A stretch of DNA of 64,000 bases from Candidatus Magasanikiibacteriota bacterium (GTDB taxonomy: Bacteria; Patescibacteriota; Patescibacteriia; Magasanikbacterales; UBA922): contig DOMK01000009.1 in assembly GCA_003510435.1 (NCBI GenBank), positions 24,675 through 88,674 of the forward strand. Reading direction: 5' to 3'. Under the pieces are notes generated by a model. The model was not told the origin of the DNA, did no database searches, and was given only the letters and a program-made list of their open reading frames with translations. Position numbers and translations under genes: made by a program. Of the stretch, positions 1 through 64,000 are shown in pieces. Positions within the stretch are counted from its first letter, which is position 1, and each line of letters starts with the position of its first letter.

Positions 1-63
1 GGCTGTTTTTTATCAGTGAAATCCCTGCCTTCAGGCAGATACAAAATCGGTGGAATCAATGTT

Positions 64-228
64 TTATTTACCCTCGTCAACTATTTCTGCTTCCACATTT
101 TCGCCATCAATTTTATTGACTAGTAAAGAAATTCCACAAACATTGCACTCTATTACTTGTTCAACGTCTAAATTTGGATAAGAAAATAAATCTACTTCAT
201 TTTTACATTCTGGACAAATTAGTTTCAT
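64..228 (-). CDS. LysW/ArgW-like amino-group carrier protein (zinc ribbon), 54 aa; not in ORF track (below length cutoff)
   Basis: Manual minus-strand translation gives MKLICPECKNEVDLFSYPNLDVEQVIECNVCGISLLVNKIDGENVEAEIVDEGK. It aligns position by position with Thermus LysW (CPECGAELRLENPELGELVVCEDCGAELEVV...acidic tail). The C-terminal motif is DEGK rather than the canonical EDWGE. Confidence 0.55.
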   Translation of the reverse strand: MKLICPECKNEVDLFSYPNLDVEQVIECNVCGISLLVNKIDGENVEAEIVDEGK

Positions 229-379
229 AGTGTTAATATTATTATTAATTAAGCGCTCATTATTCTAACATAATTAGATAATTTAATCAATACCACCCGA
301 CCACTCAACCACCCGACCACTCAACCACACAATTGGCCAAGTGGTAAAGTGGTGAAGTGATGAGGTGGTCAAGTGTATT

Positions 380-1288
380 ATGAAAAGTATCCAAGTCCCC
401 TGCTCGGCCATTGCCCAAAAATTAGGCATTCCTGGCGATGTTTTTCTCAAACGAGAAGATCAACACAAATACGGTTCGCATAAAGGTCGGTCTCTCCCTA
501 TAATGATAAAAAAATATTTCAAAGAGGAAGGTATAACAAATTTTGTCATTTCTTCTTCTGGAAATGCTGCTCTCGCTGCGATCAACTCTATTCAAGTCCA
601 CAACCGCAATAATCCAAGTAAATTAAAACTTACTATTTTTATTGGTAAAAAAATTGATCCAAAAAAATTAAAAGTTCTTTTGGCTGTGATTGATGATGTT
701 AATATAAAACTAGAACAAGTAGAACGACCAAAACAAACTGCTTTTAAAATTGATAAAGATGGTGAAGCAAAACTTCTAAGACAATCAACTGATGATAGCG
801 CTTTGACTGGTTATTTTGAATTAGCTCAAGAACTTGATAAAATTCCTAACTTGCAAGCTATCTTTGTCCCTACTTCTTCTGGCACCACTGCCCAGGCACT
901 GGGTGAAGCTTTCCAAACTGAATTTTTAACGCAAAAACCACAAATTCATATTGTGCAAACCAATTCTTGCCATCCCATGGCCGAATATTTTCAACCAGAT
1001 TATTTAAAAAATCATCCTTATGCTAAGGCAGAAAAATCTATAGCTGGTGCGATTGTTGACAACATTGCTTTTCGTAAAAAAAAAGTTATTAATACAATTA
1101 AAACCAGTGGCGGATTTGGTTGGATTGTAGACAATGAAGATCTAAAAGAAGCTATGGAACTAAGTAAAGACGGTTGTCATTTAGTAATTTCTTCCAACTC
1201 GGCTTTATCAATTGCCGGATTAAAAAAAGCCGTAGAAAACGACTTTAAATTCACTGGTAATGTTGTCTGTTTGATTACCGGGATGTAA
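380..1288 (+). CDS. PLP-dependent fold-type II enzyme, threonine synthase-like (short form). The ORF track starts at a GTG at 365; the ATG at 380 is more likely.
   Basis: KREDQHKYGSHKGR matches K-x-E-x-x-NPTGSFKDR, and SSSGNAALAAIN matches ASTGNTSAAxAAY. It is divergent from the LysW-like ORF. Confidence 0.55.
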   Translation: MKSIQVPCSAIAQKLGIPGDVFLKREDQHKYGSHKGRSLPIMIKKYFKEEGITNFVISSSGNAALAAINSIQVHNRNNPSKLKLTIFIGKKIDPKKLKVLLAVIDDVNIKLEQVERPKQTAFKIDKDGEAKLLRQSTDDSALTGYFELAQELDKIPNLQAIFVPTSSGTTAQALGEAFQTEFLTQKPQIHIVQTNSCHPMAEYFQPDYLKNHPYAKAEKSIAGAIVDNIAFRKKKVINTIKTSGGFGWIVDNEDLKEAMELSKDGCHLVISSNSALSIAGLKKAVENDFKFTGNVVCLITGM

Positions 1289-1369
1289 AAACATAAATCA
1301 CATATCATGTATCACATAACAAATTTCAACATTCCAGTTATATATCAATCACCTGTTATGTGATATGTG

Positions 1370-2071
1370 TCATATGTTACGTGAGAATATGATACTCACA
1401 ATATTTCCAGGATCATCTTTGGTTCCATTTCCACCTTTGGTGGTGTAATACTGGTCTTGAATTTTAAGGCCAGTTTTTTTAAATATATTTTCTAATTCTT
1501 CCAAAGTAAAACCATGATAATATCTCTCTCCCAAAACTTCACTTTGTGAATTCATCCACGGGATCAAAAAATCTCCAGATTTAAATTCATTAAACTTTCC
1601 ATTGGCTACCAATTTTTGCGCTGTGTTGGAATACATGTTCCAATTAGTCATTATAATATACGAACCTGATTTTAATACTCGCTTCATTTCTTGCAATGAT
1701 TTAATTCTAGATTCTTCATCTGGTAAATGATGAAAAGTGGCAATGCAATACACCACATCAAATTCATTATCTTTAAATGGCAACTTAGTCATCTCGCCTA
1801 TTCTAAAATCTATGCCAGAAAATTTTTCTTTGGCAATTTTTATCTGTTCCTCACTCTGATCCATACCAATATATTTCACATCTTGAAAATCCTGGAAAAG
1901 ATGGTATAATCTGCCTGACCCACAACCAAGGTCAAGGACTTTAAAACCATCCTTTGTATATTTTTGTAAAGGTTTTAAATCATCCCAAAGATAGCGCCGA
2001 GTCTTTGCAAACAGATGAGCAATTTTATTATAAGTTTCTCTATTAAGTTTAATCAAATCCTTATCCTTCAT
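1370..2071 (-). CDS. class I SAM-dependent methyltransferase
   Basis: VLDLGCGSGRL motif I and FDVVYCIATFHHL motif. Confidence 0.7.
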   Translation of the reverse strand: MKDKDLIKLNRETYNKIAHLFAKTRRYLWDDLKPLQKYTKDGFKVLDLGCGSGRLYHLFQDFQDVKYIGMDQSEEQIKIAKEKFSGIDFRIGEMTKLPFKDNEFDVVYCIATFHHLPDEESRIKSLQEMKRVLKSGSYIIMTNWNMYSNTAQKLVANGKFNEFKSGDFLIPWMNSQSEVLGERYYHGFTLEELENIFKKTGLKIQDQYYTTKGGNGTKDDPGNIVSIIFSRNI

Positions 2072-2087
2072 AATAATCAGCTTAAAT

Positions 2088-2140
2088 TAATATTAGTATA
2101 GCATTAGTATCATTAGTATGAATTAGTATATTAGTATCGC
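2088..2140. repeat. tandem ATTAGTAT octamer array (6 units) in the divergent promoter region between the methyltransferase and elp3
   Basis: TATTAGTATAGCATTAGTATCATTAGTATGAATTAGTATATTAGTATCGC. Confidence 0.7.
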
Positions 2141-2145
2141 ATATT

Positions 2146-3816
2146 ATGAATATAGAACAAATAATCACGAAAATTATATCCTTTCAACCCACTACCCGGG
2201 CTGAATTTGATGATGTAAAAAGAAAAGTCTGTAACAAACTCTCAATTAACCAAATTTCTAATCGCGACCTGCTACAAGCTTACCAAAATTTATTAAAAAA
2301 GAAAAGAGTTGAGCCAGACAAAATTTTGGAAAGATTCATGCGTAAAGCTGATATTAGAACCTTATCTGGCGTAGCCGTTGTCACCTCCCTCTGTAAGCCC
2401 TATAATTGCCCTGGAAAATGCATTTACTGTCCAACTGAGGCTAGAATGCCAAAAAGCTATTTGGCCAGTGAACCAGCCGCTGCCAGAGCCCTGGCTCTGC
2501 AATTTGACCCTTATGAGCAAATGACCAGACGAATAGAAATGCTAAGGCTCTCTGGTCACCCCACTGACAAAATTGAATATATTATAAAAGGCGGATCTTG
2601 GAATGTCTATCCATTAAAATATCAATACTGGTTTATATTGGAATCTTTCCGGGCGGCAAATAATCTCGAACGAAGTGAGAGATCCCTTTTCGAAGCCTCT
2701 TCAAATGCATTAAAAAGCGATTCCTCAGTCGCTTCGCTCCTTCGGAATTTAAAAAAAGAACAAAACTACAATGACAAGATTGCAAAACACAAAATAATTG
2801 GCCTCACTCTAGAAACCAGACCCGACTGCATCACTCCAGACACAATCCATCACATGCGCCAAATGGGTTGTACAAGAATCGAACTGGGTTTGCAAGCGCC
2901 AGATGATAAAATTTTAAAATTGGTGAAACGCGGACACACAGTAGAGCAATTTAAAGACGCAATGCTTTTACTTCGTCAAGCTGGGTTTAAAGTTGATTTG
3001 CATTTTATGCCTGACCTCCCTGGTACTACTGCCAAGCATGATGTAGAGATGTATAAATCATTATTTACTGATCCTGGCTTTAAACCAGACATGGTAAAAA
3101 TTTATCCGTGTACTGTAATTAAAACGGCTGACTTGTATAAATGGTATAAACAAAAAAAATATAAACCATATTCAGAAAAGAAATTATTTGAAGCGTTAAT
3201 TGTCATGAAAATTAGTACGCCTCGTTATTGTCGTATCTCTAGATTGATTCGGGATATTCCTGATAACGAAATTATGGGCGGAAACATGATTACCAATCTT
3301 CGTCAAAATTTAAAAAAGGAAATGGCCATACGCGGACTAAAGTGCGAATGCTTGCGTTGCCGTGAAGTTGGTCACTCCACTCTACCACCTAACCACCTTA
3401 CCACTCTACCACCTAAATTGTTTGTTGATAAATATGAGACAACTGGTGGAACAGAATATTTTTTAAGTTATGAAGACAAAAAACGACAAGTGGTTTATGG
3501 TTTCCTGCGCTTGCGTTTACCCAACAAAGAAAAAAATAACTCAAACCTTTCTAGCCTTTTGGGCTTTTCAAGCCTTTCAAGCATTTCTTTTATTCGCGAA
3601 CTCCACACTTACGGTCAACTACTTGAACTAGGTACAAAAAATAAATCTGCTAGCCAGCACAAAGGTTTGGGTAAAAAATTAGTTGAAGAAGCTGAAAAGA
3701 TTGCCAAAAAAAATAGATATAAAAAACTAGCTGTAATTTCTGGGGTGGGAGTGCGTGGGTATTATCGAAAACTGGGGTATAAATTGGAAAAAACGTATAT
3801 GACAAAAAACATATAA
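2146..3816 (+). CDS. elp3: Elp3-like radical SAM / GNAT acetyltransferase (tRNA U34 carboxymethyluridine synthase homolog)
   Basis: CPGKCIYCP radical SAM Cx4Cx2C motif. The C-terminal GNAT region contains GLGKKLVEEAEKIA. Length is 556 aa, with low-complexity inserts (TLPPNHLTTLPP, SSLLGFSSLSS). Confidence 0.85.
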   Translation: MNIEQIITKIISFQPTTRAEFDDVKRKVCNKLSINQISNRDLLQAYQNLLKKKRVEPDKILERFMRKADIRTLSGVAVVTSLCKPYNCPGKCIYCPTEARMPKSYLASEPAAARALALQFDPYEQMTRRIEMLRLSGHPTDKIEYIIKGGSWNVYPLKYQYWFILESFRAANNLERSERSLFEASSNALKSDSSVASLLRNLKKEQNYNDKIAKHKIIGLTLETRPDCITPDTIHHMRQMGCTRIELGLQAPDDKILKLVKRGHTVEQFKDAMLLLRQAGFKVDLHFMPDLPGTTAKHDVEMYKSLFTDPGFKPDMVKIYPCTVIKTADLYKWYKQKKYKPYSEKKLFEALIVMKISTPRYCRISRLIRDIPDNEIMGGNMITNLRQNLKKEMAIRGLKCECLRCREVGHSTLPPNHLTTLPPKLFVDKYETTGGTEYFLSYEDKKRQVVYGFLRLRLPNKEKNNSNLSSLLGFSSLSSISFIRELHTYGQLLELGTKNKSASQHKGLGKKLVEEAEKIAKKNRYKKLAVISGVGVRGYYRKLGYKLEKTYMTKNI

Positions 3817-3892
3817 CACATATCACGTAACATGAAACAAAAAAAACTTCTAATTAAAGAAGTTTTTTTATTTACAAATTATTCCTTATTCT

Positions 3893-4813
3893 TTATCCAA
3901 TGTTCAAGACAATAACCCCCACAACCATAAAAATCAAAGCTAATAACTTTAACAACAAATTTTTCTTATCCCATTCTTCTTTTATATACTTGGGAGCGAA
4001 ATAAGAAATTAAACCCACTATCAAAAACACAAAAATCGCTTGAAAACCTTCCATTGCAAATACTAGTGACGTCTGTTTCAAAGACAAAGCCCATTGATTT
4101 AAGATTACTCCTCCCCAAGCAGTCAAAACCACCAAACCGACTAAAAATATATCTCGACGACCAATTACTCTAACTGTTTCAATTACTTCAATTCTAATTT
4201 TTTTAGACAATAAGATAGTACTGGCAGCAATGGCTTCAAAAATATAAAACCAAACAAAAGCGACAATCAAAGGAATTTGTTGCAGAACCTGGCGCATCAA
4301 AACACCATAAAAAGCATAACAAATACAAACAACTAACATTAGCCAAAAAGCTTTAGAAAATTTCCATTTGTTTACAGTATGATTAAAATGAAATGAGGTT
4401 AAGACAGAACCAAAAATCAAAATCAACATACCAATAAATTCAGACAAAATTAAACGATCACCAATAAAATAACCTAGACCCAAAGAAAAAATTGGAATTA
4501 AACTCCACAATATATTAATTCTACTCACCTCTTCCATTTGCATGGCTTTGATATAAGGCAAACCACCATAAAAATAAATAAAACCAGATAAAAATAATAA
4601 CAACAAAATATTGAATGATGGCAATGGATAGCCCAAAAATGGCAAAGCAAATATTAATATTATACCAACTAGAGAAAATAAAATTAAAAAAACATAAGGA
4701 TTGGCAAACCTTTTTTCTACAGCATATTTTGTCAAAATATTTTCTATTGCCCAAGAAAAATGAGCCCCGATTGCCAAAAATACCCAAACCATAAAAATTT
4801 GTCTAAAATACAA
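3893..4813 (-). CDS. polytopic membrane protein, probable DMT/EamA-family transporter
   Basis: About 10 hydrophobic segments in a two-repeat arrangement. Confidence 0.45.
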   Translation of the reverse strand: MYFRQIFMVWVFLAIGAHFSWAIENILTKYAVEKRFANPYVFLILFSLVGIILIFALPFLGYPLPSFNILLLLFLSGFIYFYGGLPYIKAMQMEEVSRINILWSLIPIFSLGLGYFIGDRLILSEFIGMLILIFGSVLTSFHFNHTVNKWKFSKAFWLMLVVCICYAFYGVLMRQVLQQIPLIVAFVWFYIFEAIAASTILLSKKIRIEVIETVRVIGRRDIFLVGLVVLTAWGGVILNQWALSLKQTSLVFAMEGFQAIFVFLIVGLISYFAPKYIKEEWDKKNLLLKLLALIFMVVGVIVLNIG

Positions 4814-4878
4814 GATTATGATACCATAAACTCATATTTTTTCAAACATTTTTAATTGCAGATTTCAAATTACAGAAT

Positions 4879-5277
4879 ATGAAACAAACCATCATTTGTT
4901 CAGGTCCAGTAATAATTGAGAGCGATAAAGTCTTATTAGTCAGGGAACAAAAAAGCTATGGTATTACTCCTTGGCTTTTTCCTGGTGGCAAAGCCGAACC
5001 AAATGAAACTGATCCACTAGAAATTTGCAGACGAGAAGCTAAAGAAGAAGTTGGGATTGATTTAGAAATTATTAAACAATTAACTACTACAGAAGCATCT
5101 AGTTGGCGCGGATTAAATAAAAAATATATTTTGTACCACTATTTAGCAAAAAGAATTGGTGAAATAAAACCAGGTGAAGATATTGTAGAATGGGCTTGGA
5201 TAGATATAAATAATTTACCAAAAGATTGCAATAAAAATGTTTACGAAATAATTGTTGATTATAAAAATATGTTGTAA
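4879..5277 (+). CDS. NUDIX hydrolase
   Basis: Nudix box GGKAEPNETDPLEICRREAKEEVGI. Confidence 0.85.
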   Translation: MKQTIICSGPVIIESDKVLLVREQKSYGITPWLFPGGKAEPNETDPLEICRREAKEEVGIDLEIIKQLTTTEASSWRGLNKKYILYHYLAKRIGEIKPGEDIVEWAWIDINNLPKDCNKNVYEIIVDYKNML

Positions 5278-5321
5278 AAAAACCTATAACCTATTTACTA
5301 AAACCTATAACCTATTTTTTT

Positions 5322-6572
5322 ATGAACAAAATTTTATTAAAAGACTACGATCCAATAATTCAACAAGCCATAACCAATGAACTTGCTCGCCAAGAACAAG
5401 GTCTAGAAATGATTCCATCGGAAAACTTTGTCTCATTGGCAGTCTTAGAGGCTTTAGGTTCAGTCCTGACTAATAAATATTCCGAAGGTTATATTGGCAA
5501 AAGATATTATGGCGGTTGTGAATTTATTGATACGATTGAAGGTGTTGCCATTGACCGCGCCAAACAAATTTTTAGTGCTGAACATGTAAATGTCCAACCA
5601 TTATCTGGTGCTCCTATGAATATTGCTGTTTATTTTGGTCTGATGGAACCAGGTGACACAATTCTTGGTATGGATTTGTCTCATGGTGGACATCTTACTC
5701 ATGGACATCCTGTAACTTACATGGCAAAAGTATTTAATTTTATTCGTTATAAAACCAATGCTGAAGGAAAAATTGATTTGGATAATTTGCGTCAAATGGC
5801 TCTAGAACACAAACCAAAAATGATTCTTGTTGGTTATAGTGCTTATTCTCGAGAAATTGAATATGAAAAAATAAAAGCCATTGCTGATGAGGTCGGCGCT
5901 ATCACTATGGCCGATGTCGCCCATATTGGCGGACTGATTGCTGGCAAACAAATGATTAATCCAGTGCCAATTTTTGATGTCGTCACTACCACTACGCACA
6001 AAACTCTACGTGGACCACGTGGAGGCATGATTATGTGTAAAGAAAAATTTGCTAAACAAATTGATAAAGCAGTTTTCCCCGGTCTTCAAGGTGGACCACA
6101 TGAAAATAATATTGCTGCCAAAGCAGTATCATTTAAAGAAGCTCTGGAACCAGAATTTCAAGAATATTCTAGACAAATTAAGGCTAATGCCAAAGTATTA
6201 GAAAAAAAGTTTTCCGATTGGGGTTATAAATTATGTTTTGGTGGCACAGATAATCATTTATTATTAGTTAATTTATTTTCTTCCAAAGGTATTACTGGTA
6301 AACAAGCTCAAATCGCTCTAGATATCGCCGGTATTACCCTAAATAAAAATATGATCCCTGATGATCCAAGAAGTCCAATGGATCCATCTGGCATTCGTTT
6401 TGGTACTCCAGCTCTCACAACCAGAGGCATGAAAGAAGCCGAAATGGAAATCATTGCTAATTGGATGAATGAAGGAATTATGAATTGGCAAGATGAAACA
6501 AAACTTAAAAGTATTAAAGCTGATGTAATTGAATTAACTAAAAAGTTTCCTCTTTATCCAGAGCTCCAATAG
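5322..6572 (+). CDS. glyA: serine hydroxymethyltransferase
   Basis: SENFVS, HGGHLTHG and TTTTHKTLRGPRGG motifs; 416 aa. Confidence 0.95.
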   Translation: MNKILLKDYDPIIQQAITNELARQEQGLEMIPSENFVSLAVLEALGSVLTNKYSEGYIGKRYYGGCEFIDTIEGVAIDRAKQIFSAEHVNVQPLSGAPMNIAVYFGLMEPGDTILGMDLSHGGHLTHGHPVTYMAKVFNFIRYKTNAEGKIDLDNLRQMALEHKPKMILVGYSAYSREIEYEKIKAIADEVGAITMADVAHIGGLIAGKQMINPVPIFDVVTTTTHKTLRGPRGGMIMCKEKFAKQIDKAVFPGLQGGPHENNIAAKAVSFKEALEPEFQEYSRQIKANAKVLEKKFSDWGYKLCFGGTDNHLLLVNLFSSKGITGKQAQIALDIAGITLNKNMIPDDPRSPMDPSGIRFGTPALTTRGMKEAEMEIIANWMNEGIMNWQDETKLKSIKADVIELTKKFPLYPELQ

Positions 6573-6665
6573 AACACAAATCACCCAAATTATACAAATT
6601 AACACAAATACCATTTGCGAAGATTTGAGGTAATTTGGGAAATTTGAGTCCTATTTAATTTACAT

Positions 6666-7103
6666 ATGAAATACACCACAAATTCGGAACAAGAATTAAT
6701 TAACCTAGGTAAAAAAATCGCTGTTAATTTCAAAGCTGGTGATATTATTTTACTTGAAGGTAATCTCGGTGCCGGTAAAACCACTTTAACCAAAGGTATT
6801 GCAGAATATTTTGGAATTAAAAAAAATATTACTAGTCCGACTTTTTCACTCATGAACGTGTATGAAATTAAAAGATTTAAAGATTTAAAGATTAAAAGAT
6901 TAGTGCACGTTGATACTTATCGTCTTGAAGATGAAGAAGATTTAATTGAAATCGGAATTGAAGATTATTTAGGCGCACCAGACACAATTTGTTTGATTGA
7001 GTGGCCAGAGAAGATTGAAGGATTATTGAGGAGGAAAAAAGTAATTAGAATAAAAATTGAACATGATGGTGATGGAAGAAAAATAATGATAAGTGATAAG
7101 TGA
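6666..7103 (+). CDS. tsaE: tRNA threonylcarbamoyladenosine biosynthesis protein TsaE
   Basis: GNLGAGKTTLTKGI P-loop and SPTFSL motif. Confidence 0.85.
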   Translation: MKYTTNSEQELINLGKKIAVNFKAGDIILLEGNLGAGKTTLTKGIAEYFGIKKNITSPTFSLMNVYEIKRFKDLKIKRLVHVDTYRLEDEEDLIEIGIEDYLGAPDTICLIEWPEKIEGLLRRKKVIRIKIEHDGDGRKIMISDK

Positions 7104-7155
7104 TAAAAAAACCGGCGCATGGCCAGTTTTTTTGATATATGATATGTGATGTATG

Positions 7156-7734
7156 TTATGTGATGATTTCTATTCCAAACTTCTTCAATTCTTGTACTAA
7201 CTGATAAACTGGCAAACCAACCGTGGCAAAATAATCACCAGATATTTTGGTAATAAACATTGCCCCTAAACCCTGAATCGCATAAGCTCCAGCCTTATCC
7301 AATGGTTCACCTGTCTTTATATACCAATCAATTTCCTTATCAGTCAATTTTTTCATGGTAATTTTTGTGGGAATTGATTTGGTAATTGTTTTTTTAGTTT
7401 GACAATCAAAAATTGTAAAAGCAGTAATGACCTCGTGACTTTTCCCGGATAACATTTTTAAAAACTTCTTAGCTTCAATTTTACTTTTTGGCTTGCCTAA
7501 AACTTTATCTTTATAAGCTATAATGGTATCCCCGCTAATAATAATGGCTTTGGGATATTTTTTCATGACCGCCAAAGCTTTATTTTTTGACAAAAACTCT
7601 ACCAATTTTTTTGGTTTTAAATTTAATGCCATGTCTTCTTCATAACCACTTTTTACTGCTTTAAACTTCAAACCAGTCTTACTTAATAATTCATTTCTAC
7701 GTGGTGAAGTGGAAGCTAAAATAATTTGTTTCAT
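7156..7734 (-). CDS. maf: Maf-like nucleoside triphosphate pyrophosphatase
   Basis: IILASTSPRRNELL N-terminus; 192 aa. Confidence 0.85.
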   Translation of the reverse strand: MKQIILASTSPRRNELLSKTGLKFKAVKSGYEEDMALNLKPKKLVEFLSKNKALAVMKKYPKAIIISGDTIIAYKDKVLGKPKSKIEAKKFLKMLSGKSHEVITAFTIFDCQTKKTITKSIPTKITMKKLTDKEIDWYIKTGEPLDKAGAYAIQGLGAMFITKISGDYFATVGLPVYQLVQELKKFGIEIIT

Positions 7735-8081
7735 ATTTTGTTTTTTACAAGAGCACCATTATACAATCTAAAACATTTTCTTTTTTCCGCTTTATAAATA
7801 TATGGCGTGCCCAAAATTTCTTTGCATTTAGGACATTTTAAACTCGGAATATCTTTTAAACTAAATTTTTCCAAACCAACTAATTTTTCTGGATAGACAA
7901 TGCGATCAAAATACAAACGATAAATAGACCCTGGGCCATCTTTTTGATATTTTACTACCAGTGAATTACAAAGGCGACAATTCAATTCTAATAAACGTGA
8001 ATAGCCACCGCGCGCCGTTCTAAATTTGTCTCTTTTTAATTTATCCTTCATAATTTTTTTCCATAGAAAATTTACACCCAC
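7731..8081 (-). CDS. hypothetical Cys4 zinc-ribbon protein. The start is probably internal, at MKDKL; it overlaps the queH 3' end.
   Basis: CRLCNS ... CPKC pairs. Confidence 0.4.
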   Translation of the reverse strand: MGVNFLWKKIMKDKLKRDKFRTARGGYSRLLELNCRLCNSLVVKYQKDGPGSIYRLYFDRIVYPEKLVGLEKFSLKDIPSLKCPKCKEILGTPYIYKAEKRKCFRLYNGALVKNKI

Positions 8082-8592
8082 AATAATTTTGGCGGTATAT
8101 TTGCCTTTCCACCACGAGCTTCACTGCCTTCTCTTGTCGACCACCTTTTTTCCAATCCACATTATAAAATTTTGTTTTTTTATGAATCTTTCCAAATGCC
8201 TTACCAATACCACCAATTACGGCCGCACTTTTATTTCTACCACTAGTCAAACTAGTACCCCAATAATTAAAACCATGTAACTGTGCATATTCTACTGTTT
8301 TAGCCATACGAAAACGCAAACAAACCGCACATCTTGTTCCACCTTCTGGCTCTTCTTCAAAACCTAAAACTGCTTTATTCCAAAGATCAGTTTCATTATA
8401 ATCATGATCAACTATTGGTACCCCCCACTCTTGACAAATTTTTACCACTTCTTGTTTCCTTTTTAAATACTCTTCTTCTGGGTAAATGTTAGGGTTATAA
8501 AAAAACACAGTCAAATCATACTGATTTTTCAATTCATCAATCACCGCGATACTACACGGTGCGCAACAAGTGTGTAATAAAAACTTTTGCAT
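8041..8592 (-). CDS. queH: epoxyqueuosine reductase QueH (DUF208)
   Basis: LLHTCCAPCS N-terminal Cys cluster and C-terminal CGC motif. Confidence 0.85.
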   Translation of the reverse strand: MQKFLLHTCCAPCSIAVIDELKNQYDLTVFFYNPNIYPEEEYLKRKQEVVKICQEWGVPIVDHDYNETDLWNKAVLGFEEEPEGGTRCAVCLRFRMAKTVEYAQLHGFNYWGTSLTSGRNKSAAVIGGIGKAFGKIHKKTKFYNVDWKKGGRQEKAVKLVVERQIYRQNYCGCKFSMEKNYEG

Positions 8593-8627
8593 AAATTTAA
8601 AATCCCCAGTATTACTGGGGATTTTGT

Positions 8628-8900
8628 TTATACTGAAATGTCTACTATTAAACTCCTTAATTGATCTTCGGGTACTTCTTGCTGCCCTACAAATAAACGA
8701 CCTTCATCATCAAAACTAAACTTGTCATCCAAGGCGACACCATATGCATCTTTTAATCCTTTTTGTGATAAGGCTCGCAATATAGTTTGTTTATCTGAAT
8801 CCGATAGACCTTGTTCAACTATTTTTGGGCCCCTTTCGCCTGAACTTCCGTAATGGCGAGCGATTTTACCTTCAATAATTGTTAATGGTATACCTGGCAT
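8628..8900 (-). CDS. hypothetical protein (90 aa)
   Basis: ORF only. Confidence 0.35.
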   Translation of the reverse strand: MPGIPLTIIEGKIARHYGSSGERGPKIVEQGLSDSDKQTILRALSQKGLKDAYGVALDDKFSFDDEGRLFVGQQEVPEDQLRSLIVDISV

Positions 8901-8962
8901 ACAATAATAAGTTAAATATTAATATAAATATAATACTACATTTTAACCATTTTGTCAATCAA

Positions 8963-9904
8963 CTATCTTAACACAAAATTAAAAAAATACCCCACCAAAG
9001 AAATCCCCACAAACATTACCCCAGCAAAAATGGCCAAAAGTTTTGGTTTCATGACTTTTTTGAGTATCATAAACTCGGGTAAAGATAGAGCTGTCACAGA
9101 CATCATAAGAGCCAAAGCTGTGCCCAATCCTACGCCTTTTTCTACTAGGGCTAATATTAATGGTACCACACCCGCCGCATTGGAGTAAAGGGGAATACCA
9201 ATCAAAGTGGCCAGTGGTACAGCATACCAGACACCACTACCAGCATATTGTGCTAACCAATCTGTTGGTACATAGCCATGAATCCACGCCCCTAAACCAA
9301 CCCCAATTATAATATATAACCAAACTTTTTTGACAATTCTCTTGGTATATTTTAAAGCATAATTTATACGTTCGTTCCAAGATGGGATTTTTTTATTAAC
9401 AAAAATATTTCTTTTATTATCCAAACTTTCTAACAAAGTTTCAGCTTTAAACTTACCAATGATATAGCCAGCTAAAATAGCAATTACTAAACCACTAATT
9501 ATATACAACAAAGCAATTTTTATACCAAACATACTCCAAAGTAAAGCAATTGCAATTTCATTAATCATAGGTGAAGCAATAAGAAAAGTAAAAGTCGCTC
9601 CCAGTGGTATTCCCGCTTCTACAAAACCTAAAAATAATGGCACCGCACTACAAGAACAAAATGGTGTGATAATACCGAATAACCCAGCTAATAAATGCCC
9701 GCAAAACGGATGACGTTTGGCCAAAATCGCTTTAATTTTTTCTTTGGGCAAAAATGTCCGCAAAACCGAAACCACAAAAATCATTACTGCGAGCAATAAT
9801 AAAATCTTGATTACATCATAAATAAAATAACTCACGACTTCAAATAAACGTGTGTCTGGTGTGATAAATAAGCTCGTGATAAAATTTGAAAAAAGTTTTA
9901 ACAT
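8963..9904 (-). CDS. permease, DUF318/ArsP-like family
   Basis: Polytopic protein with a TPFCSCSAVP motif. Confidence 0.55.
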   Translation of the reverse strand: MLKLFSNFITSLFITPDTRLFEVVSYFIYDVIKILLLLAVMIFVVSVLRTFLPKEKIKAILAKRHPFCGHLLAGLFGIITPFCSCSAVPLFLGFVEAGIPLGATFTFLIASPMINEIAIALLWSMFGIKIALLYIISGLVIAILAGYIIGKFKAETLLESLDNKRNIFVNKKIPSWNERINYALKYTKRIVKKVWLYIIIGVGLGAWIHGYVPTDWLAQYAGSGVWYAVPLATLIGIPLYSNAAGVVPLILALVEKGVGLGTALALMMSVTALSLPEFMILKKVMKPKLLAIFAGVMFVGISLVGYFFNFVLR

Positions 9905-10017
9905 AAAAATTTTAGATAGAACTCAAATTATACAAATCACCTCAAATTTTCGCAAATTATATCTGCCACGGTGCAGGCAGATTTGTATAAATTTGTCTGA
10001 TTTGTATAATTTGAGTT

Positions 10018-10674
10018 CTATCTTGAATTTACCTTCCACCACTCCTCTACTACTCTCGGATTATTAATATAATCATTTTCCCTAAAAAATTTTAACTTAT
10101 CTTTGTGATTTTGGATAAACTTTTTTAATTCATTTTTATCTTCCAAAGCACGCAAAGCCCAAGTCATCTGTCTAATCTCTTTTTTAGATATAAATTTTTT
10201 ATCTAAATAACGATTGGGACTGAGATCAAAATCAACTGGCTCTAATTTCACCTTATAACCTTTAAAAATTTTCTTTATTAATTCCCCAGCTCTTTTTCGT
10301 CGAGTAAATTCACAAAAGATAGTTATTTCAGCAAATTTTATTTTATTTTTAATAATATAATCACGTGCATACAAAAAGTTCTCCAAACGACAGACTGATT
10401 TATTCTCTTTTATATATTGCCAATCCTTAGTTTTAGCTTTAACAAATTTTCTTTTGGCTAAACTAATAAAAAATTTATACATTTCCTCGGCTTCAGTTCT
10501 TTGATATGGAGGATAACAGTCAGTCTTACCACCACAAAATAAAATGGTTGCTTCCTGACTATTTGATTCATCATAAATCTTATTAAAAGCAAAACTCAAA
10601 TAACGATTATAATTGGCATCAGTCATGATATTTTTTGGTACACCATAACCTGGAATAACAAAAATTTTATTCAT
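10018..10674 (-). CDS. hypothetical protein (possibly DUF218/YdcF-like)
   Basis: ORF; weak resemblance only. Confidence 0.3.
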   Translation of the reverse strand: MNKIFVIPGYGVPKNIMTDANYNRYLSFAFNKIYDESNSQEATILFCGGKTDCYPPYQRTEAEEMYKFFISLAKRKFVKAKTKDWQYIKENKSVCRLENFLYARDYIIKNKIKFAEITIFCEFTRRKRAGELIKKIFKGYKVKLEPVDFDLSPNRYLDKKFISKKEIRQMTWALRALEDKNELKKFIQNHKDKLKFFRENDYINNPRVVEEWWKVNSR

Positions 10675-10675
10675 A

Positions 10676-11214
10676 TTATTTTTTAATCATATAAGTCACT
10701 GTCACTCCACTACTTCCCAACGTAAATCTTTCTTTTACCTCATCACTCAAATCACTAATATATATAGTGTGTCCAGAAAATATACCACCTGGCTCTAATA
10801 CCCTGCACACTTCCAACAAAATTGTATTAACATCATTTTTATAAAAATTTTCATCAAACATACCTTGAGACACAACAAATTTGAAACTTGCATCAGCAAA
10901 AGGTAGAGCATGTGCATCGGCTTGAACAAAATTACCAGGACTTTTTTGCTTTAAATTATGATAATCTATACCTACACATTTTATACCCTGTTCTTTTAAC
11001 TTCTTCAACGCCCCCCCCTGCCAGCCCCCAGTTCCAACACAGATCCTTCACCAGAAACAATTGACTTATAAAATTCAGGATTAAGTTTTTTTAAACTTCT
11101 CAAAACGGTATCTATATAATCATGACCCATAATACTCTCTATATCAATATATGGACCTTTTTCAATTGGTACAACTGGTTCAAATGATGGTGAATCTGGT
11201 TTATTCATATACAA
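10676..11214 (-). pseudogene. class I SAM methyltransferase interrupted by a frameshift in a poly-C(8) tract at 11011-11018. The two ORF pieces are 11005-11214 and 10676-11008.
   Basis: The upstream piece ends ...VLELGAGRGGR*. The downstream piece continues LKKLKEQGIKCVGIDY...VLEPGG. One extra C/G (9 rather than 8) would give a continuous ...GAGRGGALKKLKEQG... reading frame. Confidence 0.65.
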
Positions 11215-11244
11215 AATTTTAAATTACTAATTACTATTTACTAA

Positions 11245-12492
11245 TTATTTCTTTAAATAATCTTTATTTTTTAATTCTTTTGGCAAATATTCTTGTTTTG
11301 CATCCTCACCTTTAAAATCCGGTGTGTATTTATAATCTTTTCCATAACCAATATTTTTCATGAATTTGGTTGGCGCATTACGTAAATGAATTGGTACACC
11401 CAAGTGTGAAGTATTTTTTGCATCATCAGCTGCCTGGCCATAAGCAACATAAAGTAAATTGGATTTTTTAGCTAGGGCACAATAAACCACGGCTTCAGCT
11501 AGATGGACATTACATTCTGGAAAGCCTAATTTATGACAAGCATCATAAGCAGCGTTAGCCACGAGTAAAGCATGCGAATCTGCCATACCGATATCTTCGG
11601 CAGCAAAACGTAAAACTCGACGCGCTACATACAATGGATCGCAACCACCCTCAATCATGCGTGCGAGCCAATACAAACTCGCATTCGCATCACTCCCTCG
11701 CATTGATTTATGCAGAGCAGAAATTAAATTATAAAACTCTTCACCATTTTTATCAAATACCAAATGCGTGCGTTGTAAAGCTTCCTTTATATCACTTTCA
11801 TCAACCACCAACTTACTCCTTACTCCTTTTTCCTTATTCTTTGATTTCACCGCCAATTCCAACCCATTCAACGCCACCCTCGCATCTCCACCACTAAGCT
11901 CTGCTAATAATTTTTTTACATCATCTTTAATTTCAACTTTATATTCACCAAATCCCCTCCCTTTATCTTCCAAGGCTTGAATAATAATTTTAATAATATC
12001 ATTATCATCAAGTTTTTTTAAAATAAATACGCGAGAACGAGAAAGCAATGGACCAATAATTTCAAACGAAGGATTTTCTGTCGTGGCACCAATCAAAACC
12101 AAATCCCCTTTTTCTACCAATGGCAATAACGCATCTTGTTGCGCCTTGTTCCAACGATGAATTTCATCTATAAATAAAATGGTTTTTTGACCTTCCAAAC
12201 CATAGAGCCGATCTTTGGCTTCTTTAACAATTTTTCTTAAATCATCTTTACCAGACTCAACTGCGGACAAAACTACAAAATGCGATTTGGTCTGGTTAGC
12301 AATAATTTGCGCTAAAGTGGTCTTACCAACACCCGGCGGACCCCAAAACATAATTGAAGATAACTCATCGTTCTCAACTAATTTACGCAATAATTTGCCT
12401 TCACCGACAATTTCCTCTTGACCAAAAAACTCGCTAAAAAAGCGAGGCCTCATTCTATCAGCTAGTGGTGATTGTAAAATATTATTATACAC
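11245..12492 (-). CDS. rarA: replication-associated recombination protein A (AAA+ ATPase)
   Basis: GPPGVGKTTLAQIIAN Walker A; 415 aa. Confidence 0.9.
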   Translation of the reverse strand: MYNNILQSPLADRMRPRFFSEFFGQEEIVGEGKLLRKLVENDELSSIMFWGPPGVGKTTLAQIIANQTKSHFVVLSAVESGKDDLRKIVKEAKDRLYGLEGQKTILFIDEIHRWNKAQQDALLPLVEKGDLVLIGATTENPSFEIIGPLLSRSRVFILKKLDDNDIIKIIIQALEDKGRGFGEYKVEIKDDVKKLLAELSGGDARVALNGLELAVKSKNKEKGVRSKLVVDESDIKEALQRTHLVFDKNGEEFYNLISALHKSMRGSDANASLYWLARMIEGGCDPLYVARRVLRFAAEDIGMADSHALLVANAAYDACHKLGFPECNVHLAEAVVYCALAKKSNLLYVAYGQAADDAKNTSHLGVPIHLRNAPTKFMKNIGYGKDYKYTPDFKGEDAKQEYLPKELKNKDYLKK

Positions 12493-12633
12493 AAAAATTA
12501 TATTTTTCTGTTTTAATCTGCTTTAATTTGTTCAAATCTGCTGTCAAATTGGACAAAACAGCAGATTAAACGGATTATAACAAATTTGAGCAGATAATTC
12601 TAAAACCTAATAGCTATAACCTAACACCTAATA

Positions 12634-13833
12634 TTACTTTTTTTTTCCATACCAATATTTATACATTTTCAAAGCCATCTTTTCTTTAAATTTATGCCAA
12701 CGACTACGCTTGGCCCATTTGATATCATCAAACGAAACTGTTTGTTCCAACCATTGCAAGACTTTATCTTTTAATTTCTTTACCGTTGATTTATCTTCAA
12801 TTTTTACATTAGCTTCATAATTATTATAAAAACCACCTTGTTCAATATTACTGCTGCCAACCATAGCCCAATCATCATCCACGATTACCCCTTTACCATG
12901 CATCATCTTGTCAATCAAGTGAATATTAACTCCGTGTTTTCTCATAATAGAAAACCAGGTAAAAGCGGCATACTTGGCAATTTTTATATCTACACGAAAC
13001 GGAATAAGTAAATCCACTCTTACCCCTCGTTTCCGAGCGGCCCACAGAGCTTGTAAAAATTTACGATCCGGAAAATAATAAGGGGAAAATAATATTACTC
13101 TTTCTCTGGCTTTTAATAATGCTTCTGTATATTTTTTTCTAGCATTAGATATTTTTTGATTTGGCTCATCATAAATAAATTTGGCTTCACCTTTGGCTAT
13201 TCTAAATTTGTATTGCAATAATTTTTTGACTTTTTCTTTGTCTCCACCAGATATAATATAGGATTTGGCAAACGCCCGGGATAATGAATTGACAGCGTTT
13301 CCTTTTACACTCACATGAATATCTAACCAATTTTCCATATCTTTTTGGACATTGACTCCACCAATAAATCCAATTTTTTCATCAATAACCATGATCTTGC
13401 GATGATTGCGCCTGGCCAACCAATTTTTCAGACCATGCAGTATGTTACCATCAAATTTGAATAATCTTATATCAACTCCAGCATTTTTTAATTTTTCAAT
13501 GGCTTTGTTTGATAACCAAAAACTACCCCAATAATCAACCACGATTTTTACGTCCACACCCTGTTTAACTTTTTCACACAATAAATCAAAAAACCGATTT
13601 CCCACACTATCATCTATCAATATATACACTTCCCAATAAATAGACTTTTGGGCATCAGAAATCGCCTGATACATCGCGTCCCAGGCTTCTTTTGAGGTAG
13701 AATAAATTTGGTAGTTTGACTTACCGTTCATAATAATATAATTTGTATATCTACTATAATAAAAAAAACCGCTTTTGGCAAGCGGAGTCGTTCGTAATCC
13801 CGAGCCACAGCGAGGGATCCCTTTCCTATACAT
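12634..13833 (-). CDS. phospholipase D-family protein / cardiolipin synthase-like. The true start is probably MNGKSNYQ near 13731; the upstream 34 codons read through a palindromic repeat.
   Basis: Two HKD motifs: HRKIMVIDEKIGFIGGVN and HGKGVIVDDDWAMVGSSN. Confidence 0.7.
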   Translation of the reverse strand: MYRKGIPRCGSGLRTTPLAKSGFFYYSRYTNYIIMNGKSNYQIYSTSKEAWDAMYQAISDAQKSIYWEVYILIDDSVGNRFFDLLCEKVKQGVDVKIVVDYWGSFWLSNKAIEKLKNAGVDIRLFKFDGNILHGLKNWLARRNHRKIMVIDEKIGFIGGVNVQKDMENWLDIHVSVKGNAVNSLSRAFAKSYIISGGDKEKVKKLLQYKFRIAKGEAKFIYDEPNQKISNARKKYTEALLKARERVILFSPYYFPDRKFLQALWAARKRGVRVDLLIPFRVDIKIAKYAAFTWFSIMRKHGVNIHLIDKMMHGKGVIVDDDWAMVGSSNIEQGGFYNNYEANVKIEDKSTVKKLKDKVLQWLEQTVSFDDIKWAKRSRWHKFKEKMALKMYKYWYGKKK

Positions 13834-13906
13834 CTAACTTCGCATTATTGAATTGCAATATTAGAGGTGATGAAAGGGATTCCTCTTTCGCTTCGCTCAC
13901 TCGGAA

Positions 13907-14608
13907 TTACGCGATAATTGTCCCATTAAATTTTTCTCCTTTTAATACTTTTTCCACCTCTTTTAAATTATTACCATCCAAGACCACAACTCTTAGACCA
14001 GCTTTTTCTGCTATACGACTGGCTTTAGGATCAAAAGGAGCATTCGCACCTGGCTTCCAAATATTTCCTATAATATTTTTTCTAAAATTCTTCCAACTAA
14101 TTTTTTCTATCTTCTCGGCATCTTTGTATTTTTTAGGATCTTTTGTATAAACATGAGAAATATTTGAAAGATTAATAACTTCTCCTGCACCATAAGCCTT
14201 TGTCAACTCCACTGCATCATAATCACTTGAACTGTTTGGCTTCCAACCTGATGCAACAATAATAGATTTAGTAGTTTTAACTTTTTCTTTAGGATAACTT
14301 ACTACTTCCTCATAGGCGTAATCACCGAAAAGAAGACGAACAAATTGGGCATTAAAAATTGTAGTATAAATTCCAAGCCAGTCTAAATTTTCATTGCTAG
14401 TTTTTACTGTTTTTGCCAAAGCTTCTTGATAAGCTCTACAAGTCGCTCCCCCACCAATGACTAAAATAAATTTCTCGCCTTTTTTTACACGCGCTAAAAT
14501 TAATTCTCTAAACTTTTTTAAAAAATTAATATCAAATCCGGTTTTTGGAATTATAATTGAACCACCGACAGAGATAATTTTGTATTTAGAACTTTTCTTA
14601 CTAGACAT
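13907..14608 (-). CDS. pyrH: archaeal-type uridylate (UMP) kinase, amino acid kinase family
   Basis: Collinear similarity to the Pyrococcus-type PyrH fold; VIGGGATCRAYQEA. 233 aa. Confidence 0.65.
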   Translation of the reverse strand: MSSKKSSKYKIISVGGSIIIPKTGFDINFLKKFRELILARVKKGEKFILVIGGGATCRAYQEALAKTVKTSNENLDWLGIYTTIFNAQFVRLLFGDYAYEEVVSYPKEKVKTTKSIIVASGWKPNSSSDYDAVELTKAYGAGEVINLSNISHVYTKDPKKYKDAEKIEKISWKNFRKNIIGNIWKPGANAPFDPKASRIAEKAGLRVVVLDGNNLKEVEKVLKGEKFNGTIIA

Positions 14609-14731
14609 ATTTTTATATAAAATAATTTTTGTTTTTTTTAATAAAAATGATTAGTGATAAGTGATAAAACTATTTTTAATTTTCCTTATCATTTATCACT
14701 TATCATTTAATTTTCTAAACAAATTAGATCT

Positions 14732-15070
14732 TTATTTTTTTAATAGACTACTCGTAAACCAGCTAACAATACTCATCACTAACGCACCCCAGAAAGCTGG
14801 CCAAAAACCCACCACTAAAAATCCTTGCACAACCGTGCCCACAAACCAAAACAACAAAGCATTAATCACTAAAGTAAACAGACCCAATGTTAAAATGTTT
14901 ACTGGCAAAGTTAACAAAATAAACAATGGACGAATGAGGGCATTGACCAAGCCTAATACCAGAGCCGCAATAAGAGCTGAATACCAACCTGTGACCGCAA
15001 TACCGGGCAAATAATTAGCTAAGAGTAATAAAACCCCAGCATTTATAACCCAACGAAGTAATAATTTCAT
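14732..15070 (-). CDS. phage holin family 4 / DUF360 (YvlD-like) small membrane protein
   Basis: 112 aa with 3-4 TM helices; N-terminus LLLRWVINAGVLLLLANYLPGI. Confidence 0.55.
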   Translation of the reverse strand: MKLLLRWVINAGVLLLLANYLPGIAVTGWYSALIAALVLGLVNALIRPLFILLTLPVNILTLGLFTLVINALLFWFVGTVVQGFLVVGFWPAFWGALVMSIVSWFTSSLLKK

Positions 15071-15114
15071 ATAGTAAAAAATAAATAATTAACAATTATA
15101 GTCTAACAAAAAAA

Positions 15115-16020
15115 TCAATTAATTACAATCTCACCATTTTCACTTATTTCCACTGTAATATCTCCTTGCAAATCTGTCCGCCAAATTGTACTACTAGCCC
15201 TTTCTAATCTTTTTACGACTCGGAGTGATGGATGACCATATTGATTTTTTTTACCAACAGAAAATATTGAATATTCAGGACTTACCACATCCACAAATTC
15301 TTGATATGACGCGCCAGCACTACCATGATGCCCAATTTTCAATATATCAGTATCCAACTGCTCACCATAAGTACTTAATAAATATTTTTCCAAATCAATT
15401 TCCGCGTCACCCATAAACAAAGCTTCTTTGCCATTATAATTTAATTCAAAAACAATGGATCCATTATTACTCTCTTTTTGCCAAGTGCTAGTAGCTAATG
15501 CCAGTGGTTGATCTGGATATAAAAAATGCAAACTGGTACTGGCGATTTCCCAAGTGTCTTCATGATCTACTTCAATATATTTTGCCTGCTCAGCCTGAAC
15601 CGACTGCCAAAATGATACCCAAAAATCATCATATTCTTTTTTTGTACCATTATAAAGAATATTTTTTACATCAAATCTTTTTAAAACTTCGGCACAACCA
15701 CCATAATGATCTGAATCAGGGTGAGTGACGAGTAAATAATCAATGTCATGATCATAATAATCCATTACTCTGCCCAGCGCTTCCAAAATTCGCCCATCCA
15801 CGGCACAATCTACCAACATTTGTTCACTATCGGGAAATTCCACAAAACTTGCATCACCTTGGCCAACATCTAGATATGTTATTTTTAATTTATCCTGAGC
15901 GACACTGAGCGAGTCCGGGGGACGAGTCGAATGTGGAGTCGAAGGATCTTTTTTTATAAACCAAAGCAAACCTAAAACAACCAGTAATAAAATAAAAATA
16001 AATATAATTGCTTTCTTCAT
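15115..16020 (-). CDS. comEC: ComEC/Rec2 C-terminal metallo-beta-lactamase domain protein (separate gene)
   Basis: LDVGQGDA and VTHPDSDHYGG (HxHxDH) motifs, and KIGHHGS. Confidence 0.8.
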   Translation of the reverse strand: MKKAIIFIFILLLVVLGLLWFIKKDPSTPHSTRPPDSLSVAQDKLKITYLDVGQGDASFVEFPDSEQMLVDCAVDGRILEALGRVMDYYDHDIDYLLVTHPDSDHYGGCAEVLKRFDVKNILYNGTKKEYDDFWVSFWQSVQAEQAKYIEVDHEDTWEIASTSLHFLYPDQPLALATSTWQKESNNGSIVFELNYNGKEALFMGDAEIDLEKYLLSTYGEQLDTDILKIGHHGSAGASYQEFVDVVSPEYSIFSVGKKNQYGHPSLRVVKRLERASSTIWRTDLQGDITVEISENGEIVIN

Positions 16021-16026
16021 ATTTTT

Positions 16027-16111
16027 ATAGAACTCAAATTACCAAAATATCCAAAATACACCAAAATAGATTTGCGAAAATTTGAGGTAATTTGGGTAAT
16101 TTGTGTTCTAT
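16027..16111. repeat. 85-bp repeat family B (ATAGAACTCAAATTACCAAAAT...TTTGCGAAAATTTGAGGTAATTTG...GTTCTAT). Other copies are at 18334-18418 (about 95% identical), 6569-6654 and 9915-10023.
   Basis: B3 and B4 are directly repeated 2.3 kb apart. The ends are mutually complementary and so can form a hairpin. Confidence 0.8.
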
Positions 16112-16761
16112 TTTGATACTAAAACAATTTGATTAACCCAAGTTTCACCTTCTTTAACAAACTTATTCTCTTCTATACTAAAAGCCAAAGTCTCCAAATC
16201 CTCTATCACCTGTTCTGGTCGATGATAATATGATTCAATCTCCACAAGGCCTTGTTCAGTTTTTATTTCTGGCGCTTTTCTTTGATTTATATTTGTTAAT
16301 AAAAATTTTCCGCCTTGCCCCGAGCCAAGTCGAGGGGCTGGTTTTAAAACACGATAAACTTCATCAAAAAATAAGTTCAAATCTTTCAAATGCACAATCA
16401 AAAAAGTCGCAATCACAATATCAAAACTATTATCTTCAAAGGGGAGATCCTCAGCTTCACCAATCACTACTTTTATTTTTTGATTTTTACTTTTTAATTT
16501 ATTCAGCATCTCCTCTGATACATCCAAAGCAGTTACTTTCGCTCCAGCCTTTGCCAATCGTAAAGACAAGCGCCCATTTCCTGCACCCACATCCAAAATT
16601 TCCCTATCCTTAACTTGCCCAAGCAATGGCACAACCTGATACTGTTCAAAACTATCCCAATATTTTTCTTTTTTGGCATAATAATCGGCTGTGAGATTAT
16701 AGCCATCTTTTGAATTTAAAATTTTTACTTTCTGCATATTTTTCCTTTCACCTGACTCCAA
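16108..16761 (-). CDS. class I SAM-dependent methyltransferase (Methyltransf_11-like)
   Basis: ILDVGAGNGRL and FDIVIATFLIVHL motifs. Confidence 0.7.
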   Translation of the reverse strand: MESGERKNMQKVKILNSKDGYNLTADYYAKKEKYWDSFEQYQVVPLLGQVKDREILDVGAGNGRLSLRLAKAGAKVTALDVSEEMLNKLKSKNQKIKVVIGEAEDLPFEDNSFDIVIATFLIVHLKDLNLFFDEVYRVLKPAPRLGSGQGGKFLLTNINQRKAPEIKTEQGLVEIESYYHRPEQVIEDLETLAFSIEENKFVKEGETWVNQIVLVSK

Positions 16762-16785
16762 TAACCAAATATATTTGGAGTAAAG

Positions 16786-18330
16786 TTATTGGTGTGAGGA
16801 GTTTGGCCTTTTATAAATAAAATAAATCAATAAAATATACATAATCACCATCCCCCACCACGGCACTGTTAAATCCACAGCAGACCATTTCAAACTGGCA
16901 AAAAATTCCACGATTTTTATAATATATTGCAATCCCACCCAACCAATCCAAGCAATTATTTCACCTAAAGGCATAAATACAAAACTTATCAAAACCGCAA
17001 AAAAACCTAACATCATTATAGTCGGGATAATCCATAATATCAAGATATTAACAATCGGCGCCACAATTGATAACCGGCCAAACTGAAATAATATTAATGG
17101 CAATGTGGCAGTAATCGCTGACAAAGTAGAAATTAATGATTCTCGAATACCCAAAAATTCTGGTACTCTGTCAAACCAATTTCTAATCACGGGCGTAATA
17201 TATACTAGACCTAGAGTGGAAATAAAAGAAAGTTGAAAGCCAGCGTCCCAAAGTAAAATAAACGGATTTTGCAATGACATCACAACCGCGGTCAAAACCA
17301 AAACATTACCCACTTGCGAAGTCCTACCCACTTGTTTGGCAAGGAGTACTATAATGCCCATAATTCCAGCCCGCACCACCGATGCACTCGCTCCCGTAAA
17401 AATAACAAATAAAATAATTCCACCTGTAATTAACCAAAAAGCTTTTTTGCGCGGAATATAAAGATTAACACAAATCGCAATTAAAATTGACGCGATCAAA
17501 CTAATGTTGTAACCAGAAATAGCTACTATATGCGTCACGCCAGTTCGACTAAACATCTCATTCAATTCTCCCAATCCACCACGATAACCGTAGAGCAAAC
17601 CCGCCATAAAGCTCGCACTCGGTTCGTGCCATAGTTTATTTATTCTATCAGCGATTACATTTTTAATATCAAAAATCCCAGCCAAAATTTTACTTCCTTC
17701 TTTACCCTGAGCTAATCCGCCAGCTGGCGGAGAAGCCGAAGGGTTTATCTTTGCATTTTCACAAATTGTAAACACACCGTACCGTGCCAAATACATATCA
17801 TAACGAAAATCATTAATAATTTCTGGTTTTTGTAAATCACATTTCAATTCTAATTTATCACCATATTTATATCTGGGATAAAGTAAAGTCTTTACATAAA
17901 CATTTTTTCCAACCAAATTATCTTGTATTTTGTTACGTGTATTTTGCCTGCCCACAACGCTCTCGCTTGCGAGGCGGACGGGTATCTTGATTATATATCT
18001 CACTCCATCCATTCTCACGTCTGGCTCAGCTGACACATAACCAACGACAGTTTGTCCACCTAAATTAATTTCTGATAAAGGAAACGCTATTAAATATCTC
18101 GCTACACCCAACACAAAAACAGCACAACAGAACAACACCATTCTCATTTTTTTATTTTTCCAATATATAATCAAAAAAGATATTAAAACAAATAATGCAA
18201 AAAACAAATATACAAAATCTATTTTCCATTCCAAAAGAGAGATACTAACAATTCCCAACAAAAAAGAAAAACAAAACGTCAGGAACGTTTTGCTTTTTGA
18301 ATTTATTATTGTATTAAGCATACCCTCCAA
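16786..18330 (-). CDS. comEC: ComEC/Rec2 competence membrane channel, N-terminal plus competence domain part
   Basis: 514 aa polytopic protein; DUF4131-like N-terminus followed by a competence domain. Confidence 0.75.
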   Translation of the reverse strand: MEGMLNTIINSKSKTFLTFCFSFLLGIVSISLLEWKIDFVYLFFALFVLISFLIIYWKNKKMRMVLFCCAVFVLGVARYLIAFPLSEINLGGQTVVGYVSAEPDVRMDGVRYIIKIPVRLASESVVGRQNTRNKIQDNLVGKNVYVKTLLYPRYKYGDKLELKCDLQKPEIINDFRYDMYLARYGVFTICENAKINPSASPPAGGLAQGKEGSKILAGIFDIKNVIADRINKLWHEPSASFMAGLLYGYRGGLGELNEMFSRTGVTHIVAISGYNISLIASILIAICVNLYIPRKKAFWLITGGIILFVIFTGASASVVRAGIMGIIVLLAKQVGRTSQVGNVLVLTAVVMSLQNPFILLWDAGFQLSFISTLGLVYITPVIRNWFDRVPEFLGIRESLISTLSAITATLPLILFQFGRLSIVAPIVNILILWIIPTIMMLGFFAVLISFVFMPLGEIIAWIGWVGLQYIIKIVEFFASLKWSAVDLTVPWWGMVIMYILLIYFIYKRPNSSHQ

Positions 18331-18417
18331 ATGATAGAACTCAAATTACCAAAATATCCAAAATACACCAAAATAGATTTGCGAAAATTTGAGGCAATTT
18401 GTAAAATTTGTGTTCTA

Positions 18418-21400
18418 TTAAATAACTATCGACACCAATCTCCCTTTTACATAAATAACTTTTTTCGGTTCCTTACCTTCTAACCATTTCTGTACTTTGT
18501 CTGATGCAAGTGCTAATTTTTTTATTTCTTCTTCACTAATATCCACTGGCACTTGAAATTCATCACGTACTTTACCATTTACTTGTGCCACTACAGTAAT
18601 AACGTCATCAATAATTAATTTTGGATCATATTCTGACCATTCACTCAAAGCAATGCTGTCTTTATTTCCCAAATCAGCCCATAATTCTTCACAAAGATGT
18701 GGGGCGAAGGGAGAGAGTAATTTAAGGAGTAAGGAATAAGGAGTAAGGAATAATTGTTCCTCTTTACTCATCTCATTTACTAAAATCATCAGTTGTGCAA
18801 CCGCGGTATTAAAATGCATCGCTTCAATATCTTCACTTACTTTTTTTATAGTCTGATGCAACAAAGTATCAATTTTCGTATTTCGTAATTTCGTATCTTT
18901 CGTAGTTCGTATCCCCAAATTCCACACCTTCTCCAAAAATCTCCGCACTCCAACCACTCCATTCGTATCCCACGCCACTGCTTGGTCAAATGGCCCCATA
19001 AACATTATATAAGTCCTGAAAGCATCAGTGCCAAATTTTTCTACCATCTCATCTGGGTTTATTACATTCCCTCTGCTCTTACTCATTTTTTCACCATCAG
19101 AAGCCAAAATCATGCCATGTGAAGTACGTTTTTTATATGGTTCACTCGTTGGCACCAAACCAATATCAAATAAAAATTCATTCCAAAATCTAGAATACAA
19201 TAAATGCAAAACTGTGTGCTCCATTCCCCCATTATACCAATCAACTGGATTCCAATAATCCATTTTTTCTCTATCCCAAATATATTCACCATTTTTTTCT
19301 TTCATCATGGTATAAGCTAAAAAATACCAAGAACTACCAGCCCAATTTGGCATAGTATCAGTTTCTCGTCTCGCTTCACCACCGCAAACCGGACAAATGG
19401 TATTTACCCACTCATCAATATGCGCCAATGGAGATTCGCCATTGTCAGTTGGTTCATATTTTGCTACTTTTGGTAATTCAAGTGGTAGAGATGATTCTGG
19501 AAGTGGAATCCAGCCAGTATTTTCTAGGAGTTGCAATACCATTGGCTCTTCAGATGCTGTAAAATGTACATCTTCAGGTCTTGCTAAAACTAAAGTTCCA
19601 TCTAATTTCTTTTCCAAATCTCTTAAATCCTTTTCAAATATTGTTTTAAAATCAATATCTCCTAAAATTATAAATTCATTACTTAATTTTTTTATCTTTT
19701 CAAAATCAAAATTCCAATCACAACTTTTTTCTACCACAGGACGTATCTTATCTGGAAATTTTGCTGTCACAACTGGATCAAGAAGTAAAACTTTAGCCAC
19801 TTTTTTATTTAATTTTTCTAATAATTTATATACAACAACTCCACCTAAACTATGGCCAACCAAAATTGTATTTTCATCAATTTTGGTATTTTTTAAAATA
19901 TATTCAACTTGTTCATCAATATTTGGTTCATTGGTATTTGGTAAATCGGGACAAAACACAGTATTTCCCTGCTTTTCTAAAATTTGTTTCATCCACGGCT
20001 TCCAACCTTCACCTGAATAGGACATAAATCCATGAACAAAAACATAATGATGTTTTTTATTTTTACAATTTTCACAATAAACCAATGGGATTGGTTCACC
20101 CCAATAACGCTGACGAGAAAATACCCAGTCGCGAAGTTTGTAATTAACTGCCCGTTTACCTAAATTATTTTTTACAATATATTCTATAATATCTTGTCTT
20201 ACTTCATCCCACTTTCTACCTTTAAAATCAATTGGCTCTTCTAAAATACCATTCTGTTCACGATAAAATATTTCTGTACTACGCACTTTTTCTGCCAATT
20301 CTTTGTCCTCAGGGAACAATACTGGGTGTAATGGCAAATCATACATTTTAGCAAACTTATAATCGCGTTCATCATGAACTGAACAACCAACAATGCCAGT
20401 GCCATAATCCATTAGAGCAAAACTTGCTACCCAAATTGGTAAATTGCGCCCAATACCCAAATAATTTTCTGAATAACGGCCAATAAAAATACCTTCCATA
20501 TCACTATCTATATCAAACTTATCACCAGCTTTTTTCTTTTTTATTTTTTCCACAAATTCCATTACTTCTTTTTCATGTTCAGTGCCTTTTACCATTTCAT
20601 AAACATAAGGATGTTCTGGAGCAATAATTACAAAAGTTTGAGCCATAAAAGTTTGCGGAATAGAATCATAAACTTCAAATTCCAAATTCATGTCTTTTAT
20701 TTTGTGTTTAAAATTAATACCTTCGGATCGTCCAATCCAATTCTGCTGTTGAATTTTTGCTTGAGGAATATAATCAACAGTTTCCAAACCTTGTAATAAC
20801 TTATCAGCATATTTGGTAATTGAAAGCATCCACTGTTCTTTATTTCTTTTTTCTACTGGACCACCACAACGTTCGCATTTACCATCTACAACTTCCTCAT
20901 TAGCCAAACCAATTTTACAGGAAATACACCAATTGATTGGCATAGCTTTTTTATAAGCCAAACCGTGTTTGAATAATTGTAAAAATATCCACTGGGTCCA
21001 TTTGTAATATTTTGGATCAGTAGTATCTACTGCCCTATCCCAAGCAAAACTATAACCAAGCATTTTTAATTGACGCGTAAAATTGGCAATATTTTCGGCT
21101 GTCACTTCGGCTGGCGGTCGACCAGTTTTAATGGCAAAATTTTCTGTCGGCAGTCCAAAGGCATCAAAACCAATCGGGAACAAAACATTTTTTCCTTGCA
21201 TTCTTTTTTTACGACAAATCACATCCATGGCTGTAAATGGTCGTGGATGACCAACATGAAGACCAGCTCCTGATGGATAAGGAAATTCTATCAGACCATA
21301 AAATTTTTCCCTGCCCTGAGTCTTTACCGAAGGGCTTTCCTCCGTAACTTCAAAAATTTTATTGTCTTCCCAATATTTTTGCCATTTTTTCTCGCCTTGT

Positions 21401-21477
21401 TCTTCTAAAAATTCCTGATATGTTTTCATATAATTATACTTTTTTATAATAAAAGCTATCGGCACTCCCCTTGCCAC
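18418..21477 (-). CDS. leuS: leucyl-tRNA synthetase carrying an inserted YdeN/RBBP9-family serine hydrolase domain (about 190 aa). The likely start is MKTYQEF at 21429.
   Basis: HVGHP (HIGH) and KMSKS motifs; a CP1 region (IIAPEHP, GTGIVGCSVHDERD); the anticodon-binding end motif LLSPFAPHLCEELW. The insert lies between YCENC and CPVCGG and contains VFVHGF and ENTILVGHSLGG. Confidence 0.95.
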   Translation of the reverse strand: MARGVPIAFIIKKYNYMKTYQEFLEEQGEKKWQKYWEDNKIFEVTEESPSVKTQGREKFYGLIEFPYPSGAGLHVGHPRPFTAMDVICRKKRMQGKNVLFPIGFDAFGLPTENFAIKTGRPPAEVTAENIANFTRQLKMLGYSFAWDRAVDTTDPKYYKWTQWIFLQLFKHGLAYKKAMPINWCISCKIGLANEEVVDGKCERCGGPVEKRNKEQWMLSITKYADKLLQGLETVDYIPQAKIQQQNWIGRSEGINFKHKIKDMNLEFEVYDSIPQTFMAQTFVIIAPEHPYVYEMVKGTEHEKEVMEFVEKIKKKKAGDKFDIDSDMEGIFIGRYSENYLGIGRNLPIWVASFALMDYGTGIVGCSVHDERDYKFAKMYDLPLHPVLFPEDKELAEKVRSTEIFYREQNGILEEPIDFKGRKWDEVRQDIIEYIVKNNLGKRAVNYKLRDWVFSRQRYWGEPIPLVYCENCKNKKHHYVFVHGFMSYSGEGWKPWMKQILEKQGNTVFCPDLPNTNEPNIDEQVEYILKNTKIDENTILVGHSLGGVVVYKLLEKLNKKVAKVLLLDPVVTAKFPDKIRPVVEKSCDWNFDFEKIKKLSNEFIILGDIDFKTIFEKDLRDLEKKLDGTLVLARPEDVHFTASEEPMVLQLLENTGWIPLPESSLPLELPKVAKYEPTDNGESPLAHIDEWVNTICPVCGGEARRETDTMPNWAGSSWYFLAYTMMKEKNGEYIWDREKMDYWNPVDWYNGGMEHTVLHLLYSRFWNEFLFDIGLVPTSEPYKKRTSHGMILASDGEKMSKSRGNVINPDEMVEKFGTDAFRTYIMFMGPFDQAVAWDTNGVVGVRRFLEKVWNLGIRTTKDTKLRNTKIDTLLHQTIKKVSEDIEAMHFNTAVAQLMILVNEMSKEEQLFLTPYSLLLKLLSPFAPHLCEELWADLGNKDSIALSEWSEYDPKLIIDDVITVVAQVNGKVRDEFQVPVDISEEEIKKLALASDKVQKWLEGKEPKKVIYVKGRLVSIVI

Positions 21478-22300
21478 CAGTAATTTCCTCTTTTACAAAC
21501 AAAACTCTTCCACTCTCATCAATTACTGTATTATTTTTACTAGAAATCAATGAACCTTTAATTGTCTCAAATGATGGCCCTGAAATCATAATAACATCTC
21601 CAATATTCATAATCCGATATAATTCACTAATTACGCTACTCACATATTTCTTTACTAAATCAGAATTATAACCATCCTGTGTATCCTCTTGTATTCCGCA
21701 AAGCAAAACATTTCCTCCGTAATTATCTGGAATGGAACGAACAAAATTTAACATTTCTTCTCTCAAAACATAAAGCTCCATAGCTTTACCATCGGGTCTC
21801 TCAACCTTGTCATACATTTCTTTCCTTGGGCATATATCAACTCCTACATATTCATTTGCTCCATATTGTGCTAATACTTCTGCCAAATCCTCAATTAGTA
21901 AATCATTTCCCCCACAACCTAAATCAAAAAAATTTTTACCATTTATAAGTTCGGCTATTCTTTTTTTATATGTCTCAAATTCTTCTATAAACCTCTGACC
22001 TTCACGTGGTGGTTTAATATCACTAAGAAATAAATCTGCAAATGGTATTTGTGACAAAACAAAAGGATGTTTACGTTCATCAAATTTTATTACCTCCCTT
22101 GGTTTAATAGGACGATTAAAACGAGCGCGTAATTCAACGACTTTTTTCTTAGAAAATTCCTGATTAATTAAATAGTCAGCATATTTTTTATCTTCATATC
22201 TTTTTCCTTCTCCACTTTTCATATTTTGAACCAAAAATAAGGCTTTTACTTGCCTAAAGAATAATATAGATATTTTAGCTAAAAACCCTATATTTTGCAA
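21434..22300 (-). CDS. SAM-dependent methyltransferase-like protein. The start is probably MKSGEGKRY near 22222.
   Basis: FFDLGCGGNDLL motif. Confidence 0.5.
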   Translation of the reverse strand: MQNIGFLAKISILFFRQVKALFLVQNMKSGEGKRYEDKKYADYLINQEFSKKKVVELRARFNRPIKPREVIKFDERKHPFVLSQIPFADLFLSDIKPPREGQRFIEEFETYKKRIAELINGKNFFDLGCGGNDLLIEDLAEVLAQYGANEYVGVDICPRKEMYDKVERPDGKAMELYVLREEMLNFVRSIPDNYGGNVLLCGIQEDTQDGYNSDLVKKYVSSVISELYRIMNIGDVIMISGPSFETIKGSLISSKNNTVIDESGRVLFVKEEITGGKGSADSFYYKKV

Positions 22301-22318
22301 GTTTATTTTGCAAGTTTA

Positions 22319-22347
22319 TTGACCTAACTTAGAGTACATAGTAAAAT
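22319..22347 (+). promoter_or_regulatory. sigma70-like promoter TTGACC-17-TAAAAT
   Basis: Hexamers at 22319-22324 and 22342-22347. Preceded by a TTTTGCAAGTTTAT direct repeat. Confidence 0.5.
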
Positions 22348-22380
22348 TAACAGTAGGACAACTCTCACCTGGAGGCCAAG

Positions 22381-22569
22381 ATGGCCCATGTTCTGGATCT
22401 TCGCGGCTCAACCATGCCACTGGCCGAACAGATCAAGACTGGGATTGCTCTCATCATGGTGGTGCCTTTCATCACAGCCTTCCTGATGAAGAGCAAATTT
22501 AGGGAGCTAAAGGCTAGGTGGTGGGACACGTTCGTCTCAGATGTCACCACTATAACAGGTGACGAATGA
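22381..22569 (+). CDS. hypothetical 62-aa membrane peptide with GC-rich codon usage and a GGAGG SD
   Basis: MAHVLDLRGSTMPLAEQIKTGIALIMVVPFITAFLMKSKF...; GGAGG lies 7 nt upstream; the local GC is atypical. Confidence 0.35.
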   Translation: MAHVLDLRGSTMPLAEQIKTGIALIMVVPFITAFLMKSKFRELKARWWDTFVSDVTTITGDE

Positions 22570-22675
22570 CAGACAAAAGGGGGTTCACGTGCGACTTCTT
22601 TGCCAACCGGTAAGAAAGGGGGTGGAAGTCGCTCAGTTGGTTTAGCCCATCAAAAGGTGGATTAAACCAAATAAA

Positions 22676-22702
22676 GAATTCCGAATTTAACGGAATTTTT
22701 TA
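22676..22702 (+). terminator. rho-independent terminator (GAATTCCG / CGGAATT stem followed by a T-run)
   Basis: Hairpin plus TTTTTT. Confidence 0.55.
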
Positions 22703-22703
22703 T

Positions 22704-22732
22704 TTGACAAAATATATTTATATAATTACAAT
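22704..22732 (+). promoter_or_regulatory. sigma70 consensus-like promoter TTGACA-17-TACAAT
   Basis: Hexamers at 22704-22709 and 22727-22732. Confidence 0.5.
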
Positions 22733-22960
22733 ACTTACTCAACTTCACCTAACTCCGCTGTCAGTGCTGGTTTGGAGTCAGGTGTTGTTTGTGGGCATCG
22801 TGACATGTCGACAAAACCATGGAACCGGGGACTATTAGTAGTGACAAGCGAAAGTAGCGAAATCGGGGCAAACCCCCGTTCCCCATCTGGGTGCCAAACC
22901 TAGAATTACCGTATTCCGACGGTAATGTTTCCCAAAAGTGGTTTGACACACCCTTAATTT

Positions 22961-22991
22961 GTCATGAGGTCGGCAGTTCAAGTCTGCCTAG
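22961..22991 (+). other. tRNA-Pro 3'-half-like fragment (variable loop, T-arm, acceptor 3' strand)
   Basis: GAGGTCGGCAGTTCAAGTCTGCCTAGGCCCA matches the 3' portion of the tRNA-Pro at 45303-45375 in 29 of 31 positions. No 5' half was found. Confidence 0.6.
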
Positions 22992-23057
22992 GCCCATGGA
23001 CTGGGTGGTCACGATGAAGGGGGTGTGGGCGACGACAGCTAGCCCCTCCTCTAAAAC

Positions 23058-23090
23058 AAACCCTGTACCGTTCTGGTACAGGGTTTTATT
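23058..23090 (+). terminator. rho-independent terminator
   Basis: AAACCCTGTACC-GTTCT-GGTACAGGGTTT followed by TTTT. Confidence 0.7.
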
Positions 23091-23112
23091 TCCGTGTAAT
23101 CCTTTTTTCCGT

Positions 23113-24345
23113 TTAAATCCTTATTTTATTCGCCACTCTCTCAATTGCTTTAACAAAAGCAGCTGTTCGCATATCAATACTATATTTTTCTTTTGTTTCC
23201 CAAACTTCATCAAATGCCTGTACCATCATGGGTTCTAATTTGGCAAAGACTTCTGCTTCAGTCCAACGTTCATTTTTAATATTTTGTTCCCATTCAAAAC
23301 AAGACACCGTCACCCCACCAGCATTGGCTAATACATCTGGCACAAGAATAATCCCACGTTCTTTTAATATTTCATCAGCCTCTGGTGTAGTTGGTCCATT
23401 AGCCATTTCTACTATTACCTTAGCTTTAATATTATTTACATTTTCTGTTGTAATTTGATTTTCCATAGCTGACGGTACTAAAATATCCACTGGCAATTCT
23501 AATAATTCTTCATTAGTAATATTTTCTGTATCAGGACAATCTTTTAAACTACCTGTTTTCTCTTTATGTTCAAAAACTTTGTCCAAATCCAAAGCAACAT
23601 TATTCCTTACAACCACCCCACCTTTGGAATCGCTAATAGCAACTACACTATAACCTTCACTCTTCAAAATTTTGGCCATAAAACCGCCCACATTTCCCAT
23701 ACCCTGAATGGCAACTTTGGTTTCACCTGGATTCAAATTTAATTTTTTGGCTAATTCTTTTACTACATAAACACCGCCCTGAGCCGTAGCAGTCTCTCTA
23801 CCTTCTGAACCACCGTCTTTGATCGCTTTACCAGTAATCACGCCTGGATCAGCCTGACCAAGCAATTTTTCAAATTCATCACGCATCCAACCCATAATAG
23901 TGGGTGTGGTATACATATCCGGCGCTGGAACATCTTTATCAGAACCAATCTCTCGCCAAATTTTTTGGATATAACCACGAGATAGTCTTTCCAATTCACC
24001 AACAGACAATGTTTTGGAATCAACAATTATTCCGCCTTTACCACCACCCATAGGAATATTTACTGTCGCACATTTTACCATCATCCAAAATGATAAAGCC
24101 TTTACTTCATCAATCGATACATTTTGGTGATATCTAATTCCACCCTTATATGGTCCCATAGCGTTGTTAAACTGTGATCTATAGCCGGTAAACACTCTTA
24201 CTTCTCCATTATCCATTTTTACTGGGATTGACACGGTTAACACGCGATCTGGTTGTTTCAAGATGGCATGAATACCTTTATCTAGGTTCATGATTTTGGC
24301 AGCTTTATCTAGCTGGGACATGGCGTTGGCGAATGGGTTGGACAT
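23113..24345 (-). CDS. gdhA: glutamate dehydrogenase (Glu/Leu/Phe/Val dehydrogenase family)
   Basis: KGGIRYH and NIPMGGGKGG motifs; 410 aa. Confidence 0.9.
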   Translation of the reverse strand: MSNPFANAMSQLDKAAKIMNLDKGIHAILKQPDRVLTVSIPVKMDNGEVRVFTGYRSQFNNAMGPYKGGIRYHQNVSIDEVKALSFWMMVKCATVNIPMGGGKGGIIVDSKTLSVGELERLSRGYIQKIWREIGSDKDVPAPDMYTTPTIMGWMRDEFEKLLGQADPGVITGKAIKDGGSEGRETATAQGGVYVVKELAKKLNLNPGETKVAIQGMGNVGGFMAKILKSEGYSVVAISDSKGGVVVRNNVALDLDKVFEHKEKTGSLKDCPDTENITNEELLELPVDILVPSAMENQITTENVNNIKAKVIVEMANGPTTPEADEILKERGIILVPDVLANAGGVTVSCFEWEQNIKNERWTEAEVFAKLEPMMVQAFDEVWETKEKYSIDMRTAAFVKAIERVANKIRI

Positions 24346-24449
24346 AATATTTCATTCCGAGCGTAGCGAGGAATCCCTTTCCTACCTCGGCTAAACTCAA
24401 TTTAATATTTAATTAGTTGCTTTATTCTACTCTTTTTTTAAATAATGGT

Positions 24450-24535
24450 CAATGGTGAACATAAAAGGAGTAAGGAATTAGGAATAAGAGGCGAGAATAT
24501 TTTCTCGCATCCAGTCCCAACTCCCAACTCCTATA
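24450..24535. repeat. hairpin repeat family C (GGAGTAAGGAATAAGG arms around a CGAGAAAATATTTTCTCGCATCC core). Other copies are at 25540-25625, 40672-40742, 49031-49088, 49410-49480 and 57232-57262.
   Basis: Direct comparison. All copies sit at gene 3' ends or between genes, so they are terminator-like. Confidence 0.7.
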
Positions 24536-24549
24536 AAAATTTTATTTTA

Positions 24550-25479
24550 TTATATGTTCGTTTTTCTAGGTCTGATTAATTGTACTACTCCCCAAACAAC
24601 CAACCCAATCACCAACCACAATGGAATATAAACCACTAGCCAAATTGCAAAATTAACCAAGCCTTTACCTACTCCAAGTAAACTTCTGGCGGCTGATTTT
24701 ACTTCGGCCCATGGTTTCCATTTATTAGTATCATCTACAGTTGGCAAAACATCTGGATCAGTTGATAAATAAACCGTTAGAGTAGACAAACTAGCACTAT
24801 CTTTCAAATACTTCATTCTACCCATCATGGTCTCTATATCCCGTCTTACCCAAGTCAATTCACGCTGGACTGCTAACACATCTTCAATCTTAACCGCGCG
24901 TTGCATAATTTGCAAAAATTGAGTTTCAGTCGCACGTAAATTTTTCAATTGTGAATCAAGGTCAACAAATTCTTCGGTCACATCCTGACCACTCACAGTT
25001 TCGCTCTCCACTTCACCCATGGCTTTTACATCTACTACACCACTATCAAAAACTGTCACAGGAATTCTAACTATAATTTCACCATAAGGAGCCACACCAA
25101 CCTTATCAACATTACTACTAACCACAAAACCACCTTTGTCTTTGGTATATTGAGAGATCTTGGCAATTGCTTCTCGCACATTTTCTACCACCATTGAAAT
25201 TGAACCTGTCTTGATAATCAATCTATCCTGAGCCGGACTAGCTTGGACAGCATCTTCTGCCACTCCATAACTTTCTTCTTTGGCTACCAAACTATTTCTT
25301 TCCGCCATCATTGGGGCAACAACACCACCGGTCATTTCACCTTTGGTCAAACCATAATTCAACGACTCATCATATGACATACTACTCGTGCCAAGCCAAA
25401 ATGTTTTCATAATCCAAACCAAAGCAATTACTATTACAAGAATTGCTCCCCCCAAAATTATTTTCCAATTTTTTTGCAT
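24550..25479 (-). CDS. membrane-anchored hypothetical protein (DUF4349-like, coiled-coil)
   Basis: TM segments at the N- and C-termini. Confidence 0.35.
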   Translation of the reverse strand: MQKNWKIILGGAILVIVIALVWIMKTFWLGTSSMSYDESLNYGLTKGEMTGGVVAPMMAERNSLVAKEESYGVAEDAVQASPAQDRLIIKTGSISMVVENVREAIAKISQYTKDKGGFVVSSNVDKVGVAPYGEIIVRIPVTVFDSGVVDVKAMGEVESETVSGQDVTEEFVDLDSQLKNLRATETQFLQIMQRAVKIEDVLAVQRELTWVRRDIETMMGRMKYLKDSASLSTLTVYLSTDPDVLPTVDDTNKWKPWAEVKSAARSLLGVGKGLVNFAIWLVVYIPLWLVIGLVVWGVVQLIRPRKTNI

Positions 25480-25683
25480 AGTGTTTATTAATTAAAAATT
25501 AGATTAACTATAAATATATTATACTCCACACAGGTCAAAGACGTCAAAAAAGGAATTAGGAGTTGGGACGAGAGGCTAGAAAATATATTCTCGCATCCAG
25601 TCCTTAATCCTAATTCCTACTATAAAAAAATTCCCTAGCTTTCACCAGAGAATTCTATATTCAAAATTCAATATTCTATATTC

Positions 25684-26091
25684 TTAAATGTGTTTCTCCA
25701 ACATTCCTTTCAATTTCTCTTTTGGCACACCACCAACCATCTTATCTACTACCTGTCCGCCTTTAAAAACCAAAAAAGTCGGGATACTCATGACTTGAAA
25801 CTGTCCAGCGACCAATTGATTTTCATCCACATTCAATTTAGCAATTTTTACTTTTGCGATATCTAATTCACTAGCTAGTTCTTCTATAATTGGACCCATC
25901 ATTTGACAAGGACCACACCATGGTGCCCAAAAATCTACTAAAACTGGCACGTTTGATTGCAAAACCTCCACCTCAAAGTTTGCATCTGTAAGATTTAATT
26001 CTGACATATATAAATTTAAAGATTTAAAGATTGAATAATTTAAAGATTTTTTGACAAGAAGTATTTTAACATTTTTGAAAATTACCAGCAA
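25684..26091 (-). CDS. trxA: thioredoxin. The probable start is MSELNLT near 26010.
   Basis: WAPWCGPCQM active site. Confidence 0.9.
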   Translation of the reverse strand: MLVIFKNVKILLVKKSLNYSIFKSLNLYMSELNLTDANFEVEVLQSNVPVLVDFWAPWCGPCQMMGPIIEELASELDIAKVKIAKLNVDENQLVAGQFQVMSIPTFLVFKGGQVVDKMVGGVPKEKLKGMLEKHI

Positions 26092-26102
26092 GGGTGGATA
26101 AC

Positions 26103-26972
26103 TTAGGTTAAACTTGTATTACCAGATCTCTTTTTTCTTTCTTCTTCCAAAGAGATAGAATTATTTGGTTTGGCCACTTCTTCATCTGACCCTGCCTGAG
26201 GCTCAATATTATTTTGCACTTCATTTTTATTATCTTTCGCATCATTTTCAACAGTCGATTTATGTTTATCTTTTGCAAAAAGAAAAAATATTCTTCTTAT
26301 CTCTGTCACATTATCACCCTTATCTGATGAATAAGTTAAAAATACAGAAAAACCCATTTGTTCTCCATCGTCATTTACCAAATAATTTGATTCAAAGTTT
26401 GGTGGAGTAAAACGAAATTTCATTCCTGGCTCACCAATAGAATTTTGCGGTGGATTTTCTAATTTCTTTTTCATTTCGTCTGCGCCAGCTTCAGAAATTA
26501 CCAAAATCATATTGTTAGGATCCGCAAAATCTAATTGATTGCCTAATTTTAGACTATCCAATCCAGCACTACCATGATCACGTTTCAACATCCCAATCTG
26601 ATCACCATATTCTCTAAACACCGCTGACAAACATTTCACCACTCCCCCACCTTCCAACTGAGTCTTTCTTAATTGGTCATGAATTTCTTGTAAATCTTGA
26701 TCATTTTCTAAATCTCTGCCTTCTGCCACAGCATGTTCAGCTTCAATTAATCGTTGGGCATTAGAATCAATAAATTCTCTTCTTCGCAAAGGTTCAATAT
26801 TTAATCTAGCACCATTAATAGAATAAGCAAAAGTTTCTGTCTGTTGCTCGTTAGAATATTCAACCAACATTTCTGGCCCTTGCTTTTTATCATTAGAGCT
26901 TGTTTCTGGCTGGGAAAATTTTGAAGCTGAATCAATCTGGTGTTCTGCTTCAATTCGTTGTGATTGTCCCAT
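26103..26972 (-). CDS. hypothetical acidic protein downstream of infB
   Basis: ORF; no recognisable motif. Confidence 0.35.
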   Translation of the reverse strand: MGQSQRIEAEHQIDSASKFSQPETSSNDKKQGPEMLVEYSNEQQTETFAYSINGARLNIEPLRRREFIDSNAQRLIEAEHAVAEGRDLENDQDLQEIHDQLRKTQLEGGGVVKCLSAVFREYGDQIGMLKRDHGSAGLDSLKLGNQLDFADPNNMILVISEAGADEMKKKLENPPQNSIGEPGMKFRFTPPNFESNYLVNDDGEQMGFSVFLTYSSDKGDNVTEIRRIFFLFAKDKHKSTVENDAKDNKNEVQNNIEPQAGSDEEVAKPNNSISLEEERKKRSGNTSLT

Positions 26973-26981
26973 ATAAACAAA

Positions 26982-29018
26982 TTATAATTCAAAAACAATT
27001 TTCTTACTCTTGCTATGTTCAGTATAAGCTTCTAGTATATCCCCTTCTTCTATTTTGTCTTTGCCTTCAAAACGCAAACCACATTCTGTCCCACTTGGGA
27101 CTTCGGACACATCTTGCTGACCAGTCTTACATTGAGAAAATTTGCCTTCACCAATCAATTCTCCTTTGCGCTTTATTCTTACTTTAGAATTTTTTGTGAC
27201 TTTGCCATCAGTAATCCGAGCACCAATGGTCATGGCATTTTTGTCTGTTCTAAAAATTGCCAAAACTTTGGCTCGGCCTAATTCTTCTATAGTCACTTCA
27301 GCACTCAACTTTTTTTCCAAATCTTCTTTTACCCAATTGATCAAATCATAAATAATTTCATAACGTTTGAATTCTACGTTCTTTTCGCGCATCAATTCTT
27401 CGGCACTCGGTGTCGGGTTGACATGAAAACCAACTATAGTGGCTTCACCCGCTTCAGCTTTATTAACATCATCTTCAGTAATATTTCCCAAGCCCTTGCC
27501 AATTATTTTCACTCCCACCTCTTCGTGTTTTAATTTTTGCAAAGAACCAACAATTGCTTCCAAAGATCCAAGCACATCAGTCTTTATTATTAAATTTAAA
27601 GTATGTTCACGTCGTACTCCCTCTTCTTCTTCGGTTTCATTTTTTATTACATTCAAGCTTCTCTCGGCTCCAGTTTGCTGATTCCGTTTTTGTTTTACAT
27701 CAATTTTACTAGCGTCACCTGCTTTTGACAAATTCATTATATCGCCCACTTCTGGTGCCACTTTAAAACCAATTATTTGCACTGGCACCGATGGTCCAGC
27801 AGTGGCCAAATCACGACCAATATAATCTTTCATAGCGCGCACTTTGCCATAAATTTCACCATTTACTACCAAAGGATCATTTCTTCTAAGAGTACCGGCT
27901 TGCACCAAAACGGTAGCCACTGGACCCATCCCCTTGTCAACATGGGATTCAATAATTGTTCCAACGGCTGGTAAACTAGGATCAGCTTTTATTTTATCTT
28001 CATTCAAATCAGCCATAAGAAGTAAAACATCTAATAATTTATCAATATTAAGTTTTTGTTTGGCCGAAATTTCTACCACTGGTACTGTCCCGCCCCAATC
28101 TTCACACAAAACATTTCTTTGCGAAAGTTCAGTTCTCACTCGTTGTGGGTCAGCCCCTTCTCTGTCAATTTTGTTAATGGCCACAATAAATGGCAACTTG
28201 GCGGCATTAATAATGTTTATTACTTCTTCGGTTTGTGGTTTGACACCATCGTCTGCGGCCACAACCATAATCGCAATATCTGCTACTTTAGCACCACGAC
28301 TGCGCATAACAGTAAAGGCCTCATGACCAGGAGTGTCAATAAAAGTTATTGCTCTTTCTTGTTTGTTTTTTGGATCTTGCCAAACAGTCTGATAAGCACC
28401 AATATGCTGAGTAATACCACCTGATTCAGTATCAATTATATTTGTACTACGGATAGCATCCAATAATTTGGTTTTACCATGATCAACATGACCCATCACG
28501 ACCACGACCGGTGATCTAGGTTGTAAATTTTCTGTAGATGATAAGGCTTCTTCCAATGCCTTTACTTTTTGTTCTTCCACAGCATGATCAACTTTGTTAG
28601 TTTCTTCTTTTTTGGCCGTAAATCCAAGCTCCTCAGCCATGATGGCGGCAGTATCATAATCAATGTTTTGATTTTGATTGGCCAAAATACCATTTTTCAT
28701 GAGTTCGGTAATGATCCGAGTGACAGACATATTAAGTTTGTCCGCAAAATCTCTTACTCTTATCAAATCTGGTAAGACTACTGTTTCGCCAGTTTCTTTG
28801 CGCAATTCTTTTTCTTTCATTTTTTTCTCTTCTTCTTCTTTTTTCTTTTGGTCATCTAGATCTTTTTTTATAAAACGCCACTTACGAGTAATTTGATCGG
28901 CCACCTTATTGTCAACTTTGATCGCTCTGGCTCCAATATCAAAACCATACTTGGGTAATAGTTCAAGCATTTCTTTGGTATTGATTCTTAATTTTCTCGC
29001 TAATTCTGTTACATTCAT
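26982..29018 (-). CDS. infB: translation initiation factor IF-2
   Basis: VVVVMGHVDHGKTKLLD G-domain; 678 aa. Confidence 0.95.
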   Translation of the reverse strand: MNVTELARKLRINTKEMLELLPKYGFDIGARAIKVDNKVADQITRKWRFIKKDLDDQKKKEEEEKKMKEKELRKETGETVVLPDLIRVRDFADKLNMSVTRIITELMKNGILANQNQNIDYDTAAIMAEELGFTAKKEETNKVDHAVEEQKVKALEEALSSTENLQPRSPVVVVMGHVDHGKTKLLDAIRSTNIIDTESGGITQHIGAYQTVWQDPKNKQERAITFIDTPGHEAFTVMRSRGAKVADIAIMVVAADDGVKPQTEEVINIINAAKLPFIVAINKIDREGADPQRVRTELSQRNVLCEDWGGTVPVVEISAKQKLNIDKLLDVLLLMADLNEDKIKADPSLPAVGTIIESHVDKGMGPVATVLVQAGTLRRNDPLVVNGEIYGKVRAMKDYIGRDLATAGPSVPVQIIGFKVAPEVGDIMNLSKAGDASKIDVKQKRNQQTGAERSLNVIKNETEEEEGVRREHTLNLIIKTDVLGSLEAIVGSLQKLKHEEVGVKIIGKGLGNITEDDVNKAEAGEATIVGFHVNPTPSAEELMREKNVEFKRYEIIYDLINWVKEDLEKKLSAEVTIEELGRAKVLAIFRTDKNAMTIGARITDGKVTKNSKVRIKRKGELIGEGKFSQCKTGQQDVSEVPSGTECGLRFEGKDKIEEGDILEAYTEHSKSKKIVFEL

Positions 29019-29036
29019 AATTACTGATTACTGATA

Positions 29037-29180
29037 ATCCGGATTTACGGATTCACAGATATTAAATAAAAATTTAAAAAAGATGAAATTTAACATCTGT
29101 GAGTAAGATTATAGCTAAATAAAAGAAAAAAGTCAATTTTATCCGTAAATCCGGATTATCCGTATATCCGTAATTTTAAA
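29037..29180. repeat. nested inverted repeat, family D (ATAATCCGGATTTACGGAT ... ATCCGTAAATCCGGATTAT). A related unit lies in frame in truB (37001-37037), and a degenerate copy is at 45515-45550.
   Basis: 19-bp perfect inverted arms about 100 bp apart, with an inner TCACAGAT/ATCTGTGA pair. Confidence 0.7.
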
Positions 29181-29186
29181 AGTCAA

Positions 29187-31697
29187 CTAATTAAACCTCT
29201 TTTTCTTTATAAAAAAACCTAACACCCACATCGTTAACAAAGGTAAAAATATCATCATTACAAATTCATTTAACGACAATATTTCCAAATGAAAAACCAA
29301 TCTTAATGATTTCAAACTAAAACACAAAATAAGAAATATAAAACTAATTGCATTAATAATTAATAATATTTTATTAGTCTTGACCTGTTCCCATTCACGA
29401 GTAAAAACTATTAAAAATATTTGTGAAGCTACGAGTGAACCAAAAGCCAAGCTCTTACCTAGTTCATCATTGCCCAAGTAGATTGAAAAATAATAATATA
29501 GACCAAAAGACAAAGCTAAAATTGTTCCACCTTGCAAAAATATTCTCAACCAAGCGCGTGGATTGACCAATGGTTCTTTGGTTGATCTTGGTTTTTCAAG
29601 CATCAAACCCCGACGGGCTGGTTCTTTTTCAAAACCAATTACCGATGATGGATCACAAATTAATTCCAAAAAAATAATGTGGATTGGTAAAAATATCAAT
29701 GGTTCACCAAACAGTAAAGGCAAAATTGCCAAACCAATAATTGGCAAATGAAAAGAAAACAAAAATACAAAAGCTTGGCGTAAATTATCATAAATTCTTC
29801 GACCTTCTTTGACCGCATTTACAATCGTGGCAAAATTATCATCCATAAGGATAATACCGGCTGCGGCTCTGGCTACTTCTGTGCCTTTTTGTCCCATGGC
29901 AATCCCTATATTAGCTTTTTTGAGAGCAGGAGCATCATTCACACCGTCACCAGTCATCGCCACGATTTCTCCTTGATTTTGCAAGGCTTCTACTAATAAA
30001 TACTTTTGTTCTGGTTCCACCCTAGTAAAAATATCATGTCGTCTAGCGGTTTCTTGTAAGGCTGTCGGCGACATATTTTTCAAATCTGCTCCAGTCATTA
30101 TTTCTTCATTGTGCTTTAGACCAATTTGCTCGGCCACACTATGTGCAGTCAGTTTATTATCACCCGTAATCATAATGATTCTAATCCCCGCTTTTTGACA
30201 AGTATCAATCGCTTCTTTCACTCCAGACCGAGGGGGGTCACTCATAGCCAATAGTCCTATAAATTGCAAATCTTCTATTACAATTTTTCCACTCTCGTGA
30301 CAAGGGCGTTTGGCAATACCAATTACTCTATAACCACTATCAGCCATAATTTCATAAGCTGACATAATTTTATTTTTTTCAGCTTTTTTTAATAAACTAG
30401 ATTCAATTACAAATTCTGGCGCGCCCGCTGTGTGTTGTTCACACAATCCTCTCTTATGTTTCCACAAGTGATGGACCATTTTTGTTTTTGATTCAAAAGG
30501 TAAATCCTGTACCAAACTATGTTCATTAAAATATTTATTTACATCAATTCCAAGTTTAACTGCATAGGCTTGAACTTCAATTTCAATTGGATCAATCGCT
30601 ACTTGTTCAAGAGATAATAAAGCACACTCAATCAATTCTTTTATATCCTGTTTATGTTCCCCATCATTAATATCAATTAATTCATTATTAAAATACACTT
30701 GTTTCAAAGCCATTTTACCTTCAGTCAAAGTACCGGTTTTGTCAGTGCAAATTACCGTGGCTGAACCAAGAGTTTCTACCATGGCCATTTCTCTAACCAA
30801 AGCTTTTTGCTTGGTCATACGCCATACCCCCATAATCAGAAATACACTAAACACTACGGGAAATTCTTCGGGAATGAGTGACATGGCAATCGTAACTCCA
30901 GCCAAAAAACCATGAACCCAACCTTCTTTCAAAGTCATTACTGCCCCGACACCAAAAGCAGAAATTATAGCCACAATCGCCACAAAACGCACGAGACGAT
31001 GCATCTTTTGTTGCAGAGGAGTTTTTTCCGTAATAATTTTTTCTAATAAATTTCCCAATTGTCCATACTTGGTGGCTCCACCGGTTTTTTCTACTACTAG
31101 ATAACCTTCGCCTTGAACAATCATGGTTCCTTGATATAACAAATTTTCTTCACTAGTATTTTCTTGTTTATTGCCAATTTCACTTTTTGTCACAGAAACT
31201 GATTCGCCAGTGAGCATGGATTCATCTACCTGCACACCAGGTGAATTTAAAATAAAACCATCGGCTGGTACTCTGTCTCCAGCAGTCAAATATACATAAT
31301 CACCGGGTACTAAAAATTTTACTTCTATTTTTTCTCTTACTCCATTACGAAACACTTCTACATATTGCACCATCATTTTATCCAAAGCGCGGACAGCTTC
31401 ATCAGTTTTGGATTCTTGAAAAAATTCAATCGCTAAAATTGGAATAATAGAACACAACAAAATTATGGCTTCTAATTTATCGCCAATAAAAAAATAGATA
31501 ATGGCCGCCGCCAAGAGCAATAAAATCATTGGTTCAGTTATAATGTCAAACAAACGCTTTATCCACGTTTTATTTTTTACCACTGGTCGACTATTTTCAC
31601 CATGGGTTTGCAATAATTCTTCTACCTGAGATGAAGTCAAACCTTGATAATTTTTTTGGTAAGTATTCATAAAAAATAAATAAGATACAATATACAT
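29187..31697 (-). CDS. P-type cation-transporting ATPase (Ca2+/Mg2+ type)
   Basis: DKTGTLT phosphorylation site and GDGVNDAPALKKA. Confidence 0.9.
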   Translation of the reverse strand: MYIVSYLFFMNTYQKNYQGLTSSQVEELLQTHGENSRPVVKNKTWIKRLFDIITEPMILLLLAAAIIYFFIGDKLEAIILLCSIIPILAIEFFQESKTDEAVRALDKMMVQYVEVFRNGVREKIEVKFLVPGDYVYLTAGDRVPADGFILNSPGVQVDESMLTGESVSVTKSEIGNKQENTSEENLLYQGTMIVQGEGYLVVEKTGGATKYGQLGNLLEKIITEKTPLQQKMHRLVRFVAIVAIISAFGVGAVMTLKEGWVHGFLAGVTIAMSLIPEEFPVVFSVFLIMGVWRMTKQKALVREMAMVETLGSATVICTDKTGTLTEGKMALKQVYFNNELIDINDGEHKQDIKELIECALLSLEQVAIDPIEIEVQAYAVKLGIDVNKYFNEHSLVQDLPFESKTKMVHHLWKHKRGLCEQHTAGAPEFVIESSLLKKAEKNKIMSAYEIMADSGYRVIGIAKRPCHESGKIVIEDLQFIGLLAMSDPPRSGVKEAIDTCQKAGIRIIMITGDNKLTAHSVAEQIGLKHNEEIMTGADLKNMSPTALQETARRHDIFTRVEPEQKYLLVEALQNQGEIVAMTGDGVNDAPALKKANIGIAMGQKGTEVARAAAGIILMDDNFATIVNAVKEGRRIYDNLRQAFVFLFSFHLPIIGLAILPLLFGEPLIFLPIHIIFLELICDPSSVIGFEKEPARRGLMLEKPRSTKEPLVNPRAWLRIFLQGGTILALSFGLYYYFSIYLGNDELGKSLAFGSLVASQIFLIVFTREWEQVKTNKILLIINAISFIFLILCFSLKSLRLVFHLEILSLNEFVMMIFLPLLTMWVLGFFIKKKRFN

Positions 31698-31784
31698 GGA
31701 AAAACATACAAAAGTATTTTAATACCCACATATTATATTTTGTACATTAATTTTAACAGAAAAGGTTTGTATATTCAATACAGT

Positions 31785-31808
31785 AAAAAAACCGCCCTCA
31801 CGGACGGC
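31785..31808 (-). terminator. rho-independent terminator after the aminotransferase gene
   Basis: On the minus strand CCGTCCGTGAGGGCGG forms a hairpin with a GTGA loop, followed by TTTTTTT. Confidence 0.55.
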
Positions 31809-31831
31809 TTATTACTTGTACACTTACAAAC

Positions 31832-33232
31832 TTACGCACTAAAATACTTATTCACCAACTCATCAATCTTTCCATCCACTTCTTCCATTTTCAATGGTGA
31901 TACTTCCCCACTCTTCTCAATCAATTCAATTACCACTTTCAAAATATATTTCATCCCCGGAATAATATGATTATTGCGATCTTCGGCATAAGAAAAACGA
32001 ATATGGCCTTTGCCCATTTGACCAAAATCTGAACCAGCCAGTGTGGCCACTCCTCTTTCATACAAAAACCAATTTCGCAAATCAACGTCTGACTTCAAAC
32101 CCAAATCTTCTTTGACATATTTTAAATCCAAAACTCTGGTAAAACTGGGAAATAAATAAAATGCTCCCTCAGCTTCATTACAAACTACATAAGGCTTTAG
32201 TAAATTTAAAGCTTCGGAAACAAAGCCACCCTTTTTCTCATATTCAACAAAATCTTTATCAATTATTTCTTGAACTTCTTCTTTTATACTTGGATAATGA
32301 AAGCCATCCAAATCCACATCACCATAAATTGCTCCAGCCACAATTTGATTCATCTTATTTACATTACTCCATTTATTAATGGCCAAACGTCCAAAAATTT
32401 CAATCAACCATTCTGGGGCCACTAAAAAGCCTAGACGCCAGCCAGTCATAGCATAATTTTTTGAATAGCCATTCAAATTTACTGTCCAATCCAACATACC
32501 AGGGATAGAAAGAAAACTAAAATGCTTTCGTCCACCAAAAGTGATTTGATCATAAATATCATCAAAAATCACAAAGAATTTATACTTCTTTACCAATTCA
32601 GCCACCTGTTCCAAAGTTTCCTTTGGCATCATCATACCAGTCGGATTTTGGGGAGTGTTGATAACTAATAACTTAATATTTTGATTTTCTTGAAATAATT
32701 TTTCTAAATCTTCTACACGAAATTCCAAAGTCTGTTTGTCCTCATCTTTATGCGCTTGCCAAGCCAAGACTTGACCGTGATGATAAAATTCGGCCAATGA
32801 TTCATACACTGGATACCCTGGATCTTGCACAATAATTTTATCACCTGGAGCAATGAGAGTTTGCAAAGATAATTCAATCGCTGATTTGCCCGCTGGTTCT
32901 AATAAAATATTTTCCGGCTTTATTTCCACCCCACGAAGTTCACTCCAGTATTTGGCAATATTCTGACGGACTTGGGGATAACCTAAAAAATGACCATATT
33001 TTGTTTGTTTATCTTTTAGGGCTTGAATCGCTGTATTAATTATTGGTTCTGGTGTTTTTGGTCCAGTATCACCCACATGAAATTTATAAATCTGAGAAAA
33101 CTTTTTTGAACTTTCTACTTTGATTACTTCTGCCCCAAAACCAAAAGCCGTCTCAGTACCCAAATAATTCAAATCTGGATTGATTGTCACGTTGGGAATT
33201 AAATTTTTGTCTGTTAGAAATTTTGGAATCAT
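31832..33232 (-). CDS. class I/II PLP-dependent aminotransferase (aspartate aminotransferase family) with a C-terminal extension of about 90 aa
   Basis: SKNYAMTGWRLGF Lys motif; 466 aa. Confidence 0.75.
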   Translation of the reverse strand: MIPKFLTDKNLIPNVTINPDLNYLGTETAFGFGAEVIKVESSKKFSQIYKFHVGDTGPKTPEPIINTAIQALKDKQTKYGHFLGYPQVRQNIAKYWSELRGVEIKPENILLEPAGKSAIELSLQTLIAPGDKIIVQDPGYPVYESLAEFYHHGQVLAWQAHKDEDKQTLEFRVEDLEKLFQENQNIKLLVINTPQNPTGMMMPKETLEQVAELVKKYKFFVIFDDIYDQITFGGRKHFSFLSIPGMLDWTVNLNGYSKNYAMTGWRLGFLVAPEWLIEIFGRLAINKWSNVNKMNQIVAGAIYGDVDLDGFHYPSIKEEVQEIIDKDFVEYEKKGGFVSEALNLLKPYVVCNEAEGAFYLFPSFTRVLDLKYVKEDLGLKSDVDLRNWFLYERGVATLAGSDFGQMGKGHIRFSYAEDRNNHIIPGMKYILKVVIELIEKSGEVSPLKMEEVDGKIDELVNKYFSA

Positions 33233-33235
33233 ATT

Positions 33236-33365
33236 CGTAATCCCGAGCGCAGCGAGGGATCCCTTTTTGACGCACGGAAATGTTTATTAAATTAAATTTT
33301 ATTTAAAGCAATTTTTAATGAATTGAAAAGGGATTCCTCACTCACTATCGTTCATTCGGAATGAC
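33236..33365. repeat. palindromic intergenic repeat family A (arms of about 38 bp, CGTAATCCCGAGCGCAGCGAGGGATCCCTTT, with an AT-rich loop of about 50 bp). Other copies are at 13789-13913 and 35961-36088, with a half copy at 24349-24382.
   Basis: Direct comparison of the four loci; each full copy forms a long imperfect hairpin. Confidence 0.8.
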
Positions 33366-35593
33366 AAAGAAAGAATCTTATTTTTTATCTCTTCACTCGT
33401 CATCCCCGCCATTTCATAAACTTCGTCTACTGTACCGGATTTTAAATAATGGTCAATACTAATTCCGCGCTCAGTATAATCTGCTGGTAAAATAAACGGA
33501 TATAAAAATCCTTTCCAACCATTGTGAATTGGAATCGTAATCGCGCGTTCATCATCCGAAAAAATACTATTAGCTTTTTCCGGATTATTTTTTCTTAATT
33601 CTTCAAACAATTGTGGTGAAGTCACAGCTAACACTTTTACACTCAGACCCTGTGCTTCCAAATCTGGCACAATTTTCATAGTATTCATCATTGGAATAGA
33701 TCCTGAAACTGCCAAAACGATGTCTGTTTTTTTGTTTTCTTGATTTTTTGCTTTATTACTTTCATAAAAAACATACGCCCCATTCACCGCATCTCCCGGT
33801 TTGGAATTTCCTACACTTCTGTCAAACACAATAGTATCTGGACGAGACACTGACAAAGCAATCGGTTCACCTTTTTCCAAAGCATAAAATAACATTTCAA
33901 TTGTTTCATTAGCATCTAGTGGCTTGTAAACTTTTATTCCTGGGTAAGCCGTAAACATACTCATCCAATACATTCCTTGATGAGTTGGACCATCTTCTCC
34001 AGTCTCTGGACCATCATGAGCCGCTTGCATAATAAAAAACCCTTTATTCTTTGGATTCAAATGATTACCAATCAAACCTAAACGCACACAATTGGTCATC
34101 ATAGAAGTAAACACCGCATAAGTAGAAAAAATTGATACTGGAGCAAAACCACCCGGCAATCTATCTCCTGTCATACCCACACTCATCATAGCCATGTTTT
34201 GTTCGGCAATCCCCCAACGAATTCCCCGACCAAGAGGATTTTGGACAGTCATTTCACCATAAACATCCTCAGCTTTTTGCGTCAAAATTGATTTAGATAA
34301 ATCACCTGTCCCCGCCCAGAAAAAAGCGGTTTGTTTCATGAGCCACAGATAAAACGCTTCGCTAGCTTTTCTTGTTGCCACTTTTGTACCAGGAGCAAAA
34401 TTTAATTCGGCTGGCAATTCACTCGGACGTTTAATATCAAGAGGATTCACCATTGGTCTATCGCCTAACTTTACTTTCATCTTTTCAACCAATGCATTCT
34501 GATCGCTGATCACTGATCTTTGCACATTGACTCTTTCTTCAATATATTTTGCAAGTTCATCAGTTATTTGTTCTTCCACAAACTTTATATCATCAATCAC
34601 TTGTCCTTCTACACCCTGAATATCAAACCCCAAACCTTTCATTATTCCTACATAATCCTCATGCTTGGCTGGTGAACCATGTGAACTCGCTGTATTTTCC
34701 AACTTTCCATAATGTTTACCTTTTATACAATGAGCCAAAACTACAGTTGGGGCATTGTTTTCGAACACTTTTTGTGCAGCCAATTGATAAGCATAAACCA
34801 GTTCCAAAATATTATGTCCATCCACTTCAATCACATTCCAGCCCATTCCCTGCCAATGATTAATATATGGAGAATTGATTACTTCATTAATATCACCATC
34901 AATTCCAAAATGATTATAATCAAGTGAAACAATTACATTATCAGCTCCGACTGCTTTCAAAACATTGCGTGCTTCATAGCTCATTCCTTCTTCGCTCTCG
35001 GCATCGCCCATAAACACCCAAACATTAGTATCTAGTCCAGATGATTTGTGAGCAATGGCCATGCCACCAGCCGCTGACAAACCATGTCCAGATGGACCAG
35101 TCGCCACGTCAGACAAAGGATAATAATTTTCAATATGTCCTTGGGGACCGTCATGGTGGCGGAAACGCAATAAATCTTCTGGCAAGACGGCTTCTATTTT
35201 TTTTGCATCAAAATCAATTCCCACTTTTCTTAAAGCACTATAAATCAAACTTAATCCACTATAAAGCCCTGGTGAACAGTGTCCAGCACTCCACACCACA
35301 CGATCACGTCCAGAATTTTTTGGTTCCAGTGCATCAAACTTCATGGCTCCACCAAGTACCATAGCCAAAAATTGTTCTACCTTAGAAGAAGATCCACCAG
35401 GATGCCCTGAATGTGAGGCTTCTAAAGAAGAAAAAATAAAACCACGCATAATGCGGGCCATTTCATTAAACTTATCCACATCAATTCCTTCTATACTAGC
35501 CAAATCTAAACCTCGTAAATCTAGATAATTTTCTGTTTTTAATTTGTTTATTTCTTCTGTGTTAAAAAGATTAATGGACATACAAAAAAACAA
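33338..35593 (-). CDS. tkt: transketolase (full length, with insertions)
   Basis: SGHPGGSSS thiamine diphosphate region and GEDGPTHQ; 751 aa. Confidence 0.85.
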   Translation of the reverse strand: MFFCMSINLFNTEEINKLKTENYLDLRGLDLASIEGIDVDKFNEMARIMRGFIFSSLEASHSGHPGGSSSKVEQFLAMVLGGAMKFDALEPKNSGRDRVVWSAGHCSPGLYSGLSLIYSALRKVGIDFDAKKIEAVLPEDLLRFRHHDGPQGHIENYYPLSDVATGPSGHGLSAAGGMAIAHKSSGLDTNVWVFMGDAESEEGMSYEARNVLKAVGADNVIVSLDYNHFGIDGDINEVINSPYINHWQGMGWNVIEVDGHNILELVYAYQLAAQKVFENNAPTVVLAHCIKGKHYGKLENTASSHGSPAKHEDYVGIMKGLGFDIQGVEGQVIDDIKFVEEQITDELAKYIEERVNVQRSVISDQNALVEKMKVKLGDRPMVNPLDIKRPSELPAELNFAPGTKVATRKASEAFYLWLMKQTAFFWAGTGDLSKSILTQKAEDVYGEMTVQNPLGRGIRWGIAEQNMAMMSVGMTGDRLPGGFAPVSIFSTYAVFTSMMTNCVRLGLIGNHLNPKNKGFFIMQAAHDGPETGEDGPTHQGMYWMSMFTAYPGIKVYKPLDANETIEMLFYALEKGEPIALSVSRPDTIVFDRSVGNSKPGDAVNGAYVFYESNKAKNQENKKTDIVLAVSGSIPMMNTMKIVPDLEAQGLSVKVLAVTSPQLFEELRKNNPEKANSIFSDDERAITIPIHNGWKGFLYPFILPADYTERGISIDHYLKSGTVDEVYEMAGMTSEEIKNKILSLSFRMNDSE

Positions 35594-35802
35594 GGGTTAA
35601 TTGTTAAGTTGTCTCCATTATAACAAATAGAATAAAAATGACAAGAGAGAATAAAAATGACAAATTTCTAATAACTAATATCAAATCTAAAAAATTTTAG
35701 CCATTTGTAATTAATTAGAAATTAGGTGAATTAGAAATTAAAAATTTATAAGACTTACATTAATCCATTTAGCTATTCTCAAAAAAAACACTCCACTATT
35801 TT

Positions 35803-36867
35803 TCAATCTTTTTTAGCTAAAATCACATACCCTTGCGCCTCCACCCACTTCCCTACCAAATACATTTCTACCAACCCATACAACTCACACAAAGCTGTAG
35901 AATAGGGATGTAAATATTTTTTTATTTTATATAATATTTTGTTTATAAATTTTAATAACATAATCCCGAACCCAGACGAAAGGGGGAGAGATCCCTTTTT
36001 GGTGAGCTGATTATTAACATTAATTATTACATCGTTTGATGCATTGGAAAGGGATCCCTCGTCGCCCTGTCGGGCTCGCTCGGGATGCCAAAAAAATTCA
36101 TCCGGATGCACCAAAAAACTTGCCCAAAAAGCATTGTACATTTTTTCTATATAAAAACCAGTATTTGCTAACAAACTTTTCAATTCTGATTTTGAATAAA
36201 GTGAAATATGAAACTCGGCATGTGGATCAATATTCAGTCCGCGCTTCATTAAATAATTTCTTACATAAGCATGACGACCAAGTTTTGATTCACTAAACAT
36301 GGCCAATACGCCACCAAATTTTAAAACGCGATTTAATTCTTTTAGCCAGGCTGGTACATTGGCTACATGCCCCAAAACATCTGATGTGTAGATCGCATCA
36401 AAATAATTATTTTCAAAAGGTAAGTGTTCACCATCATACCACTCCACTTCGGCATGCACACCATTTTGTTTAACTTTTTCTTTGGCCAAATCAATTTGTA
36501 ATTTTATTACATCTATTCCATATACTTCTACTTGCCGACCAAACATTTTTTTCAAATCAACCAAACTCGCACCAGTACCACAACCCACATCCAAAATTCT
36601 AATAGTTTCTACTTGCCAGCCAAGCTCATGAGTCTGGGGATTGTCTGCCAATCTTTGCTTAATATATTTCTTAATATACCGATACAAAAACCACTTCTTA
36701 GGATAAAAAAGTAATTTTGCCCAATCTTTTAATTCTACACGCTCACCCAAAAATACCGGGTTTGTATCCCAGATTTCTACACCGTCGTCTTGTGTTTTAC
36801 CCCAACCAAGAGTATTATTATTTTGCATATTGTTTATATTGTACCATGGACAAGATACAAAATACAT
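35803..36867 (-). CDS. class I SAM-dependent methyltransferase whose C-terminal tail of about 95 aa is read through a palindromic repeat element (35961-36088)
   Basis: ILDVGCGTGAS motif I. The sequence after ...FLVHPDEFF is encoded by the repeat. Confidence 0.6.
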   Translation of the reverse strand: MYFVSCPWYNINNMQNNNTLGWGKTQDDGVEIWDTNPVFLGERVELKDWAKLLFYPKKWFLYRYIKKYIKQRLADNPQTHELGWQVETIRILDVGCGTGASLVDLKKMFGRQVEVYGIDVIKLQIDLAKEKVKQNGVHAEVEWYDGEHLPFENNYFDAIYTSDVLGHVANVPAWLKELNRVLKFGGVLAMFSESKLGRHAYVRNYLMKRGLNIDPHAEFHISLYSKSELKSLLANTGFYIEKMYNAFWASFLVHPDEFFWHPERARQGDEGSLSNASNDVIINVNNQLTKKGSLPLSSGFGIMLLKFINKILYKIKKYLHPYSTALCELYGLVEMYLVGKWVEAQGYVILAKKD

Positions 36868-36924
36868 GGAACAATATACACAGTTATAATAAATTGTATT
36901 TTGTTACGTGTATTTTGTATGTTT

Positions 36925-37695
36925 ATTTTAATCAACAAACCAAAAGACTGGACCAGTTTTGATGTGGTTGGCTATATTCGCAAGATCGCTCGCCAATCAC
37001 TCAAATCCGTAGATCCGGATAATCAGAAAATCCGTAGTTTAAAAGTCGGTCATGCTGGCACTTTAGATCCATTTGCCACTGGTCTTCTGATTGTTGGGGT
37101 TGGTCGTGAAGCTACCAAACGATTAGATGAATTTAAAAATTTGCCAAAAACTTATGTTGCGACTATAAGACTTGGCGCAGTGAGTGATACGTTTGATTCG
37201 ACAGGTGTAATTACGAACTACAAAAAATCATTGTCAAATTGTTACATGGTTACATTGCTAAAAAAACTATTCAAAAAAAATAACAATGTAACAATTCAAC
37301 AATGTAACAATGAATTCAACAAAATAGATTCTGTATTAATTCAAAACGTTTTAAATAAATTTATAGGGAAAATTAAACAAACACCACCAATGTACTCTGC
37401 GAAAAAAATCAATGGCCAAAAACTTTATGATCTCGCGCGTAAAGGAATAACTATTAGACGAAAGAAAAACAAAATTGAAATCTACAATATCAAACTAATA
37501 GAATATAATTATCCAATATTAAAAATCTCAGTCAACTGTTCCGCTGGCACCTATATTCGCACTCTGGCCAATGATATTGGTGAAAAACTCAGGGTCGGTG
37601 CATATTGTGAAGAACTGGAAAGAACTAAAATTGGTGAATATTCATTGGATGAGGCGAAAAGCATTGCAGATATAAAAAATTTACAATTCACCTAA
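36925..37695 (+). CDS. truB: tRNA pseudouridine(55) synthase. The ORF track begins at 36790; the conserved N-terminus starts near MFILINKPKDW.
   Basis: NKPKDWTSFDVV and KVGHAGTLDPFATG motifs. It contains a 15-aa repeat-derived insert SLKSVDPDNQKIRSL. Confidence 0.85.
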   Translation: MLINKPKDWTSFDVVGYIRKIARQSLKSVDPDNQKIRSLKVGHAGTLDPFATGLLIVGVGREATKRLDEFKNLPKTYVATIRLGAVSDTFDSTGVITNYKKSLSNCYMVTLLKKLFKKNNNVTIQQCNNEFNKIDSVLIQNVLNKFIGKIKQTPPMYSAKKINGQKLYDLARKGITIRRKKNKIEIYNIKLIEYNYPILKISVNCSAGTYIRTLANDIGEKLRVGAYCEELERTKIGEYSLDEAKSIADIKNLQFT

Positions 37696-37962
37696 TAAAA
37701 TATCAAATTCTAATCTAAAATAAATTATTCAAAATTTAACATTCGTCATTTTATTAGAAATTAGGTTAATTAGAAATTAGAAATTTTTTTGATTGTCATG
37801 GACAATCAAAAACTCCCCTCTACTCTAATTCTTTTTTAAAAAAGAACCAAAGCAGATTCGGGGAGTTTTTGTTTCCTCCTTTTTGGTTGTTGATTCCCTC
37901 CTCCGCGCCACACTGGCATGTTCCGATATCATCCAAGCCCTCCTAAAGAGCTGTTGGTTGTT

Positions 37963-38481
37963 TCAGCTTCCCTCCTCCGACTGAGGTAGAAGTTCGAAGA
38001 AGGGTTGTTCGGACGGCCACGTCCAGCAGAACGGACCGCTGGGCTCTTCGTCGGGCCCGTAGCCCGTGATGAATTGCCCACACTCCTGTTGATCAGTGTT
38101 ACATTCATGGTTGAATGAAATGTCCGGCATCTGGTAGTAGACTCGCCAGAACGCCTCCTGCTTGTAGTCGCGGTCACTGCACCCGGCCGTCATCTCGTCG
38201 ACCCAGAACATGATTGTGGGGTTCTTGTCATGAGAACAACATACTATTTGTCCTCTATCACCCACTCCCATGCAGTTGTGCAGGTCGCGAATACCCGGGA
38301 ACTCATGCCCGAAGTACGTCTCCACGACGTACCCGCCACTGATGGCGATCGGCACCGGCGTGCTGTCGCCCCACTTCACCGGGAGGCTGTTGTCGACCAG
38401 GATGGCCAGCGTCGCCAGGATGGCGAAACCGATGACCAACTTGCTGACGTACTTGCCCCGAAAGTCGACCTTGTTCAGCAT
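37963..38481 (-). CDS. hypothetical Cys/Trp-rich membrane-anchored or secreted protein (172 aa) in a high-GC island
   Basis: AAGGAGGG SD 9 nt upstream; N-terminal signal anchor; 7 Cys; GC3-rich codons unlike the host. Confidence 0.5.
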   Translation of the reverse strand: MLNKVDFRGKYVSKLVIGFAILATLAILVDNSLPVKWGDSTPVPIAISGGYVVETYFGHEFPGIRDLHNCMGVGDRGQIVCCSHDKNPTIMFWVDEMTAGCSDRDYKQEAFWRVYYQMPDISFNHECNTDQQECGQFITGYGPDEEPSGPFCWTWPSEQPFFELLPQSEEGS

Positions 38482-38505
38482 GATGAGACCCTCCTTCTGT
38501 GAGTT

Positions 38506-38598
38506 CTACCACCACCCCATACCCTTGGTGATAATCGCAGCCAACACAGCCGCGATCACGAAAAACGGGGTCCATCGCCCCTCCATGAAACGACTCAT
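38506..38598 (-). CDS. hypothetical 30-aa hydrophobic peptide MSRFMEGRWTPFFVIAAVLAAIITKGMGWW in the high-GC island (not in ORF track)
   Basis: GGGGGAGGGGG SD directly upstream; in an operon with the 172-aa ORF. Confidence 0.4.
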   Translation of the reverse strand: MSRFMEGRWTPFFVIAAVLAAIITKGMGWW

Positions 38599-38788
38599 CG
38601 CCCCCTCCCCCAAGGTTGGACAAATTTGAATTTACACTACCAAAAAATTATGAGAAAGTCAACCAAACATCCAATACCCTGACACCAATAACCTCACCCC
38701 AACAAATACGGAATTGGGTTATTAGAGTCAGGTACAAGGAACGAGGGGTGTGGACAACTTTCCCCTTTCTCTCCATATAAAGAGAACA

Positions 38789-38817
38789 TTGACAAAATCG
38801 CCTTAGCCTGCTATACT
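38789..38817 (+). promoter_or_regulatory. sigma70-like promoter TTGACA-17-TATACT, possibly for rny with a long 5' leader
   Basis: Hexamers at 38789-38794 and 38812-38817. Confidence 0.4.
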
Positions 38818-39081
38818 TAGGTCATATTAAATTAATAATGCTGTGAAAAGAATCGACTGATTATAGATGCAAGCCATGAAGAAAAACGGGATATTATGAA
38901 TAAAATTAGCTTAATTAAGCCAATTTACACTTCCCAAAACTTAAAAACTTCATACCTTTACCCTACTTTGGGTAATGATTTTCGCATCTAATAATCTCAA
39001 TCTCCCCTTTTTAAGGGGAGACTAAGAGGGGTTATTTTAACCCAAGTCAATTCTCTTAACACAGTTTAGAGAAGTTTTTTT

Positions 39082-40611
39082 ATGTCACAAGAATTAATGG
39101 TTATCTTAGGAGCTGTGATTGGTATTTTGCTTGGCTTTGGTTTGGGATATTATATCCGCAAACAAGTTGCCCAAGCTCGTGCCAATTCTGCCGAAGCCAC
39201 CGCCGAAAAAATGTTAACTGAGGCCAAACAAAAAGAGCAAGATGTTTTGTTAAGAGCCAAAGAACAAGCTATCAAAATTATTGATGGTGCAAAAAAAGAA
39301 GAAAACGATCGTCGCAGTGATATTGGACAACTCCAAAAACGTTTGGAACAACGCGAGTCCATGTTTGATAAACAACTCTTGGATTTTGAAGCTCGCAAAG
39401 AAAAGCTCCAACAAAAAGTAGAAGAAATCCAAGCGATCAAAGCTAGAGTGGACGAGGCTCATGAAAAAGCTATGGTGCAATTACAAACCATTGCTGGCTA
39501 TACCAAAGACGAAGCCAAACAAGTTTTGTTTGATAAAATTGAAGAACAATCTCATGATGACCTAATGGTTCGTATCATGAAAGCCGAAAAACAAAACACT
39601 GAAGAATATGAAAAGAAAGGTAGAGAAATTATAATGGACGCAATTCAACGCTGTTCTTCTGATCATTCAGCCGAAACAACTTCCACTGCCGTGGCTTTAC
39701 CAAGCGATGAAATGAAAGGTAGAATTATTGGCAAGGATGGTAGAAATATAAAAACAATTGAAAAACTTACAGGTTGCGAATTAATCATTGACGAAACTCC
39801 AGACATGATTTTGGTTTCTGGTTTCTCCCCGATTCGCCGTCGAGTTTGTCAATTGGCTTTGGAAAAATTAATCAAAGACGGACGCATTCAACCAGCTAGA
39901 ATTGAAGAGTTTATTGAATCAGCCAAAAAAGATTTGGCCATTGATATTAAAAAAGCCGGTGATGAAGCAGTTTACAAAATGGGCTTTATTGGACTGGAAC
40001 CAAAATTGATTGGTATTATTGGCAGATTAAAATACCGTACCAGCTATGGCCAAAATATTTTAAACCATTCCATGGAAGTAGCTTACTTATCTGCTCTAAT
40101 TGCCGAAGAACTTGGTCTAGATGCTAACAAAGCCAAAAAATGTGGCTTCTTCCATGATATTGGTAAAGCGGTTGATCAAGAAACACAAGGTAGCCATCCA
40201 GAAGTTGGTTATACAATTTTGAAAAAATTTGGCATGGACGAAGATATTTGCGATACAGCTGCTCATCATCATGATGATAAACCAACTAGCGTGTATGCTC
40301 AGATTGCCAAAGCCGCTGATGCTATCTCTGGTGCTAGAGAAGGTGCTCGCCGTGATACTTATGAACAATTTGTCGCGAGGCTTGAAGAGATTGAACAAAC
40401 TGCTTCTGACTTCCCTGGCATTGATAAAGTCTATGCTATCCAAGCTGGTCGTGAAGTTCGTGTCTTTGTCAAACCAGAAGAAGTTGATGATTACCAAGCT
40501 TATAACTTGGCCAAAGATATTGCGAGAAAAATTGAAAATGAATTGCAATATCCTGGTGAAATTAGAGTCAATGTCATTAGAGAAAAACGTGTGATTGAGT
40601 ACGCCCGGTAA
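39082..40611 (+). CDS. rny: ribonuclease Y
   Basis: N-terminal TM segment, KH domain GRIIGKDGRNIKTIE and HD domain; 509 aa. Confidence 0.9.
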   Translation: MSQELMVILGAVIGILLGFGLGYYIRKQVAQARANSAEATAEKMLTEAKQKEQDVLLRAKEQAIKIIDGAKKEENDRRSDIGQLQKRLEQRESMFDKQLLDFEARKEKLQQKVEEIQAIKARVDEAHEKAMVQLQTIAGYTKDEAKQVLFDKIEEQSHDDLMVRIMKAEKQNTEEYEKKGREIIMDAIQRCSSDHSAETTSTAVALPSDEMKGRIIGKDGRNIKTIEKLTGCELIIDETPDMILVSGFSPIRRRVCQLALEKLIKDGRIQPARIEEFIESAKKDLAIDIKKAGDEAVYKMGFIGLEPKLIGIIGRLKYRTSYGQNILNHSMEVAYLSALIAEELGLDANKAKKCGFFHDIGKAVDQETQGSHPEVGYTILKKFGMDEDICDTAAHHHDDKPTSVYAQIAKAADAISGAREGARRDTYEQFVARLEEIEQTASDFPGIDKVYAIQAGREVRVFVKPEEVDDYQAYNLAKDIARKIENELQYPGEIRVNVIREKRVIEYAR

Positions 40612-40808
40612 AGAATTAGAATATTATACACAATAAAATCCTTCGGCGATAGCTGGGGGATTTTTATTTTAGTATTTGGGAGTTGGGGCTAGATGCGAGA
40701 AAAAATTTCTCGCATCCCGTCCTTATTCCTTACTCCTATTATTTTAATCAACATAACTATAATTGTAAAATTTAAAAAAAATTTGTCCACAGACAAAAAT
40801 TTGCTCTA

Positions 40809-40837
40809 TTGACATAAAAAATCAAAAAATATACAAT
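40809..40837 (+). promoter_or_regulatory. sigma70 promoter TTGACA-17-TACAAT upstream of hup
   Basis: Hexamers at 40809-40814 and 40832-40837. A palindrome TTTGTCCACAGACAAA lies just upstream. Confidence 0.5.
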
Positions 40838-40907
40838 ATTAATGTAAATTAAGCTAATTTCCCTTTAAGGGAGTCTTAATCTAAAACTTACTCTTAACCC
40901 ATCTATT

Positions 40908-41192
40908 ATGAACAAAGCAGAATTGGCTCAAACAATTGCCGATAAAGTCGGTGTCTCAAAAAAAGAAGCCGAGGAAATGGTAGCAACCTTTGTCACTGTT
41001 GTTACTACTACTCTACAAGCTGGTGGTGAAGTTACTATTGCTGGCTTTGGTGCTTTTAGTGCCAAAAAAAGAGCAGGCCGGGTTGGTGTTAATCCACAAA
41101 ACCCAAGTCAAAAAATTCAGATCCCACCTGTCACAGTGCCAAAATTCAAGGCGGGAAAAGGATTGAAAGACGCTTTGAAAGGTAAGGCCTAA
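40908..41192 (+). CDS. hup: DNA-binding protein HU
   Basis: MNKAELAQTIADKVGVSKKEAEEMV...GFGAFS; 94 aa. Confidence 0.9.
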   Translation: MNKAELAQTIADKVGVSKKEAEEMVATFVTVVTTTLQAGGEVTIAGFGAFSAKKRAGRVGVNPQNPSQKIQIPPVTVPKFKAGKGLKDALKGKA

Positions 41193-41221
41193 AGTCAATA
41201 AAAAAATTACACTTTAAAAAA

Positions 41222-41245
41222 TCACCAAATTCTGGTGGTTTTTTT
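41222..41245 (+). terminator. rho-independent terminator of hup
   Basis: CACCA-AATTC-TGGTG hairpin followed by TTTTTTT. Confidence 0.65.
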
Positions 41246-41247
41246 GG

Positions 41248-41276
41248 TTGACAAAATATTATTTTTTTAGTATAAT
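41248..41276 (+). promoter_or_regulatory. consensus sigma70 promoter TTGACA-17-TATAAT driving the tRNA pair
   Basis: Exact consensus hexamers at 41248-41253 and 41271-41276. Confidence 0.7.
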
Positions 41277-41318
41277 TTTTGCACTGTTATTGGAAGGCTC
41301 GGTTCCCAGCCTGTATAT

Positions 41319-41390
41319 GCCGCCATCGTCTAACGGCTAGGACTTCGCCTTCTCAAGGCGGAAATCGGAGTTCGATTCTCCGTGGCGGTA
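41319..41390 (+). tRNA. tRNA-Glu (anticodon CTC)
   Basis: Manual cloverleaf: acceptor GCCGCCA/TGGCGGT, D-arm GTCTAACGGCTAGGAC, anticodon loop TTCTCAA, T-arm CGGAGTTCGATTCTCCG. CCA is not encoded. Confidence 0.75.
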
Positions 41391-41403
41391 CAACAAAATA
41401 AAT

Positions 41404-41477
41404 GTCAGGGTAGCTCAGCTGGTTAGAGCGTAGCATTCATAACGCTAAGGTCGGGAGTTCGAGCCTCCCCCTTGACA
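41404..41477 (+). tRNA. tRNA with CAT anticodon (elongator Met, or Ile2 if lysidinylated)
   Basis: Acceptor GTCAGGG/CCTTGAC, D-arm GCTCAGCTGGTTAGAGC, anticodon loop TTCATAA, T-arm GGGAGTTCGAGCCTCCC. Confidence 0.75.
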
Positions 41478-41484
41478 CAAAAAA

Positions 41485-41520
41485 CAGTAGAGGCGTGCCA
41501 CGGCACGCCTCTACTGTTTT
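41485..41520. terminator. bidirectional rho-independent terminator (14-bp perfect stem)
   Basis: CAGTAGAGGCGTGCC ... GGCACGCCTCTACTG, followed by TTTT on the plus strand and TTTTTT on the minus strand. Confidence 0.75.
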
Positions 41521-41532
41521 ATTTAATATTTT

Positions 41533-42432
41533 TTATTCCACTTCCTTTAAAATTTCAGAAATCTCTACCAAATTCAAACCCATAACCAAAGCAATCGCAA
41601 TCGCTGCTAAGGCTGGATAAACGTCTTCTTGTCTTTTTGCATCAAACAAATACATCGGCACCATTGAACCATGATAAGAAATTTTAAAATAAATACCAAT
41701 TGTTTCACCTGCCTCCCCTGTCTTAAAAAGCACATCACTCGCTCGCACATCTGCTTCGACATGAAAACCAAAAGTAAAAATATCTGCCTCAGTTTTATTA
41801 CCCATTACAAAAATATCTTCCTCATCGCGATTTAAAATTGCAAAACTATTTTTATCAAGTGTACTAATCATTAATCTTAATTCCTGACTAAGTTTTTTTA
41901 AAGTTTTGAAATATTCTAAATAAGCCTCATTGAGTGAAGTCACTACCCCAACTTTACACGGCGCCATAGAAGTGAGATGTTTCAAATCTCCTGGTTTACT
42001 AGCCAACATTTCCAAAACCAAAACTTCAGGATAATTTTTATCCCGCTTTAAAATTAATTTAAAAGCTCTTAAAAATATCTGACACCAACCATAAACTGAT
42101 CTACCCGGGTCAACCATACCAATAACTGCCAAAGGTAAACCAAACTCATTATTATGAGCATCTGGATTACCAACCACTCTAAATTTTGTACTCAAAACTT
42201 TTACCACCAACTTTTTTAAACCCCTTTTTCCCACTGAACCAGCAATCCCAATAATATCTGGTTCATATTTTTTTAAAATCAGACGAGTAAAAAATCTAAG
42301 AAATTTTTTAACAATTGTTTTCATAAAATTATCTATTTGGTGGTACTTGGTAATATTGTAAAATAAATTTAGCAATTTCTCCAAAAGCTGGCGCGGTCGT
42401 ACTATCAGCCCAAGTCCGAGCTGGTTTTTCAA
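41533..42432 (-). CDS. Mur ligase family protein, MurF-like P-loop and middle domains only; no N- or C-terminal domain. The start is probably MKTIVKK near 42324.
   Basis: GIAGSVGKRG P-loop; GNPDAHNNEFGLPLAVIGM matches the MurF GNxNNxIGVPLT motif; ...VVTSLNEAYLEYF. The ORF stops where the Mur C-terminal domain should begin. Confidence 0.55.
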   Translation of the reverse strand: MKNQLGLGLIVRPRQLLEKLLNLFYNITKYHQIDNFMKTIVKKFLRFFTRLILKKYEPDIIGIAGSVGKRGLKKLVVKVLSTKFRVVGNPDAHNNEFGLPLAVIGMVDPGRSVYGWCQIFLRAFKLILKRDKNYPEVLVLEMLASKPGDLKHLTSMAPCKVGVVTSLNEAYLEYFKTLKKLSQELRLMISTLDKNSFAILNRDEEDIFVMGNKTEADIFTFGFHVEADVRASDVLFKTGEAGETIGIYFKISYHGSMVPMYLFDAKRQEDVYPALAAIAIALVMGLNLVEISEILKEVE

Positions 42433-44101
42433 ATTTTATTAACATTACAAATTTTGGATTATCAGATGGAAATACACCAATAAAAGTCTGGATTGTCTCG
42501 GCTGTATAGCCACCAGGCCCTGGAATTTGCGCTGTACCAGTCTTTCCCCCAACATAATAACCTGGCACCCCAGCTCGCTTGGCATGGCCGTTTTCTACCA
42601 CACTGGTAAGCATGCCGAGCAATAAAACTGACGTCTGATTATTCAAAACAGTTCTAGTTTCTTTTGGATTTCTTTTTTCAATTGTACCATCAGCCATACG
42701 CACTTCTTCTACTATATATGGTTTATAAAGTTTTCCACCATTAACTATCGCTGAAAAAGCTGAGACCAACTGCAATGGAGTGGCGGTAATACCTTGTCCA
42801 AACGAAGCGGTTGCACCATAGCAATCAATCTTATCACCTTTATTTTCTTTAAGAGTAGAAATATTGCCCCCGACTTCGCTATCCAATTCTAGTCCACTCT
42901 GAAAACCAAAACCAAAATCTTCTAAATATTTAATTTCTCTTTTCTTACCCAATTGTTCGGCCACAAATACCATACCAGTATTTACAGAATTTTCCAAAAC
43001 TCCAATCATACTCTGTGTCTGATACGACTTATCATCAGCATTTCTAATTGGCGTTTGACACAAACCAGCTCGTGAGCCACTATCAAAAAAAGTTGTATTT
43101 GGCGACACCAAACCCTCATTAATCGCCGCCGCCATTAAAATAGGTTTGAAAACTGAACCTGGTTCATACGGGGTAAATATATTTGAATTATTATATACAT
43201 CAGCATTTTCTACCTGGCCATAATTATTTGGATCAAAATCAGGCAAACTACACATAGTTCTTATTGCCCCATTGTATGGATCTATAAGTATAAGAGATGC
43301 GGTCTTAGCGCCAAATTCTTGTCTATAAGCTTCTAGTCTTTCACAGGCTTTATATTGAATTGTCCGATCAATAGTCAAAAGCAAATCAGCTCCATCTTCT
43401 GAGGCCTTCAAATAACGATCAGCCAATGGAATAAACGCCCCTACAGCACTCTTGGCTCCCTGGACAAAGCCACCTTTACCAGCCAATTCTTTTTGCCAAT
43501 AACCTTCAATTCCATAATGCCCAATATTATTACCGTCTTTATCCTTACCCAAAAAGCCAATCACTGGCGCCGCCAAATTTCCTTCGGGATAAAAACGAAA
43601 TGGCTGGCGCACAAAATCAATTCCAACCAAATTCAAAGTGGTTATTTTTTGCATTGTCATTTCATCGATTTTATTTTCAATTGGTTCATATGGATCAGTC
43701 CTTTTATTTAATTGGGTAAGAATCTTTAATTTTTTGGCATCATCATAATTAAAAACCTCGGCTAATTTTTGCAAAACCAAATTAGCTTCTTCATTAGTTT
43801 TAATTTTTCTCGTATCAGCATAAACCAAAAAATAATCACGATTAATCGCTAGTGGATATTCTTCTTTGGTGCGTGAATCTTGAATATACACACTCCCGCG
43901 TTTGGGAAATAATTTATTATACATGTCGTGTGAACCAGCCGCCAATGCCAAATAAAAATTATTTTCCCAAATCATTAACATGAAAAGTCGGCCTACCACC
44001 ACCACAGCCAACAAAACAAATAAAACCCACATTATTTTTAAACGTGGATCACTGTTGGTAGTTTTTCTATTACTAGATTTGTAGGCTGTTTGATAAAACA
44101 T
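42329..44101 (-). CDS. penicillin-binding protein 2 / FtsI-type transpeptidase
   Basis: SxxK (GSVFKP), SxN (ENSVNTG) and KTG (GKTGTA) motifs; 590 aa. Confidence 0.85.
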   Translation of the reverse strand: MFYQTAYKSSNRKTTNSDPRLKIMWVLFVLLAVVVVGRLFMLMIWENNFYLALAAGSHDMYNKLFPKRGSVYIQDSRTKEEYPLAINRDYFLVYADTRKIKTNEEANLVLQKLAEVFNYDDAKKLKILTQLNKRTDPYEPIENKIDEMTMQKITTLNLVGIDFVRQPFRFYPEGNLAAPVIGFLGKDKDGNNIGHYGIEGYWQKELAGKGGFVQGAKSAVGAFIPLADRYLKASEDGADLLLTIDRTIQYKACERLEAYRQEFGAKTASLILIDPYNGAIRTMCSLPDFDPNNYGQVENADVYNNSNIFTPYEPGSVFKPILMAAAINEGLVSPNTTFFDSGSRAGLCQTPIRNADDKSYQTQSMIGVLENSVNTGMVFVAEQLGKKREIKYLEDFGFGFQSGLELDSEVGGNISTLKENKGDKIDCYGATASFGQGITATPLQLVSAFSAIVNGGKLYKPYIVEEVRMADGTIEKRNPKETRTVLNNQTSVLLLGMLTSVVENGHAKRAGVPGYYVGGKTGTAQIPGPGGYTAETIQTFIGVFPSDNPKFVMLIKFEKPARTWADSTTAPAFGEIAKFILQYYQVPPNR

Positions 44102-44151
44102 AAAAAACTCAATTTCCTATTTTATTCAGAAAATTAGTAAATTGAAAATTA

Positions 44152-45186
44152 TTAAATTTTCTTTTGTCGCCCCATTCTTCTTTCGGCCATATCCTTATCA
44201 ACCAAATCATCTTTTATTAATTGTTTCAAAGCATTGTCCATAGTTATCATGCCATCTTTGGCTCCAGTTTGAATAGAACTATTTATCTGGGCAATACTAT
44301 TTTCTTTTATCATATTGGCAATGGCTGGAGTATTTATTAATATTTCCCTCGCTACGATTCTCTGACCATTTTTAGCTGGTAATAATTGTTGCGCCACAAT
44401 CCCCCGCAATACCGAAGATAATTGAATCAAAATTTGTTTTTGTTTGGCACCTTCAAATACATCTACAATTCTCTCAACTGCTTCGGCGGCATTTGAAGTG
44501 TGTAGAGTAGAAAATACCAAGTGACCAGTTTCAGCTGCAGTCAAAACTGTTGCAATAGTTTCTGGGTCACGCATTTCCCCTACAAGAATAACATTTGGAT
44601 CCTGACGCAAAACATGTTTGAGAGCATTGGCAAATGATTTGGTATCAGTACCAATTTCTCTCTGCTCTACCAAACTCTTTTTATCAGTAAAAACGAACTC
44701 AATTGGATCTTCTATAGTAATAATATGAGCCTTGCGAGTCTTGTTAATTTCTTCAACCATAGAGGCAATGGTAGTTGATTTACCATGACCAGTTGCGCCA
44801 ACAACTAAAACTAAACCATCCATTAAATTGGTAAAATTTAACAGAGCTGGTTCAAAACGCAAATCCTCTGGCGAAGGAATATCTTTTGGTATTAGTCTGG
44901 CTGACAAACCAATTTTGCCTTCTTGACGATGAAGATTAATTCTAAACCTTATTCCACTGTGTTCATAGCCAAAATCCAGTTCCATTTCTTCGTTAAATTT
45001 TTTCTTTTGTTCTACACTTAACAAACCAAGTACTTCAGTCTCTAATTCTTTCTCATTTAATTTTTTTTCTTCAAGTTCTTTTAACTCCCCTTCCAATCTA
45101 ATCATTGGTTTTTCATCAGCTACCAAATGTAGATCTGAAGCATTATTTTTAATAGCTTCTTCAAAATAAGTTTTTATTGATTTCAT
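44152..45186 (-). CDS. pilT: type IV pilus retraction ATPase PilT
   Basis: VGATGHGKSTT Walker A; 344 aa; C-terminal GAKDGMITMDNAL. Confidence 0.85.
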   Translation of the reverse strand: MKSIKTYFEEAIKNNASDLHLVADEKPMIRLEGELKELEEKKLNEKELETEVLGLLSVEQKKKFNEEMELDFGYEHSGIRFRINLHRQEGKIGLSARLIPKDIPSPEDLRFEPALLNFTNLMDGLVLVVGATGHGKSTTIASMVEEINKTRKAHIITIEDPIEFVFTDKKSLVEQREIGTDTKSFANALKHVLRQDPNVILVGEMRDPETIATVLTAAETGHLVFSTLHTSNAAEAVERIVDVFEGAKQKQILIQLSSVLRGIVAQQLLPAKNGQRIVAREILINTPAIANMIKENSIAQINSSIQTGAKDGMITMDNALKQLIKDDLVDKDMAERRMGRQKKI

Positions 45187-45302
45187 AAATATAAATGCTT
45201 GAAAAGCCTAAAACGCCAAAAAGGCTTGAAAGGCCTGTGGATAATTAATACCTATATTTTAGCATAATAAAAACCAAGCGACAATGCTTGATTTTTGATG
45301 TG

Positions 45303-45375
45303 TCGGGCTAGGCAGACTTGAACTGCCGACCTCGTCGTCCCGAACGACGCGCGCTACCAACTGCGCTATAGCCCG
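45303..45375 (-). tRNA. tRNA-Pro (anticodon CGG)
   Basis: Reverse complement CGGGCTATAGCGCAGTTGGTAGCGCGCGTCGTTCGGGACGACGAGGTCGGCAGTTCAAGTCTGCCTAGCCCGA folds as a cloverleaf with anticodon loop TTCGGGA. Confidence 0.8.
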
Positions 45376-45550
45376 TTTGAATGAAAAAAGGGATATATAT
45401 AAAAATAAGTCTGTATTGGCCATATTTTACTCTTTTTAATTTAAAAATCAAATTTAAACAAAAACACTCCCTTTTATAAGAGTGTTTAAATTTTACAATT
45501 TTTAAACATTTTCCACATTCCGTATAATCCGTATTCTCCTCACTTCCGTG

Positions 45551-45868
45551 TTATTTCTTCATTTGCCCCTTCAAATTACTCCACTGAGCCACGACTAATT
45601 TTTCTACCATTTTCTTAATATTTTCGGCCAAACCATTATCAATCGCATACTTATTAACCAATTCCTGTACCATTTTTACATATTCATTTTTAGTCAATTT
45701 ATAATACTGTTCTGAAGTCAAAATCTTTTCTTTTAGTTTGACATAGACTTCAGCTGCATGATCAAGCATTTCATCGCGCATTTCCTTACCTTTTTTAGTA
45801 GTATTGAGCCACATTAAACCAGCACCCAACAAACCACCAAGCAAAAGTCCTTTTTTAAATATTCCCAT
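45551..45868 (-). CDS. YtxH-like (DUF948) small membrane/stress protein
   Basis: Gly-zipper N-terminus GLLLGGLLGAGL followed by a coiled coil. Confidence 0.45.
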   Translation of the reverse strand: MGIFKKGLLLGGLLGAGLMWLNTTKKGKEMRDEMLDHAAEVYVKLKEKILTSEQYYKLTKNEYVKMVQELVNKYAIDNGLAENIKKMVEKLVVAQWSNLKGQMKK

Positions 45869-45967
45869 ATAATAATAGTTAAAAGTAAAAAGTTATAAAG
45901 TCCATAAAGTAAATATAAACTTACAACTATCTATAACAGTATAACAAAACAATACTTTTTTAGCAAA

Positions 45968-45998
45968 CAAAAACAGCCTCACTTTTGAGACTGTTTTA
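45968..45998 (-). terminator. rho-independent terminator downstream of the DsbA-like gene
   Basis: ACAGTCTC-AAAAG-GAGGCTGT on the minus strand, followed by a T-run. Confidence 0.5.
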
Positions 45999-46021
45999 TT
46001 TTAAAACTATAATTTAATTTT

Positions 46022-46858
46022 TTATACACCACACTCTACATTAGCAGCATTATCACTAGCAGTTAGACCAAAACCAGCTGAATAACTAGAATTACTCAAA
46101 ACTTTCTTACATTCTTCTGGCTGTTTGTTAAAAGCTGCACAAATCACTTGTTTGACTGCTTCTGGAGTCCGAGCTACATTAACTTGAGTACCATTGATAA
46201 CCAAAGTTGGAGAACCTTGGACATCATATTTTGTATTCAAATCACCATCTATACCATAAATTGGGTAACGGCCTGACAACCAAGTACTTTTGTCATTGTA
46301 TTGTTCAGTGATTTTATATTTTTTATCAGTGCTATTGACACAAGAAGCCAATTTTTCATCAGTCAATTTTACTGCTGACAAACACTTGGCAGAATTATCT
46401 TCGGCCACAAAACATTTCAAATAAGCAATTAATTTATCTTTTGAATCTTGACCGATACAATATTGTCTAGTATTTTCATCAATTTCTTTTTTACCATGCA
46501 TAGCATAGCTAACAAATTTTAAACTTATATCAGCTTTGTTTTTTAACAATTCCCAAGCTGGTAAATAAGCTTTTTCCATTTGTAAGCCATAAGGACAATA
46601 TGACATGACAAATAACTCAACGACTGGCTTATCACTTTTTACGACAGTGGGAGAGGGTGCTACTGCTCCATCAACATCATTTTGTACTACGGCCGGTTTA
46701 TTGTCTACTGTTTCAGTAGTTGAACTTCCTCCAGATAACAATATTCCTAGAGTTATAAAAAAACCAATCGTACAAAGTACTAAAACGCCTCCGATAATAC
46801 CGAAAGCAAATGATTGACCTCGACTCATGAGATCAAAAAAACTTTTTTTCTCATCCAT
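46022..46858 (-). CDS. membrane-anchored thioredoxin-fold protein (DsbA-like), CPYG active site
   Basis: N-terminal TM segment and the VMSYCPYGLQ CxxC motif. Confidence 0.5.
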   Translation of the reverse strand: MDEKKSFFDLMSRGQSFAFGIIGGVLVLCTIGFFITLGILLSGGSSTTETVDNKPAVVQNDVDGAVAPSPTVVKSDKPVVELFVMSYCPYGLQMEKAYLPAWELLKNKADISLKFVSYAMHGKKEIDENTRQYCIGQDSKDKLIAYLKCFVAEDNSAKCLSAVKLTDEKLASCVNSTDKKYKITEQYNDKSTWLSGRYPIYGIDGDLNTKYDVQGSPTLVINGTQVNVARTPEAVKQVICAAFNKQPEECKKVLSNSSYSAGFGLTASDNAANVECGV

Positions 46859-46936
46859 AGATAAAAAATTAAATTAATTAATACTAAATAAGTATATATT
46901 ATACTATAATAAGAGATTATAACAAATTTTAAAAAG

Positions 46937-48133
46937 CTAGACAAGCTGTTGATAAATACTATTAAGTCTTTCCCCCATTAATTCTAATGAATATCTTTCC
47001 TCAGCTGTCTGCCGGACATCCTGTGTCCACTGCCACTGATCTACATCTTCCTTAAAATAACCAAATAAAGTTTCTGCCAAAAGTAAATGACTTCCCGAGG
47101 CAAAAACCATTCCGCCTTCACTGGCCACTGTTCGCACTCCTGGTAAATCACTAGCTACCACTGGCACCCCACTAGCCATAGCTTCTAATAAAACCATACC
47201 AAAAGCTTCACCTTTGGTTGTGGAAGGTAAAACAAACAAATCTGCCAGGTTATAATAATATGGCAGTTCTTCCTGACTAACCTGACCAGCAAATTTCACA
47301 AAATCACTTAAGCCTAAAACCTTAGCCTGCATTTCATATTCTTGTCTTAATTCTCCATCCCCCACTAACAAAGTCTGTAAAATAAAATCATGGGTTTTTA
47401 ATTCATGCAAAGCTTGTAATAAGACTGGAATACCCTTGAAATAATGTGCCCTATCCATACCGCCGACAAATAACAACACGGGCAAATCTGGATTTAAATT
47501 ATGACGACTAAATAAACTGGCTGATTTATCTCTGGGTCTAAATCGTTCAATATCAACTCCAAAAGGAACTTCTATCCACTTATTTGGATTTTGCAAATAA
47601 ATCTCACGGGCTTGACTGTTTTCTATATAATCTAGAGAACTGGCAATTAAGACATCAGCTGTGTTTAAAATCTTTGGCATCCAATATTTGGCATAATATT
47701 TGAAAAATAATCCAAGCCAACCAGGGGCTCGATTATCCATATGATAAGTCACGACTAAGGGCTTTTGTGGATTGCGAACTTTCCATTTTCGTACCAAATT
47801 TGCCACACCATAAAAAGGATAATGCAAATGGACTAAATCAAAATTATCCAATTCATGTTGGATCTGAGGAATATAAGCAGCATTACCTTTTTGTAAAGCT
47901 GGTTTTAAACGTCTGGCCACCACGTCCAATTCTCTTTCAGTGATTTTTTGTTCTTTAACAAAAGTTGGCTCACTGTCTTTATCAATCTCTAATTCTTCTT
48001 CCCGATAATAATGTGGAGTAATCACTTCTATTTCATGCCCAAATTTGGCCAGTTCACTGGCTGTTTGATAAACAATATTTCCCATTCCACCATGATACGG
48101 CGGAAAAGTACAAACTACTTGGGCAATGCGCAT
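46937..48133 (-). CDS. glycosyltransferase family 4 (GT-B)
   Basis: EAFGMVLLEAMASGVPVVASD motif. Confidence 0.8.
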   Translation of the reverse strand: MRIAQVVCTFPPYHGGMGNIVYQTASELAKFGHEIEVITPHYYREEELEIDKDSEPTFVKEQKITERELDVVARRLKPALQKGNAAYIPQIQHELDNFDLVHLHYPFYGVANLVRKWKVRNPQKPLVVTYHMDNRAPGWLGLFFKYYAKYWMPKILNTADVLIASSLDYIENSQAREIYLQNPNKWIEVPFGVDIERFRPRDKSASLFSRHNLNPDLPVLLFVGGMDRAHYFKGIPVLLQALHELKTHDFILQTLLVGDGELRQEYEMQAKVLGLSDFVKFAGQVSQEELPYYYNLADLFVLPSTTKGEAFGMVLLEAMASGVPVVASDLPGVRTVASEGGMVFASGSHLLLAETLFGYFKEDVDQWQWTQDVRQTAEERYSLELMGERLNSIYQQLV

Positions 48134-48186
48134 AACATTGATTTCACTGATTAATTAAGATTACACAGATTTTATAAATATGAATC

Positions 48187-48996
48187 TTATTCAATACTAT
48201 ACATAAAATATTCTGTTTTCCCTGTTCCTTTATTGTATTGTTGCCAAATTAAAGATTTTTCCAACATCACAAACCCTTTTGGCTGTGAAACACTAGTGAC
48301 AATCACCTCATCTTTTTTACCGTCAGAAAAAGTTCCATTTCTTTTATTAATAATTATACAGTCTCTTCTCACTGAGGTATGTCTCCGTCTTTGTTTATAG
48401 GTCATCAAAGGATCACAACTCATAATATAATCATAATTGTCAGTGCGATAATCAATCTTTCTTCCAAAAGATAACCCAACACTATTTGGCTCTATTTTAT
48501 CCCCTGTTTTTGGATCAATAACTATTCCACCATCCGTCACTAAATTGGTAGCGTGTTCATCAACAAACTGGTATATAGCATAATCGGGTTTGTCACTTTT
48601 TATTTTTTCTTTATAACCTGTAAAATCAAAAAATTCAACTTTTTTATTTATAATATCAAAAGATGCACAAGGGACTAATTTATAATCAACATTACATTTT
48701 GTGTAAAAAAATCCATCTATTACATCTCCACCAACTAACCATTGGGTACCTTGTTCTTCGGTCATTGGAATTTCAAAAATTTTATAAACCTTGTCCACTT
48801 CCATTGTCATTCCAGGTTGAAATACAAAAACTTTCGTGACAGGAAGCTGAACACCTCCATAAGGTAATTCTCCACCAAAATAATTAGAAATAAATTTTGA
48901 CAAAAAATAAAAAACAACGAGTATTGATATAATTACAACCATTTTCAAAACAATACCTGGGTTTGTTTTTGATTTATTCTTTATTTCATCCTGCAT
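48187..48996 (-). CDS. hypothetical membrane-anchored protein
   Basis: ORF with an N-terminal TM segment. Confidence 0.35.
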   Translation of the reverse strand: MQDEIKNKSKTNPGIVLKMVVIISILVVFYFLSKFISNYFGGELPYGGVQLPVTKVFVFQPGMTMEVDKVYKIFEIPMTEEQGTQWLVGGDVIDGFFYTKCNVDYKLVPCASFDIINKKVEFFDFTGYKEKIKSDKPDYAIYQFVDEHATNLVTDGGIVIDPKTGDKIEPNSVGLSFGRKIDYRTDNYDYIMSCDPLMTYKQRRRHTSVRRDCIIINKRNGTFSDGKKDEVIVTSVSQPKGFVMLEKSLIWQQYNKGTGKTEYFMYSIE

Positions 48997-49062
48997 ATTT
49001 ATAAAAATTAATCATTAAATCTTTTAATCTTAATTCCTTATTCCCCGCCTGCGCAGGCAGGC

Positions 49063-49404
49063 TTATTCCTTATTCCTTACTCCTTCCCCGACCGCTTCTC
49101 TCCTCACCACCTTAGTAATATCTCTACCAACAGATTCAAGCTTGATATGAAGTTTAAATAATAAATAAAATATAATTACCAAGGCAACATAAATAACAAA
49201 ATCTGTACCGCGACCAATCCCTAAATAATTTGCCAGAATCGTAGTACTATTTGGCCAGAGCACAGCCACAATTGCTAAAAGCCAAAATATTAGCCAAAAA
49301 AACAAACCCTTTGGACCAAGCAAACCTTCTTGTTTACGCTTAATAACGTTCACTATGGCAAACAAAACAAACATAGTAAACAAAATTTGAAATAAAATTA
49401 ACAT
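49063..49404 (-). CDS. small 3-TM membrane protein (DUF2304-like?) adjacent to a GT2. The last ~7 codons are encoded by a repeat element.
   Basis: 113 aa. The C-terminal ...GEGVRNKE is read from GGAGTAAGGAATAAGG repeat DNA. Confidence 0.4.
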   Translation of the reverse strand: MLILFQILFTMFVLFAIVNVIKRKQEGLLGPKGLFFWLIFWLLAIVAVLWPNSTTILANYLGIGRGTDFVIYVALVIIFYLLFKLHIKLESVGRDITKVVRREAVGEGVRNKE

Positions 49405-49473
49405 AATATTTAAGGAATAAGGATTAAGGAATAAAGAATAAAATTTTATCCTTATTCCTTACTCCTTTTTCCT

Positions 49474-50130
49474 TTACTTTACAAACTTACCAAACACTAA
49501 ATCTCTTGCCACCTTAAAACCACCACCCAAACCCTGACCAAACTTATGGTATACCACTTTCACCGGAAATTCAACGTATTGTAAACCCAATTTTTTCGCC
49601 TTGGCTGGAATCTCAGTGGCATGGGCCATCCTGTCTTGTTCAATTGTAATTTGTTCTAAAGCTTTTTTATTCAATATTCTAAATCCATTGTGAGTATCTT
49701 CCAAATCTACTCCACAAATTTTATTAAAAATTTTAGCCACAGGAAAAAGAATATATTTTTTAAACCATGGTAATTGGGTCCGATTATCCAAAAATCTAGA
49801 ACCAAACAATATATCCACTCCACTGTCTTTTAACTTTTTCAAAGCTGGTTTGATATCTTCCACACAAAATTGATTATCTCCATCAAAATGTAAAACATAA
49901 TCAGCCCCAATTTGCAAAGCATAATCATGACCGGTTTGCAAAGCTGCACCTTGTCCACGATTTATTTTGTGTTGTAAAACAATCGCTCCACTTGTCAAAG
50001 CTTGTTTGTACGTATTGTCACACGAACAATCATCCACCACAATCACTTTATCCACATGAGCAAAAAGGCTCTGGACCACAGAGCCGATAGTTTTTTCTTC
50101 ATTGTAAGCAGGGACAACAGCCACGAACAT
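49474..50130 (-). CDS. glycosyltransferase family 2 (dolichyl-phosphate sugar synthase-like)
   Basis: VVPAYNEEKTI ... VVDDCSCDNT. Confidence 0.8.
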   Translation of the reverse strand: MFVAVVPAYNEEKTIGSVVQSLFAHVDKVIVVDDCSCDNTYKQALTSGAIVLQHKINRGQGAALQTGHDYALQIGADYVLHFDGDNQFCVEDIKPALKKLKDSGVDILFGSRFLDNRTQLPWFKKYILFPVAKIFNKICGVDLEDTHNGFRILNKKALEQITIEQDRMAHATEIPAKAKKLGLQYVEFPVKVVYHKFGQGLGGGFKVARDLVFGKFVK

Positions 50131-50167
50131 ACTTATAATACCAACGTAAATTTATAATTTAAAATTT

Positions 50168-51178
50168 TTATAACATCTCCTTGTTAGCAATTGTATAATC
50201 AATGGTTTTATTTAAACCATCTTCCAAATTAATTAATGGGATCCAATCCAAATTTTCTTTGGCTCGAATCAAATCCGGCACGCCTTTTGGAGTTAAAAAT
50301 ACCAATGGAGCTTCATATCTAATTTTGGAAGTTGAATTGGTCATCTTAATAATTTTTTCTGCTACGGCTGCCATACTATATATCTGATCATGTCCTAGAT
50401 TAACCAAATGAAATTCTGGTTCGGATCTCATGAGACGAACTAGACCATCAACCATATCAGTAATAAAACATAATGATTGATTCATATCCCCATTGCCATA
50501 AATTACTAAATCTTGTCCATCCAAAGCATCCAAAATAAAATCTGGAATAAGTAAACCATCACGCAATTTCATTCTTGGACCATAAGTACTAAAAATCCGC
50601 GCAATTTTTGCATCCAAACCATAAACTTGACGGTAAGTTTCTACACAAGTTTCGGCAAATCTCTTGCCTTCATCATAACAACCCCGCGGTGACAGATGAT
50701 TAACTATGCCCTCATCATCTTCTTTAAAAATCTTTCTATCTTCTCGCGGTGGCCCATAAACTACCGAACTAGAACCAAAAACATATTTGGCTCGATATTT
50801 TACTGCCAAATCCAAGGTATTAATCATGGCTCGAGAATTGGCCCACAAAGAATTAAGTTTTAAATTCTCAAAATTCTTTGGACTAGTTGGACAAGCCAAA
50901 TGATAAATTTCTTGTATGCCCTGAAATTTAATTTTAAATTTGTCTAGTTCATCAAAATTATCAAAATCTAGTGGCTGATTAACATCATATTTTATAAATT
51001 CAAAATCTGGATACTGCAAAAGATGATCAATATTTTTTATGTTAGAATTTGACAAATCATCCATACAAATTACTTTGGCTTCTTTCAAAAGTCTTTCGCA
51101 CAAATGTGAACCCAAAAAACCGGCTCCGCCAGTAACTAGAACATTCTTTTTTTCAAAAATTGGTATATCTCCTATCAT
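50168..51178 (-). CDS. UDP-glucuronate decarboxylase (UXS-like short-chain dehydratase)
   Basis: VLVTGGAGFLGSHL; CYDEGKRFAETCVETYRQVYGLDAKIARIFSTYGPRM closely matches UXS. Confidence 0.75.
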   Translation of the reverse strand: MIGDIPIFEKKNVLVTGGAGFLGSHLCERLLKEAKVICMDDLSNSNIKNIDHLLQYPDFEFIKYDVNQPLDFDNFDELDKFKIKFQGIQEIYHLACPTSPKNFENLKLNSLWANSRAMINTLDLAVKYRAKYVFGSSSVVYGPPREDRKIFKEDDEGIVNHLSPRGCYDEGKRFAETCVETYRQVYGLDAKIARIFSTYGPRMKLRDGLLIPDFILDALDGQDLVIYGNGDMNQSLCFITDMVDGLVRLMRSEPEFHLVNLGHDQIYSMAAVAEKIIKMTNSTSKIRYEAPLVFLTPKGVPDLIRAKENLDWIPLINLEDGLNKTIDYTIANKEML

Positions 51179-51241
51179 ATAAAAGTAATTATTAGATTAT
51201 ATTATAAATTAATAAGGTTTCCATTCTTAATTATTATATCC

Positions 51242-53200
51242 TTAGTATACCAAAATTCTAGCATTTTTAACACTCTGACCAATAAATGTAGACCATTCTG
51301 CCATTTTCTTTACTTTTCCACTCCAAACCCTGGTTAATTGACTATTATCCAAAGGCTGCACCACTACATCATCTGAGCCATCATAATTATAATCACCTAT
51401 TTCCAAATCTACCCCGCCTTTGTAACTAGAGTCATAAGCGGTAAATTTTCTTTTTAATTTTCCATCCGTCTCAAAATATAATAAATAGGGTATTTCTCCT
51501 GTGCCAGCTACAATGACAAATTCCATTTCTTTATCACCATCAATATCACCTATTTTAAAGTCACCTACTGATTTTACATCATTTACAGACCACTCTTTTA
51601 TAATTTTATTTTGCTCATCAAAAATGTTTAAATTTAAACCATTAAAATTATAAACAGTCACAATTTTTTGTTTTTCATTTACTTTTTCTCTAACCAAATC
51701 AATCTGCACACCTTGGTGTTTTCCTTCAATAGTCAGCTCGTCTAATTCTTTACCAGTCAAATCAAATATTTTATAAACTTGTTTATCAGCATATCGGGGT
51801 GACAAAATTATTTCCTTTTTACTGTCACCACGAACATCACCAGTGGCCAAATCTAAAAATCCAAAAGCCTCAACTTCCCAAGAATTAATTACTTGCCAAT
51901 CTTTATCATAGATAACCACTATTATTTTGTTATCAATTGGCTCAGACACTGTGACAAATTTTAATTCACCTTTATCCAAAAAACTTTGAGCATCAGAAAT
52001 ATTTTTTAATTTTTCATTAATACCAAATTTTATATTATCTTTTAAATTTTTATTTTCTACATTACCAGTGTCAGAATCAAAACTCAAAATATTATTAATG
52101 ACTCGACTAAAACTTAATCTATCAAAAGCATACTTTACAGCCTTATCAATTTGCAATAAACCTGCGCCAAATAAATTGGCATAAACAGTTTCATCTTGAC
52201 CGGGCGTATGATGAACAGTTGATGTTATGGCAAAAAATATTTCTCTTGATCCCCAGGTCGGTTGAATTGATTTTATAAGAGCCACTGCTCCGCTTATTAA
52301 TGGAGCAGCAAATGAAGTCCCATTCCAATTACCTCCATATCTTTGATTAAGACCATTGGTTGGTGAAAAACGTAAAGTACTACTCAAACCTTTACCTGGA
52401 GCCGTAAAGTCAACGCAATTGGAACCAAAATTAGAAAAATTTGCCAAATGATGATCTGGAGTAATAGCATTAACACCAAATATTAAAAAATCTTCATCAG
52501 TATCCTGACAAATTGGATAGTAGGGTTTTTTGTTTAAATAAACAGCATCATTACCAGCCGCTGTCACTACTACTACTCCACTTTCAAAAGCATATTTAAT
52601 CGCTTCAGCCACGTCTTCATCTAATAAACTACTAACAATACTAATATTAATTACATCCGCTCCATTATCCACTGCATAATGAATGGCTTTTGAAAAATTT
52701 TTATAACTTCCGCTCCCACTATTACCCAAGACTTTTAAATTCATCATTTTTACTTGCCAATTCATTCCCACACCATCCAATTCATTATTTCCTTTAGCTC
52801 CAATCAAGCCGGCAACTACGGTCGCATGATTAAAAACTCCTGATTCTCTTTCCTCATCTGATAAATCATCAATTAACACTCGTGGATCATTGTTGTCTTC
52901 CAAAAAATTCCAGCCCCAGACATCATCCACATAGCCATTTTTATCATCGTCTTCATGATTATTAGGTATTTCATTTTCATTTTTCCAAACATTATCACGC
53001 AAATCTGGATGAAAAGTATCAAAACCATTATCCAAAATCGCCACCACCACATCACCAGAACCAGTCGTATAATCCCAAGCATCAAAAAGGCCAATATCTT
53101 TATAAGCCCACTGAGTAAAAAAAGGATCATTGGATATTGTAGTAGCCAAAACCAATTTTGGTATAAAGACAAACAGCCACAACAATAGTAATTTTCTCAT
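51242..53200 (-). CDS. secreted subtilisin-like S8 serine protease with a C-terminal beta-rich domain
   Basis: D (VAILDNGFD), H (NHATVVAG) and S (GTSFAAPLISG) triad in subtilisin order; signal peptide. Confidence 0.8.
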   Translation of the reverse strand: MRKLLLLWLFVFIPKLVLATTISNDPFFTQWAYKDIGLFDAWDYTTGSGDVVVAILDNGFDTFHPDLRDNVWKNENEIPNNHEDDDKNGYVDDVWGWNFLEDNNDPRVLIDDLSDEERESGVFNHATVVAGLIGAKGNNELDGVGMNWQVKMMNLKVLGNSGSGSYKNFSKAIHYAVDNGADVINISIVSSLLDEDVAEAIKYAFESGVVVVTAAGNDAVYLNKKPYYPICQDTDEDFLIFGVNAITPDHHLANFSNFGSNCVDFTAPGKGLSSTLRFSPTNGLNQRYGGNWNGTSFAAPLISGAVALIKSIQPTWGSREIFFAITSTVHHTPGQDETVYANLFGAGLLQIDKAVKYAFDRLSFSRVINNILSFDSDTGNVENKNLKDNIKFGINEKLKNISDAQSFLDKGELKFVTVSEPIDNKIIVVIYDKDWQVINSWEVEAFGFLDLATGDVRGDSKKEIILSPRYADKQVYKIFDLTGKELDELTIEGKHQGVQIDLVREKVNEKQKIVTVYNFNGLNLNIFDEQNKIIKEWSVNDVKSVGDFKIGDIDGDKEMEFVIVAGTGEIPYLLYFETDGKLKRKFTAYDSSYKGGVDLEIGDYNYDGSDDVVVQPLDNSQLTRVWSGKVKKMAEWSTFIGQSVKNARILVY

Positions 53201-53204
53201 GTTT

Positions 53205-54788
53205 TTACATTTTTATAATATCACCAGCCAACATCTCAGTCGGATAAATAATTTCGGTATTAGAAAAAGTTTTCTTTTCTGCCATAAAATCTATATTATA
53301 TGGTGATAAAGATACAAATTTTGGATCAAAATTTAGATTTTTAAAATTCTTGTCATTTGTATCGCGTCCCAAATAATAATATTTACCATTACTATGACGA
53401 TAATACAATTTTTTATCAGCATAATTTTTTATTATTGAACCAATGGGATATTCATAGGTATCGGCCAATAAGGTATTTAGATTACCATAGCCAGCAGCTG
53501 GATAACCATTAAGAATTTCTGGCATGTCGCTATAGCTGTCCCCATCAGTATCTTTATTAGTCGGATCAGAAAACCAAAAATTAATTTCTTCCAAGTCAGC
53601 CAAACCATCACCATCAGTATCTAATTTTTTATCACTACTACCATACTTATCTTCAGTCTCTTTGGAAACCCCATCATGGTCACTGTCGACTATTTCCAAA
53701 TCAACATCAGTTATGTCATAGGTTAAGGTATTGTAATTACTAGCATGAACCAAATCTAATTCCAAAACTCTTTTTACCCATTCTGATCCATATAAAAGAT
53801 ATGCTTCAGCTTCGGATAAAATTGGTCGCAACTGACAGCCAGGTTCAACAGCATAAATTTTTGGCAAACCTTTAAATTTTAATAACCAAGTTCCAGGACG
53901 AACACAGACTTGTGGGCCAATCTGGTACTCACTCAGTTTAGCATTGCTCAAAAATCTTATATTACTAAAATCTTTGTACCAAGAATGATAAACTCCACTA
54001 TTTAAAAATGGATGCAACCGACCATCAAAGCCATAATAATAAATTGTGCTCCCCTGCCCTTTCATCAGAGTACCTTCTTCCAAATAGACTGAGGGCTGAT
54101 TATAAATAATTTTTTTACTTACAGTTTCCTTTTGTCCATTACTGTTTAAAAATTGAATATAAATTGTTTTTTCCCCTGCTCCAGGTGATAAAACCCAAGC
54201 CACGCGATCAGTAATTGATTTAAATTCTAAGTCAGTAAAATTATTACTATCATTGCTAGCAATATACCCCTCTACCCCAGTGGAATAAGTTAAGTCTAAA
54301 TTTACATAGCGTGAATCAGTGTCCTTGGCACTAATCTTTTTGTCCTTATTGCTTTTGTCAATCTCAGCATTGATAAAAAAATCTACATCCATTGCTTTTG
54401 GGGCTGATAACTGAATTTTACCACTATAAATATTACTGACATCGCCCTTGGCATTTTTAAATCTAATATAAACAATTTTGGTTCCAGCTCCAAAGGAAAC
54501 AAACCAGGATTTGCGTGAGCTGTAAGCTTCCCACTCTGCTTCGGCAAAACCTACATCATTTGACACTTTCATAAACTTGGCGTCTTCTGTGCCTTTTATA
54601 TACAAAGTAACTTTTCTAGTCTTAGTAGTAGTTCCAGCACTATTATTTATTTTTAATGACGGGGTATCGGCAGTCTCAACAAAACCAGCCAGTCCTAAAC
54701 CAAAAAATACTAGCAAAACACTAACTAAAAAAATAAACTTAAAATGTTGCTTTTTTCTCATAAATCTGCTAATATTAAAAATAATCAC
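53205..54788 (-). CDS. secreted protein with thrombospondin type 3-like Ca-binding repeats
   Basis: DTDGDGLADLEE and DKDTDGDSYSD repeats; N-terminal TM/signal segment. Confidence 0.6.
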   Translation of the reverse strand: MIIFNISRFMRKKQHFKFIFLVSVLLVFFGLGLAGFVETADTPSLKINNSAGTTTKTRKVTLYIKGTEDAKFMKVSNDVGFAEAEWEAYSSRKSWFVSFGAGTKIVYIRFKNAKGDVSNIYSGKIQLSAPKAMDVDFFINAEIDKSNKDKKISAKDTDSRYVNLDLTYSTGVEGYIASNDSNNFTDLEFKSITDRVAWVLSPGAGEKTIYIQFLNSNGQKETVSKKIIYNQPSVYLEEGTLMKGQGSTIYYYGFDGRLHPFLNSGVYHSWYKDFSNIRFLSNAKLSEYQIGPQVCVRPGTWLLKFKGLPKIYAVEPGCQLRPILSEAEAYLLYGSEWVKRVLELDLVHASNYNTLTYDITDVDLEIVDSDHDGVSKETEDKYGSSDKKLDTDGDGLADLEEINFWFSDPTNKDTDGDSYSDMPEILNGYPAAGYGNLNTLLADTYEYPIGSIIKNYADKKLYYRHSNGKYYYLGRDTNDKNFKNLNFDPKFVSLSPYNIDFMAEKKTFSNTEIIYPTEMLAGDIIKM

Positions 54789-54826
54789 CTATTGAATTAT
54801 ACAAAAAAAACACTAAATAAGCAAAT

Positions 54827-56212
54827 ATGCGCTTGATATACAGAATAAAACAGGCCATGCTCGCCACTGGAGATTGGGTTATTTTTTATATAACATTCTG
54901 GTTAAGCCTATCTATTAGAAACTGGCAAATTCCCAATTGGCAAATTATAGAAAAAAATCTTGATTTATTTTCTATTTTGTTTATTGTTTGGTTGTTAATC
55001 AACTATATAAATGGTCTATATGATCTCCTAAAGATTAAAGGACAATTATTTAGACGTCATTTTATAGAATCAGCCATAATGTCGCTAATAATAAGCGTTT
55101 TGATAATATACACATTACCGACGCGTGGCATTGTGCCAAAAACTATTCTTCTTTTAAATATACTCCTTGGTTATTCATTAAGTTATCTTTGGAAGATCAT
55201 CTTCAATAAATATATAAATACCAAAACCTTAAAAACCAATGTAATTTTTATTGGTCTTGATAATGAAACATTAGAAATAACTAAAATAATCCAAAGATAC
55301 CCAGAAAAAGGTTATCTAACTAAAGCTCTGATTGATCCAGAAAAGCATACAGGGTCAGATGAATTTCCTTTTTTTGATGTCTATCATGATCTTAGCATTC
55401 TAAAGACAAAAATTGATGATTATAAGGCCAGCTTATTAGTCATAGCCAATCATCTCAAGACTGACACAGAAACTCTAAAAGAACTATACAGATTATTATT
55501 TTACAATATAAAAATCGTCGACACTTCATCTTTTTATGAAGAAATCACTGGAAGAATACCACCATCAGTTTTTTCTGAGGGTTGGTTTTTGGAACATCTC
55601 CAGACTAGACAAATCATCCACGAAAAAATAAAAACTTTTTACGATTACATGGCTGGGTTTGTGATGGGGATATGTTTTGCTATTCTTTTCCCCTTTATTG
55701 CTCTAGCCATAAAAACAAATTCCAAAGGCTCAATTTTTTTTACTCAAGCTCGAGTTGGTAAAAATGGAAAAATTTTTACTTTGTATAAATTTAGATCAAT
55801 GTATGTTTTGGCTGATGATGGTAGTGCTGAGATATCAGGTGCAGAATTTGCCCAAAAAGATGACAAAAGAATAACTTTTATTGGAAATTTTTTACGCAAA
55901 ACAAGATTAGATGAATTACCTCAATTCATTAATGTATTTAAAGGAGAAATATCTTTGATTGGACCAAGACCAGAACGGCCGGAGATTGTTGAACAATTAA
56001 AAAAAATCATGCCCTATTATGATCTACGCCATACTGTAAAACCTGGACTGACTGGCTGGGCTGTTATTCACCAACATTATACTGATAATTTAGAAAGTTC
56101 ACTCCAAAAATTACAGTATGATTTGTATTATATAAAAAATCGTTCTTTACTATTAGACATTTCTATATTATTAAAAACAGTTAACGTAGTAATAAGGATG
56201 ATGGGGCAATGA
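54827..56212 (+). CDS. polyprenyl-phosphate sugar phosphotransferase (WbaP/bacterial sugar transferase family)
   Basis: C-terminal ...RLDELPQFINVFKGEISLIGPRPERPE. Confidence 0.85.
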   Translation: MRLIYRIKQAMLATGDWVIFYITFWLSLSIRNWQIPNWQIIEKNLDLFSILFIVWLLINYINGLYDLLKIKGQLFRRHFIESAIMSLIISVLIIYTLPTRGIVPKTILLLNILLGYSLSYLWKIIFNKYINTKTLKTNVIFIGLDNETLEITKIIQRYPEKGYLTKALIDPEKHTGSDEFPFFDVYHDLSILKTKIDDYKASLLVIANHLKTDTETLKELYRLLFYNIKIVDTSSFYEEITGRIPPSVFSEGWFLEHLQTRQIIHEKIKTFYDYMAGFVMGICFAILFPFIALAIKTNSKGSIFFTQARVGKNGKIFTLYKFRSMYVLADDGSAEISGAEFAQKDDKRITFIGNFLRKTRLDELPQFINVFKGEISLIGPRPERPEIVEQLKKIMPYYDLRHTVKPGLTGWAVIHQHYTDNLESSLQKLQYDLYYIKNRSLLLDISILLKTVNVVIRMMGQ

Positions 56213-56305
56213 CACCGAACCACTTTACCACCTGACCACACAATCAAACAAAAAGAGCCGAAGGCTCTTTTTGTTATGTGATAAAGTGCTTAAGTGTTTA
56301 GGTGG

Positions 56306-57217
56306 TTAAGTGATATTCCATTCCTCTTTCAACTTTTTAATTCCCTCTTCTAAATTTACAGTCGGCTCCCAACCTAGCAATATTTTAGCTTTAGTATTAT
56401 CAGCTTTGGTATATTTCATTTCACCAGACATTTCTGGGATATTAATTGTCGGACCACCAATTAAACCAGCTAATTGATTAACTGAGTAGGGATTGCCATT
56501 GCCAATATTAATAACCTCACCCTTCCCTATTGTATCTTTTGTCATGGCAAGTAAATTAGCTCTTACCACATCTGATACATGGGTATAATCACGATACATC
56601 TCACCATTCCCCCGGATAGTCATTGGTTCATTATTTTTTCTCTGTTGTAAAAATCTACCAATTACCAAAGCATAAGCGCCATTGGGATCTGCATATGGGC
56701 CATAGACATTAAAATAAACTAGAGAAACAGTTTCCAATCCGTACAAATCTGAAAACAAACGGCAGTAGTGTTCGCCAATATATTTGTGCAAAGCATAAGG
56801 AGCTAGAGGCTTCTTTACTACTCCATCTTCTTTCAGAGGGTAAACTTCCTGATCACCATAAGCTGATGATGAGGAAGAAAATACTACCCGTTTTACACCG
56901 TTGTCACGGGCTGACAATAAAACATTTAATGTGCCATTAACATTGACATTGTGAGTCTCCAAAGGTTGTTCAACTGAAAAAACTACCCGCGGTAAAGCTG
57001 CCATATGAAACACTCCATCCACACCTGTCATAGCTTTATTTAATTCCTCTAAATTGCGGATATCACCTTCTACATACTCTACACCTTCTTGAAAACGCTC
57101 TGGTTTCTTACCGCCAGCGTAATTATCAAATACCACTACCTCATGACCTTCGGCTAATAATTGTATTACGAGGTTGGTGCCAATAAACCCAGCCCCGCCT
57201 GTAACTAAATATTTCAT
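56306..57217 (-). CDS. NAD-dependent nucleotide-sugar epimerase/dehydratase
   Basis: MKYLVTGGAGFIGTNL Rossmann fold and YxxxK. Confidence 0.75.
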   Translation of the reverse strand: MKYLVTGGAGFIGTNLVIQLLAEGHEVVVFDNYAGGKKPERFQEGVEYVEGDIRNLEELNKAMTGVDGVFHMAALPRVVFSVEQPLETHNVNVNGTLNVLLSARDNGVKRVVFSSSSSAYGDQEVYPLKEDGVVKKPLAPYALHKYIGEHYCRLFSDLYGLETVSLVYFNVYGPYADPNGAYALVIGRFLQQRKNNEPMTIRGNGEMYRDYTHVSDVVRANLLAMTKDTIGKGEVINIGNGNPYSVNQLAGLIGGPTINIPEMSGEMKYTKADNTKAKILLGWEPTVNLEEGIKKLKEEWNIT

Positions 57218-57242
57218 AAAATAATAATTAAATATAAATTCC

Positions 57243-58673
57243 TTATTCCTTATTCCTTATTCCTTTCAAAAATGGAGAACCAACGGCAATAACATCAAAC
57301 CCGGCTTGTTGTAAATCAATATAATTATGTTGCAACATCCTCCGTCCATCCATTATAAGTGGTCTGTTTGGTAATTGCAAGATCAATTCCCCTAAGCCCC
57401 TAAATTGTGGCCAATCTGTGGCAATGATAATTACATCCACACCATTAGCTCCCCCTATAGGAGGGGTGGTAGGGATGGCCATCACACATTCTATTTCACT
57501 TTTACAATATACAAACTGATTTGATTCTGGAAAAACTTGTTTAAAAAAGTCCATCCCAGCCGGATCATAAATCTGGACAGTCTTAACTTGTTTTTCTTTC
57601 AAAAAATTACCAATCTCAATACTAGATGAATTGCGAATATCATTTGTATCACGTTTAAAAGCCACTCCGAGCAAAGCCACAGTTTTATCTGTCCAATCAA
57701 TTTGGGCTTCTTTTTCTGCTCGACCAAGAAAATTTTCTAATTGACGTTTATTGGCCAAATAAGTTTCATTTACCAGTATAGCATTAGTTCCCGTCGTCTG
57801 TAATTGATGAGATAATGATCTGGCATCTTTTATAAAACAACTACCTCCAGCGTAAAGACTATCATATAGTCCCCAGGAACCAATTCTCGGATCAGTGGTT
57901 AAAATCTTGCGTAAATTTTCAAATTGCAAATCAGAAAAAGTTTCACAAGTCCGACCGATCACATCAAAGCAAATAGCTAATTTGTTAAATAAATAAAAAT
58001 TGGCTAATAGTTTACCAGCGGCAGCTTCTTTTGGATTCACTTCTACATATTCGACATTGGGAGAATTGTAAAATCTCTGATAAACTTGTCTCATTATTAT
58101 AAAATCTTTTTCAGCCCAAGCGCCCACCACAATTCTATCTGGTTTTAATGAGCCAGAAATCGCTTTACCTTCAACTAAAAATTCTGGATTAGAAACTATA
58201 CCATAATTTTTTACCCCAGCTTTATCCATTATTTCTTGCGTATGATTTACCATATCAATCGGCACTGTACTCTTATTAACAATAATGATATATTTTTCTT
58301 GCTTACTTTGATTGCGTTTTAATAAACTGCATGCTAATTTTTCGGCCGCGTCAAAATAATAAGTTAAATTGCTCTCCCCTGTCTCGCCAATTTCCGGTGT
58401 AGGCAGACACATAAAAATAGCATCACAATCATCTAAAAATTTTTCTACCAAATTATAATCAAGCGTAAACTCGATTCTTTCTTTATTTCTAATTAATAAA
58501 TCTCCTAAGCCATTTTCAAACAAACAAGATTGTATGGTATCACGATCCCCGGAAGATAATAATTTTATTTTTTCTTCACTAATATCATACACCAAAGTAT
58601 TGTGTCCACTATCAGCTGAGACAGCGGCACTACATGCTCCAACAAAACCGGCTCCTATATAAAGTAACTTCAT
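57243..58673 (-). CDS. UDP-glucose/GDP-mannose 6-dehydrogenase family (Ugd-like)
   Basis: N-terminal IGAGFVGA and GGSCFIKDA catalytic Cys region. Confidence 0.8.
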   Translation of the reverse strand: MKLLYIGAGFVGACSAAVSADSGHNTLVYDISEEKIKLLSSGDRDTIQSCLFENGLGDLLIRNKERIEFTLDYNLVEKFLDDCDAIFMCLPTPEIGETGESNLTYYFDAAEKLACSLLKRNQSKQEKYIIIVNKSTVPIDMVNHTQEIMDKAGVKNYGIVSNPEFLVEGKAISGSLKPDRIVVGAWAEKDFIIMRQVYQRFYNSPNVEYVEVNPKEAAAGKLLANFYLFNKLAICFDVIGRTCETFSDLQFENLRKILTTDPRIGSWGLYDSLYAGGSCFIKDARSLSHQLQTTGTNAILVNETYLANKRQLENFLGRAEKEAQIDWTDKTVALLGVAFKRDTNDIRNSSSIEIGNFLKEKQVKTVQIYDPAGMDFFKQVFPESNQFVYCKSEIECVMAIPTTPPIGGANGVDVIIIATDWPQFRGLGELILQLPNRPLIMDGRRMLQHNYIDLQQAGFDVIAVGSPFLKGIRNKE

Positions 58674-58677
58674 AAAA

Positions 58678-59427
58678 TTATTTTTTAAATAAATATTGTT
58701 TAATTTTAGATAAAATACGTCTTGTAATAAAAAATCTTGGAATTTTAAAATTATTTATAGCCCAAGCTTTTTTTAATTCTTGCCAGCCTTTTTTCCGTTG
58801 TTTATAACTCTGTCCACTAAAACCACCTTCTCGCATACAAACAAAAGTTTGTGGTAAATAATTAACTTTCAAACCATTTTTTAAAAATCTTAACATTAAT
58901 CCATAATCCGCTGCAATTCTAAAATCCAAATTGAATAAACCAAATTTATTATAAATCTCTTTTTTCACAAAAAAAGCTGGGTGGGGCATTATCCAACCAC
59001 AGTTTAATTTTTCTTCTTTATATTCCCCTGCTCGCCAAAATCTTACTTGTTTTTTTATATCTTTTCTATTCACATAAATAATATCACCATAAACAGCGTC
59101 TGAACTGGTATTTTCAAATTGACTGATGATATTATTAAAAATTTGATCATTAAAATAAAAATCATCAGAATTTATAATTCCTACCACTTCACCCGTAGCC
59201 ATATTTATTCCTTTATTCATAGCGTCGTAAATACCTTTGTCTGGCTCAGAAACTATTTTAGCAATTTTATCTCTATACTTGTCTACTATTTGCAAAGTAC
59301 TATCTTTTGAACCACCATCAACTATTATATATTCCAAATCAGAATAATTCTGGGCTATTACACTTTTTATAGTATCTTCTATAGTTTCAGCGCTATTATA
59401 GGAAACAGTAATAATTGATAATTTCAT
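58678..59427 (-). CDS. glycosyltransferase family 2
   Basis: SIITVSYNSAETIEDTIKSV...IIVDGGSKD. Confidence 0.8.
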   Translation of the reverse strand: MKLSIITVSYNSAETIEDTIKSVIAQNYSDLEYIIVDGGSKDSTLQIVDKYRDKIAKIVSEPDKGIYDAMNKGINMATGEVVGIINSDDFYFNDQIFNNIISQFENTSSDAVYGDIIYVNRKDIKKQVRFWRAGEYKEEKLNCGWIMPHPAFFVKKEIYNKFGLFNLDFRIAADYGLMLRFLKNGLKVNYLPQTFVCMREGGFSGQSYKQRKKGWQELKKAWAINNFKIPRFFITRRILSKIKQYLFKK

Positions 59428-59429
59428 AT

Positions 59430-60632
59430 TTATAATTCATTATAAAGTTTAAAATAACTAGACAGAAATCTTTCTTTTGTATAATTAGCCAAAATATATT
59501 CTCTAGCATCAATTCCTTTATCTTTTAAAATTTCTTCATTATTTAATAAATCTACCATATTTTTAGCTAACTGTCCACTATCAACAGGCACTAATCTACC
59601 TACTTTTTCATTAATTAAATCTCTTAAAGCTAAAATATCAAAACCCAAAACTGGCAAACCACAAGACAAAGCTTCTAATACTGTTAAAGGCATAGTTTCA
59701 ACCAAAGAAGTAAAACATAAAACATCTGATAAAGCTAAATAGTCAGATAATATATGTTTATCTTTTATATAACCCACCAATCGGACATTTTCTTTTGCAT
59801 AAAAAACTCCTTTACCTAAACCTAAAAATAAATAATCATTTTTATCTAAAATTTTAATTAAATCAATAATATAGTTCATTCCTTTATTTTTGTCTTTAAA
59901 ATCACCAATATTAAACAAAATAATTTTTTTGTCTATGGGCAAATTATATTTTACACGTAAAGCTGTTCTGTTACTTGTTGGTTGAAATAAATTAGTATCT
60001 ACACCGTTAGTAATTGTTCTTATTTCAAACTTGTTTAAAAATGATTTTCTTATATTATTGGTCAACCACTGGGCAGGTGAAATAATTATTGGACTCCAAT
60101 CTAAACTAAAAATCTTTTTCTTTCTCTTCAAATTATACTTAGCTAAAATTGGCCAATAATTTTTTGGATAAGAATATTTATTTTTACATTTTCCCTCTAA
60201 AGTCTGACAGTGTTCACAACCCATACTATGTGCTGACAACCAAGTAATTGCCCATTCATCATGCAATGTCCAAATTACTCTAATTTTTTCTTTAGCCAAA
60301 AATTTTATAAAAAAAGAAAAATTTAGATAATAACCATGCAGATTGTGCAAATGAATCAAATCAAATTTTTCTCTTTTTATAAAATTAATTAACTTGCGAG
60401 TAGAAAAAAAATTACCAAAGCCTTCCAAGCCAAAAAAACGTACTAAACAAATATGAAATAAAGTTTCTAACCAATTACCAAAACAAAATACTCTTGGCAA
60501 ATTATTTTTTTTACCTCGACCAAAAGCGAAATAAAATTCACAATTATTATTTGTAGAAAAAAACAAATCCTGAGCAATGGTTGCTGCCCCACCCTGGTCA
60601 AAAGTAGTATTAATTATTAATACTTTTTTCAT
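59430..60632 (-). CDS. glycosyltransferase family 4 (GT-B)
   Basis: C-terminal TMPLTVLEALSCGLPVL motif. Confidence 0.7.
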   Translation of the reverse strand: MKKVLIINTTFDQGGAATIAQDLFFSTNNNCEFYFAFGRGKKNNLPRVFCFGNWLETLFHICLVRFFGLEGFGNFFSTRKLINFIKREKFDLIHLHNLHGYYLNFSFFIKFLAKEKIRVIWTLHDEWAITWLSAHSMGCEHCQTLEGKCKNKYSYPKNYWPILAKYNLKRKKKIFSLDWSPIIISPAQWLTNNIRKSFLNKFEIRTITNGVDTNLFQPTSNRTALRVKYNLPIDKKIILFNIGDFKDKNKGMNYIIDLIKILDKNDYLFLGLGKGVFYAKENVRLVGYIKDKHILSDYLALSDVLCFTSLVETMPLTVLEALSCGLPVLGFDILALRDLINEKVGRLVPVDSGQLAKNMVDLLNNEEILKDKGIDAREYILANYTKERFLSSYFKLYNEL

Positions 60633-61713
60633 ATTTTTCTTTAAAAATTTTTAAAACTTCTCTAGCTCTGTCACCTACTTCATGTTTGTCTTTTAAAAGT
60701 CTTTCATAACCAGCCTGAGCTACTTCTGTTCGTTTTTTTTCATTTGCCAAATAATATCTTAATTTTTCGAGTAATTCTTCTTTGGATTTAAAATAATCAG
60801 CCTCTTTGCCTTGTGCAAATAAACTATTCAAATCATCACTATATTCACTAAGCATCAAAGATTTCGTGGCTGGTATTTCAAAACACCGACGAGTATAAGT
60901 ATCATTATTTCTTTTGGATAAAAATACCAAACAAATTTTTGCACTATTCAAAGCTGAATTATATTCCACATTATCCAGATTATCAATTGGACCAATTTTA
61001 TGGGTAAAATAGTTATAATACTTTGATTTTATCCACGAAGACCCACCAAATAATTTTATATTTACTCCCCTGTCAAATAAAAATTTAATATATTCATCTC
61101 GACCATCGTCCTCAAAATGTCCTACAAACACCACATCAGATTTAAAACGGCTTTCATCATCTTTATCAATATAAAAATTTCTTTCTTTGATATAACATGA
61201 TCGAAGTAAACTAACATTACTGTATCCTAATTTTTTATAATCAATAATATTTTTTTCACGATAAGAAAAAATATGGTCATAAAATGGAATAGCCTTTATA
61301 AAATGACGCCAAAAATAAAAAGGATAATTTTTACTAAAAGGATCATCATTATTATAGCCAAATATTATTATTCCATTTTTTTTAATTTTTTTTAAAGTCT
61401 TTGCTAATATATGAGTTCCTCTATAGATAAAAATTAAATCTGGTCTAAATGCTTCTACTTTCTTTAACAAATCTCTATTTAAATATCCAAAGGCTGGACC
61501 AATCAAATACTTATTTTGAAATTTATAATAAATTTTTTCAAAAATATTTCTTTTTGTTTCCATGCCATATTGATAACCTTTAAAAAATTGCCACCAAGAA
61601 AATCTGTCAGTTTCATAACCACAATCAACAAAAGCCTTCAAAAAAGCTTCTTCATAAATAGCTGAATGAAAATCACCGACTACTAGAATTTTCATAATTA
61701 TTGGTAAAATCAA
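60610..61713 (-). CDS. GT-B glycosyltransferase, CgeB-like
   Basis: C-terminal ...RRCFEIPATKSLMLSE... region. Confidence 0.5.
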   Translation of the reverse strand: MILPIIMKILVVGDFHSAIYEEAFLKAFVDCGYETDRFSWWQFFKGYQYGMETKRNIFEKIYYKFQNKYLIGPAFGYLNRDLLKKVEAFRPDLIFIYRGTHILAKTLKKIKKNGIIIFGYNNDDPFSKNYPFYFWRHFIKAIPFYDHIFSYREKNIIDYKKLGYSNVSLLRSCYIKERNFYIDKDDESRFKSDVVFVGHFEDDGRDEYIKFLFDRGVNIKLFGGSSWIKSKYYNYFTHKIGPIDNLDNVEYNSALNSAKICLVFLSKRNNDTYTRRCFEIPATKSLMLSEYSDDLNSLFAQGKEADYFKSKEELLEKLRYYLANEKKRTEVAQAGYERLLKDKHEVGDRAREVLKIFKEKYEKSINN

Positions 61714-62611
61714 TAATATTATTATGGATTAAATACTGTTTTCCACAACTCTGACAGACGAGTACATTATCAATTCTGTTTAATTTGTCATTTTTGCAAT
61801 CAAGACAGACCAAATAATCAAAAATATTAATCAATTTATTACGCTTATTTTGAGAAAAAATTACTCGAAAAATTTTTAAAACAAACTGCTTTATTTTTAT
61901 TTTTAAATTAATATTAGCTTTTTGAGTTGATTCGGAATCTTGATATTGCCAATCAAATTTATATTCGGGATTTAAAATTTTATATTTAATTCCACCAGTT
62001 TGTCTATTCCAATAATAACGGACATGAAAATGAAATGGAAACTTAGTCAACCAATTGGGAAAAATTTCTTTTGCCTTGCCAAAAAGATGCTCCAAATCTA
62101 TATCAACAGTAGATGCTGTTTTTTTTCTAATCATTAGACAATTATTTTCTTCTGAAATTTCAAGCCGGTGTGCCTTATAATTAGTCAATCTCTCCATAAA
62201 TGCATCCGGCACTTCAATATAGCCTGCTTTAGCTACTCTCTGTATTTCCGATAAAAACTTATCTGGATCCATTGAGTGTTCCAAAACATGAGAAGCAATC
62301 AAAAAATCAAATGAACTATCCTTAAATGGTAAATTTTCCACAAAGGCCAAAACAGTCGGACGATCAGAGACTAAAGGGACAAAACCTCGTTCTCCAGTAT
62401 TAAGATAAGCATCACAAAGAATATTAGCTCTAAAATAAGGACTGCCACCACTACCTACCTCTAATACTAAATCTGTTTTTTTTACTGGACAATACAACCA
62501 ACGCAAAGACCAGGCCAAAGAATTCAAACCTAATCTGATAAGCAAATGCATTAAAAAACTTTCTTTTTTAAATATATTTTTATTTTCTACATTCAACATA
62601 TAATGATTCAA
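61673..62611 (-). CDS. class I SAM methyltransferase with a C-terminal CxxC...CxxC zinc ribbon
   Basis: VLEVGSGGSP and FDFLIASHVLEH motifs; CLDCKN...CQSCG. Confidence 0.65.
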   Translation of the reverse strand: MNHYMLNVENKNIFKKESFLMHLLIRLGLNSLAWSLRWLYCPVKKTDLVLEVGSGGSPYFRANILCDAYLNTGERGFVPLVSDRPTVLAFVENLPFKDSSFDFLIASHVLEHSMDPDKFLSEIQRVAKAGYIEVPDAFMERLTNYKAHRLEISEENNCLMIRKKTASTVDIDLEHLFGKAKEIFPNWLTKFPFHFHVRYYWNRQTGGIKYKILNPEYKFDWQYQDSESTQKANINLKIKIKQFVLKIFRVIFSQNKRNKLINIFDYLVCLDCKNDKLNRIDNVLVCQSCGKQYLIHNNIIDFTNNYENSSSR

Positions 62612-63278
62612 AAGTACCCACGTCTAAAGAATTAGTGTTTGGACACGCTCCAACAGAACAACTTTGTTTTACTATTTCTTTAAAAACCACACCATCCAGT
62701 TCCTTTTTCAGCATGGCAAAATCATACATATATTTGTGACCAGAAAAAATATATTCATAAGGTTTAAAAAAATATGATTCTAATATTTTTTCTTTATCTC
62801 CATCTTTAAACATTTCTAACACAACTTCTAAATCTGGCACCACCACTCTCATTAAACCACCTGGTTTTAATATCCGATAACATTCTTTTAAAAATTTTTC
62901 AGCATCTTCTTTGTAAAGATGCTCAAGAAAATGACTGTGATAGATAACATCAACAGAATTATCATTAAATGGTAAGCCTCTACGCAAATCATGAAAGTAC
63001 AAACCAATCTCTTTAATAATTCTATTGTATCTCTCAAAAGTATAATGTACAGATGTACCAGAAATGCCATAAAGTATTTTATTGATAAAGGTAAATTTTC
63101 TTGATCCTAGAAGAGCTGTTGGACCGGCATCAACATTATACCAACCGTCTTCAACTTCCATTCCACAACCAAAATTTACTTTAACTTCACCTGGTGCTGT
63201 TTTTATTTTTCTATTTTTTAATATAAACGAGAATAATGACACTAATATGGCAATAATTTTCTTTTTCATAATAAACAT
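62580..63278 (-). CDS. class I SAM methyltransferase
   Basis: VDVIYHSHFLEHL and ILKPGGLMRVVVPD motifs. Confidence 0.6.
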   Translation of the reverse strand: MFIMKKKIIAILVSLFSFILKNRKIKTAPGEVKVNFGCGMEVEDGWYNVDAGPTALLGSRKFTFINKILYGISGTSVHYTFERYNRIIKEIGLYFHDLRRGLPFNDNSVDVIYHSHFLEHLYKEDAEKFLKECYRILKPGGLMRVVVPDLEVVLEMFKDGDKEKILESYFFKPYEYIFSGHKYMYDFAMLKKELDGVVFKEIVKQSCSVGACPNTNSLDVGTFESLYVECRK

Positions 63279-63281
63279 AAT

Positions 63282-64000
63282 TTAATTTGATTTAAAAATT
63301 TTAGGAATATCTTTTATGGATCTACCTAGAGTAGAAAAAAACTTAGCTTTATTTTGTGCTAAAATAATATTTGGCAATAATGATAAGACAAGAGTGACAA
63401 AAATATTTCTGATAATTAATTTAGGGAAATGTTTAAAATATTTATACCACATGTAAAGATGATTTCTAAAAATAAAATAGTATCTTTCTGGTGAATACAG
63501 TGCCACTCTTCTACCTAAAAATTTTTGTGGTGTACCACCAACATGAAACAAATAAATATTTGAAACAAGAGATATGGAATAACCAGCCAAAATTGATTTA
63601 AGACAATAATCATAATCCACCCAATCAATAAATAATCTCTCATCAAAACCACCAACTAAATTATATAATTTTAAATTTAAAAAAGAACCAGACGTTATTA
63701 ATAATTGTACTGAATTTAAAGTTGATTCTAAATTCTCTTTGGGTGATTTATAACTACTATAATCTGTGGGTGTAATTCCAATCACAGAAATTTTTGACCA
63801 ATCTAGCGTATCGGCAAAAGCAACATATTTTTGTATCATTTGTTCGGAAAAAAAAGAATCTTGATCCATGGTTAACAAAATATCATACCCCTCTTGAATC
63901 GCTCTAACCGCGGTATTATTCAAAACATTAGAAATTCCATTGTTTTTAAGATTTGGAATATACTCAATTTTTGTAGACAAATCAACAACTGAATCTTTGT
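63282..64000 (-). CDS. glycosyltransferase family 2 (partial; N-terminus beyond the window end)
   Basis: TMDQDSFF and later GT2 motifs. Confidence 0.6.
   Translation of the reverse strand, partial: KDSVVDLSTKIEYIPNLKNNGISNVLNNTAVRAIQEGYDILLTMDQDSFFSEQMIQKYVAFADTLDWSKISVIGITPTDYSSYKSPKENLESTLNSVQLLITSGSFLNLKLYNLVGGFDERLFIDWVDYDYCLKSILAGYSISLVSNIYLFHVGGTPQKFLGRRVALYSPERYYFIFRNHLYMWYKYFKHFPKLIIRNIFVTLVLSLLPNIILAQNKAKFFSTLGRSIKDIPKIFKSN

Follow-up and report, generated by a model that had tools for sequence, protein, structure and literature searches.

Rickettsia palindromic elements (RPEs) are repeat families that lie between genes and also, in frame, within unrelated housekeeping genes (Ogata et al. 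2000, 2002; PMC10969869, PMC3733652). The GTAG/CGTC-tagged REPs form hairpins downstream of genes, where they overlap gene ends and supply stop codons, and some of them lie within ORFs (Di Nocera et al. 2013, PMC3733652). In-frame MITEs and ERIC-type repeats with ORFs, which are small and non-coding, make in-frame fusions on landing in genes (Delihas 2007, in PMC10969869). Full-text literature searches brought up no account of such in-frame repeats for the CPR (Patescibacteria). Since CPR genomes are tiny, non-essential DNA in their core genes is unexpected. The DNA studied here, which we call the window, is a stretch of 64,000 nucleotides from a Candidatus Magasanikiibacteriota bacterium.

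To our knowledge, the coding copies of any one RPE family share a single frame and orientation and encode a conserved peptide. A different route to repeats in genes would be template-switch (quasipalindrome) mutagenesis together with short-patch gene conversion, reportedly the subject of Ripley's model and of Lovett's work in E. coli. In both, the changes come in clusters and leave the length as it was, inverted repeats can be created or perfected, and microhomology is all that is required; both are known as rare mutational events, and neither is known as a genome-wide spreader of repeat families into genes. Finally, the Borg elements, as Schoelmerich and colleagues are said to have described them in 2023, carry tandem repeats both between genes and in ORFs, which evolve fast and give rise to variable protein segments; these repeats are reportedly perfect, and their units in ORFs are divisible by three.

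The initial annotation of the window had proposed that intergenic repeat families also occur in frame inside conserved genes. This observation is confirmed by blastn, by shuffles and by codon resampling: there are at least a dozen such places in the 64 kb (Table 1), and the coding copies were also found by a screen of intergenic against coding similarity. Three outcomes can be distinguished. Repeats may add residues to a loop (truB twice, the methyltransferase, ComEC, Elp3 twice and TsaE), and for these genes the earlier notion of in-frame insertion holds; they may replace codons at equal or nearly equal length (LeuS, Elp3 and RarA), and for LeuS, which has no indel, that notion fails; or they may lie at gene ends, supplying the last 6-8 codons and the stop (DUF2304, UDP-glucose dehydrogenase and transketolase). 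An assembly artefact is ruled out, as more than one source and more than one contig give these same proteins.

Table 1. Repeat copies in the window, with the truB gene and associated intergenic hairpins.
Feature	Position	Strand	Match or support
Family A single unit in Elp3 (NALKSDSSVASLLRNL), ~15 aa extra	2704..2749	+	86% to 13873-13908
ACCACC-type 8-nt array in Elp3 (LPPNHLTTLPPK), length unchanged vs solved Elp3	3383..3416	+	
9-nt array TCAAGCCTT x5 in Elp3, ~8-9 aa extra	3541..3587	+	85% over 41 nt to 45193-45233, E 7e-7
AAAGATTT 8-nt array in TsaE (EIKRFKDLKIKR), 7 aa extra	6857..6909	+	
Family C patch in RarA/MgsA (NKEKGVRSK), +2 aa vs E. coli RarA	11812..11836	-	96% over 23 nt
Family A copy (13791-13838) upstream of PLD-family gene	13732..13838	-	94% over 34 nt to 33234-33266, E 2e-8
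comEC in-frame insertion (PVRLASESVVGRQNTRNK)	17923..17995	-	24/24 nt
Family C heptamer array, TTCCTTA/CTCCTTA x4, in leuS, encoding LFLTPYSLL	18720..18753	-	E 5e-7
Intergenic family D hairpin, P-type ATPase / IF-2 spacer	29029..29184	.	fold z -7.9
Transketolase, last 8 codons and stop in family A unit (SFRMNDSE*)	33338..33362	-	
Family A inverted-pair element, ~125 nt, in frame inside class I SAM methyltransferase (35803-36828)	35965..36090	-	
Hairpin in methyltransferase-truB divergent spacer	36852..36923	.	z -5.6
truB, tRNA pseudouridine-55 synthase, 258 aa, no PUA domain	36919..37695	+	Pfam TruB_N, TruB_C_2
truB site 1, array with one arm only, ~4 units of 8 nt, ATCCGTAG/ATCCGGAT/AATCAGAA/AATCCGTAG	36997..37047	+	encodes SLKSVDPDNQKIRSL
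truB site 2, in-frame hairpin, 36-nt arms of 8-nt ATTGTTAC/GTAACAAT units, 20-nt loop	37225..37316	+	
DUF2304, last 7 codons and stop in family C array (GEGVRNKE*)	49063..49085	-	
UDP-glucose dehydrogenase, last 7 codons and stop in family C array (KGIRNKE*)	57243..57266	-	

The gene truB, whose product (Pfam TruB_N, 6e-48) is identical in sequence to NCBI HBU06897.1, hosts two in-frame repeat segments, site 1 and site 2. At site 1, positions 37001-37037 read tcAAATCCGTAGATCCGGATAATCAGAAAATCCGTAG, and the encoded residues, which include the peptide SVDPDNQK, are placed between WTSFDVV and KVGHAGTLDP, in the loop that leads from helix alpha-1 to the catalytic strand, KVGHAGTLDP. This loop has 41 residues in the window's TruB as against 27-28 in minimal TruBs, or ~13 aa extra, which bears out the earlier claim of additional family D residues at these positions; the conserved residues of TruB are all intact.

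At the DNA level, truB 37005-37047 is a copy of both arms of an intergenic hairpin at 29029-29164 (blastn: 84% over 44 nt, E 6e-6), whose arms, 29029-29052 and 29141-29164, are 96% complementary to each other. The 20-mer ATCCGTAGATCCGGATAATC has 2 further matches in the window at no more than 2 mismatches, 29033-29052(-) and 29141-29160(+), and these are the two arms of that one hairpin; the expected number is 0, none having matched in 100 shuffles. When the same peptide was encoded with resampled synonymous codons, 0 of 5000 trials reached the observed similarity. The right arm of the hairpin extends into TTTTAAAAGTC, the same as truB, and the two loci have in common a junction at which the intergenic arm is followed by TTTAAAAGTC, the L-K-V codons of truB. 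Family D is confined in this window to truB and the two arms of this single intergenic locus, and the copying may have run from truB to the spacer or from the spacer to truB.

Site 1 carries no GTAG or CGTC tag and no terminal repeats, and its ~45 nt show no significant folding (z -0.59). Since it has neither a hairpin nor terminal repeats, the word 'element' may overstate what it is. Furthermore, D-type units are found at the orthologous site 1 in the more distant genomes L081 and L082, and the segment may therefore be old rather than a recent insertion. This is a loop of natural variability, across which human TRUB1 can be aligned with no gap, and many TruBs show xP[ED]xK there.

Site 2, which the initial annotation missed, encodes SLSNCYMVTLLKKLFKKNNNVTIQQCNNEF, ~30 aa extra, and TruB query residues 103-132 are unaligned to solved TruBs. 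It is the second-longest inverted repeat of the window and folds significantly (z -3.55). The window shares the hairpin with L081 and L083, and it is kept at 82% pairing in three species; a count of pairs in these three sequences gave a single compensatory pair, no more than in the controls, so that covariation lacks significance. One-armed NAACAATN arrays occupy the site in L164-L166. The sister genome of the window, L167, whose genes are 80-90% identical in DNA, has the left arm alone, with D-like units and a nested G+C hairpin in place of the right arm, and it has a different filler at site 1. L168 and L169, considered as a third near relative, were rejected as the same species as L167, to which their TruB sequence is identical where they overlap.

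Across 46 Magasanikbacteria TruBs, a sample biased to in-frame events because full-length orthologs were retrieved as intact proteins, the loops range from 27 to 81 aa at site 1 and from 44 to 137 aa at site 2. Many of these loops hold recognisable translated repeats, such as EIATSAEANRLPRNDK, HPEFISGS..LKQVQ.DK and VIPSEVE..RFSRND. The minimal CPR TruBs among the matches listed have 27-28 aa at site 1 and ~44 aa at site 2; in the metagenome scan with the TruB alignment, the matches listed were mostly distant TruBs (<=55% identity), which served solely to set the baseline of how short the loops can be. Judged from these alignments, sites 1 and 2 are indel hot spots, often filled with translated repeat sequence. 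The TruB fold is predicted to be kept despite the inserts: in the AF2 model (pLDDT 91, TM 0.75 to TruB structures) the conserved motifs are intact, and the inserts are modelled as helical appendages of lower pLDDT (70-87).

Alignment with orthologs reveals a lineage-specific indel at the methyltransferase, as it does at truB. The family A insert encodes WHPERARQGDEGSL...KKGSLPLSSGFG, with GSLPLSSGFGIMLLK as a peptide within it, and the distance from HPDE to HPYSTA is 72 residues in the window as against 38-39 in L082 and L164. The loop is empty in those two genomes. In L081 it contains a 28-nt GTAG..CTAC hairpin and no family A insert, whereas family A fills it both in the window and in the sister genome. 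The gene had been thought to read through a family A element to its stop; on the contrary, the insertion is internal, and the C-terminal ~40 aa downstream of it are conserved in all the methyltransferases compared and are not element-derived. Between window and sister, nonsynonymous and synonymous changes stand at 10:4 in the insert and 13:45 in the body, and the insert has no frameshift and no stop in either genome. We read the insert, on these substitutions, as tolerated rather than selected as a peptide. Its inverted ends are better conserved than its centre.

In the divergent spacer between methyltransferase and truB, the left arm of the hairpin overlaps the 13 codons by which the long annotation of the methyltransferase exceeds the shorter form, while the right arm overlaps the truB start codon and contains a 24-mer shared with comEC; in the sister genome the same spacer carries a different hairpin. 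The comEC copy (17923-17946) is identical to 36894-36917 (E 3e-8), and the remainder of the comEC segment is a small G+C-rich segment. The addition to ComEC, ~16 aa, is absent from the ComEC of L004, L001 and L035, and by this comparison it is a true lineage-specific insertion. It had been called a degenerate palindrome; the shared copy and the insertion stand, and the palindrome does not (z -0.65). Indeed, among the coding copies in truB, the methyltransferase, LeuS and comEC, only truB site 2 and, weakly, the methyltransferase copy with its inverted ends (z -1.8) fold. The initial comparison to Rickettsia palindromic elements thus succeeds as regards in-frame coding copies and fails as regards palindromic structure at truB site 1, LeuS and comEC.

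Elp3 and TsaE show further loop additions. The family A unit of Elp3 (query 186-200) is unmatched in the Elp3 structure 6iaz, the 9-nt array of the same gene resembles an intergenic array at 45193-45233 (85% over 41 nt, E 7e-7), and the AAAGATTT family of TsaE is also present at 25996-26048 and 49008-49031.

The sites first named in LeuS and the methyltransferase are both present and non-random (family C, E 5e-7; family A, E 1e-4), but the family C unit of leuS, taken at first for an insertion, involves no indel: 51 of 61 sequences share the window's length. LeuS orthologs show similar residues at the patch (P0147 reads LPLTTYSLLLKLLSPF); the LeuS 90% cluster contains only alternative starts from the same or a near-identical genome, and the best other LeuS is 73% identical. 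Codon resampling gave a match in 0 of 100000 trials, and rare codons are used (TTC 6%, TCC 7%, CTC 4%). The patch is an equal-length overwrite, whose residues look ancestral and whose codons are not the product of chance. It shows no significant folding (z -1.4).

At the gene ends, the expected family C tail of the small membrane protein at 49063-49404 is found, in that this DUF2304 protein ends inside the array, and short tails of this kind are also real for UDP-glucose dehydrogenase (family C) and transketolase (family A). The proposed family A read-through at the N-terminus of the PLD-family protein is another matter. Its 399-aa form exists in one annotation only, and P0123, a 94% identical protein from another MAG, is annotated from M35, at 365 aa; the 34-codon extension is probably untranslated, the result of a mis-called start, and the likely start is M35 at 13731.

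Sought in relatives by exact searches of 163 loci, the family D and family C cores gave nothing relevant; the hairpins of the relatives are of the same style, with other units. Comparison with orthologs or the sister genome, within the limits that divergence sets, revealed no target-site duplication in the methyltransferase, in truB or where intergenic sequence has been replaced. Among the window's ORFs scanned with Pfam there is no transposase and no RAYT (IS200/IS605-like) gene.

We consider it likely that the repeats have been copied into tolerant loops, with an effect like that of RPEs, and that the short patches were probably templated rather than transposed. Repeat DNA would be copied between loci at the DNA level, and selection would retain only copies that keep the frame, bring no stop and fall in tolerant loops, making such loops hot spots whose repeats differ from one sister lineage to another. 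The peptides so added, whose translation we read from intact frames, would for the most part be neutral passengers. Where a patch is short and one-armed, templated copying, whether by short-patch gene conversion or by microhomology-seeded template switching in replication, would be likelier than cut-and-paste, given the equal-length patches, the lack of target duplications and the lack of a transposase in the 64 kb; the link of template switching to these patches is one that we infer. The ~125-nt family A copy in the methyltransferase would behave as a classical insertion of the MITE/RPE type. A bolder proposal, which we advance as tentative and rather doubtful, is that in Magasanikbacteria templated, microhomology-guided copying, and not transposition, continually rewrites tolerant loops of conserved genes, and terminator flanks, from the short-unit hairpin repeats of the genome itself. 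If this were true, sister genomes would carry different repeat 'cassettes' in one loop and some codons would be overwritten at unchanged length, the mark of a distinct mutational regime shaping CPR proteomes.

Conversely, all the coding copies might be non-autonomous mobile elements of the MITE, REP or RPE type, moved by a transposase encoded elsewhere, with the one-armed and equal-length cases as old insertions, decayed or deleted in part. The families are multi-copy, with 86-nt copies 95% identical; the ends of family A are inverted, and one complete copy of it lies in the methyltransferase; the REP-like GTAG..CTAC hairpin at 41481-41520 recurs in frame in the L081 methyltransferase; and there are precedents for REPs and RPEs within ORFs (PMC3733652, PMC10969869). 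At LeuS and at the ACCACC array of Elp3, however, length is unchanged, and an insertion would require an exactly compensating deletion. The truB site 1 copy and the comEC 24-mer are one-arm fragments, and L167 has replaced one arm of an existing in-frame hairpin. These points, together with the lack of target duplications at any site and of a transposase in the scanned ORFs, make this account unlikely in our view.

That the arrays grew in place at each locus by replication slippage, their likeness to intergenic arrays being convergence, is very unlikely. The array periods of 7-9 nt, the 9-nt in-frame array in Elp3 and the one-armed arrays at truB site 2 of L164-L166 would suit it, but units of 7 or 8 nt break the frame unless three are added together, and the truB matches keep the order of unit variants of the intergenic arms, ATCCGTAA-ATCCGGAT-TATC. 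Moreover, the 24-mer identical in comEC and the truB spacer is not periodic, and the A, C and D families, like the AAAGATTT and TCAAGCCTT arrays, have donor-like intergenic copies.

The in-frame hairpins could also be regulatory or stabilising RNA or DNA structures, selected in coding sequence rather than carried as passengers. The well-paired and significantly folding site-2 hairpin, and the conserved ends of the methyltransferase insert, are what one would look to for such a role; the site-2 hairpin lacks significant covariation and has lost an arm in L167, the copies at site 1, LeuS and comEC do not fold, and no copy matches Rfam, so that we rate selection for structure as highly improbable. 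A gathering-threshold Rfam scan of the whole window returned two tRNAs only, and a known RNA family is rejected. As for coincidental codon composition in an A+T-rich genome, with ancestral residues that merely resemble repeats, the similar residues of LeuS orthologs and the xP[ED]xK of many TruBs are in its favour, but shuffles (the truB 20-mer) and codon resampling, with the rare leuS codons, rule it out for LeuS and truB, and we give it practically no credence.

If the repeats were indeed copied into tolerant loops, a phenomenon of the Rickettsia type would extend to a second, unrelated lineage with reduced genomes, affecting the tRNA-modification enzymes TruB, TsaE and Elp3 as well as LeuS, ComEC and others. 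It would explain much of the length variation of CPR proteins and part of their mis-annotation, such as false N-termini, low-complexity 'hypothetical' segments and split Pfam matches. Both the patches of unchanged length and the exchange of repeats from one sister genome to the other point to copying other than transposition, and the affected loops would show protein engineers where essential enzymes naturally tolerate insertions.

Compared with RPEs, the repeats of the window (families A, C and D and the AAAGATTT and TCAAGCCTT arrays) are alike in having intergenic and in-frame coding copies in a reduced genome, in host proteins that keep their conserved motifs and predicted fold, and in the lack of an evident associated transposase. 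They differ in their CPR host and in that, by exact searches of the 163 loci, the families are seen only in this window. Whereas RPE palindromes measure ~100-150 bp, many copies here are one-armed, 24-45 nt long and built of tandem units of 7-9 nt. Frames differ here: the family A copy yields KKGSLPLSSGFG in the methyltransferase and LKSDSSVASLLRN in Elp3, and LeuS, RarA and the tails between them use family C in both orientations. Some copies, unlike RPEs, replace codons at unchanged length, and one loop may hold different repeats in sister genomes. The GTAG..CTAC hairpin recalls the REPs, but the truB, LeuS and comEC copies are untagged by GTAG or CGTC and are not hairpins. MITEs are set apart by their terminal inverted repeats, which only family A has here, and by target duplications, of which we found none. 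The Borg repeats differ as well, in that the units here have lengths of 7-9 nt, are not perfect copies and in many cases pair up as the arms of hairpins. Template switching and short-patch gene conversion, finally, are consistent with the patches in LeuS, Elp3 and RarA as well as with the replaced arm in L167.

Copies of intergenic repeats occur, at the level of DNA, within conserved genes of the window, where they take the form of insertions, of equal-length patches, or of a tail together with its stop codon; and the loops of truB and of a methyltransferase gene each carry different repeats in related genomes. The window has a G+C content of ~34%, holds nearly all of its genes on the minus strand, and encodes proteins identical to Candidatus Magasanikbacteria MAG entries (HBU068xx). 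Many of its spacers (~7 kb in total) contain hairpins whose arms are imperfect tandem units of 7-9 nt, and these arms often enclose a terminator-like stem. The family A unit reads ATYCCGAGCG..GAGGRATCCCTTT, with inverted pairs frequent; other repeats are small hairpins rich in G+C, and an element of 86 nt with 95% identity between its copies. Units of family C (heptamer arrays) contain AAGGAG, which is Shine-Dalgarno-like.

Features of the window and further coding copies of its repeats
Feature	Position	Details
truB (+)	36919-37695	Pfam TruB_N, TruB_C_2; 258 aa, without PUA domain
truB site 1	36997-37047	in-frame repeat segment
truB site 2	37225-37316	in-frame hairpin
Family D hairpin	29029-29164	intergenic
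Family A element, methyltransferase	35965-36090	
leuS (-)	18418-21429	
LeuS alpha/beta-hydrolase (serine hydrolase) domain	~19657-20061	within synthetase body; Pfam Abhydrolase_1, 4e-10; residues ~473-607 of 1019-aa ORF
ComEC SPPAGGLAQ	17680-17720	second small extra segment
Spacer hairpins of 7-9-nt units (examples)	292-375, 14643-14709, 40690-40750, 49411-49475, 56213-56305	
86-nt element, inverted ends	16027-16112, 18334-18419	direct copies, flanking methyltransferase gene and comEC
86-nt element, weaker relatives	6570-6655, 9907-10030	
REP-like GTAG-tagged hairpin	41481-41520	GTAGAGGCG..CGCCTCTAC, after tRNA-Met; ordinary terminator there in sister genome
G+C-richer islands	37642-38787, 22301-23112	2-kb windows up to 0.40-0.44 vs ~0.34 elsewhere; first missing from sister genome
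29-nt repeat of tRNA-Pro gene (45302-45375)	22966-22994	resembles attachment-site scar of integrated element
GT4 glycosyltransferase gene (-)	59430-60632	
24-nt inverted repeat in GT4 gene	60301-60386	96% complementary; encloses DLIHLHNLHGYY; may be chance in A+T-rich sequence
Start codons differing among public annotations	36829-36867, 13732-13833	repeats upstream
DUF2304		C-terminal GEGVRNKE, then stop, inside repeat
UDP-glucose dehydrogenase		C-terminal KGIRNKE, then stop, inside repeat
Transketolase		C-terminal SFRMNDSE, then stop, inside repeat
Elp3		family A unit, +15 aa
Elp3		9-nt array, ~+8-9 aa
Elp3		ACCACC array, length unchanged
TsaE		AAAGATTT array, +7 aa
RarA		family C patch, +2 aa

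The initial annotation held that a repeat unit adds residues to TruB in frame, and this is borne out. The flagged bases encode SLKSVDPDNQKIRSL, bounded by WTSFDVV and KVGHAGTLDP, and the W of WTSFD is separated from the P of GTLDP by a span of 41 residues, as compared with 27-28 in the minimal TruBs of Magasanikbacteria and other CPR; that of Thermotoga is likewise short. The 20-mer ATCCGTAGATCCGGATAATC of truB has 2-mismatch matches on both arms of the family D hairpin, where shuffles give an expectation of 0, and local alignment of site 1 with this hairpin matches at 37/43, TTTAAAAGTC included. When codons are resampled by genome usage with the peptide held fixed, 0/5000 trials reach the observed score; thus, the likeness resides in the DNA. 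Site 1 is a one-armed array, and the folding test detects no hairpin there (z -0.59). The window TruB has all invariant residues of a 46-sequence TruB alignment, by construction.

At site 1, human TRUB1 matches the window TruB in length and aligns without a gap, so that the length of this loop is naturally variable and the long alpha-1 to beta loop arose more than once. The nearest TruBs found in the search (P0002 of locus L081 and P0040 of L082, 69-70% identical) have the unit type of the window in the same place (ATCCGTAA, ATCTGTAA, ATCAGGAT, TATCCGGG, TATCCGTAA); that of the sister genome, L167, has another filler, QAGLSAEAKK, of a type also seen in P0013, P0017 and P0022. The loop has therefore been repeatedly replaced, rather than created by one single insertion.

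A larger case in the same gene, site 2, was initially overlooked. It is the second-longest inverted repeat of the window (36-nt arms, 81% complementary, z -3.55), and its ~30 extra residues, unaligned to solved TruBs, are predicted to form a helix-loop-helix. The hairpin is common to the window, L081 and L083; pairing is retained at 82% in three species, among which covariation is not significant. Loci L164-L166 have one-armed NAACAATN arrays only, units that in L165 also lie within intergenic elements, and in L167 the right arm is replaced by D-like units and a nested G+C hairpin. Among the 46 TruBs, loop lengths range over 27-81 residues at site 1 and 44-137 at site 2, and many of the fillers are plainly translated repeat DNA, some of it nested.

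The methyltransferase had been described as ending in a family A tail. Its C-terminal ~40 residues (KKYLHPYSTALCELYGL...AKK), however, are conserved in L081, L082, L164 and L167, and the element is therefore an internal in-frame insertion. From HPDE to HPYSTA there are 72 residues in the window and L167 versus 38-39 in L082 and L164; at the same spot L081 has a 28-nt GTAG..CTAC hairpin in frame (VETRHASSL), of the same type as the GTAG-tagged hairpin of the window. When the window is compared with L167, the codon changes in the insert number 10 nonsynonymous to 4 synonymous, those in the body 13 to 45, and there is no frameshift; this points to a tolerated passenger.

ComEC has ~16 extra residues that are missing from three orthologs, and part of this segment is shared, at 24/24 nt, with a hairpin immediately upstream of truB, on its right arm. 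The repeat insertion proposed here thus stands as lineage-specific, but not as a palindrome, none being significant in the folding test of the segment. In L001, comEC has a long family-A-like insertion (EIATSVAARLPPRND) at the position of SPPAGGLAQ, and LeuS an in-frame EIAASPSAPRNDK segment; different genomes are affected in the same loops.

For LeuS, the claim of an insertion is not upheld: the alignment has no indel at the repeat patch, 51/61 sequences match the window's length exactly, and orthologs have similar residues (e.g. LPLTTYSLLLKLLSPF), formally a finding that the initial annotation had itself named as counting against it. The likeness of the DNA survives, with a perfect 14-nt periodicity that uses rare codons and that resampling reproduces in 0/100000 trials. 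The patch has overwritten the DNA without altering the length of the gene product. The best matches to the C-terminal part of LeuS are mostly proteins of 220-450 aa, some from very long contigs, and a number of them may therefore represent split genes. LeuS is longer still in other Magasanikbacteria (~1160 aa in L029).

The tail of the small membrane protein (DUF2304), assigned to family C, does end within the repeat. A heptamer array in the TAAGGAA orientation meets an in-frame TAA within three units, and hence such tails end in a stop; the TTCCTTA orientation, as in LeuS, is stop-free in all frames. Further coding copies (Elp3, TsaE, RarA) come from a screen of the window spacers against coding DNA. 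The supposed family A N-terminus of PLD is a 34-codon extension in one annotation only, and is probably not translated: the 94%-identical P0123 has 365 aa, its start aligned with M35. Annotated lengths differ for the methyltransferase (354 vs 341 aa), PLD (399 vs 365 aa) and ComEC (511 vs 453 aa); N-termini are inflated in annotations by repeat read-through.

L167 is the sister by synteny and gene identity (methyltransferase 88% in amino acids, genes 80-90% in DNA), and its TruB sequence is identical to those of L168 and L169, of the same species, where they overlap. Compared with the window, it has entirely other hairpins and terminators in its spacers, with flanks 90-99% identical; within the remaining genes of this 12-kb stretch, patches replaced in this way are rare. 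No target duplications were seen at the repeat sites, and no transposase was found among the window ORFs scanned. The ORFs of the two G+C-richer islands had no match in a Pfam search.

Frames intact in several species suggest that the inserts are translated. Selection would filter repeat copies for frame, freedom from stops and loop tolerance. Short patches probably derive from templated copying, by conversion or by template switching with microhomology such as the shared TTTAAAAGTC, and the methyltransferase copy of family A resembles an insertion of the MITE/RPE type.

A literature search for in-frame repeats in CPR found no description. REPs occur within ORFs and provide stop codons (PMC3733652), and the behaviour of the window repeats overlaps with theirs. 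The proposed parallel with Rickettsia palindromic elements (RPEs; PMC10969869) holds in effect, in that repeats lie in frame in conserved genes, but membership fails on palindromy, single reading frame and host. The initial observation is confirmed and its interpretation partly supported. The window repeats differ from RPEs and REPs in having one-armed copies made of short units, in overwriting stretches of DNA without a change of length, and in turning over from one sister genome to another.

Follow-up and report, generated by a model that had tools for sequence, protein, structure and literature searches.

The window, a 64-kb stretch of DNA from Candidatus Magasanikbacteria, an ultra-small groundwater bacterium of the CPR, carries a short high-GC island between truB and rny that encodes two minus-strand genes, pep30 and orf172 (Table 1). 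Over positions 37,870-38,620, GC content in 200-nt windows climbs to 0.53-0.61, compared with 0.343 for the window as a whole, and no 1-kb bin besides the island exceeds 0.40. The island proper comprises 751 nt with a GC content of 56.3%. The first-pass annotation had described an island of about 60% GC on a background of about 32%; the island itself is confirmed, with the figures corrected to about 56-57% and 34%, respectively.

Table 1. Features of the truB-rny locus, in window coordinates.
Feature	Position	Strand	Description
Cassette pair pep30 + orf172		-	Between truB and rny; 24-nt gap between the two ORFs
Second small hairpin	37786..37812	-	12-bp perfect palindrome and T-run
Conserved 3' frame	37803..37916	-	UTR piece (frame motif copy 2, AAAGGAGG) and hairpin; from alignments
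Long imperfect hairpin	37808..37870		AAAAACTCCCC...GGGGAGTTTTT; 29-bp; U/T runs on both sides
Short ORF	37825..37932	-	SD (TAGGAGGG) and ATG, 35 codons only; read from sequence
Frame motif copy 2	37883..37904		Within the conserved 3' frame
Frame motif copy 1	37954..37978	-	GGAGGAGGGAA..AACAACCAA; provides final codons and stop of orf172
orf172	37963..38481	-	172 aa; predicted N-terminal hydrophobic anchor (residues ~12-30), acidic ectodomain, 7 Cys
Host-like codon patch 2	38074..38124	-	Codons 120-136 of orf172, DISFNHECNTDQQECGQ
Host-like codon patch 1	38227..38265	-	Codons 73-85 of orf172, VGDRGQIVCCSHD; almost all codons AT-ending
SD site of orf172	38489..38496	-	AAGGAGGG; read from sequence
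pep30	38506..38598	-	30 aa, MSRFMEGRWTPFFVIAAVLAAIITKGMGWW; basic, single-pass hydrophobic
SD site of pep30	38601..38611	-	GGGGGAGGGGG; read from sequence
Promoter-like site of cassette	38634..38662	-	TTGACT (38662-38657), 17-nt spacer, TG-n-TAGTGT, -10 at 38639-38634
REP-like hairpin	38678..38732		Upstream of cassette promoter; second copy at 16745-16800; native-type sequence
rny promoter, divergent	38789..38817	+	TTGACA-17-TATACT; right-hand edge of inserted segment relative to L004

Both predicted products have membrane character. The peptide pep30 has a pI of 10.8, a C-terminal WW and a Kyte-Doolittle maximum of 2.06 (17-residue window), and at 30 aa it lies within the small hydrophobic peptide class (<60 aa) that defines type I toxins. 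The orf172 product contains 5 tryptophans besides its 7 cysteines, has a pI of 4.3, and reaches a Kyte-Doolittle maximum of 2.3 at residues 12-28, with Lys and Arg residues N-terminal to the helix. Hydropathy thus upholds both the single TM helix of pep30 and the N-terminal anchor of orf172 proposed in the first-pass annotation, and together with composition it suggests that the products are probably membrane-anchored and surface-exposed. A type IV pilin-like identity was rejected, as a class III signal needs G at -1 and a hydrophobic N-terminus with Glu at +5 while the corresponding segment (...FRG/KYVSK...) has Lys at +5, and a lipoprotein was ruled out by motif inspection. AlphaFold2 on orf172 alone (pLDDT 40) and AlphaFold on the slot proteins P0002 with P0003, from relatives of the window (pLDDT 35), gave unusable models.

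Codon composition separates the cassette sharply from its surroundings. GC1/2/3 values are 0.54/0.41/0.76 for orf172 and 0.42/0.52/0.74 for pep30, while GC3 is 0.28 for both truB and rny. Relative to the 54 other window ORFs of at least 90 aa, taken as the native set (GC3 mean 0.253, sd 0.046), the GC3 of orf172 sits 11 SD above the mean. ORF length by itself is weak evidence, because 4% of dinucleotide-shuffled versions of the island contain an ORF of 172 aa or more (p = 0.04). The coding signal is carried by a GC3-GC2 difference of 0.36 in orf172 and a codon-position periodicity of z = 5.6 against the long ORFs of the shuffles. Two host-like codon patches interrupt orf172, in which the longest run of AT-ending codons is 11 (permutation p 1e-5).

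Shine-Dalgarno (SD) sites point the same way. None of the 54 native ORFs is preceded by an SD core of 5 nt or longer, and of the 29 GGAGG pentamers on the minus strand of the 64-kb window, 10 fall inside 0.8 kb, so that the strong SD sites of the cassette are foreign to the host genome. GC3, periodicity and SD sites all agree with the original description of a minus-strand two-gene unit with foreign codon use: both ORFs bear coding signal, and the cassette is genuine and foreign in composition. The public NCBI annotation of the locus is wrong, calling a single 102-aa product from Met71 in place of the 172-aa protein and leaving pep30 uncalled; the exact 172-aa product is also called on two further contigs.

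The cassette is bracketed by candidate regulatory elements. Its promoter-like site shares the layout TTGAC(A/T)-N17-TA(G/T)(T/G)GT with the cassettes of two relatives (L003 and L030); promoter activity is tentative, because the score lies under the consensus-scan threshold. At the 3' end, the frame motif occurs twice in the window against 0.01 expected, with copy 1 at the stop of orf172. The 3' UTR and hairpin fold at -59 kcal/mol (z -5.5), and the long hairpin, already noticed downstream of the cassette in the first-pass annotation, is a predicted bidirectional terminator serving both cassette and truB. That this hairpin forms part of a conserved slot frame had been overlooked. The 35-codon ORF overlapping the frame may be what is left of a second cassette ORF, as the L030 sequence, with a full ORF at this place, would suggest. 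Against Rfam at gathering score, the whole window yielded two tRNAs at 41.3-41.5 kb and nothing else, and a permissive scan at the island returned miRNA-type hairpin matches only, all sub-threshold.

Two other assemblies reproduce the locus. L033 (ENA, SRR2177951) equals window positions 37849-39031 at 100% identity and L034 (Logan, SRR5855242) equals positions 37754-38836 at 100%, each covering both junctions; L033 may derive from the same reads as the metagenome-assembled genome (MAG) itself. Homologous frames were found at five loci from different projects, and relatives that were assembled independently carry analogous framed islands at the locus. These observations contradict the suggestion that the island might be a binning or assembly chimera.

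Comparison with related genomes shows that the island sits in a variable slot that recurs among them and has a conserved noncoding frame, an aspect that had escaped the first-pass annotation. High-GC minus-strand cassettes occupy the truB-rny site in at least four other Magasanikbacteria lineages, among them L003/L028/L029, L030 and L032, and L031 combines the same type of 3' frame with another ORF end, its truB being 89% identical to that of L003. The site is thus occupied in the window, L030, L003, L031 and L032, and empty in L004 (the closest relative, rny 98%), L001 and L002, so that cassette presence is patchy in both subclades. Because the closest sibling genome lacks the cassette, and the composition of the cassette is foreign, the proposal of a horizontally acquired accessory module stands.

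The 3' frame is far more constant than the genes that it adjoins. A covariance model (CM) of the frame, R1, reaches 112-131 bits at every slot locus, and the 3' UTR and hairpin are 87-93% conserved among them; between L003 and L032 the frame is 93% identical, while 48% of 4-fold sites differ. Frame subtypes track the rny subclades, the window and L030 having subtype B, and L003, L031 and L032 subtype A. Outside the slot, the best match of R1 is weak (23 bits, E 0.002) and coincides with the 3' end of another islet of high GC, carried by L004. The hairpin pattern and slot family profile gave no match against viral contigs. An AT-rich repeat, AATTAGAAATTAG..., was rejected as an att site, since it is found at an empty site too and its orientation to the islets is inconsistent.

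The proteins of the slot present a mixed picture. The 200-aa protein of L003 and the 132-aa protein of L030 are homologous and share DGCVTxPYxG and CCPC motifs; because this homology spans both subclades, part of the slot content is old. The slot genes P0002 and P0003, compared with each other, have a dN/dS of 0.22, a further sign of coding. Between L003 and L032 the cassette protein is 68% identical, with a cassette dS of 1.07 and a truB dS of 0.9-1.3, and GC3 remains 0.78 in both orthologues. Such persistence through near-saturated synonymous divergence is not predicted by simple recent import followed by amelioration. The L030 alleles have GC3 values of 0.46-0.58. Conversely, orf172 has no homology to the L003/L030 family by BLASTP or hhalign, at a truB distance from L003 similar to that between L003 and L032; hhalign of the L003/L032/L030 family profile against orf172 reached 3% probability, aligning only a 13-residue WGDxxPVP coincidence. 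A forced alignment of orf172 with P0002 brings out a common Y-x-G...NC...CC order, and orf172 could be a relative that has diverged past recognition. For pep30, a weak [KR]W[ST]P-TM-G[ML]G pattern recurs in the gene that opens the L003 cassette (L003-73aa; pairwise E only 0.007). The L030 and L032 alleles have no small peptide.

Database searches placed neither protein in a known family. For orf172, the searches gave either its self-match or nothing: no homologue emerged from 5.8 billion clustered proteins by word index, from 1.84 billion representative proteins searched exhaustively with HMMER, from genome and viral contigs scanned with the back-translated sequence, from phage and plasmid collections by tblastn, or from the PDB. 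Pfam, PHROGs, NCBIfam and PADLOC gave no match for any islet protein, in agreement with the initial impression that no family is recognisable. No donor sequence was found, and the case for import therefore draws on composition and patchy distribution only. The Actinobacteria-like donor once suggested finds no support, as the sole traceable high-GC import, an OPT (oligopeptide) transporter of 60% GC in the L003 genome / L028, points to an unclassified lineage of ~57% GC: its nearest relatives, at 64-66% identity, lie on contigs uniformly of 56-58% GC. This transporter is a precedent for high-GC import in the clade by analogy only. HGT and genomic islands have been reported for groundwater Patescibacteria (PMC12455944), and a literature search turned up general work on these subjects in Patescibacteria and nothing on the truB-rny locus.

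The surroundings of the cassette carry no sign of a mobile element. The flanking ORFs of 90 aa or more, 10 per side (window 21.4-53.2 kb, ~15 kb each way), include no integrase, transposase, reverse transcriptase or phage gene, and no terminal repeats occur at the island, where the sole duplication is the internal frame motif. A DGR target, which would call for a template repeat about 90% identical to a variable region, was rejected: nothing in the 64-kb window repeats the island, and no reverse transcriptase lies among its neighbours. Three features can be read as traces of recombination, namely the doubled frame motif at the orf172 stop, a raised truB dS between the window and L004 (0.89, with neighbours at 0.36-0.54), and the host-like codon patches.

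Taken together, the island is probably, in our judgement with somewhat better than even confidence, an autonomous accessory transcription unit in a lineage-specific variable truB-rny slot, with ORFs from a GC-rich pool that are reshuffled by recombination and with membrane-anchored products. The unit would consist of the promoter-like site, pep30, orf172, the conserved 3' UTR and the bidirectional terminator hairpin. Its noncoding frame would have been inherited within the Candidatus Magasanikbacteria clade, while the ORFs between the frame elements would have been drawn from a gene pool that is foreign or long separated. Recombination may have replaced, truncated or deleted the slot ORFs, which would be why species differ in carrying ORFans without detectable similarity or an empty site; we infer the direction and mechanism of this replacement from the traces listed above. 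The predicted products, a basic single-pass peptide and a larger protein with an uncleaved N-terminal anchor, would place the acidic 7-Cys ectodomain of orf172 outside the cell, as hydropathy predicts. Hydropathy and composition suggest a cell-surface role, for example in meeting a host or partner cell, a competing cell or a phage, in which pep30 would be a membrane partner.

A single ancient insertion followed by vertical descent, in which orthologues diverged past recognition, losses were lineage-specific and a local force kept GC high, would explain why frame subtypes match the rny subclades, why DGCVTxPYxG and CCPC motifs cross subclades in L003-200aa and L030-132aa, why pep30 and L003-73aa share a pattern, why cassette dS in L003-L032 is near that of truB with GC3 held at 0.78, and why orf172 and P0002 share a residue order when forced into alignment. 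We nevertheless regard this history as unlikely, since the family profile finds orf172 with only 3% probability, the window and L003 proteins show no detectable similarity at a truB distance at which the L003 and L032 proteins are still 68% identical, and L031 has a different ORF end despite its close truB. Additionally, no known mechanism holds GC3 at 0.8-0.9 in a genome with a GC3 of 0.25, and the L030 alleles are already down at 0.46-0.58. An artefact, whether a misassembly or contaminant or a GC-rich structured ncRNA with accidental ORFs, is scarcely credible. The sharp composition jump, the modest significance of ORF length in shuffles and the deviating NCBI call would fit it; the identical junctions in two other assemblies, the homologous frames at five loci from different projects, the codon periodicity and the SD sites speak against it, and periodicity together with the spurious nature of the Rfam hairpin matches rules out the ncRNA variant.

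Two further explanations were weighed. In a toxin-type module, pep30 would damage membranes, as a type I toxin, a leaderless bacteriocin or a holin-like peptide, while orf172 would serve it as partner or immunity protein or act as effector, with an arms race making the locus variable. The short, basic, hydrophobic pep30 with its WW end and the accessory, strain-variable unit with its own promoter-like site and terminator fit such a module, which we consider improbable, given that a consensus-only scan detected no plus-strand sigma-70-like site for an antisense RNA between 37.9 and 38.7 kb, that the pep30 SD is strong, exposed and not sequestered, with pep30 predicted to be co-transcribed with orf172, and that slot alleles of L030 and L032 dispense with a small peptide. 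PADLOC, PHROGs and Pfam are all without a match, and a double-glycine leader, ABC exporter, modification gene or lysis gene is absent within ~15 kb. A class II or leaderless bacteriocin locus is not supported either, there being no Pfam/NCBIfam match, housekeeping neighbours, and no GG leader, exporter or immunity genes; the toxin/bacteriocin-like module of the first-pass annotation finds no support, with no leader, transporter, immunity or defence-family signal. Site-specific cassette exchange, with the hairpin frame as an attC-like recombination site, a recombinase encoded elsewhere and GC-rich ORF cassettes mobile among these bacteria, has a slim chance of being correct. It would account for a hairpin and UTR conserved at 87-93% beside synonymous sites near saturation, for ORFans of no detectable mutual similarity directly upstream of the hairpin, for the frame motif duplicated at the ORF junction and for the off-slot CM match at the end of another L004 high-GC islet. 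That match is weak, however, and the RYYYAAC/GTTRRRY (R''/R') boxes of attC occur on neither strand of the hairpin arms AAAAACTCCCC / GGGGAGTTTTT. Integrase, transposase and reverse transcriptase are absent within ~15 kb, there is one slot and no array, and the cassette has its own promoter-like site. The hairpin doubles as an ordinary bidirectional terminator, and of the two GC-changing positions in its stem one is merely a G-C to G-U change.

CPR/Patescibacteria rely on contact with other cells, and their surface proteins are mostly unknown ORFans. A slot that repeatedly takes up different membrane-anchored ORFans would give a handle on surface renewal in reduced genomes, and such slots are easily located with the 3' frame model. 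The locus also poses a puzzle outside the standard scheme of import followed by amelioration: an upward GC deviation persists through near-saturated synonymous divergence, the cassettes are SD-rich in an SD-poor host genome, and the noncoding frame is much better conserved than synonymous sites. The host-like codon patches inside orf172 are likewise not explained by the reading of a recombining accessory slot, nor are the lasting high GC3 of orthologues and the strong conservation of the hairpin frame. A more speculative scheme, to which we attach little probability, would be a hitherto undescribed ORF-level cassette exchange in these CPR bacteria. The expression frame, made up of promoter, 5' UTR, 3' UTR and the sequence-conserved 60-nt hairpin, would act as docking site for small GC-rich surface ORFs from a dedicated pool that stays GC-rich over long periods in spite of the AT-rich host. 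The hairpin, with a relative at the end of a second L004 islet, would serve for recombination or recognition, and the codon patches with Cys motifs would be footprints of short-patch rewriting.

Several known systems resemble the cassette in part. Type I toxins such as Fst, TisB and Ldr are small hydrophobic peptides, and pep30 is likewise of ~30 aa with a single hydrophobic helix; unlike them, it has a strong and accessible SD, a predicted co-transcribed larger exported protein and no family match. Integron cassettes are small ORFans, often of deviant GC, each with a conserved imperfect hairpin of 60-110 nt behind it, and isolated attC sites without integrase exist. The small slot ORFans, which have no detectable similarity to one another and precede a conserved hairpin, are comparable by analogy only, as the locus is a single slot and not an array, with no intI within ~15 kb and with its own promoter-like site. 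Phage 'morons', a concept of Hendrix and colleagues, are reportedly independent promoter-gene-terminator units of deviant composition. The proteins that morons encode frequently belong to the membrane or the cell surface. The cassette is likewise an autonomous unit with its own promoter, terminator and deviant composition, but it has no prophage context, its neighbours being truB, rny, HU, IF-2 and similar genes, and no PHROGs or phage-database match. Genomic islets differ from the cassette, which is only 0.75 kb long, lacks mobility genes, a tRNA target and direct-repeat ends, exchanges its ORFs alone within a conserved promoter/UTR/terminator frame, shifts GC upward in an AT-rich genome, and holds ORFans without relatives anywhere. 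With islets it nevertheless shares an atypical composition, a patchy accessory site between housekeeping genes and strain-variable content, and, as in islets swapped by homologous recombination via conserved flanks, a mosaic divergence of the flank, here in truB.

By its genes and nearest relatives, the window belongs to Candidatus Magasanikbacteria (CPR/Patescibacteria). Its overall GC content is 34.3%, rising to 0.53-0.61 (200-nt windows) across about 37,870-38,620, between truB and rny, with all remaining 1-kb bins at or below 0.40. The island proper comprises 751 nt at 56.3% GC. Re-reading reproduced exactly the minus-strand layout given in the first-pass annotation, a 30-aa peptide (pep30), a 24-nt gap, a 172-aa ORF (orf172) and a hairpin, confirming the high-GC two-gene cassette observed there.

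Coordinates of the cassette, its flanks, other islets and neighbouring elements
Feature	Locus	Position	Strand	Details
pep30 ORF	window	38598-38506	minus	30 aa; GGGGGAGGGGG then ATG ahead
Spacer, pep30 to orf172	window		minus	24 nt
orf172 ORF	window	38481-37963	minus	172 aa; AAGGAGGG then ATG ahead
3' UTR after orf172	window		minus	~90 nt
Long hairpin	window	37870-37808		AAAAACTCCCC...GGGGAGTTTTT; second small hairpin next
truB end	window	37695		Pfam TruB_N
rny start	window	39082		RNase_Y_N, KH and HD domains
Islet	window	22381-22569	plus	62-aa single-TM ORFan (MAHVLDLRG...); GGAGG SD; GC3 0.62; terminator hairpins to about 22700
Islet	L004	3170-3617		96-aa two-TM ORFan; high-GC ORFan islet at 3177-3467; intergenic site other than truB-rny
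Islet	L030	1400-2230	minus	50-56% GC; between methyltransferase gene and truB; three ORFans (106, 96, 62 aa)
Promoter-to-terminator unit	window	22705-23095	plus	~330 nt; about 50% GC
OPT transporter gene	L028	10717-12801		694 aa; 60% GC
AT-rich repeat AATTAGAAATTAGGTnAATTAGAAATTAnAAAT	window; L004	35713-35747 and 37757-37788; about 3680-3715		32-35 nt
REP-like hairpins CTGACnCCAATAAC...GTTATTnGnGTCAG	window	16745-16800 and 38678-38732		each 5' of a minus-strand gene start
DnaA-box sequence TTGTCCACA	window	38745-38753		orientation opposite to that in other genomes
DnaA-box sequence TTATCCACA	L001; L002; L004; L003; L032	about 5705; 5702; 5697; 5715; 52
72-nt inverted repeats	L003	302-373 and 4579-4650		92% identical; MITE/REP-like

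Dinucleotide-shuffled versions of the island yield an ORF of 172 aa or longer in 4% of cases, and ORF length alone is weak evidence for coding in GC-rich DNA. The codon-position signal in orf172 is strong: GC1/2/3 are 0.54/0.41/0.76, GC3-GC2 is 0.36, 5.6 standard deviations above long ORFs in the shuffles, and GC3 lies 11 standard deviations above the window's 54 remaining ORFs of 90 aa or more. Shine-Dalgarno (SD) sites are well positioned ahead of both ORFs, gene callers in two other collections predicted the identical 172-aa product, and an Rfam scan over the island gave spurious hairpin matches only. The NCBI annotation holds a 102-aa fragment from Met71 only, with pep30 not called. A dN/dS of 0.22 between the slot orthologues of two relatives (L003 and L032) shows that genes in the slot genuinely encode proteins and are under constraint.

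By hydropathy, pep30 (pI 10.8) has one TM helix, and orf172 has an N-terminal helix spanning about residues 12-30, with K4, R8, K10 and K14 before it and an acidic domain (pI 4.3) of seven cysteines and five tryptophans after it. Because lipobox, pilin-type G/E+5 signal and obvious signal-peptidase site are all absent from its sequence, orf172 is read as a putative signal anchor, which would place the domain outside the cell. No homologue of orf172 was found in a word search of 5.8 billion clusters or among 1.84 billion representatives scanned exhaustively with HMMER, no relative among genome contigs, viral contigs, phages, plasmids or the PDB, and no family match in Pfam, PHROGs, NCBIfam or PADLOC. 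Two structure predictions of slot proteins were both too poor for use.

Comparison loci were collected via rny and via the hairpin sequence. The slot is empty in the closest sibling, L004 (rny product 98% identical), with the truB stop ~70 nt from the rny promoter and the hairpin absent too, leaving about 1.1 kb extra in the window (37643-38786); L001 and L002 have the same layout. It is filled on the minus strand in GW2011_GWC2_37_14 (L003 = L028 = L029; 55-61% GC), encoding a 73-aa TM peptide and a 200-aa anchored Cys-rich protein, and in L030 (ORFs 49-52% GC), encoding a 132-aa anchored Cys-rich protein and a 128-aa signal-peptide protein. L032 carries a 205-aa protein (ORF 61% GC) with 68% identity to the L003 protein, and the L031 contig stops 45 nt inside its last ORF, the end of which is unlike the L003 family. 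Common to all filled loci are a 3' frame of ~110 nt, a UTR piece plus the hairpin, at 87-93% identity (covariance model, 112-131 bits at each slot locus), and a promoter-like layout, TTGAC(A/T)-N17-TA(G/T)(T/G)GT, upstream of the first SD. Two 3' UTR subtypes track the rny subclades (window and L030 versus L003, L031 and L032), with filled and empty slots intermixed within both. The DnaA-box sequence is kept just 5' of the rny promoter clade-wide.

Among the slot proteins, orf172 is not demonstrably related to the others in sequence comparison (BLASTP E 0.02 or worse; hhalign probability 3%). DGCVTxPYxG and CCPC motifs are common to the L003 200-aa and L030 132-aa proteins, and a weak [KR]W[ST]P-TM-G[ML]G pattern to pep30 and the L003 73-aa peptide, indicating slot content that is partly old and partly replaced.

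Traces of recombination are seen at the slot. The window contains two copies of the frame motif GGAGGAGGGAA..AACAACCAA, 74 nt apart, where 0.01 are expected; copy 1 supplies the stop and last codons of orf172, and between the copies an SD and ATG open an ORF of only 35 codons, apparently left over from a second ORF of the kind present in L030. Between the window and L004, truB (36919-37695 and 4942-5700, respectively) shows dS 0.89, dN 0.28 and 72% aa identity; dS is 0.36-0.54 for the methyltransferase gene, rny (98% identity, dS 0.47) and HU (100%, dS 0.36). The greater divergence of truB, together with an L004 truB C-terminus extending into former intergenic sequence, suggests that the slot marks a mosaic boundary, by recombination or deletion. 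In L003, one copy of the 72-nt repeat sits in the extended truB 3' end, abutting the slot hairpin.

No SD core of 5 nt or longer precedes any of the 54 native ORFs (all candidate starts in the first 40 codons), and this genome appears to make little or no use of strong SD, unlike the island, where 10 of the window's 29 minus-strand GGAGG pentamers fall. Strong SD sites are foreign to this genome. The roughly 15 kb on either side of the island hold no phage gene and no integrase, transposase or reverse transcriptase.

An import is found elsewhere in the clade. An OPT-family oligopeptide transporter on the same contig as L003 (genome 37% GC) has its nearest relatives, at 64-66% identity, on uniformly 56-58% GC contigs with ordinary metabolic neighbours, followed by a Planctomycetes protein (55%) as the next nearest named relative. 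It has clearly been imported from a non-CPR lineage rich in GC, showing that GC-rich organisms do donate genes into this clade. Further small high-GC ORFan islets occur in the window, L004 and L030. The 62-aa window islet protein has an identical copy in a JGI metagenome contig (L035) and no Pfam or PADLOC family, and the counterpart of the L004 islet site in the window, 35645-35703, is empty. The AT-rich repeat lies 3' of the methyltransferase gene and truB, adjoining islet sites, the empty one included. The promoter-to-terminator unit (TTGACA-17-TACAAT, T-arm-like GGCAGTTCAAGTCTGCC, MFE z-score -4.0) has no convincing ORF and no match in Rfam (gathering or E<=1) or ARAGORN; it is a candidate for a structured RNA and could be a divergent tmRNA, RNase P RNA or intron-containing tRNA. 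The 2.6-kb L035 contig is 99% identical to the window, with 25/25 mismatches packed in 72 nt (23209-23280) at the glutamate dehydrogenase gene's 3' end; the cluster is a short recombination tract or else an artefact of the contig end.

Codon usage within orf172 is mosaic. A backbone of 133 codons has GC3 0.90, and three sharply bounded patches totalling 39 codons have GC3 0.31, the host level; the longest AT-ending run is 11 codons (permutation p 1e-5). Four of the seven cysteines lie in patches, all TGT, the remaining three being TGC. No template for the patches was found in the sequence searched. Of the 4-fold sites that the L003 and L032 orthologues have in common, 48% differ (saturation ~66%), 11 of 30 differences being C<->G, and GC3 is 0.77-0.78 in both genes, with adjacent truB at 0.32-0.33 and similar dS. 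Such retained GC3 at this divergence indicates that the genes diverged under a GC3-favouring regime, either a GC-rich reservoir from which each entered the slot separately or some force within the host. Between these two loci the 3' frame keeps 93% identity, far above conservation at synonymous sites. Its best out-of-slot match (23 bits, E about 0.002) is weak, at the terminal hairpin (AAAAAATCCCCC...GGGGGATTTTTT) of the unrelated L004 islet. The slot hairpin could accordingly be more than a terminator, but it lacks attC-type boxes and has essentially no covariation in its stems.

A binning or assembly chimera, among the origins first proposed, is refuted. A groundwater ENA contig (SRR2177951) and a Logan contig (SRR5855242) encode precisely this 172-aa protein; they match window 37849-39031 and 37754-38836, respectively, at 100% identity and thus reproduce both high-GC/low-GC junctions, although one of them may have been assembled from the MAG's own reads. 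Stronger comparative support comes from independently assembled relatives with like islands in the same place. Toxin or type I and actinobacterial-donor readings found no support, and a horizontally acquired surface module is the best supported of the earlier proposals. The novelty lies in the setting: in a CPR clade that is AT-rich and poor in SD sites, a variable slot recurs with a conserved noncoding frame and is filled with GC-rich ORFans for predicted membrane-anchored proteins mutually without detectable similarity. Should the frame prove a dedicated exchange site, the interest of the cassette would rise above moderate. The cassette is classed as a genomic islet or moron-like accessory unit.
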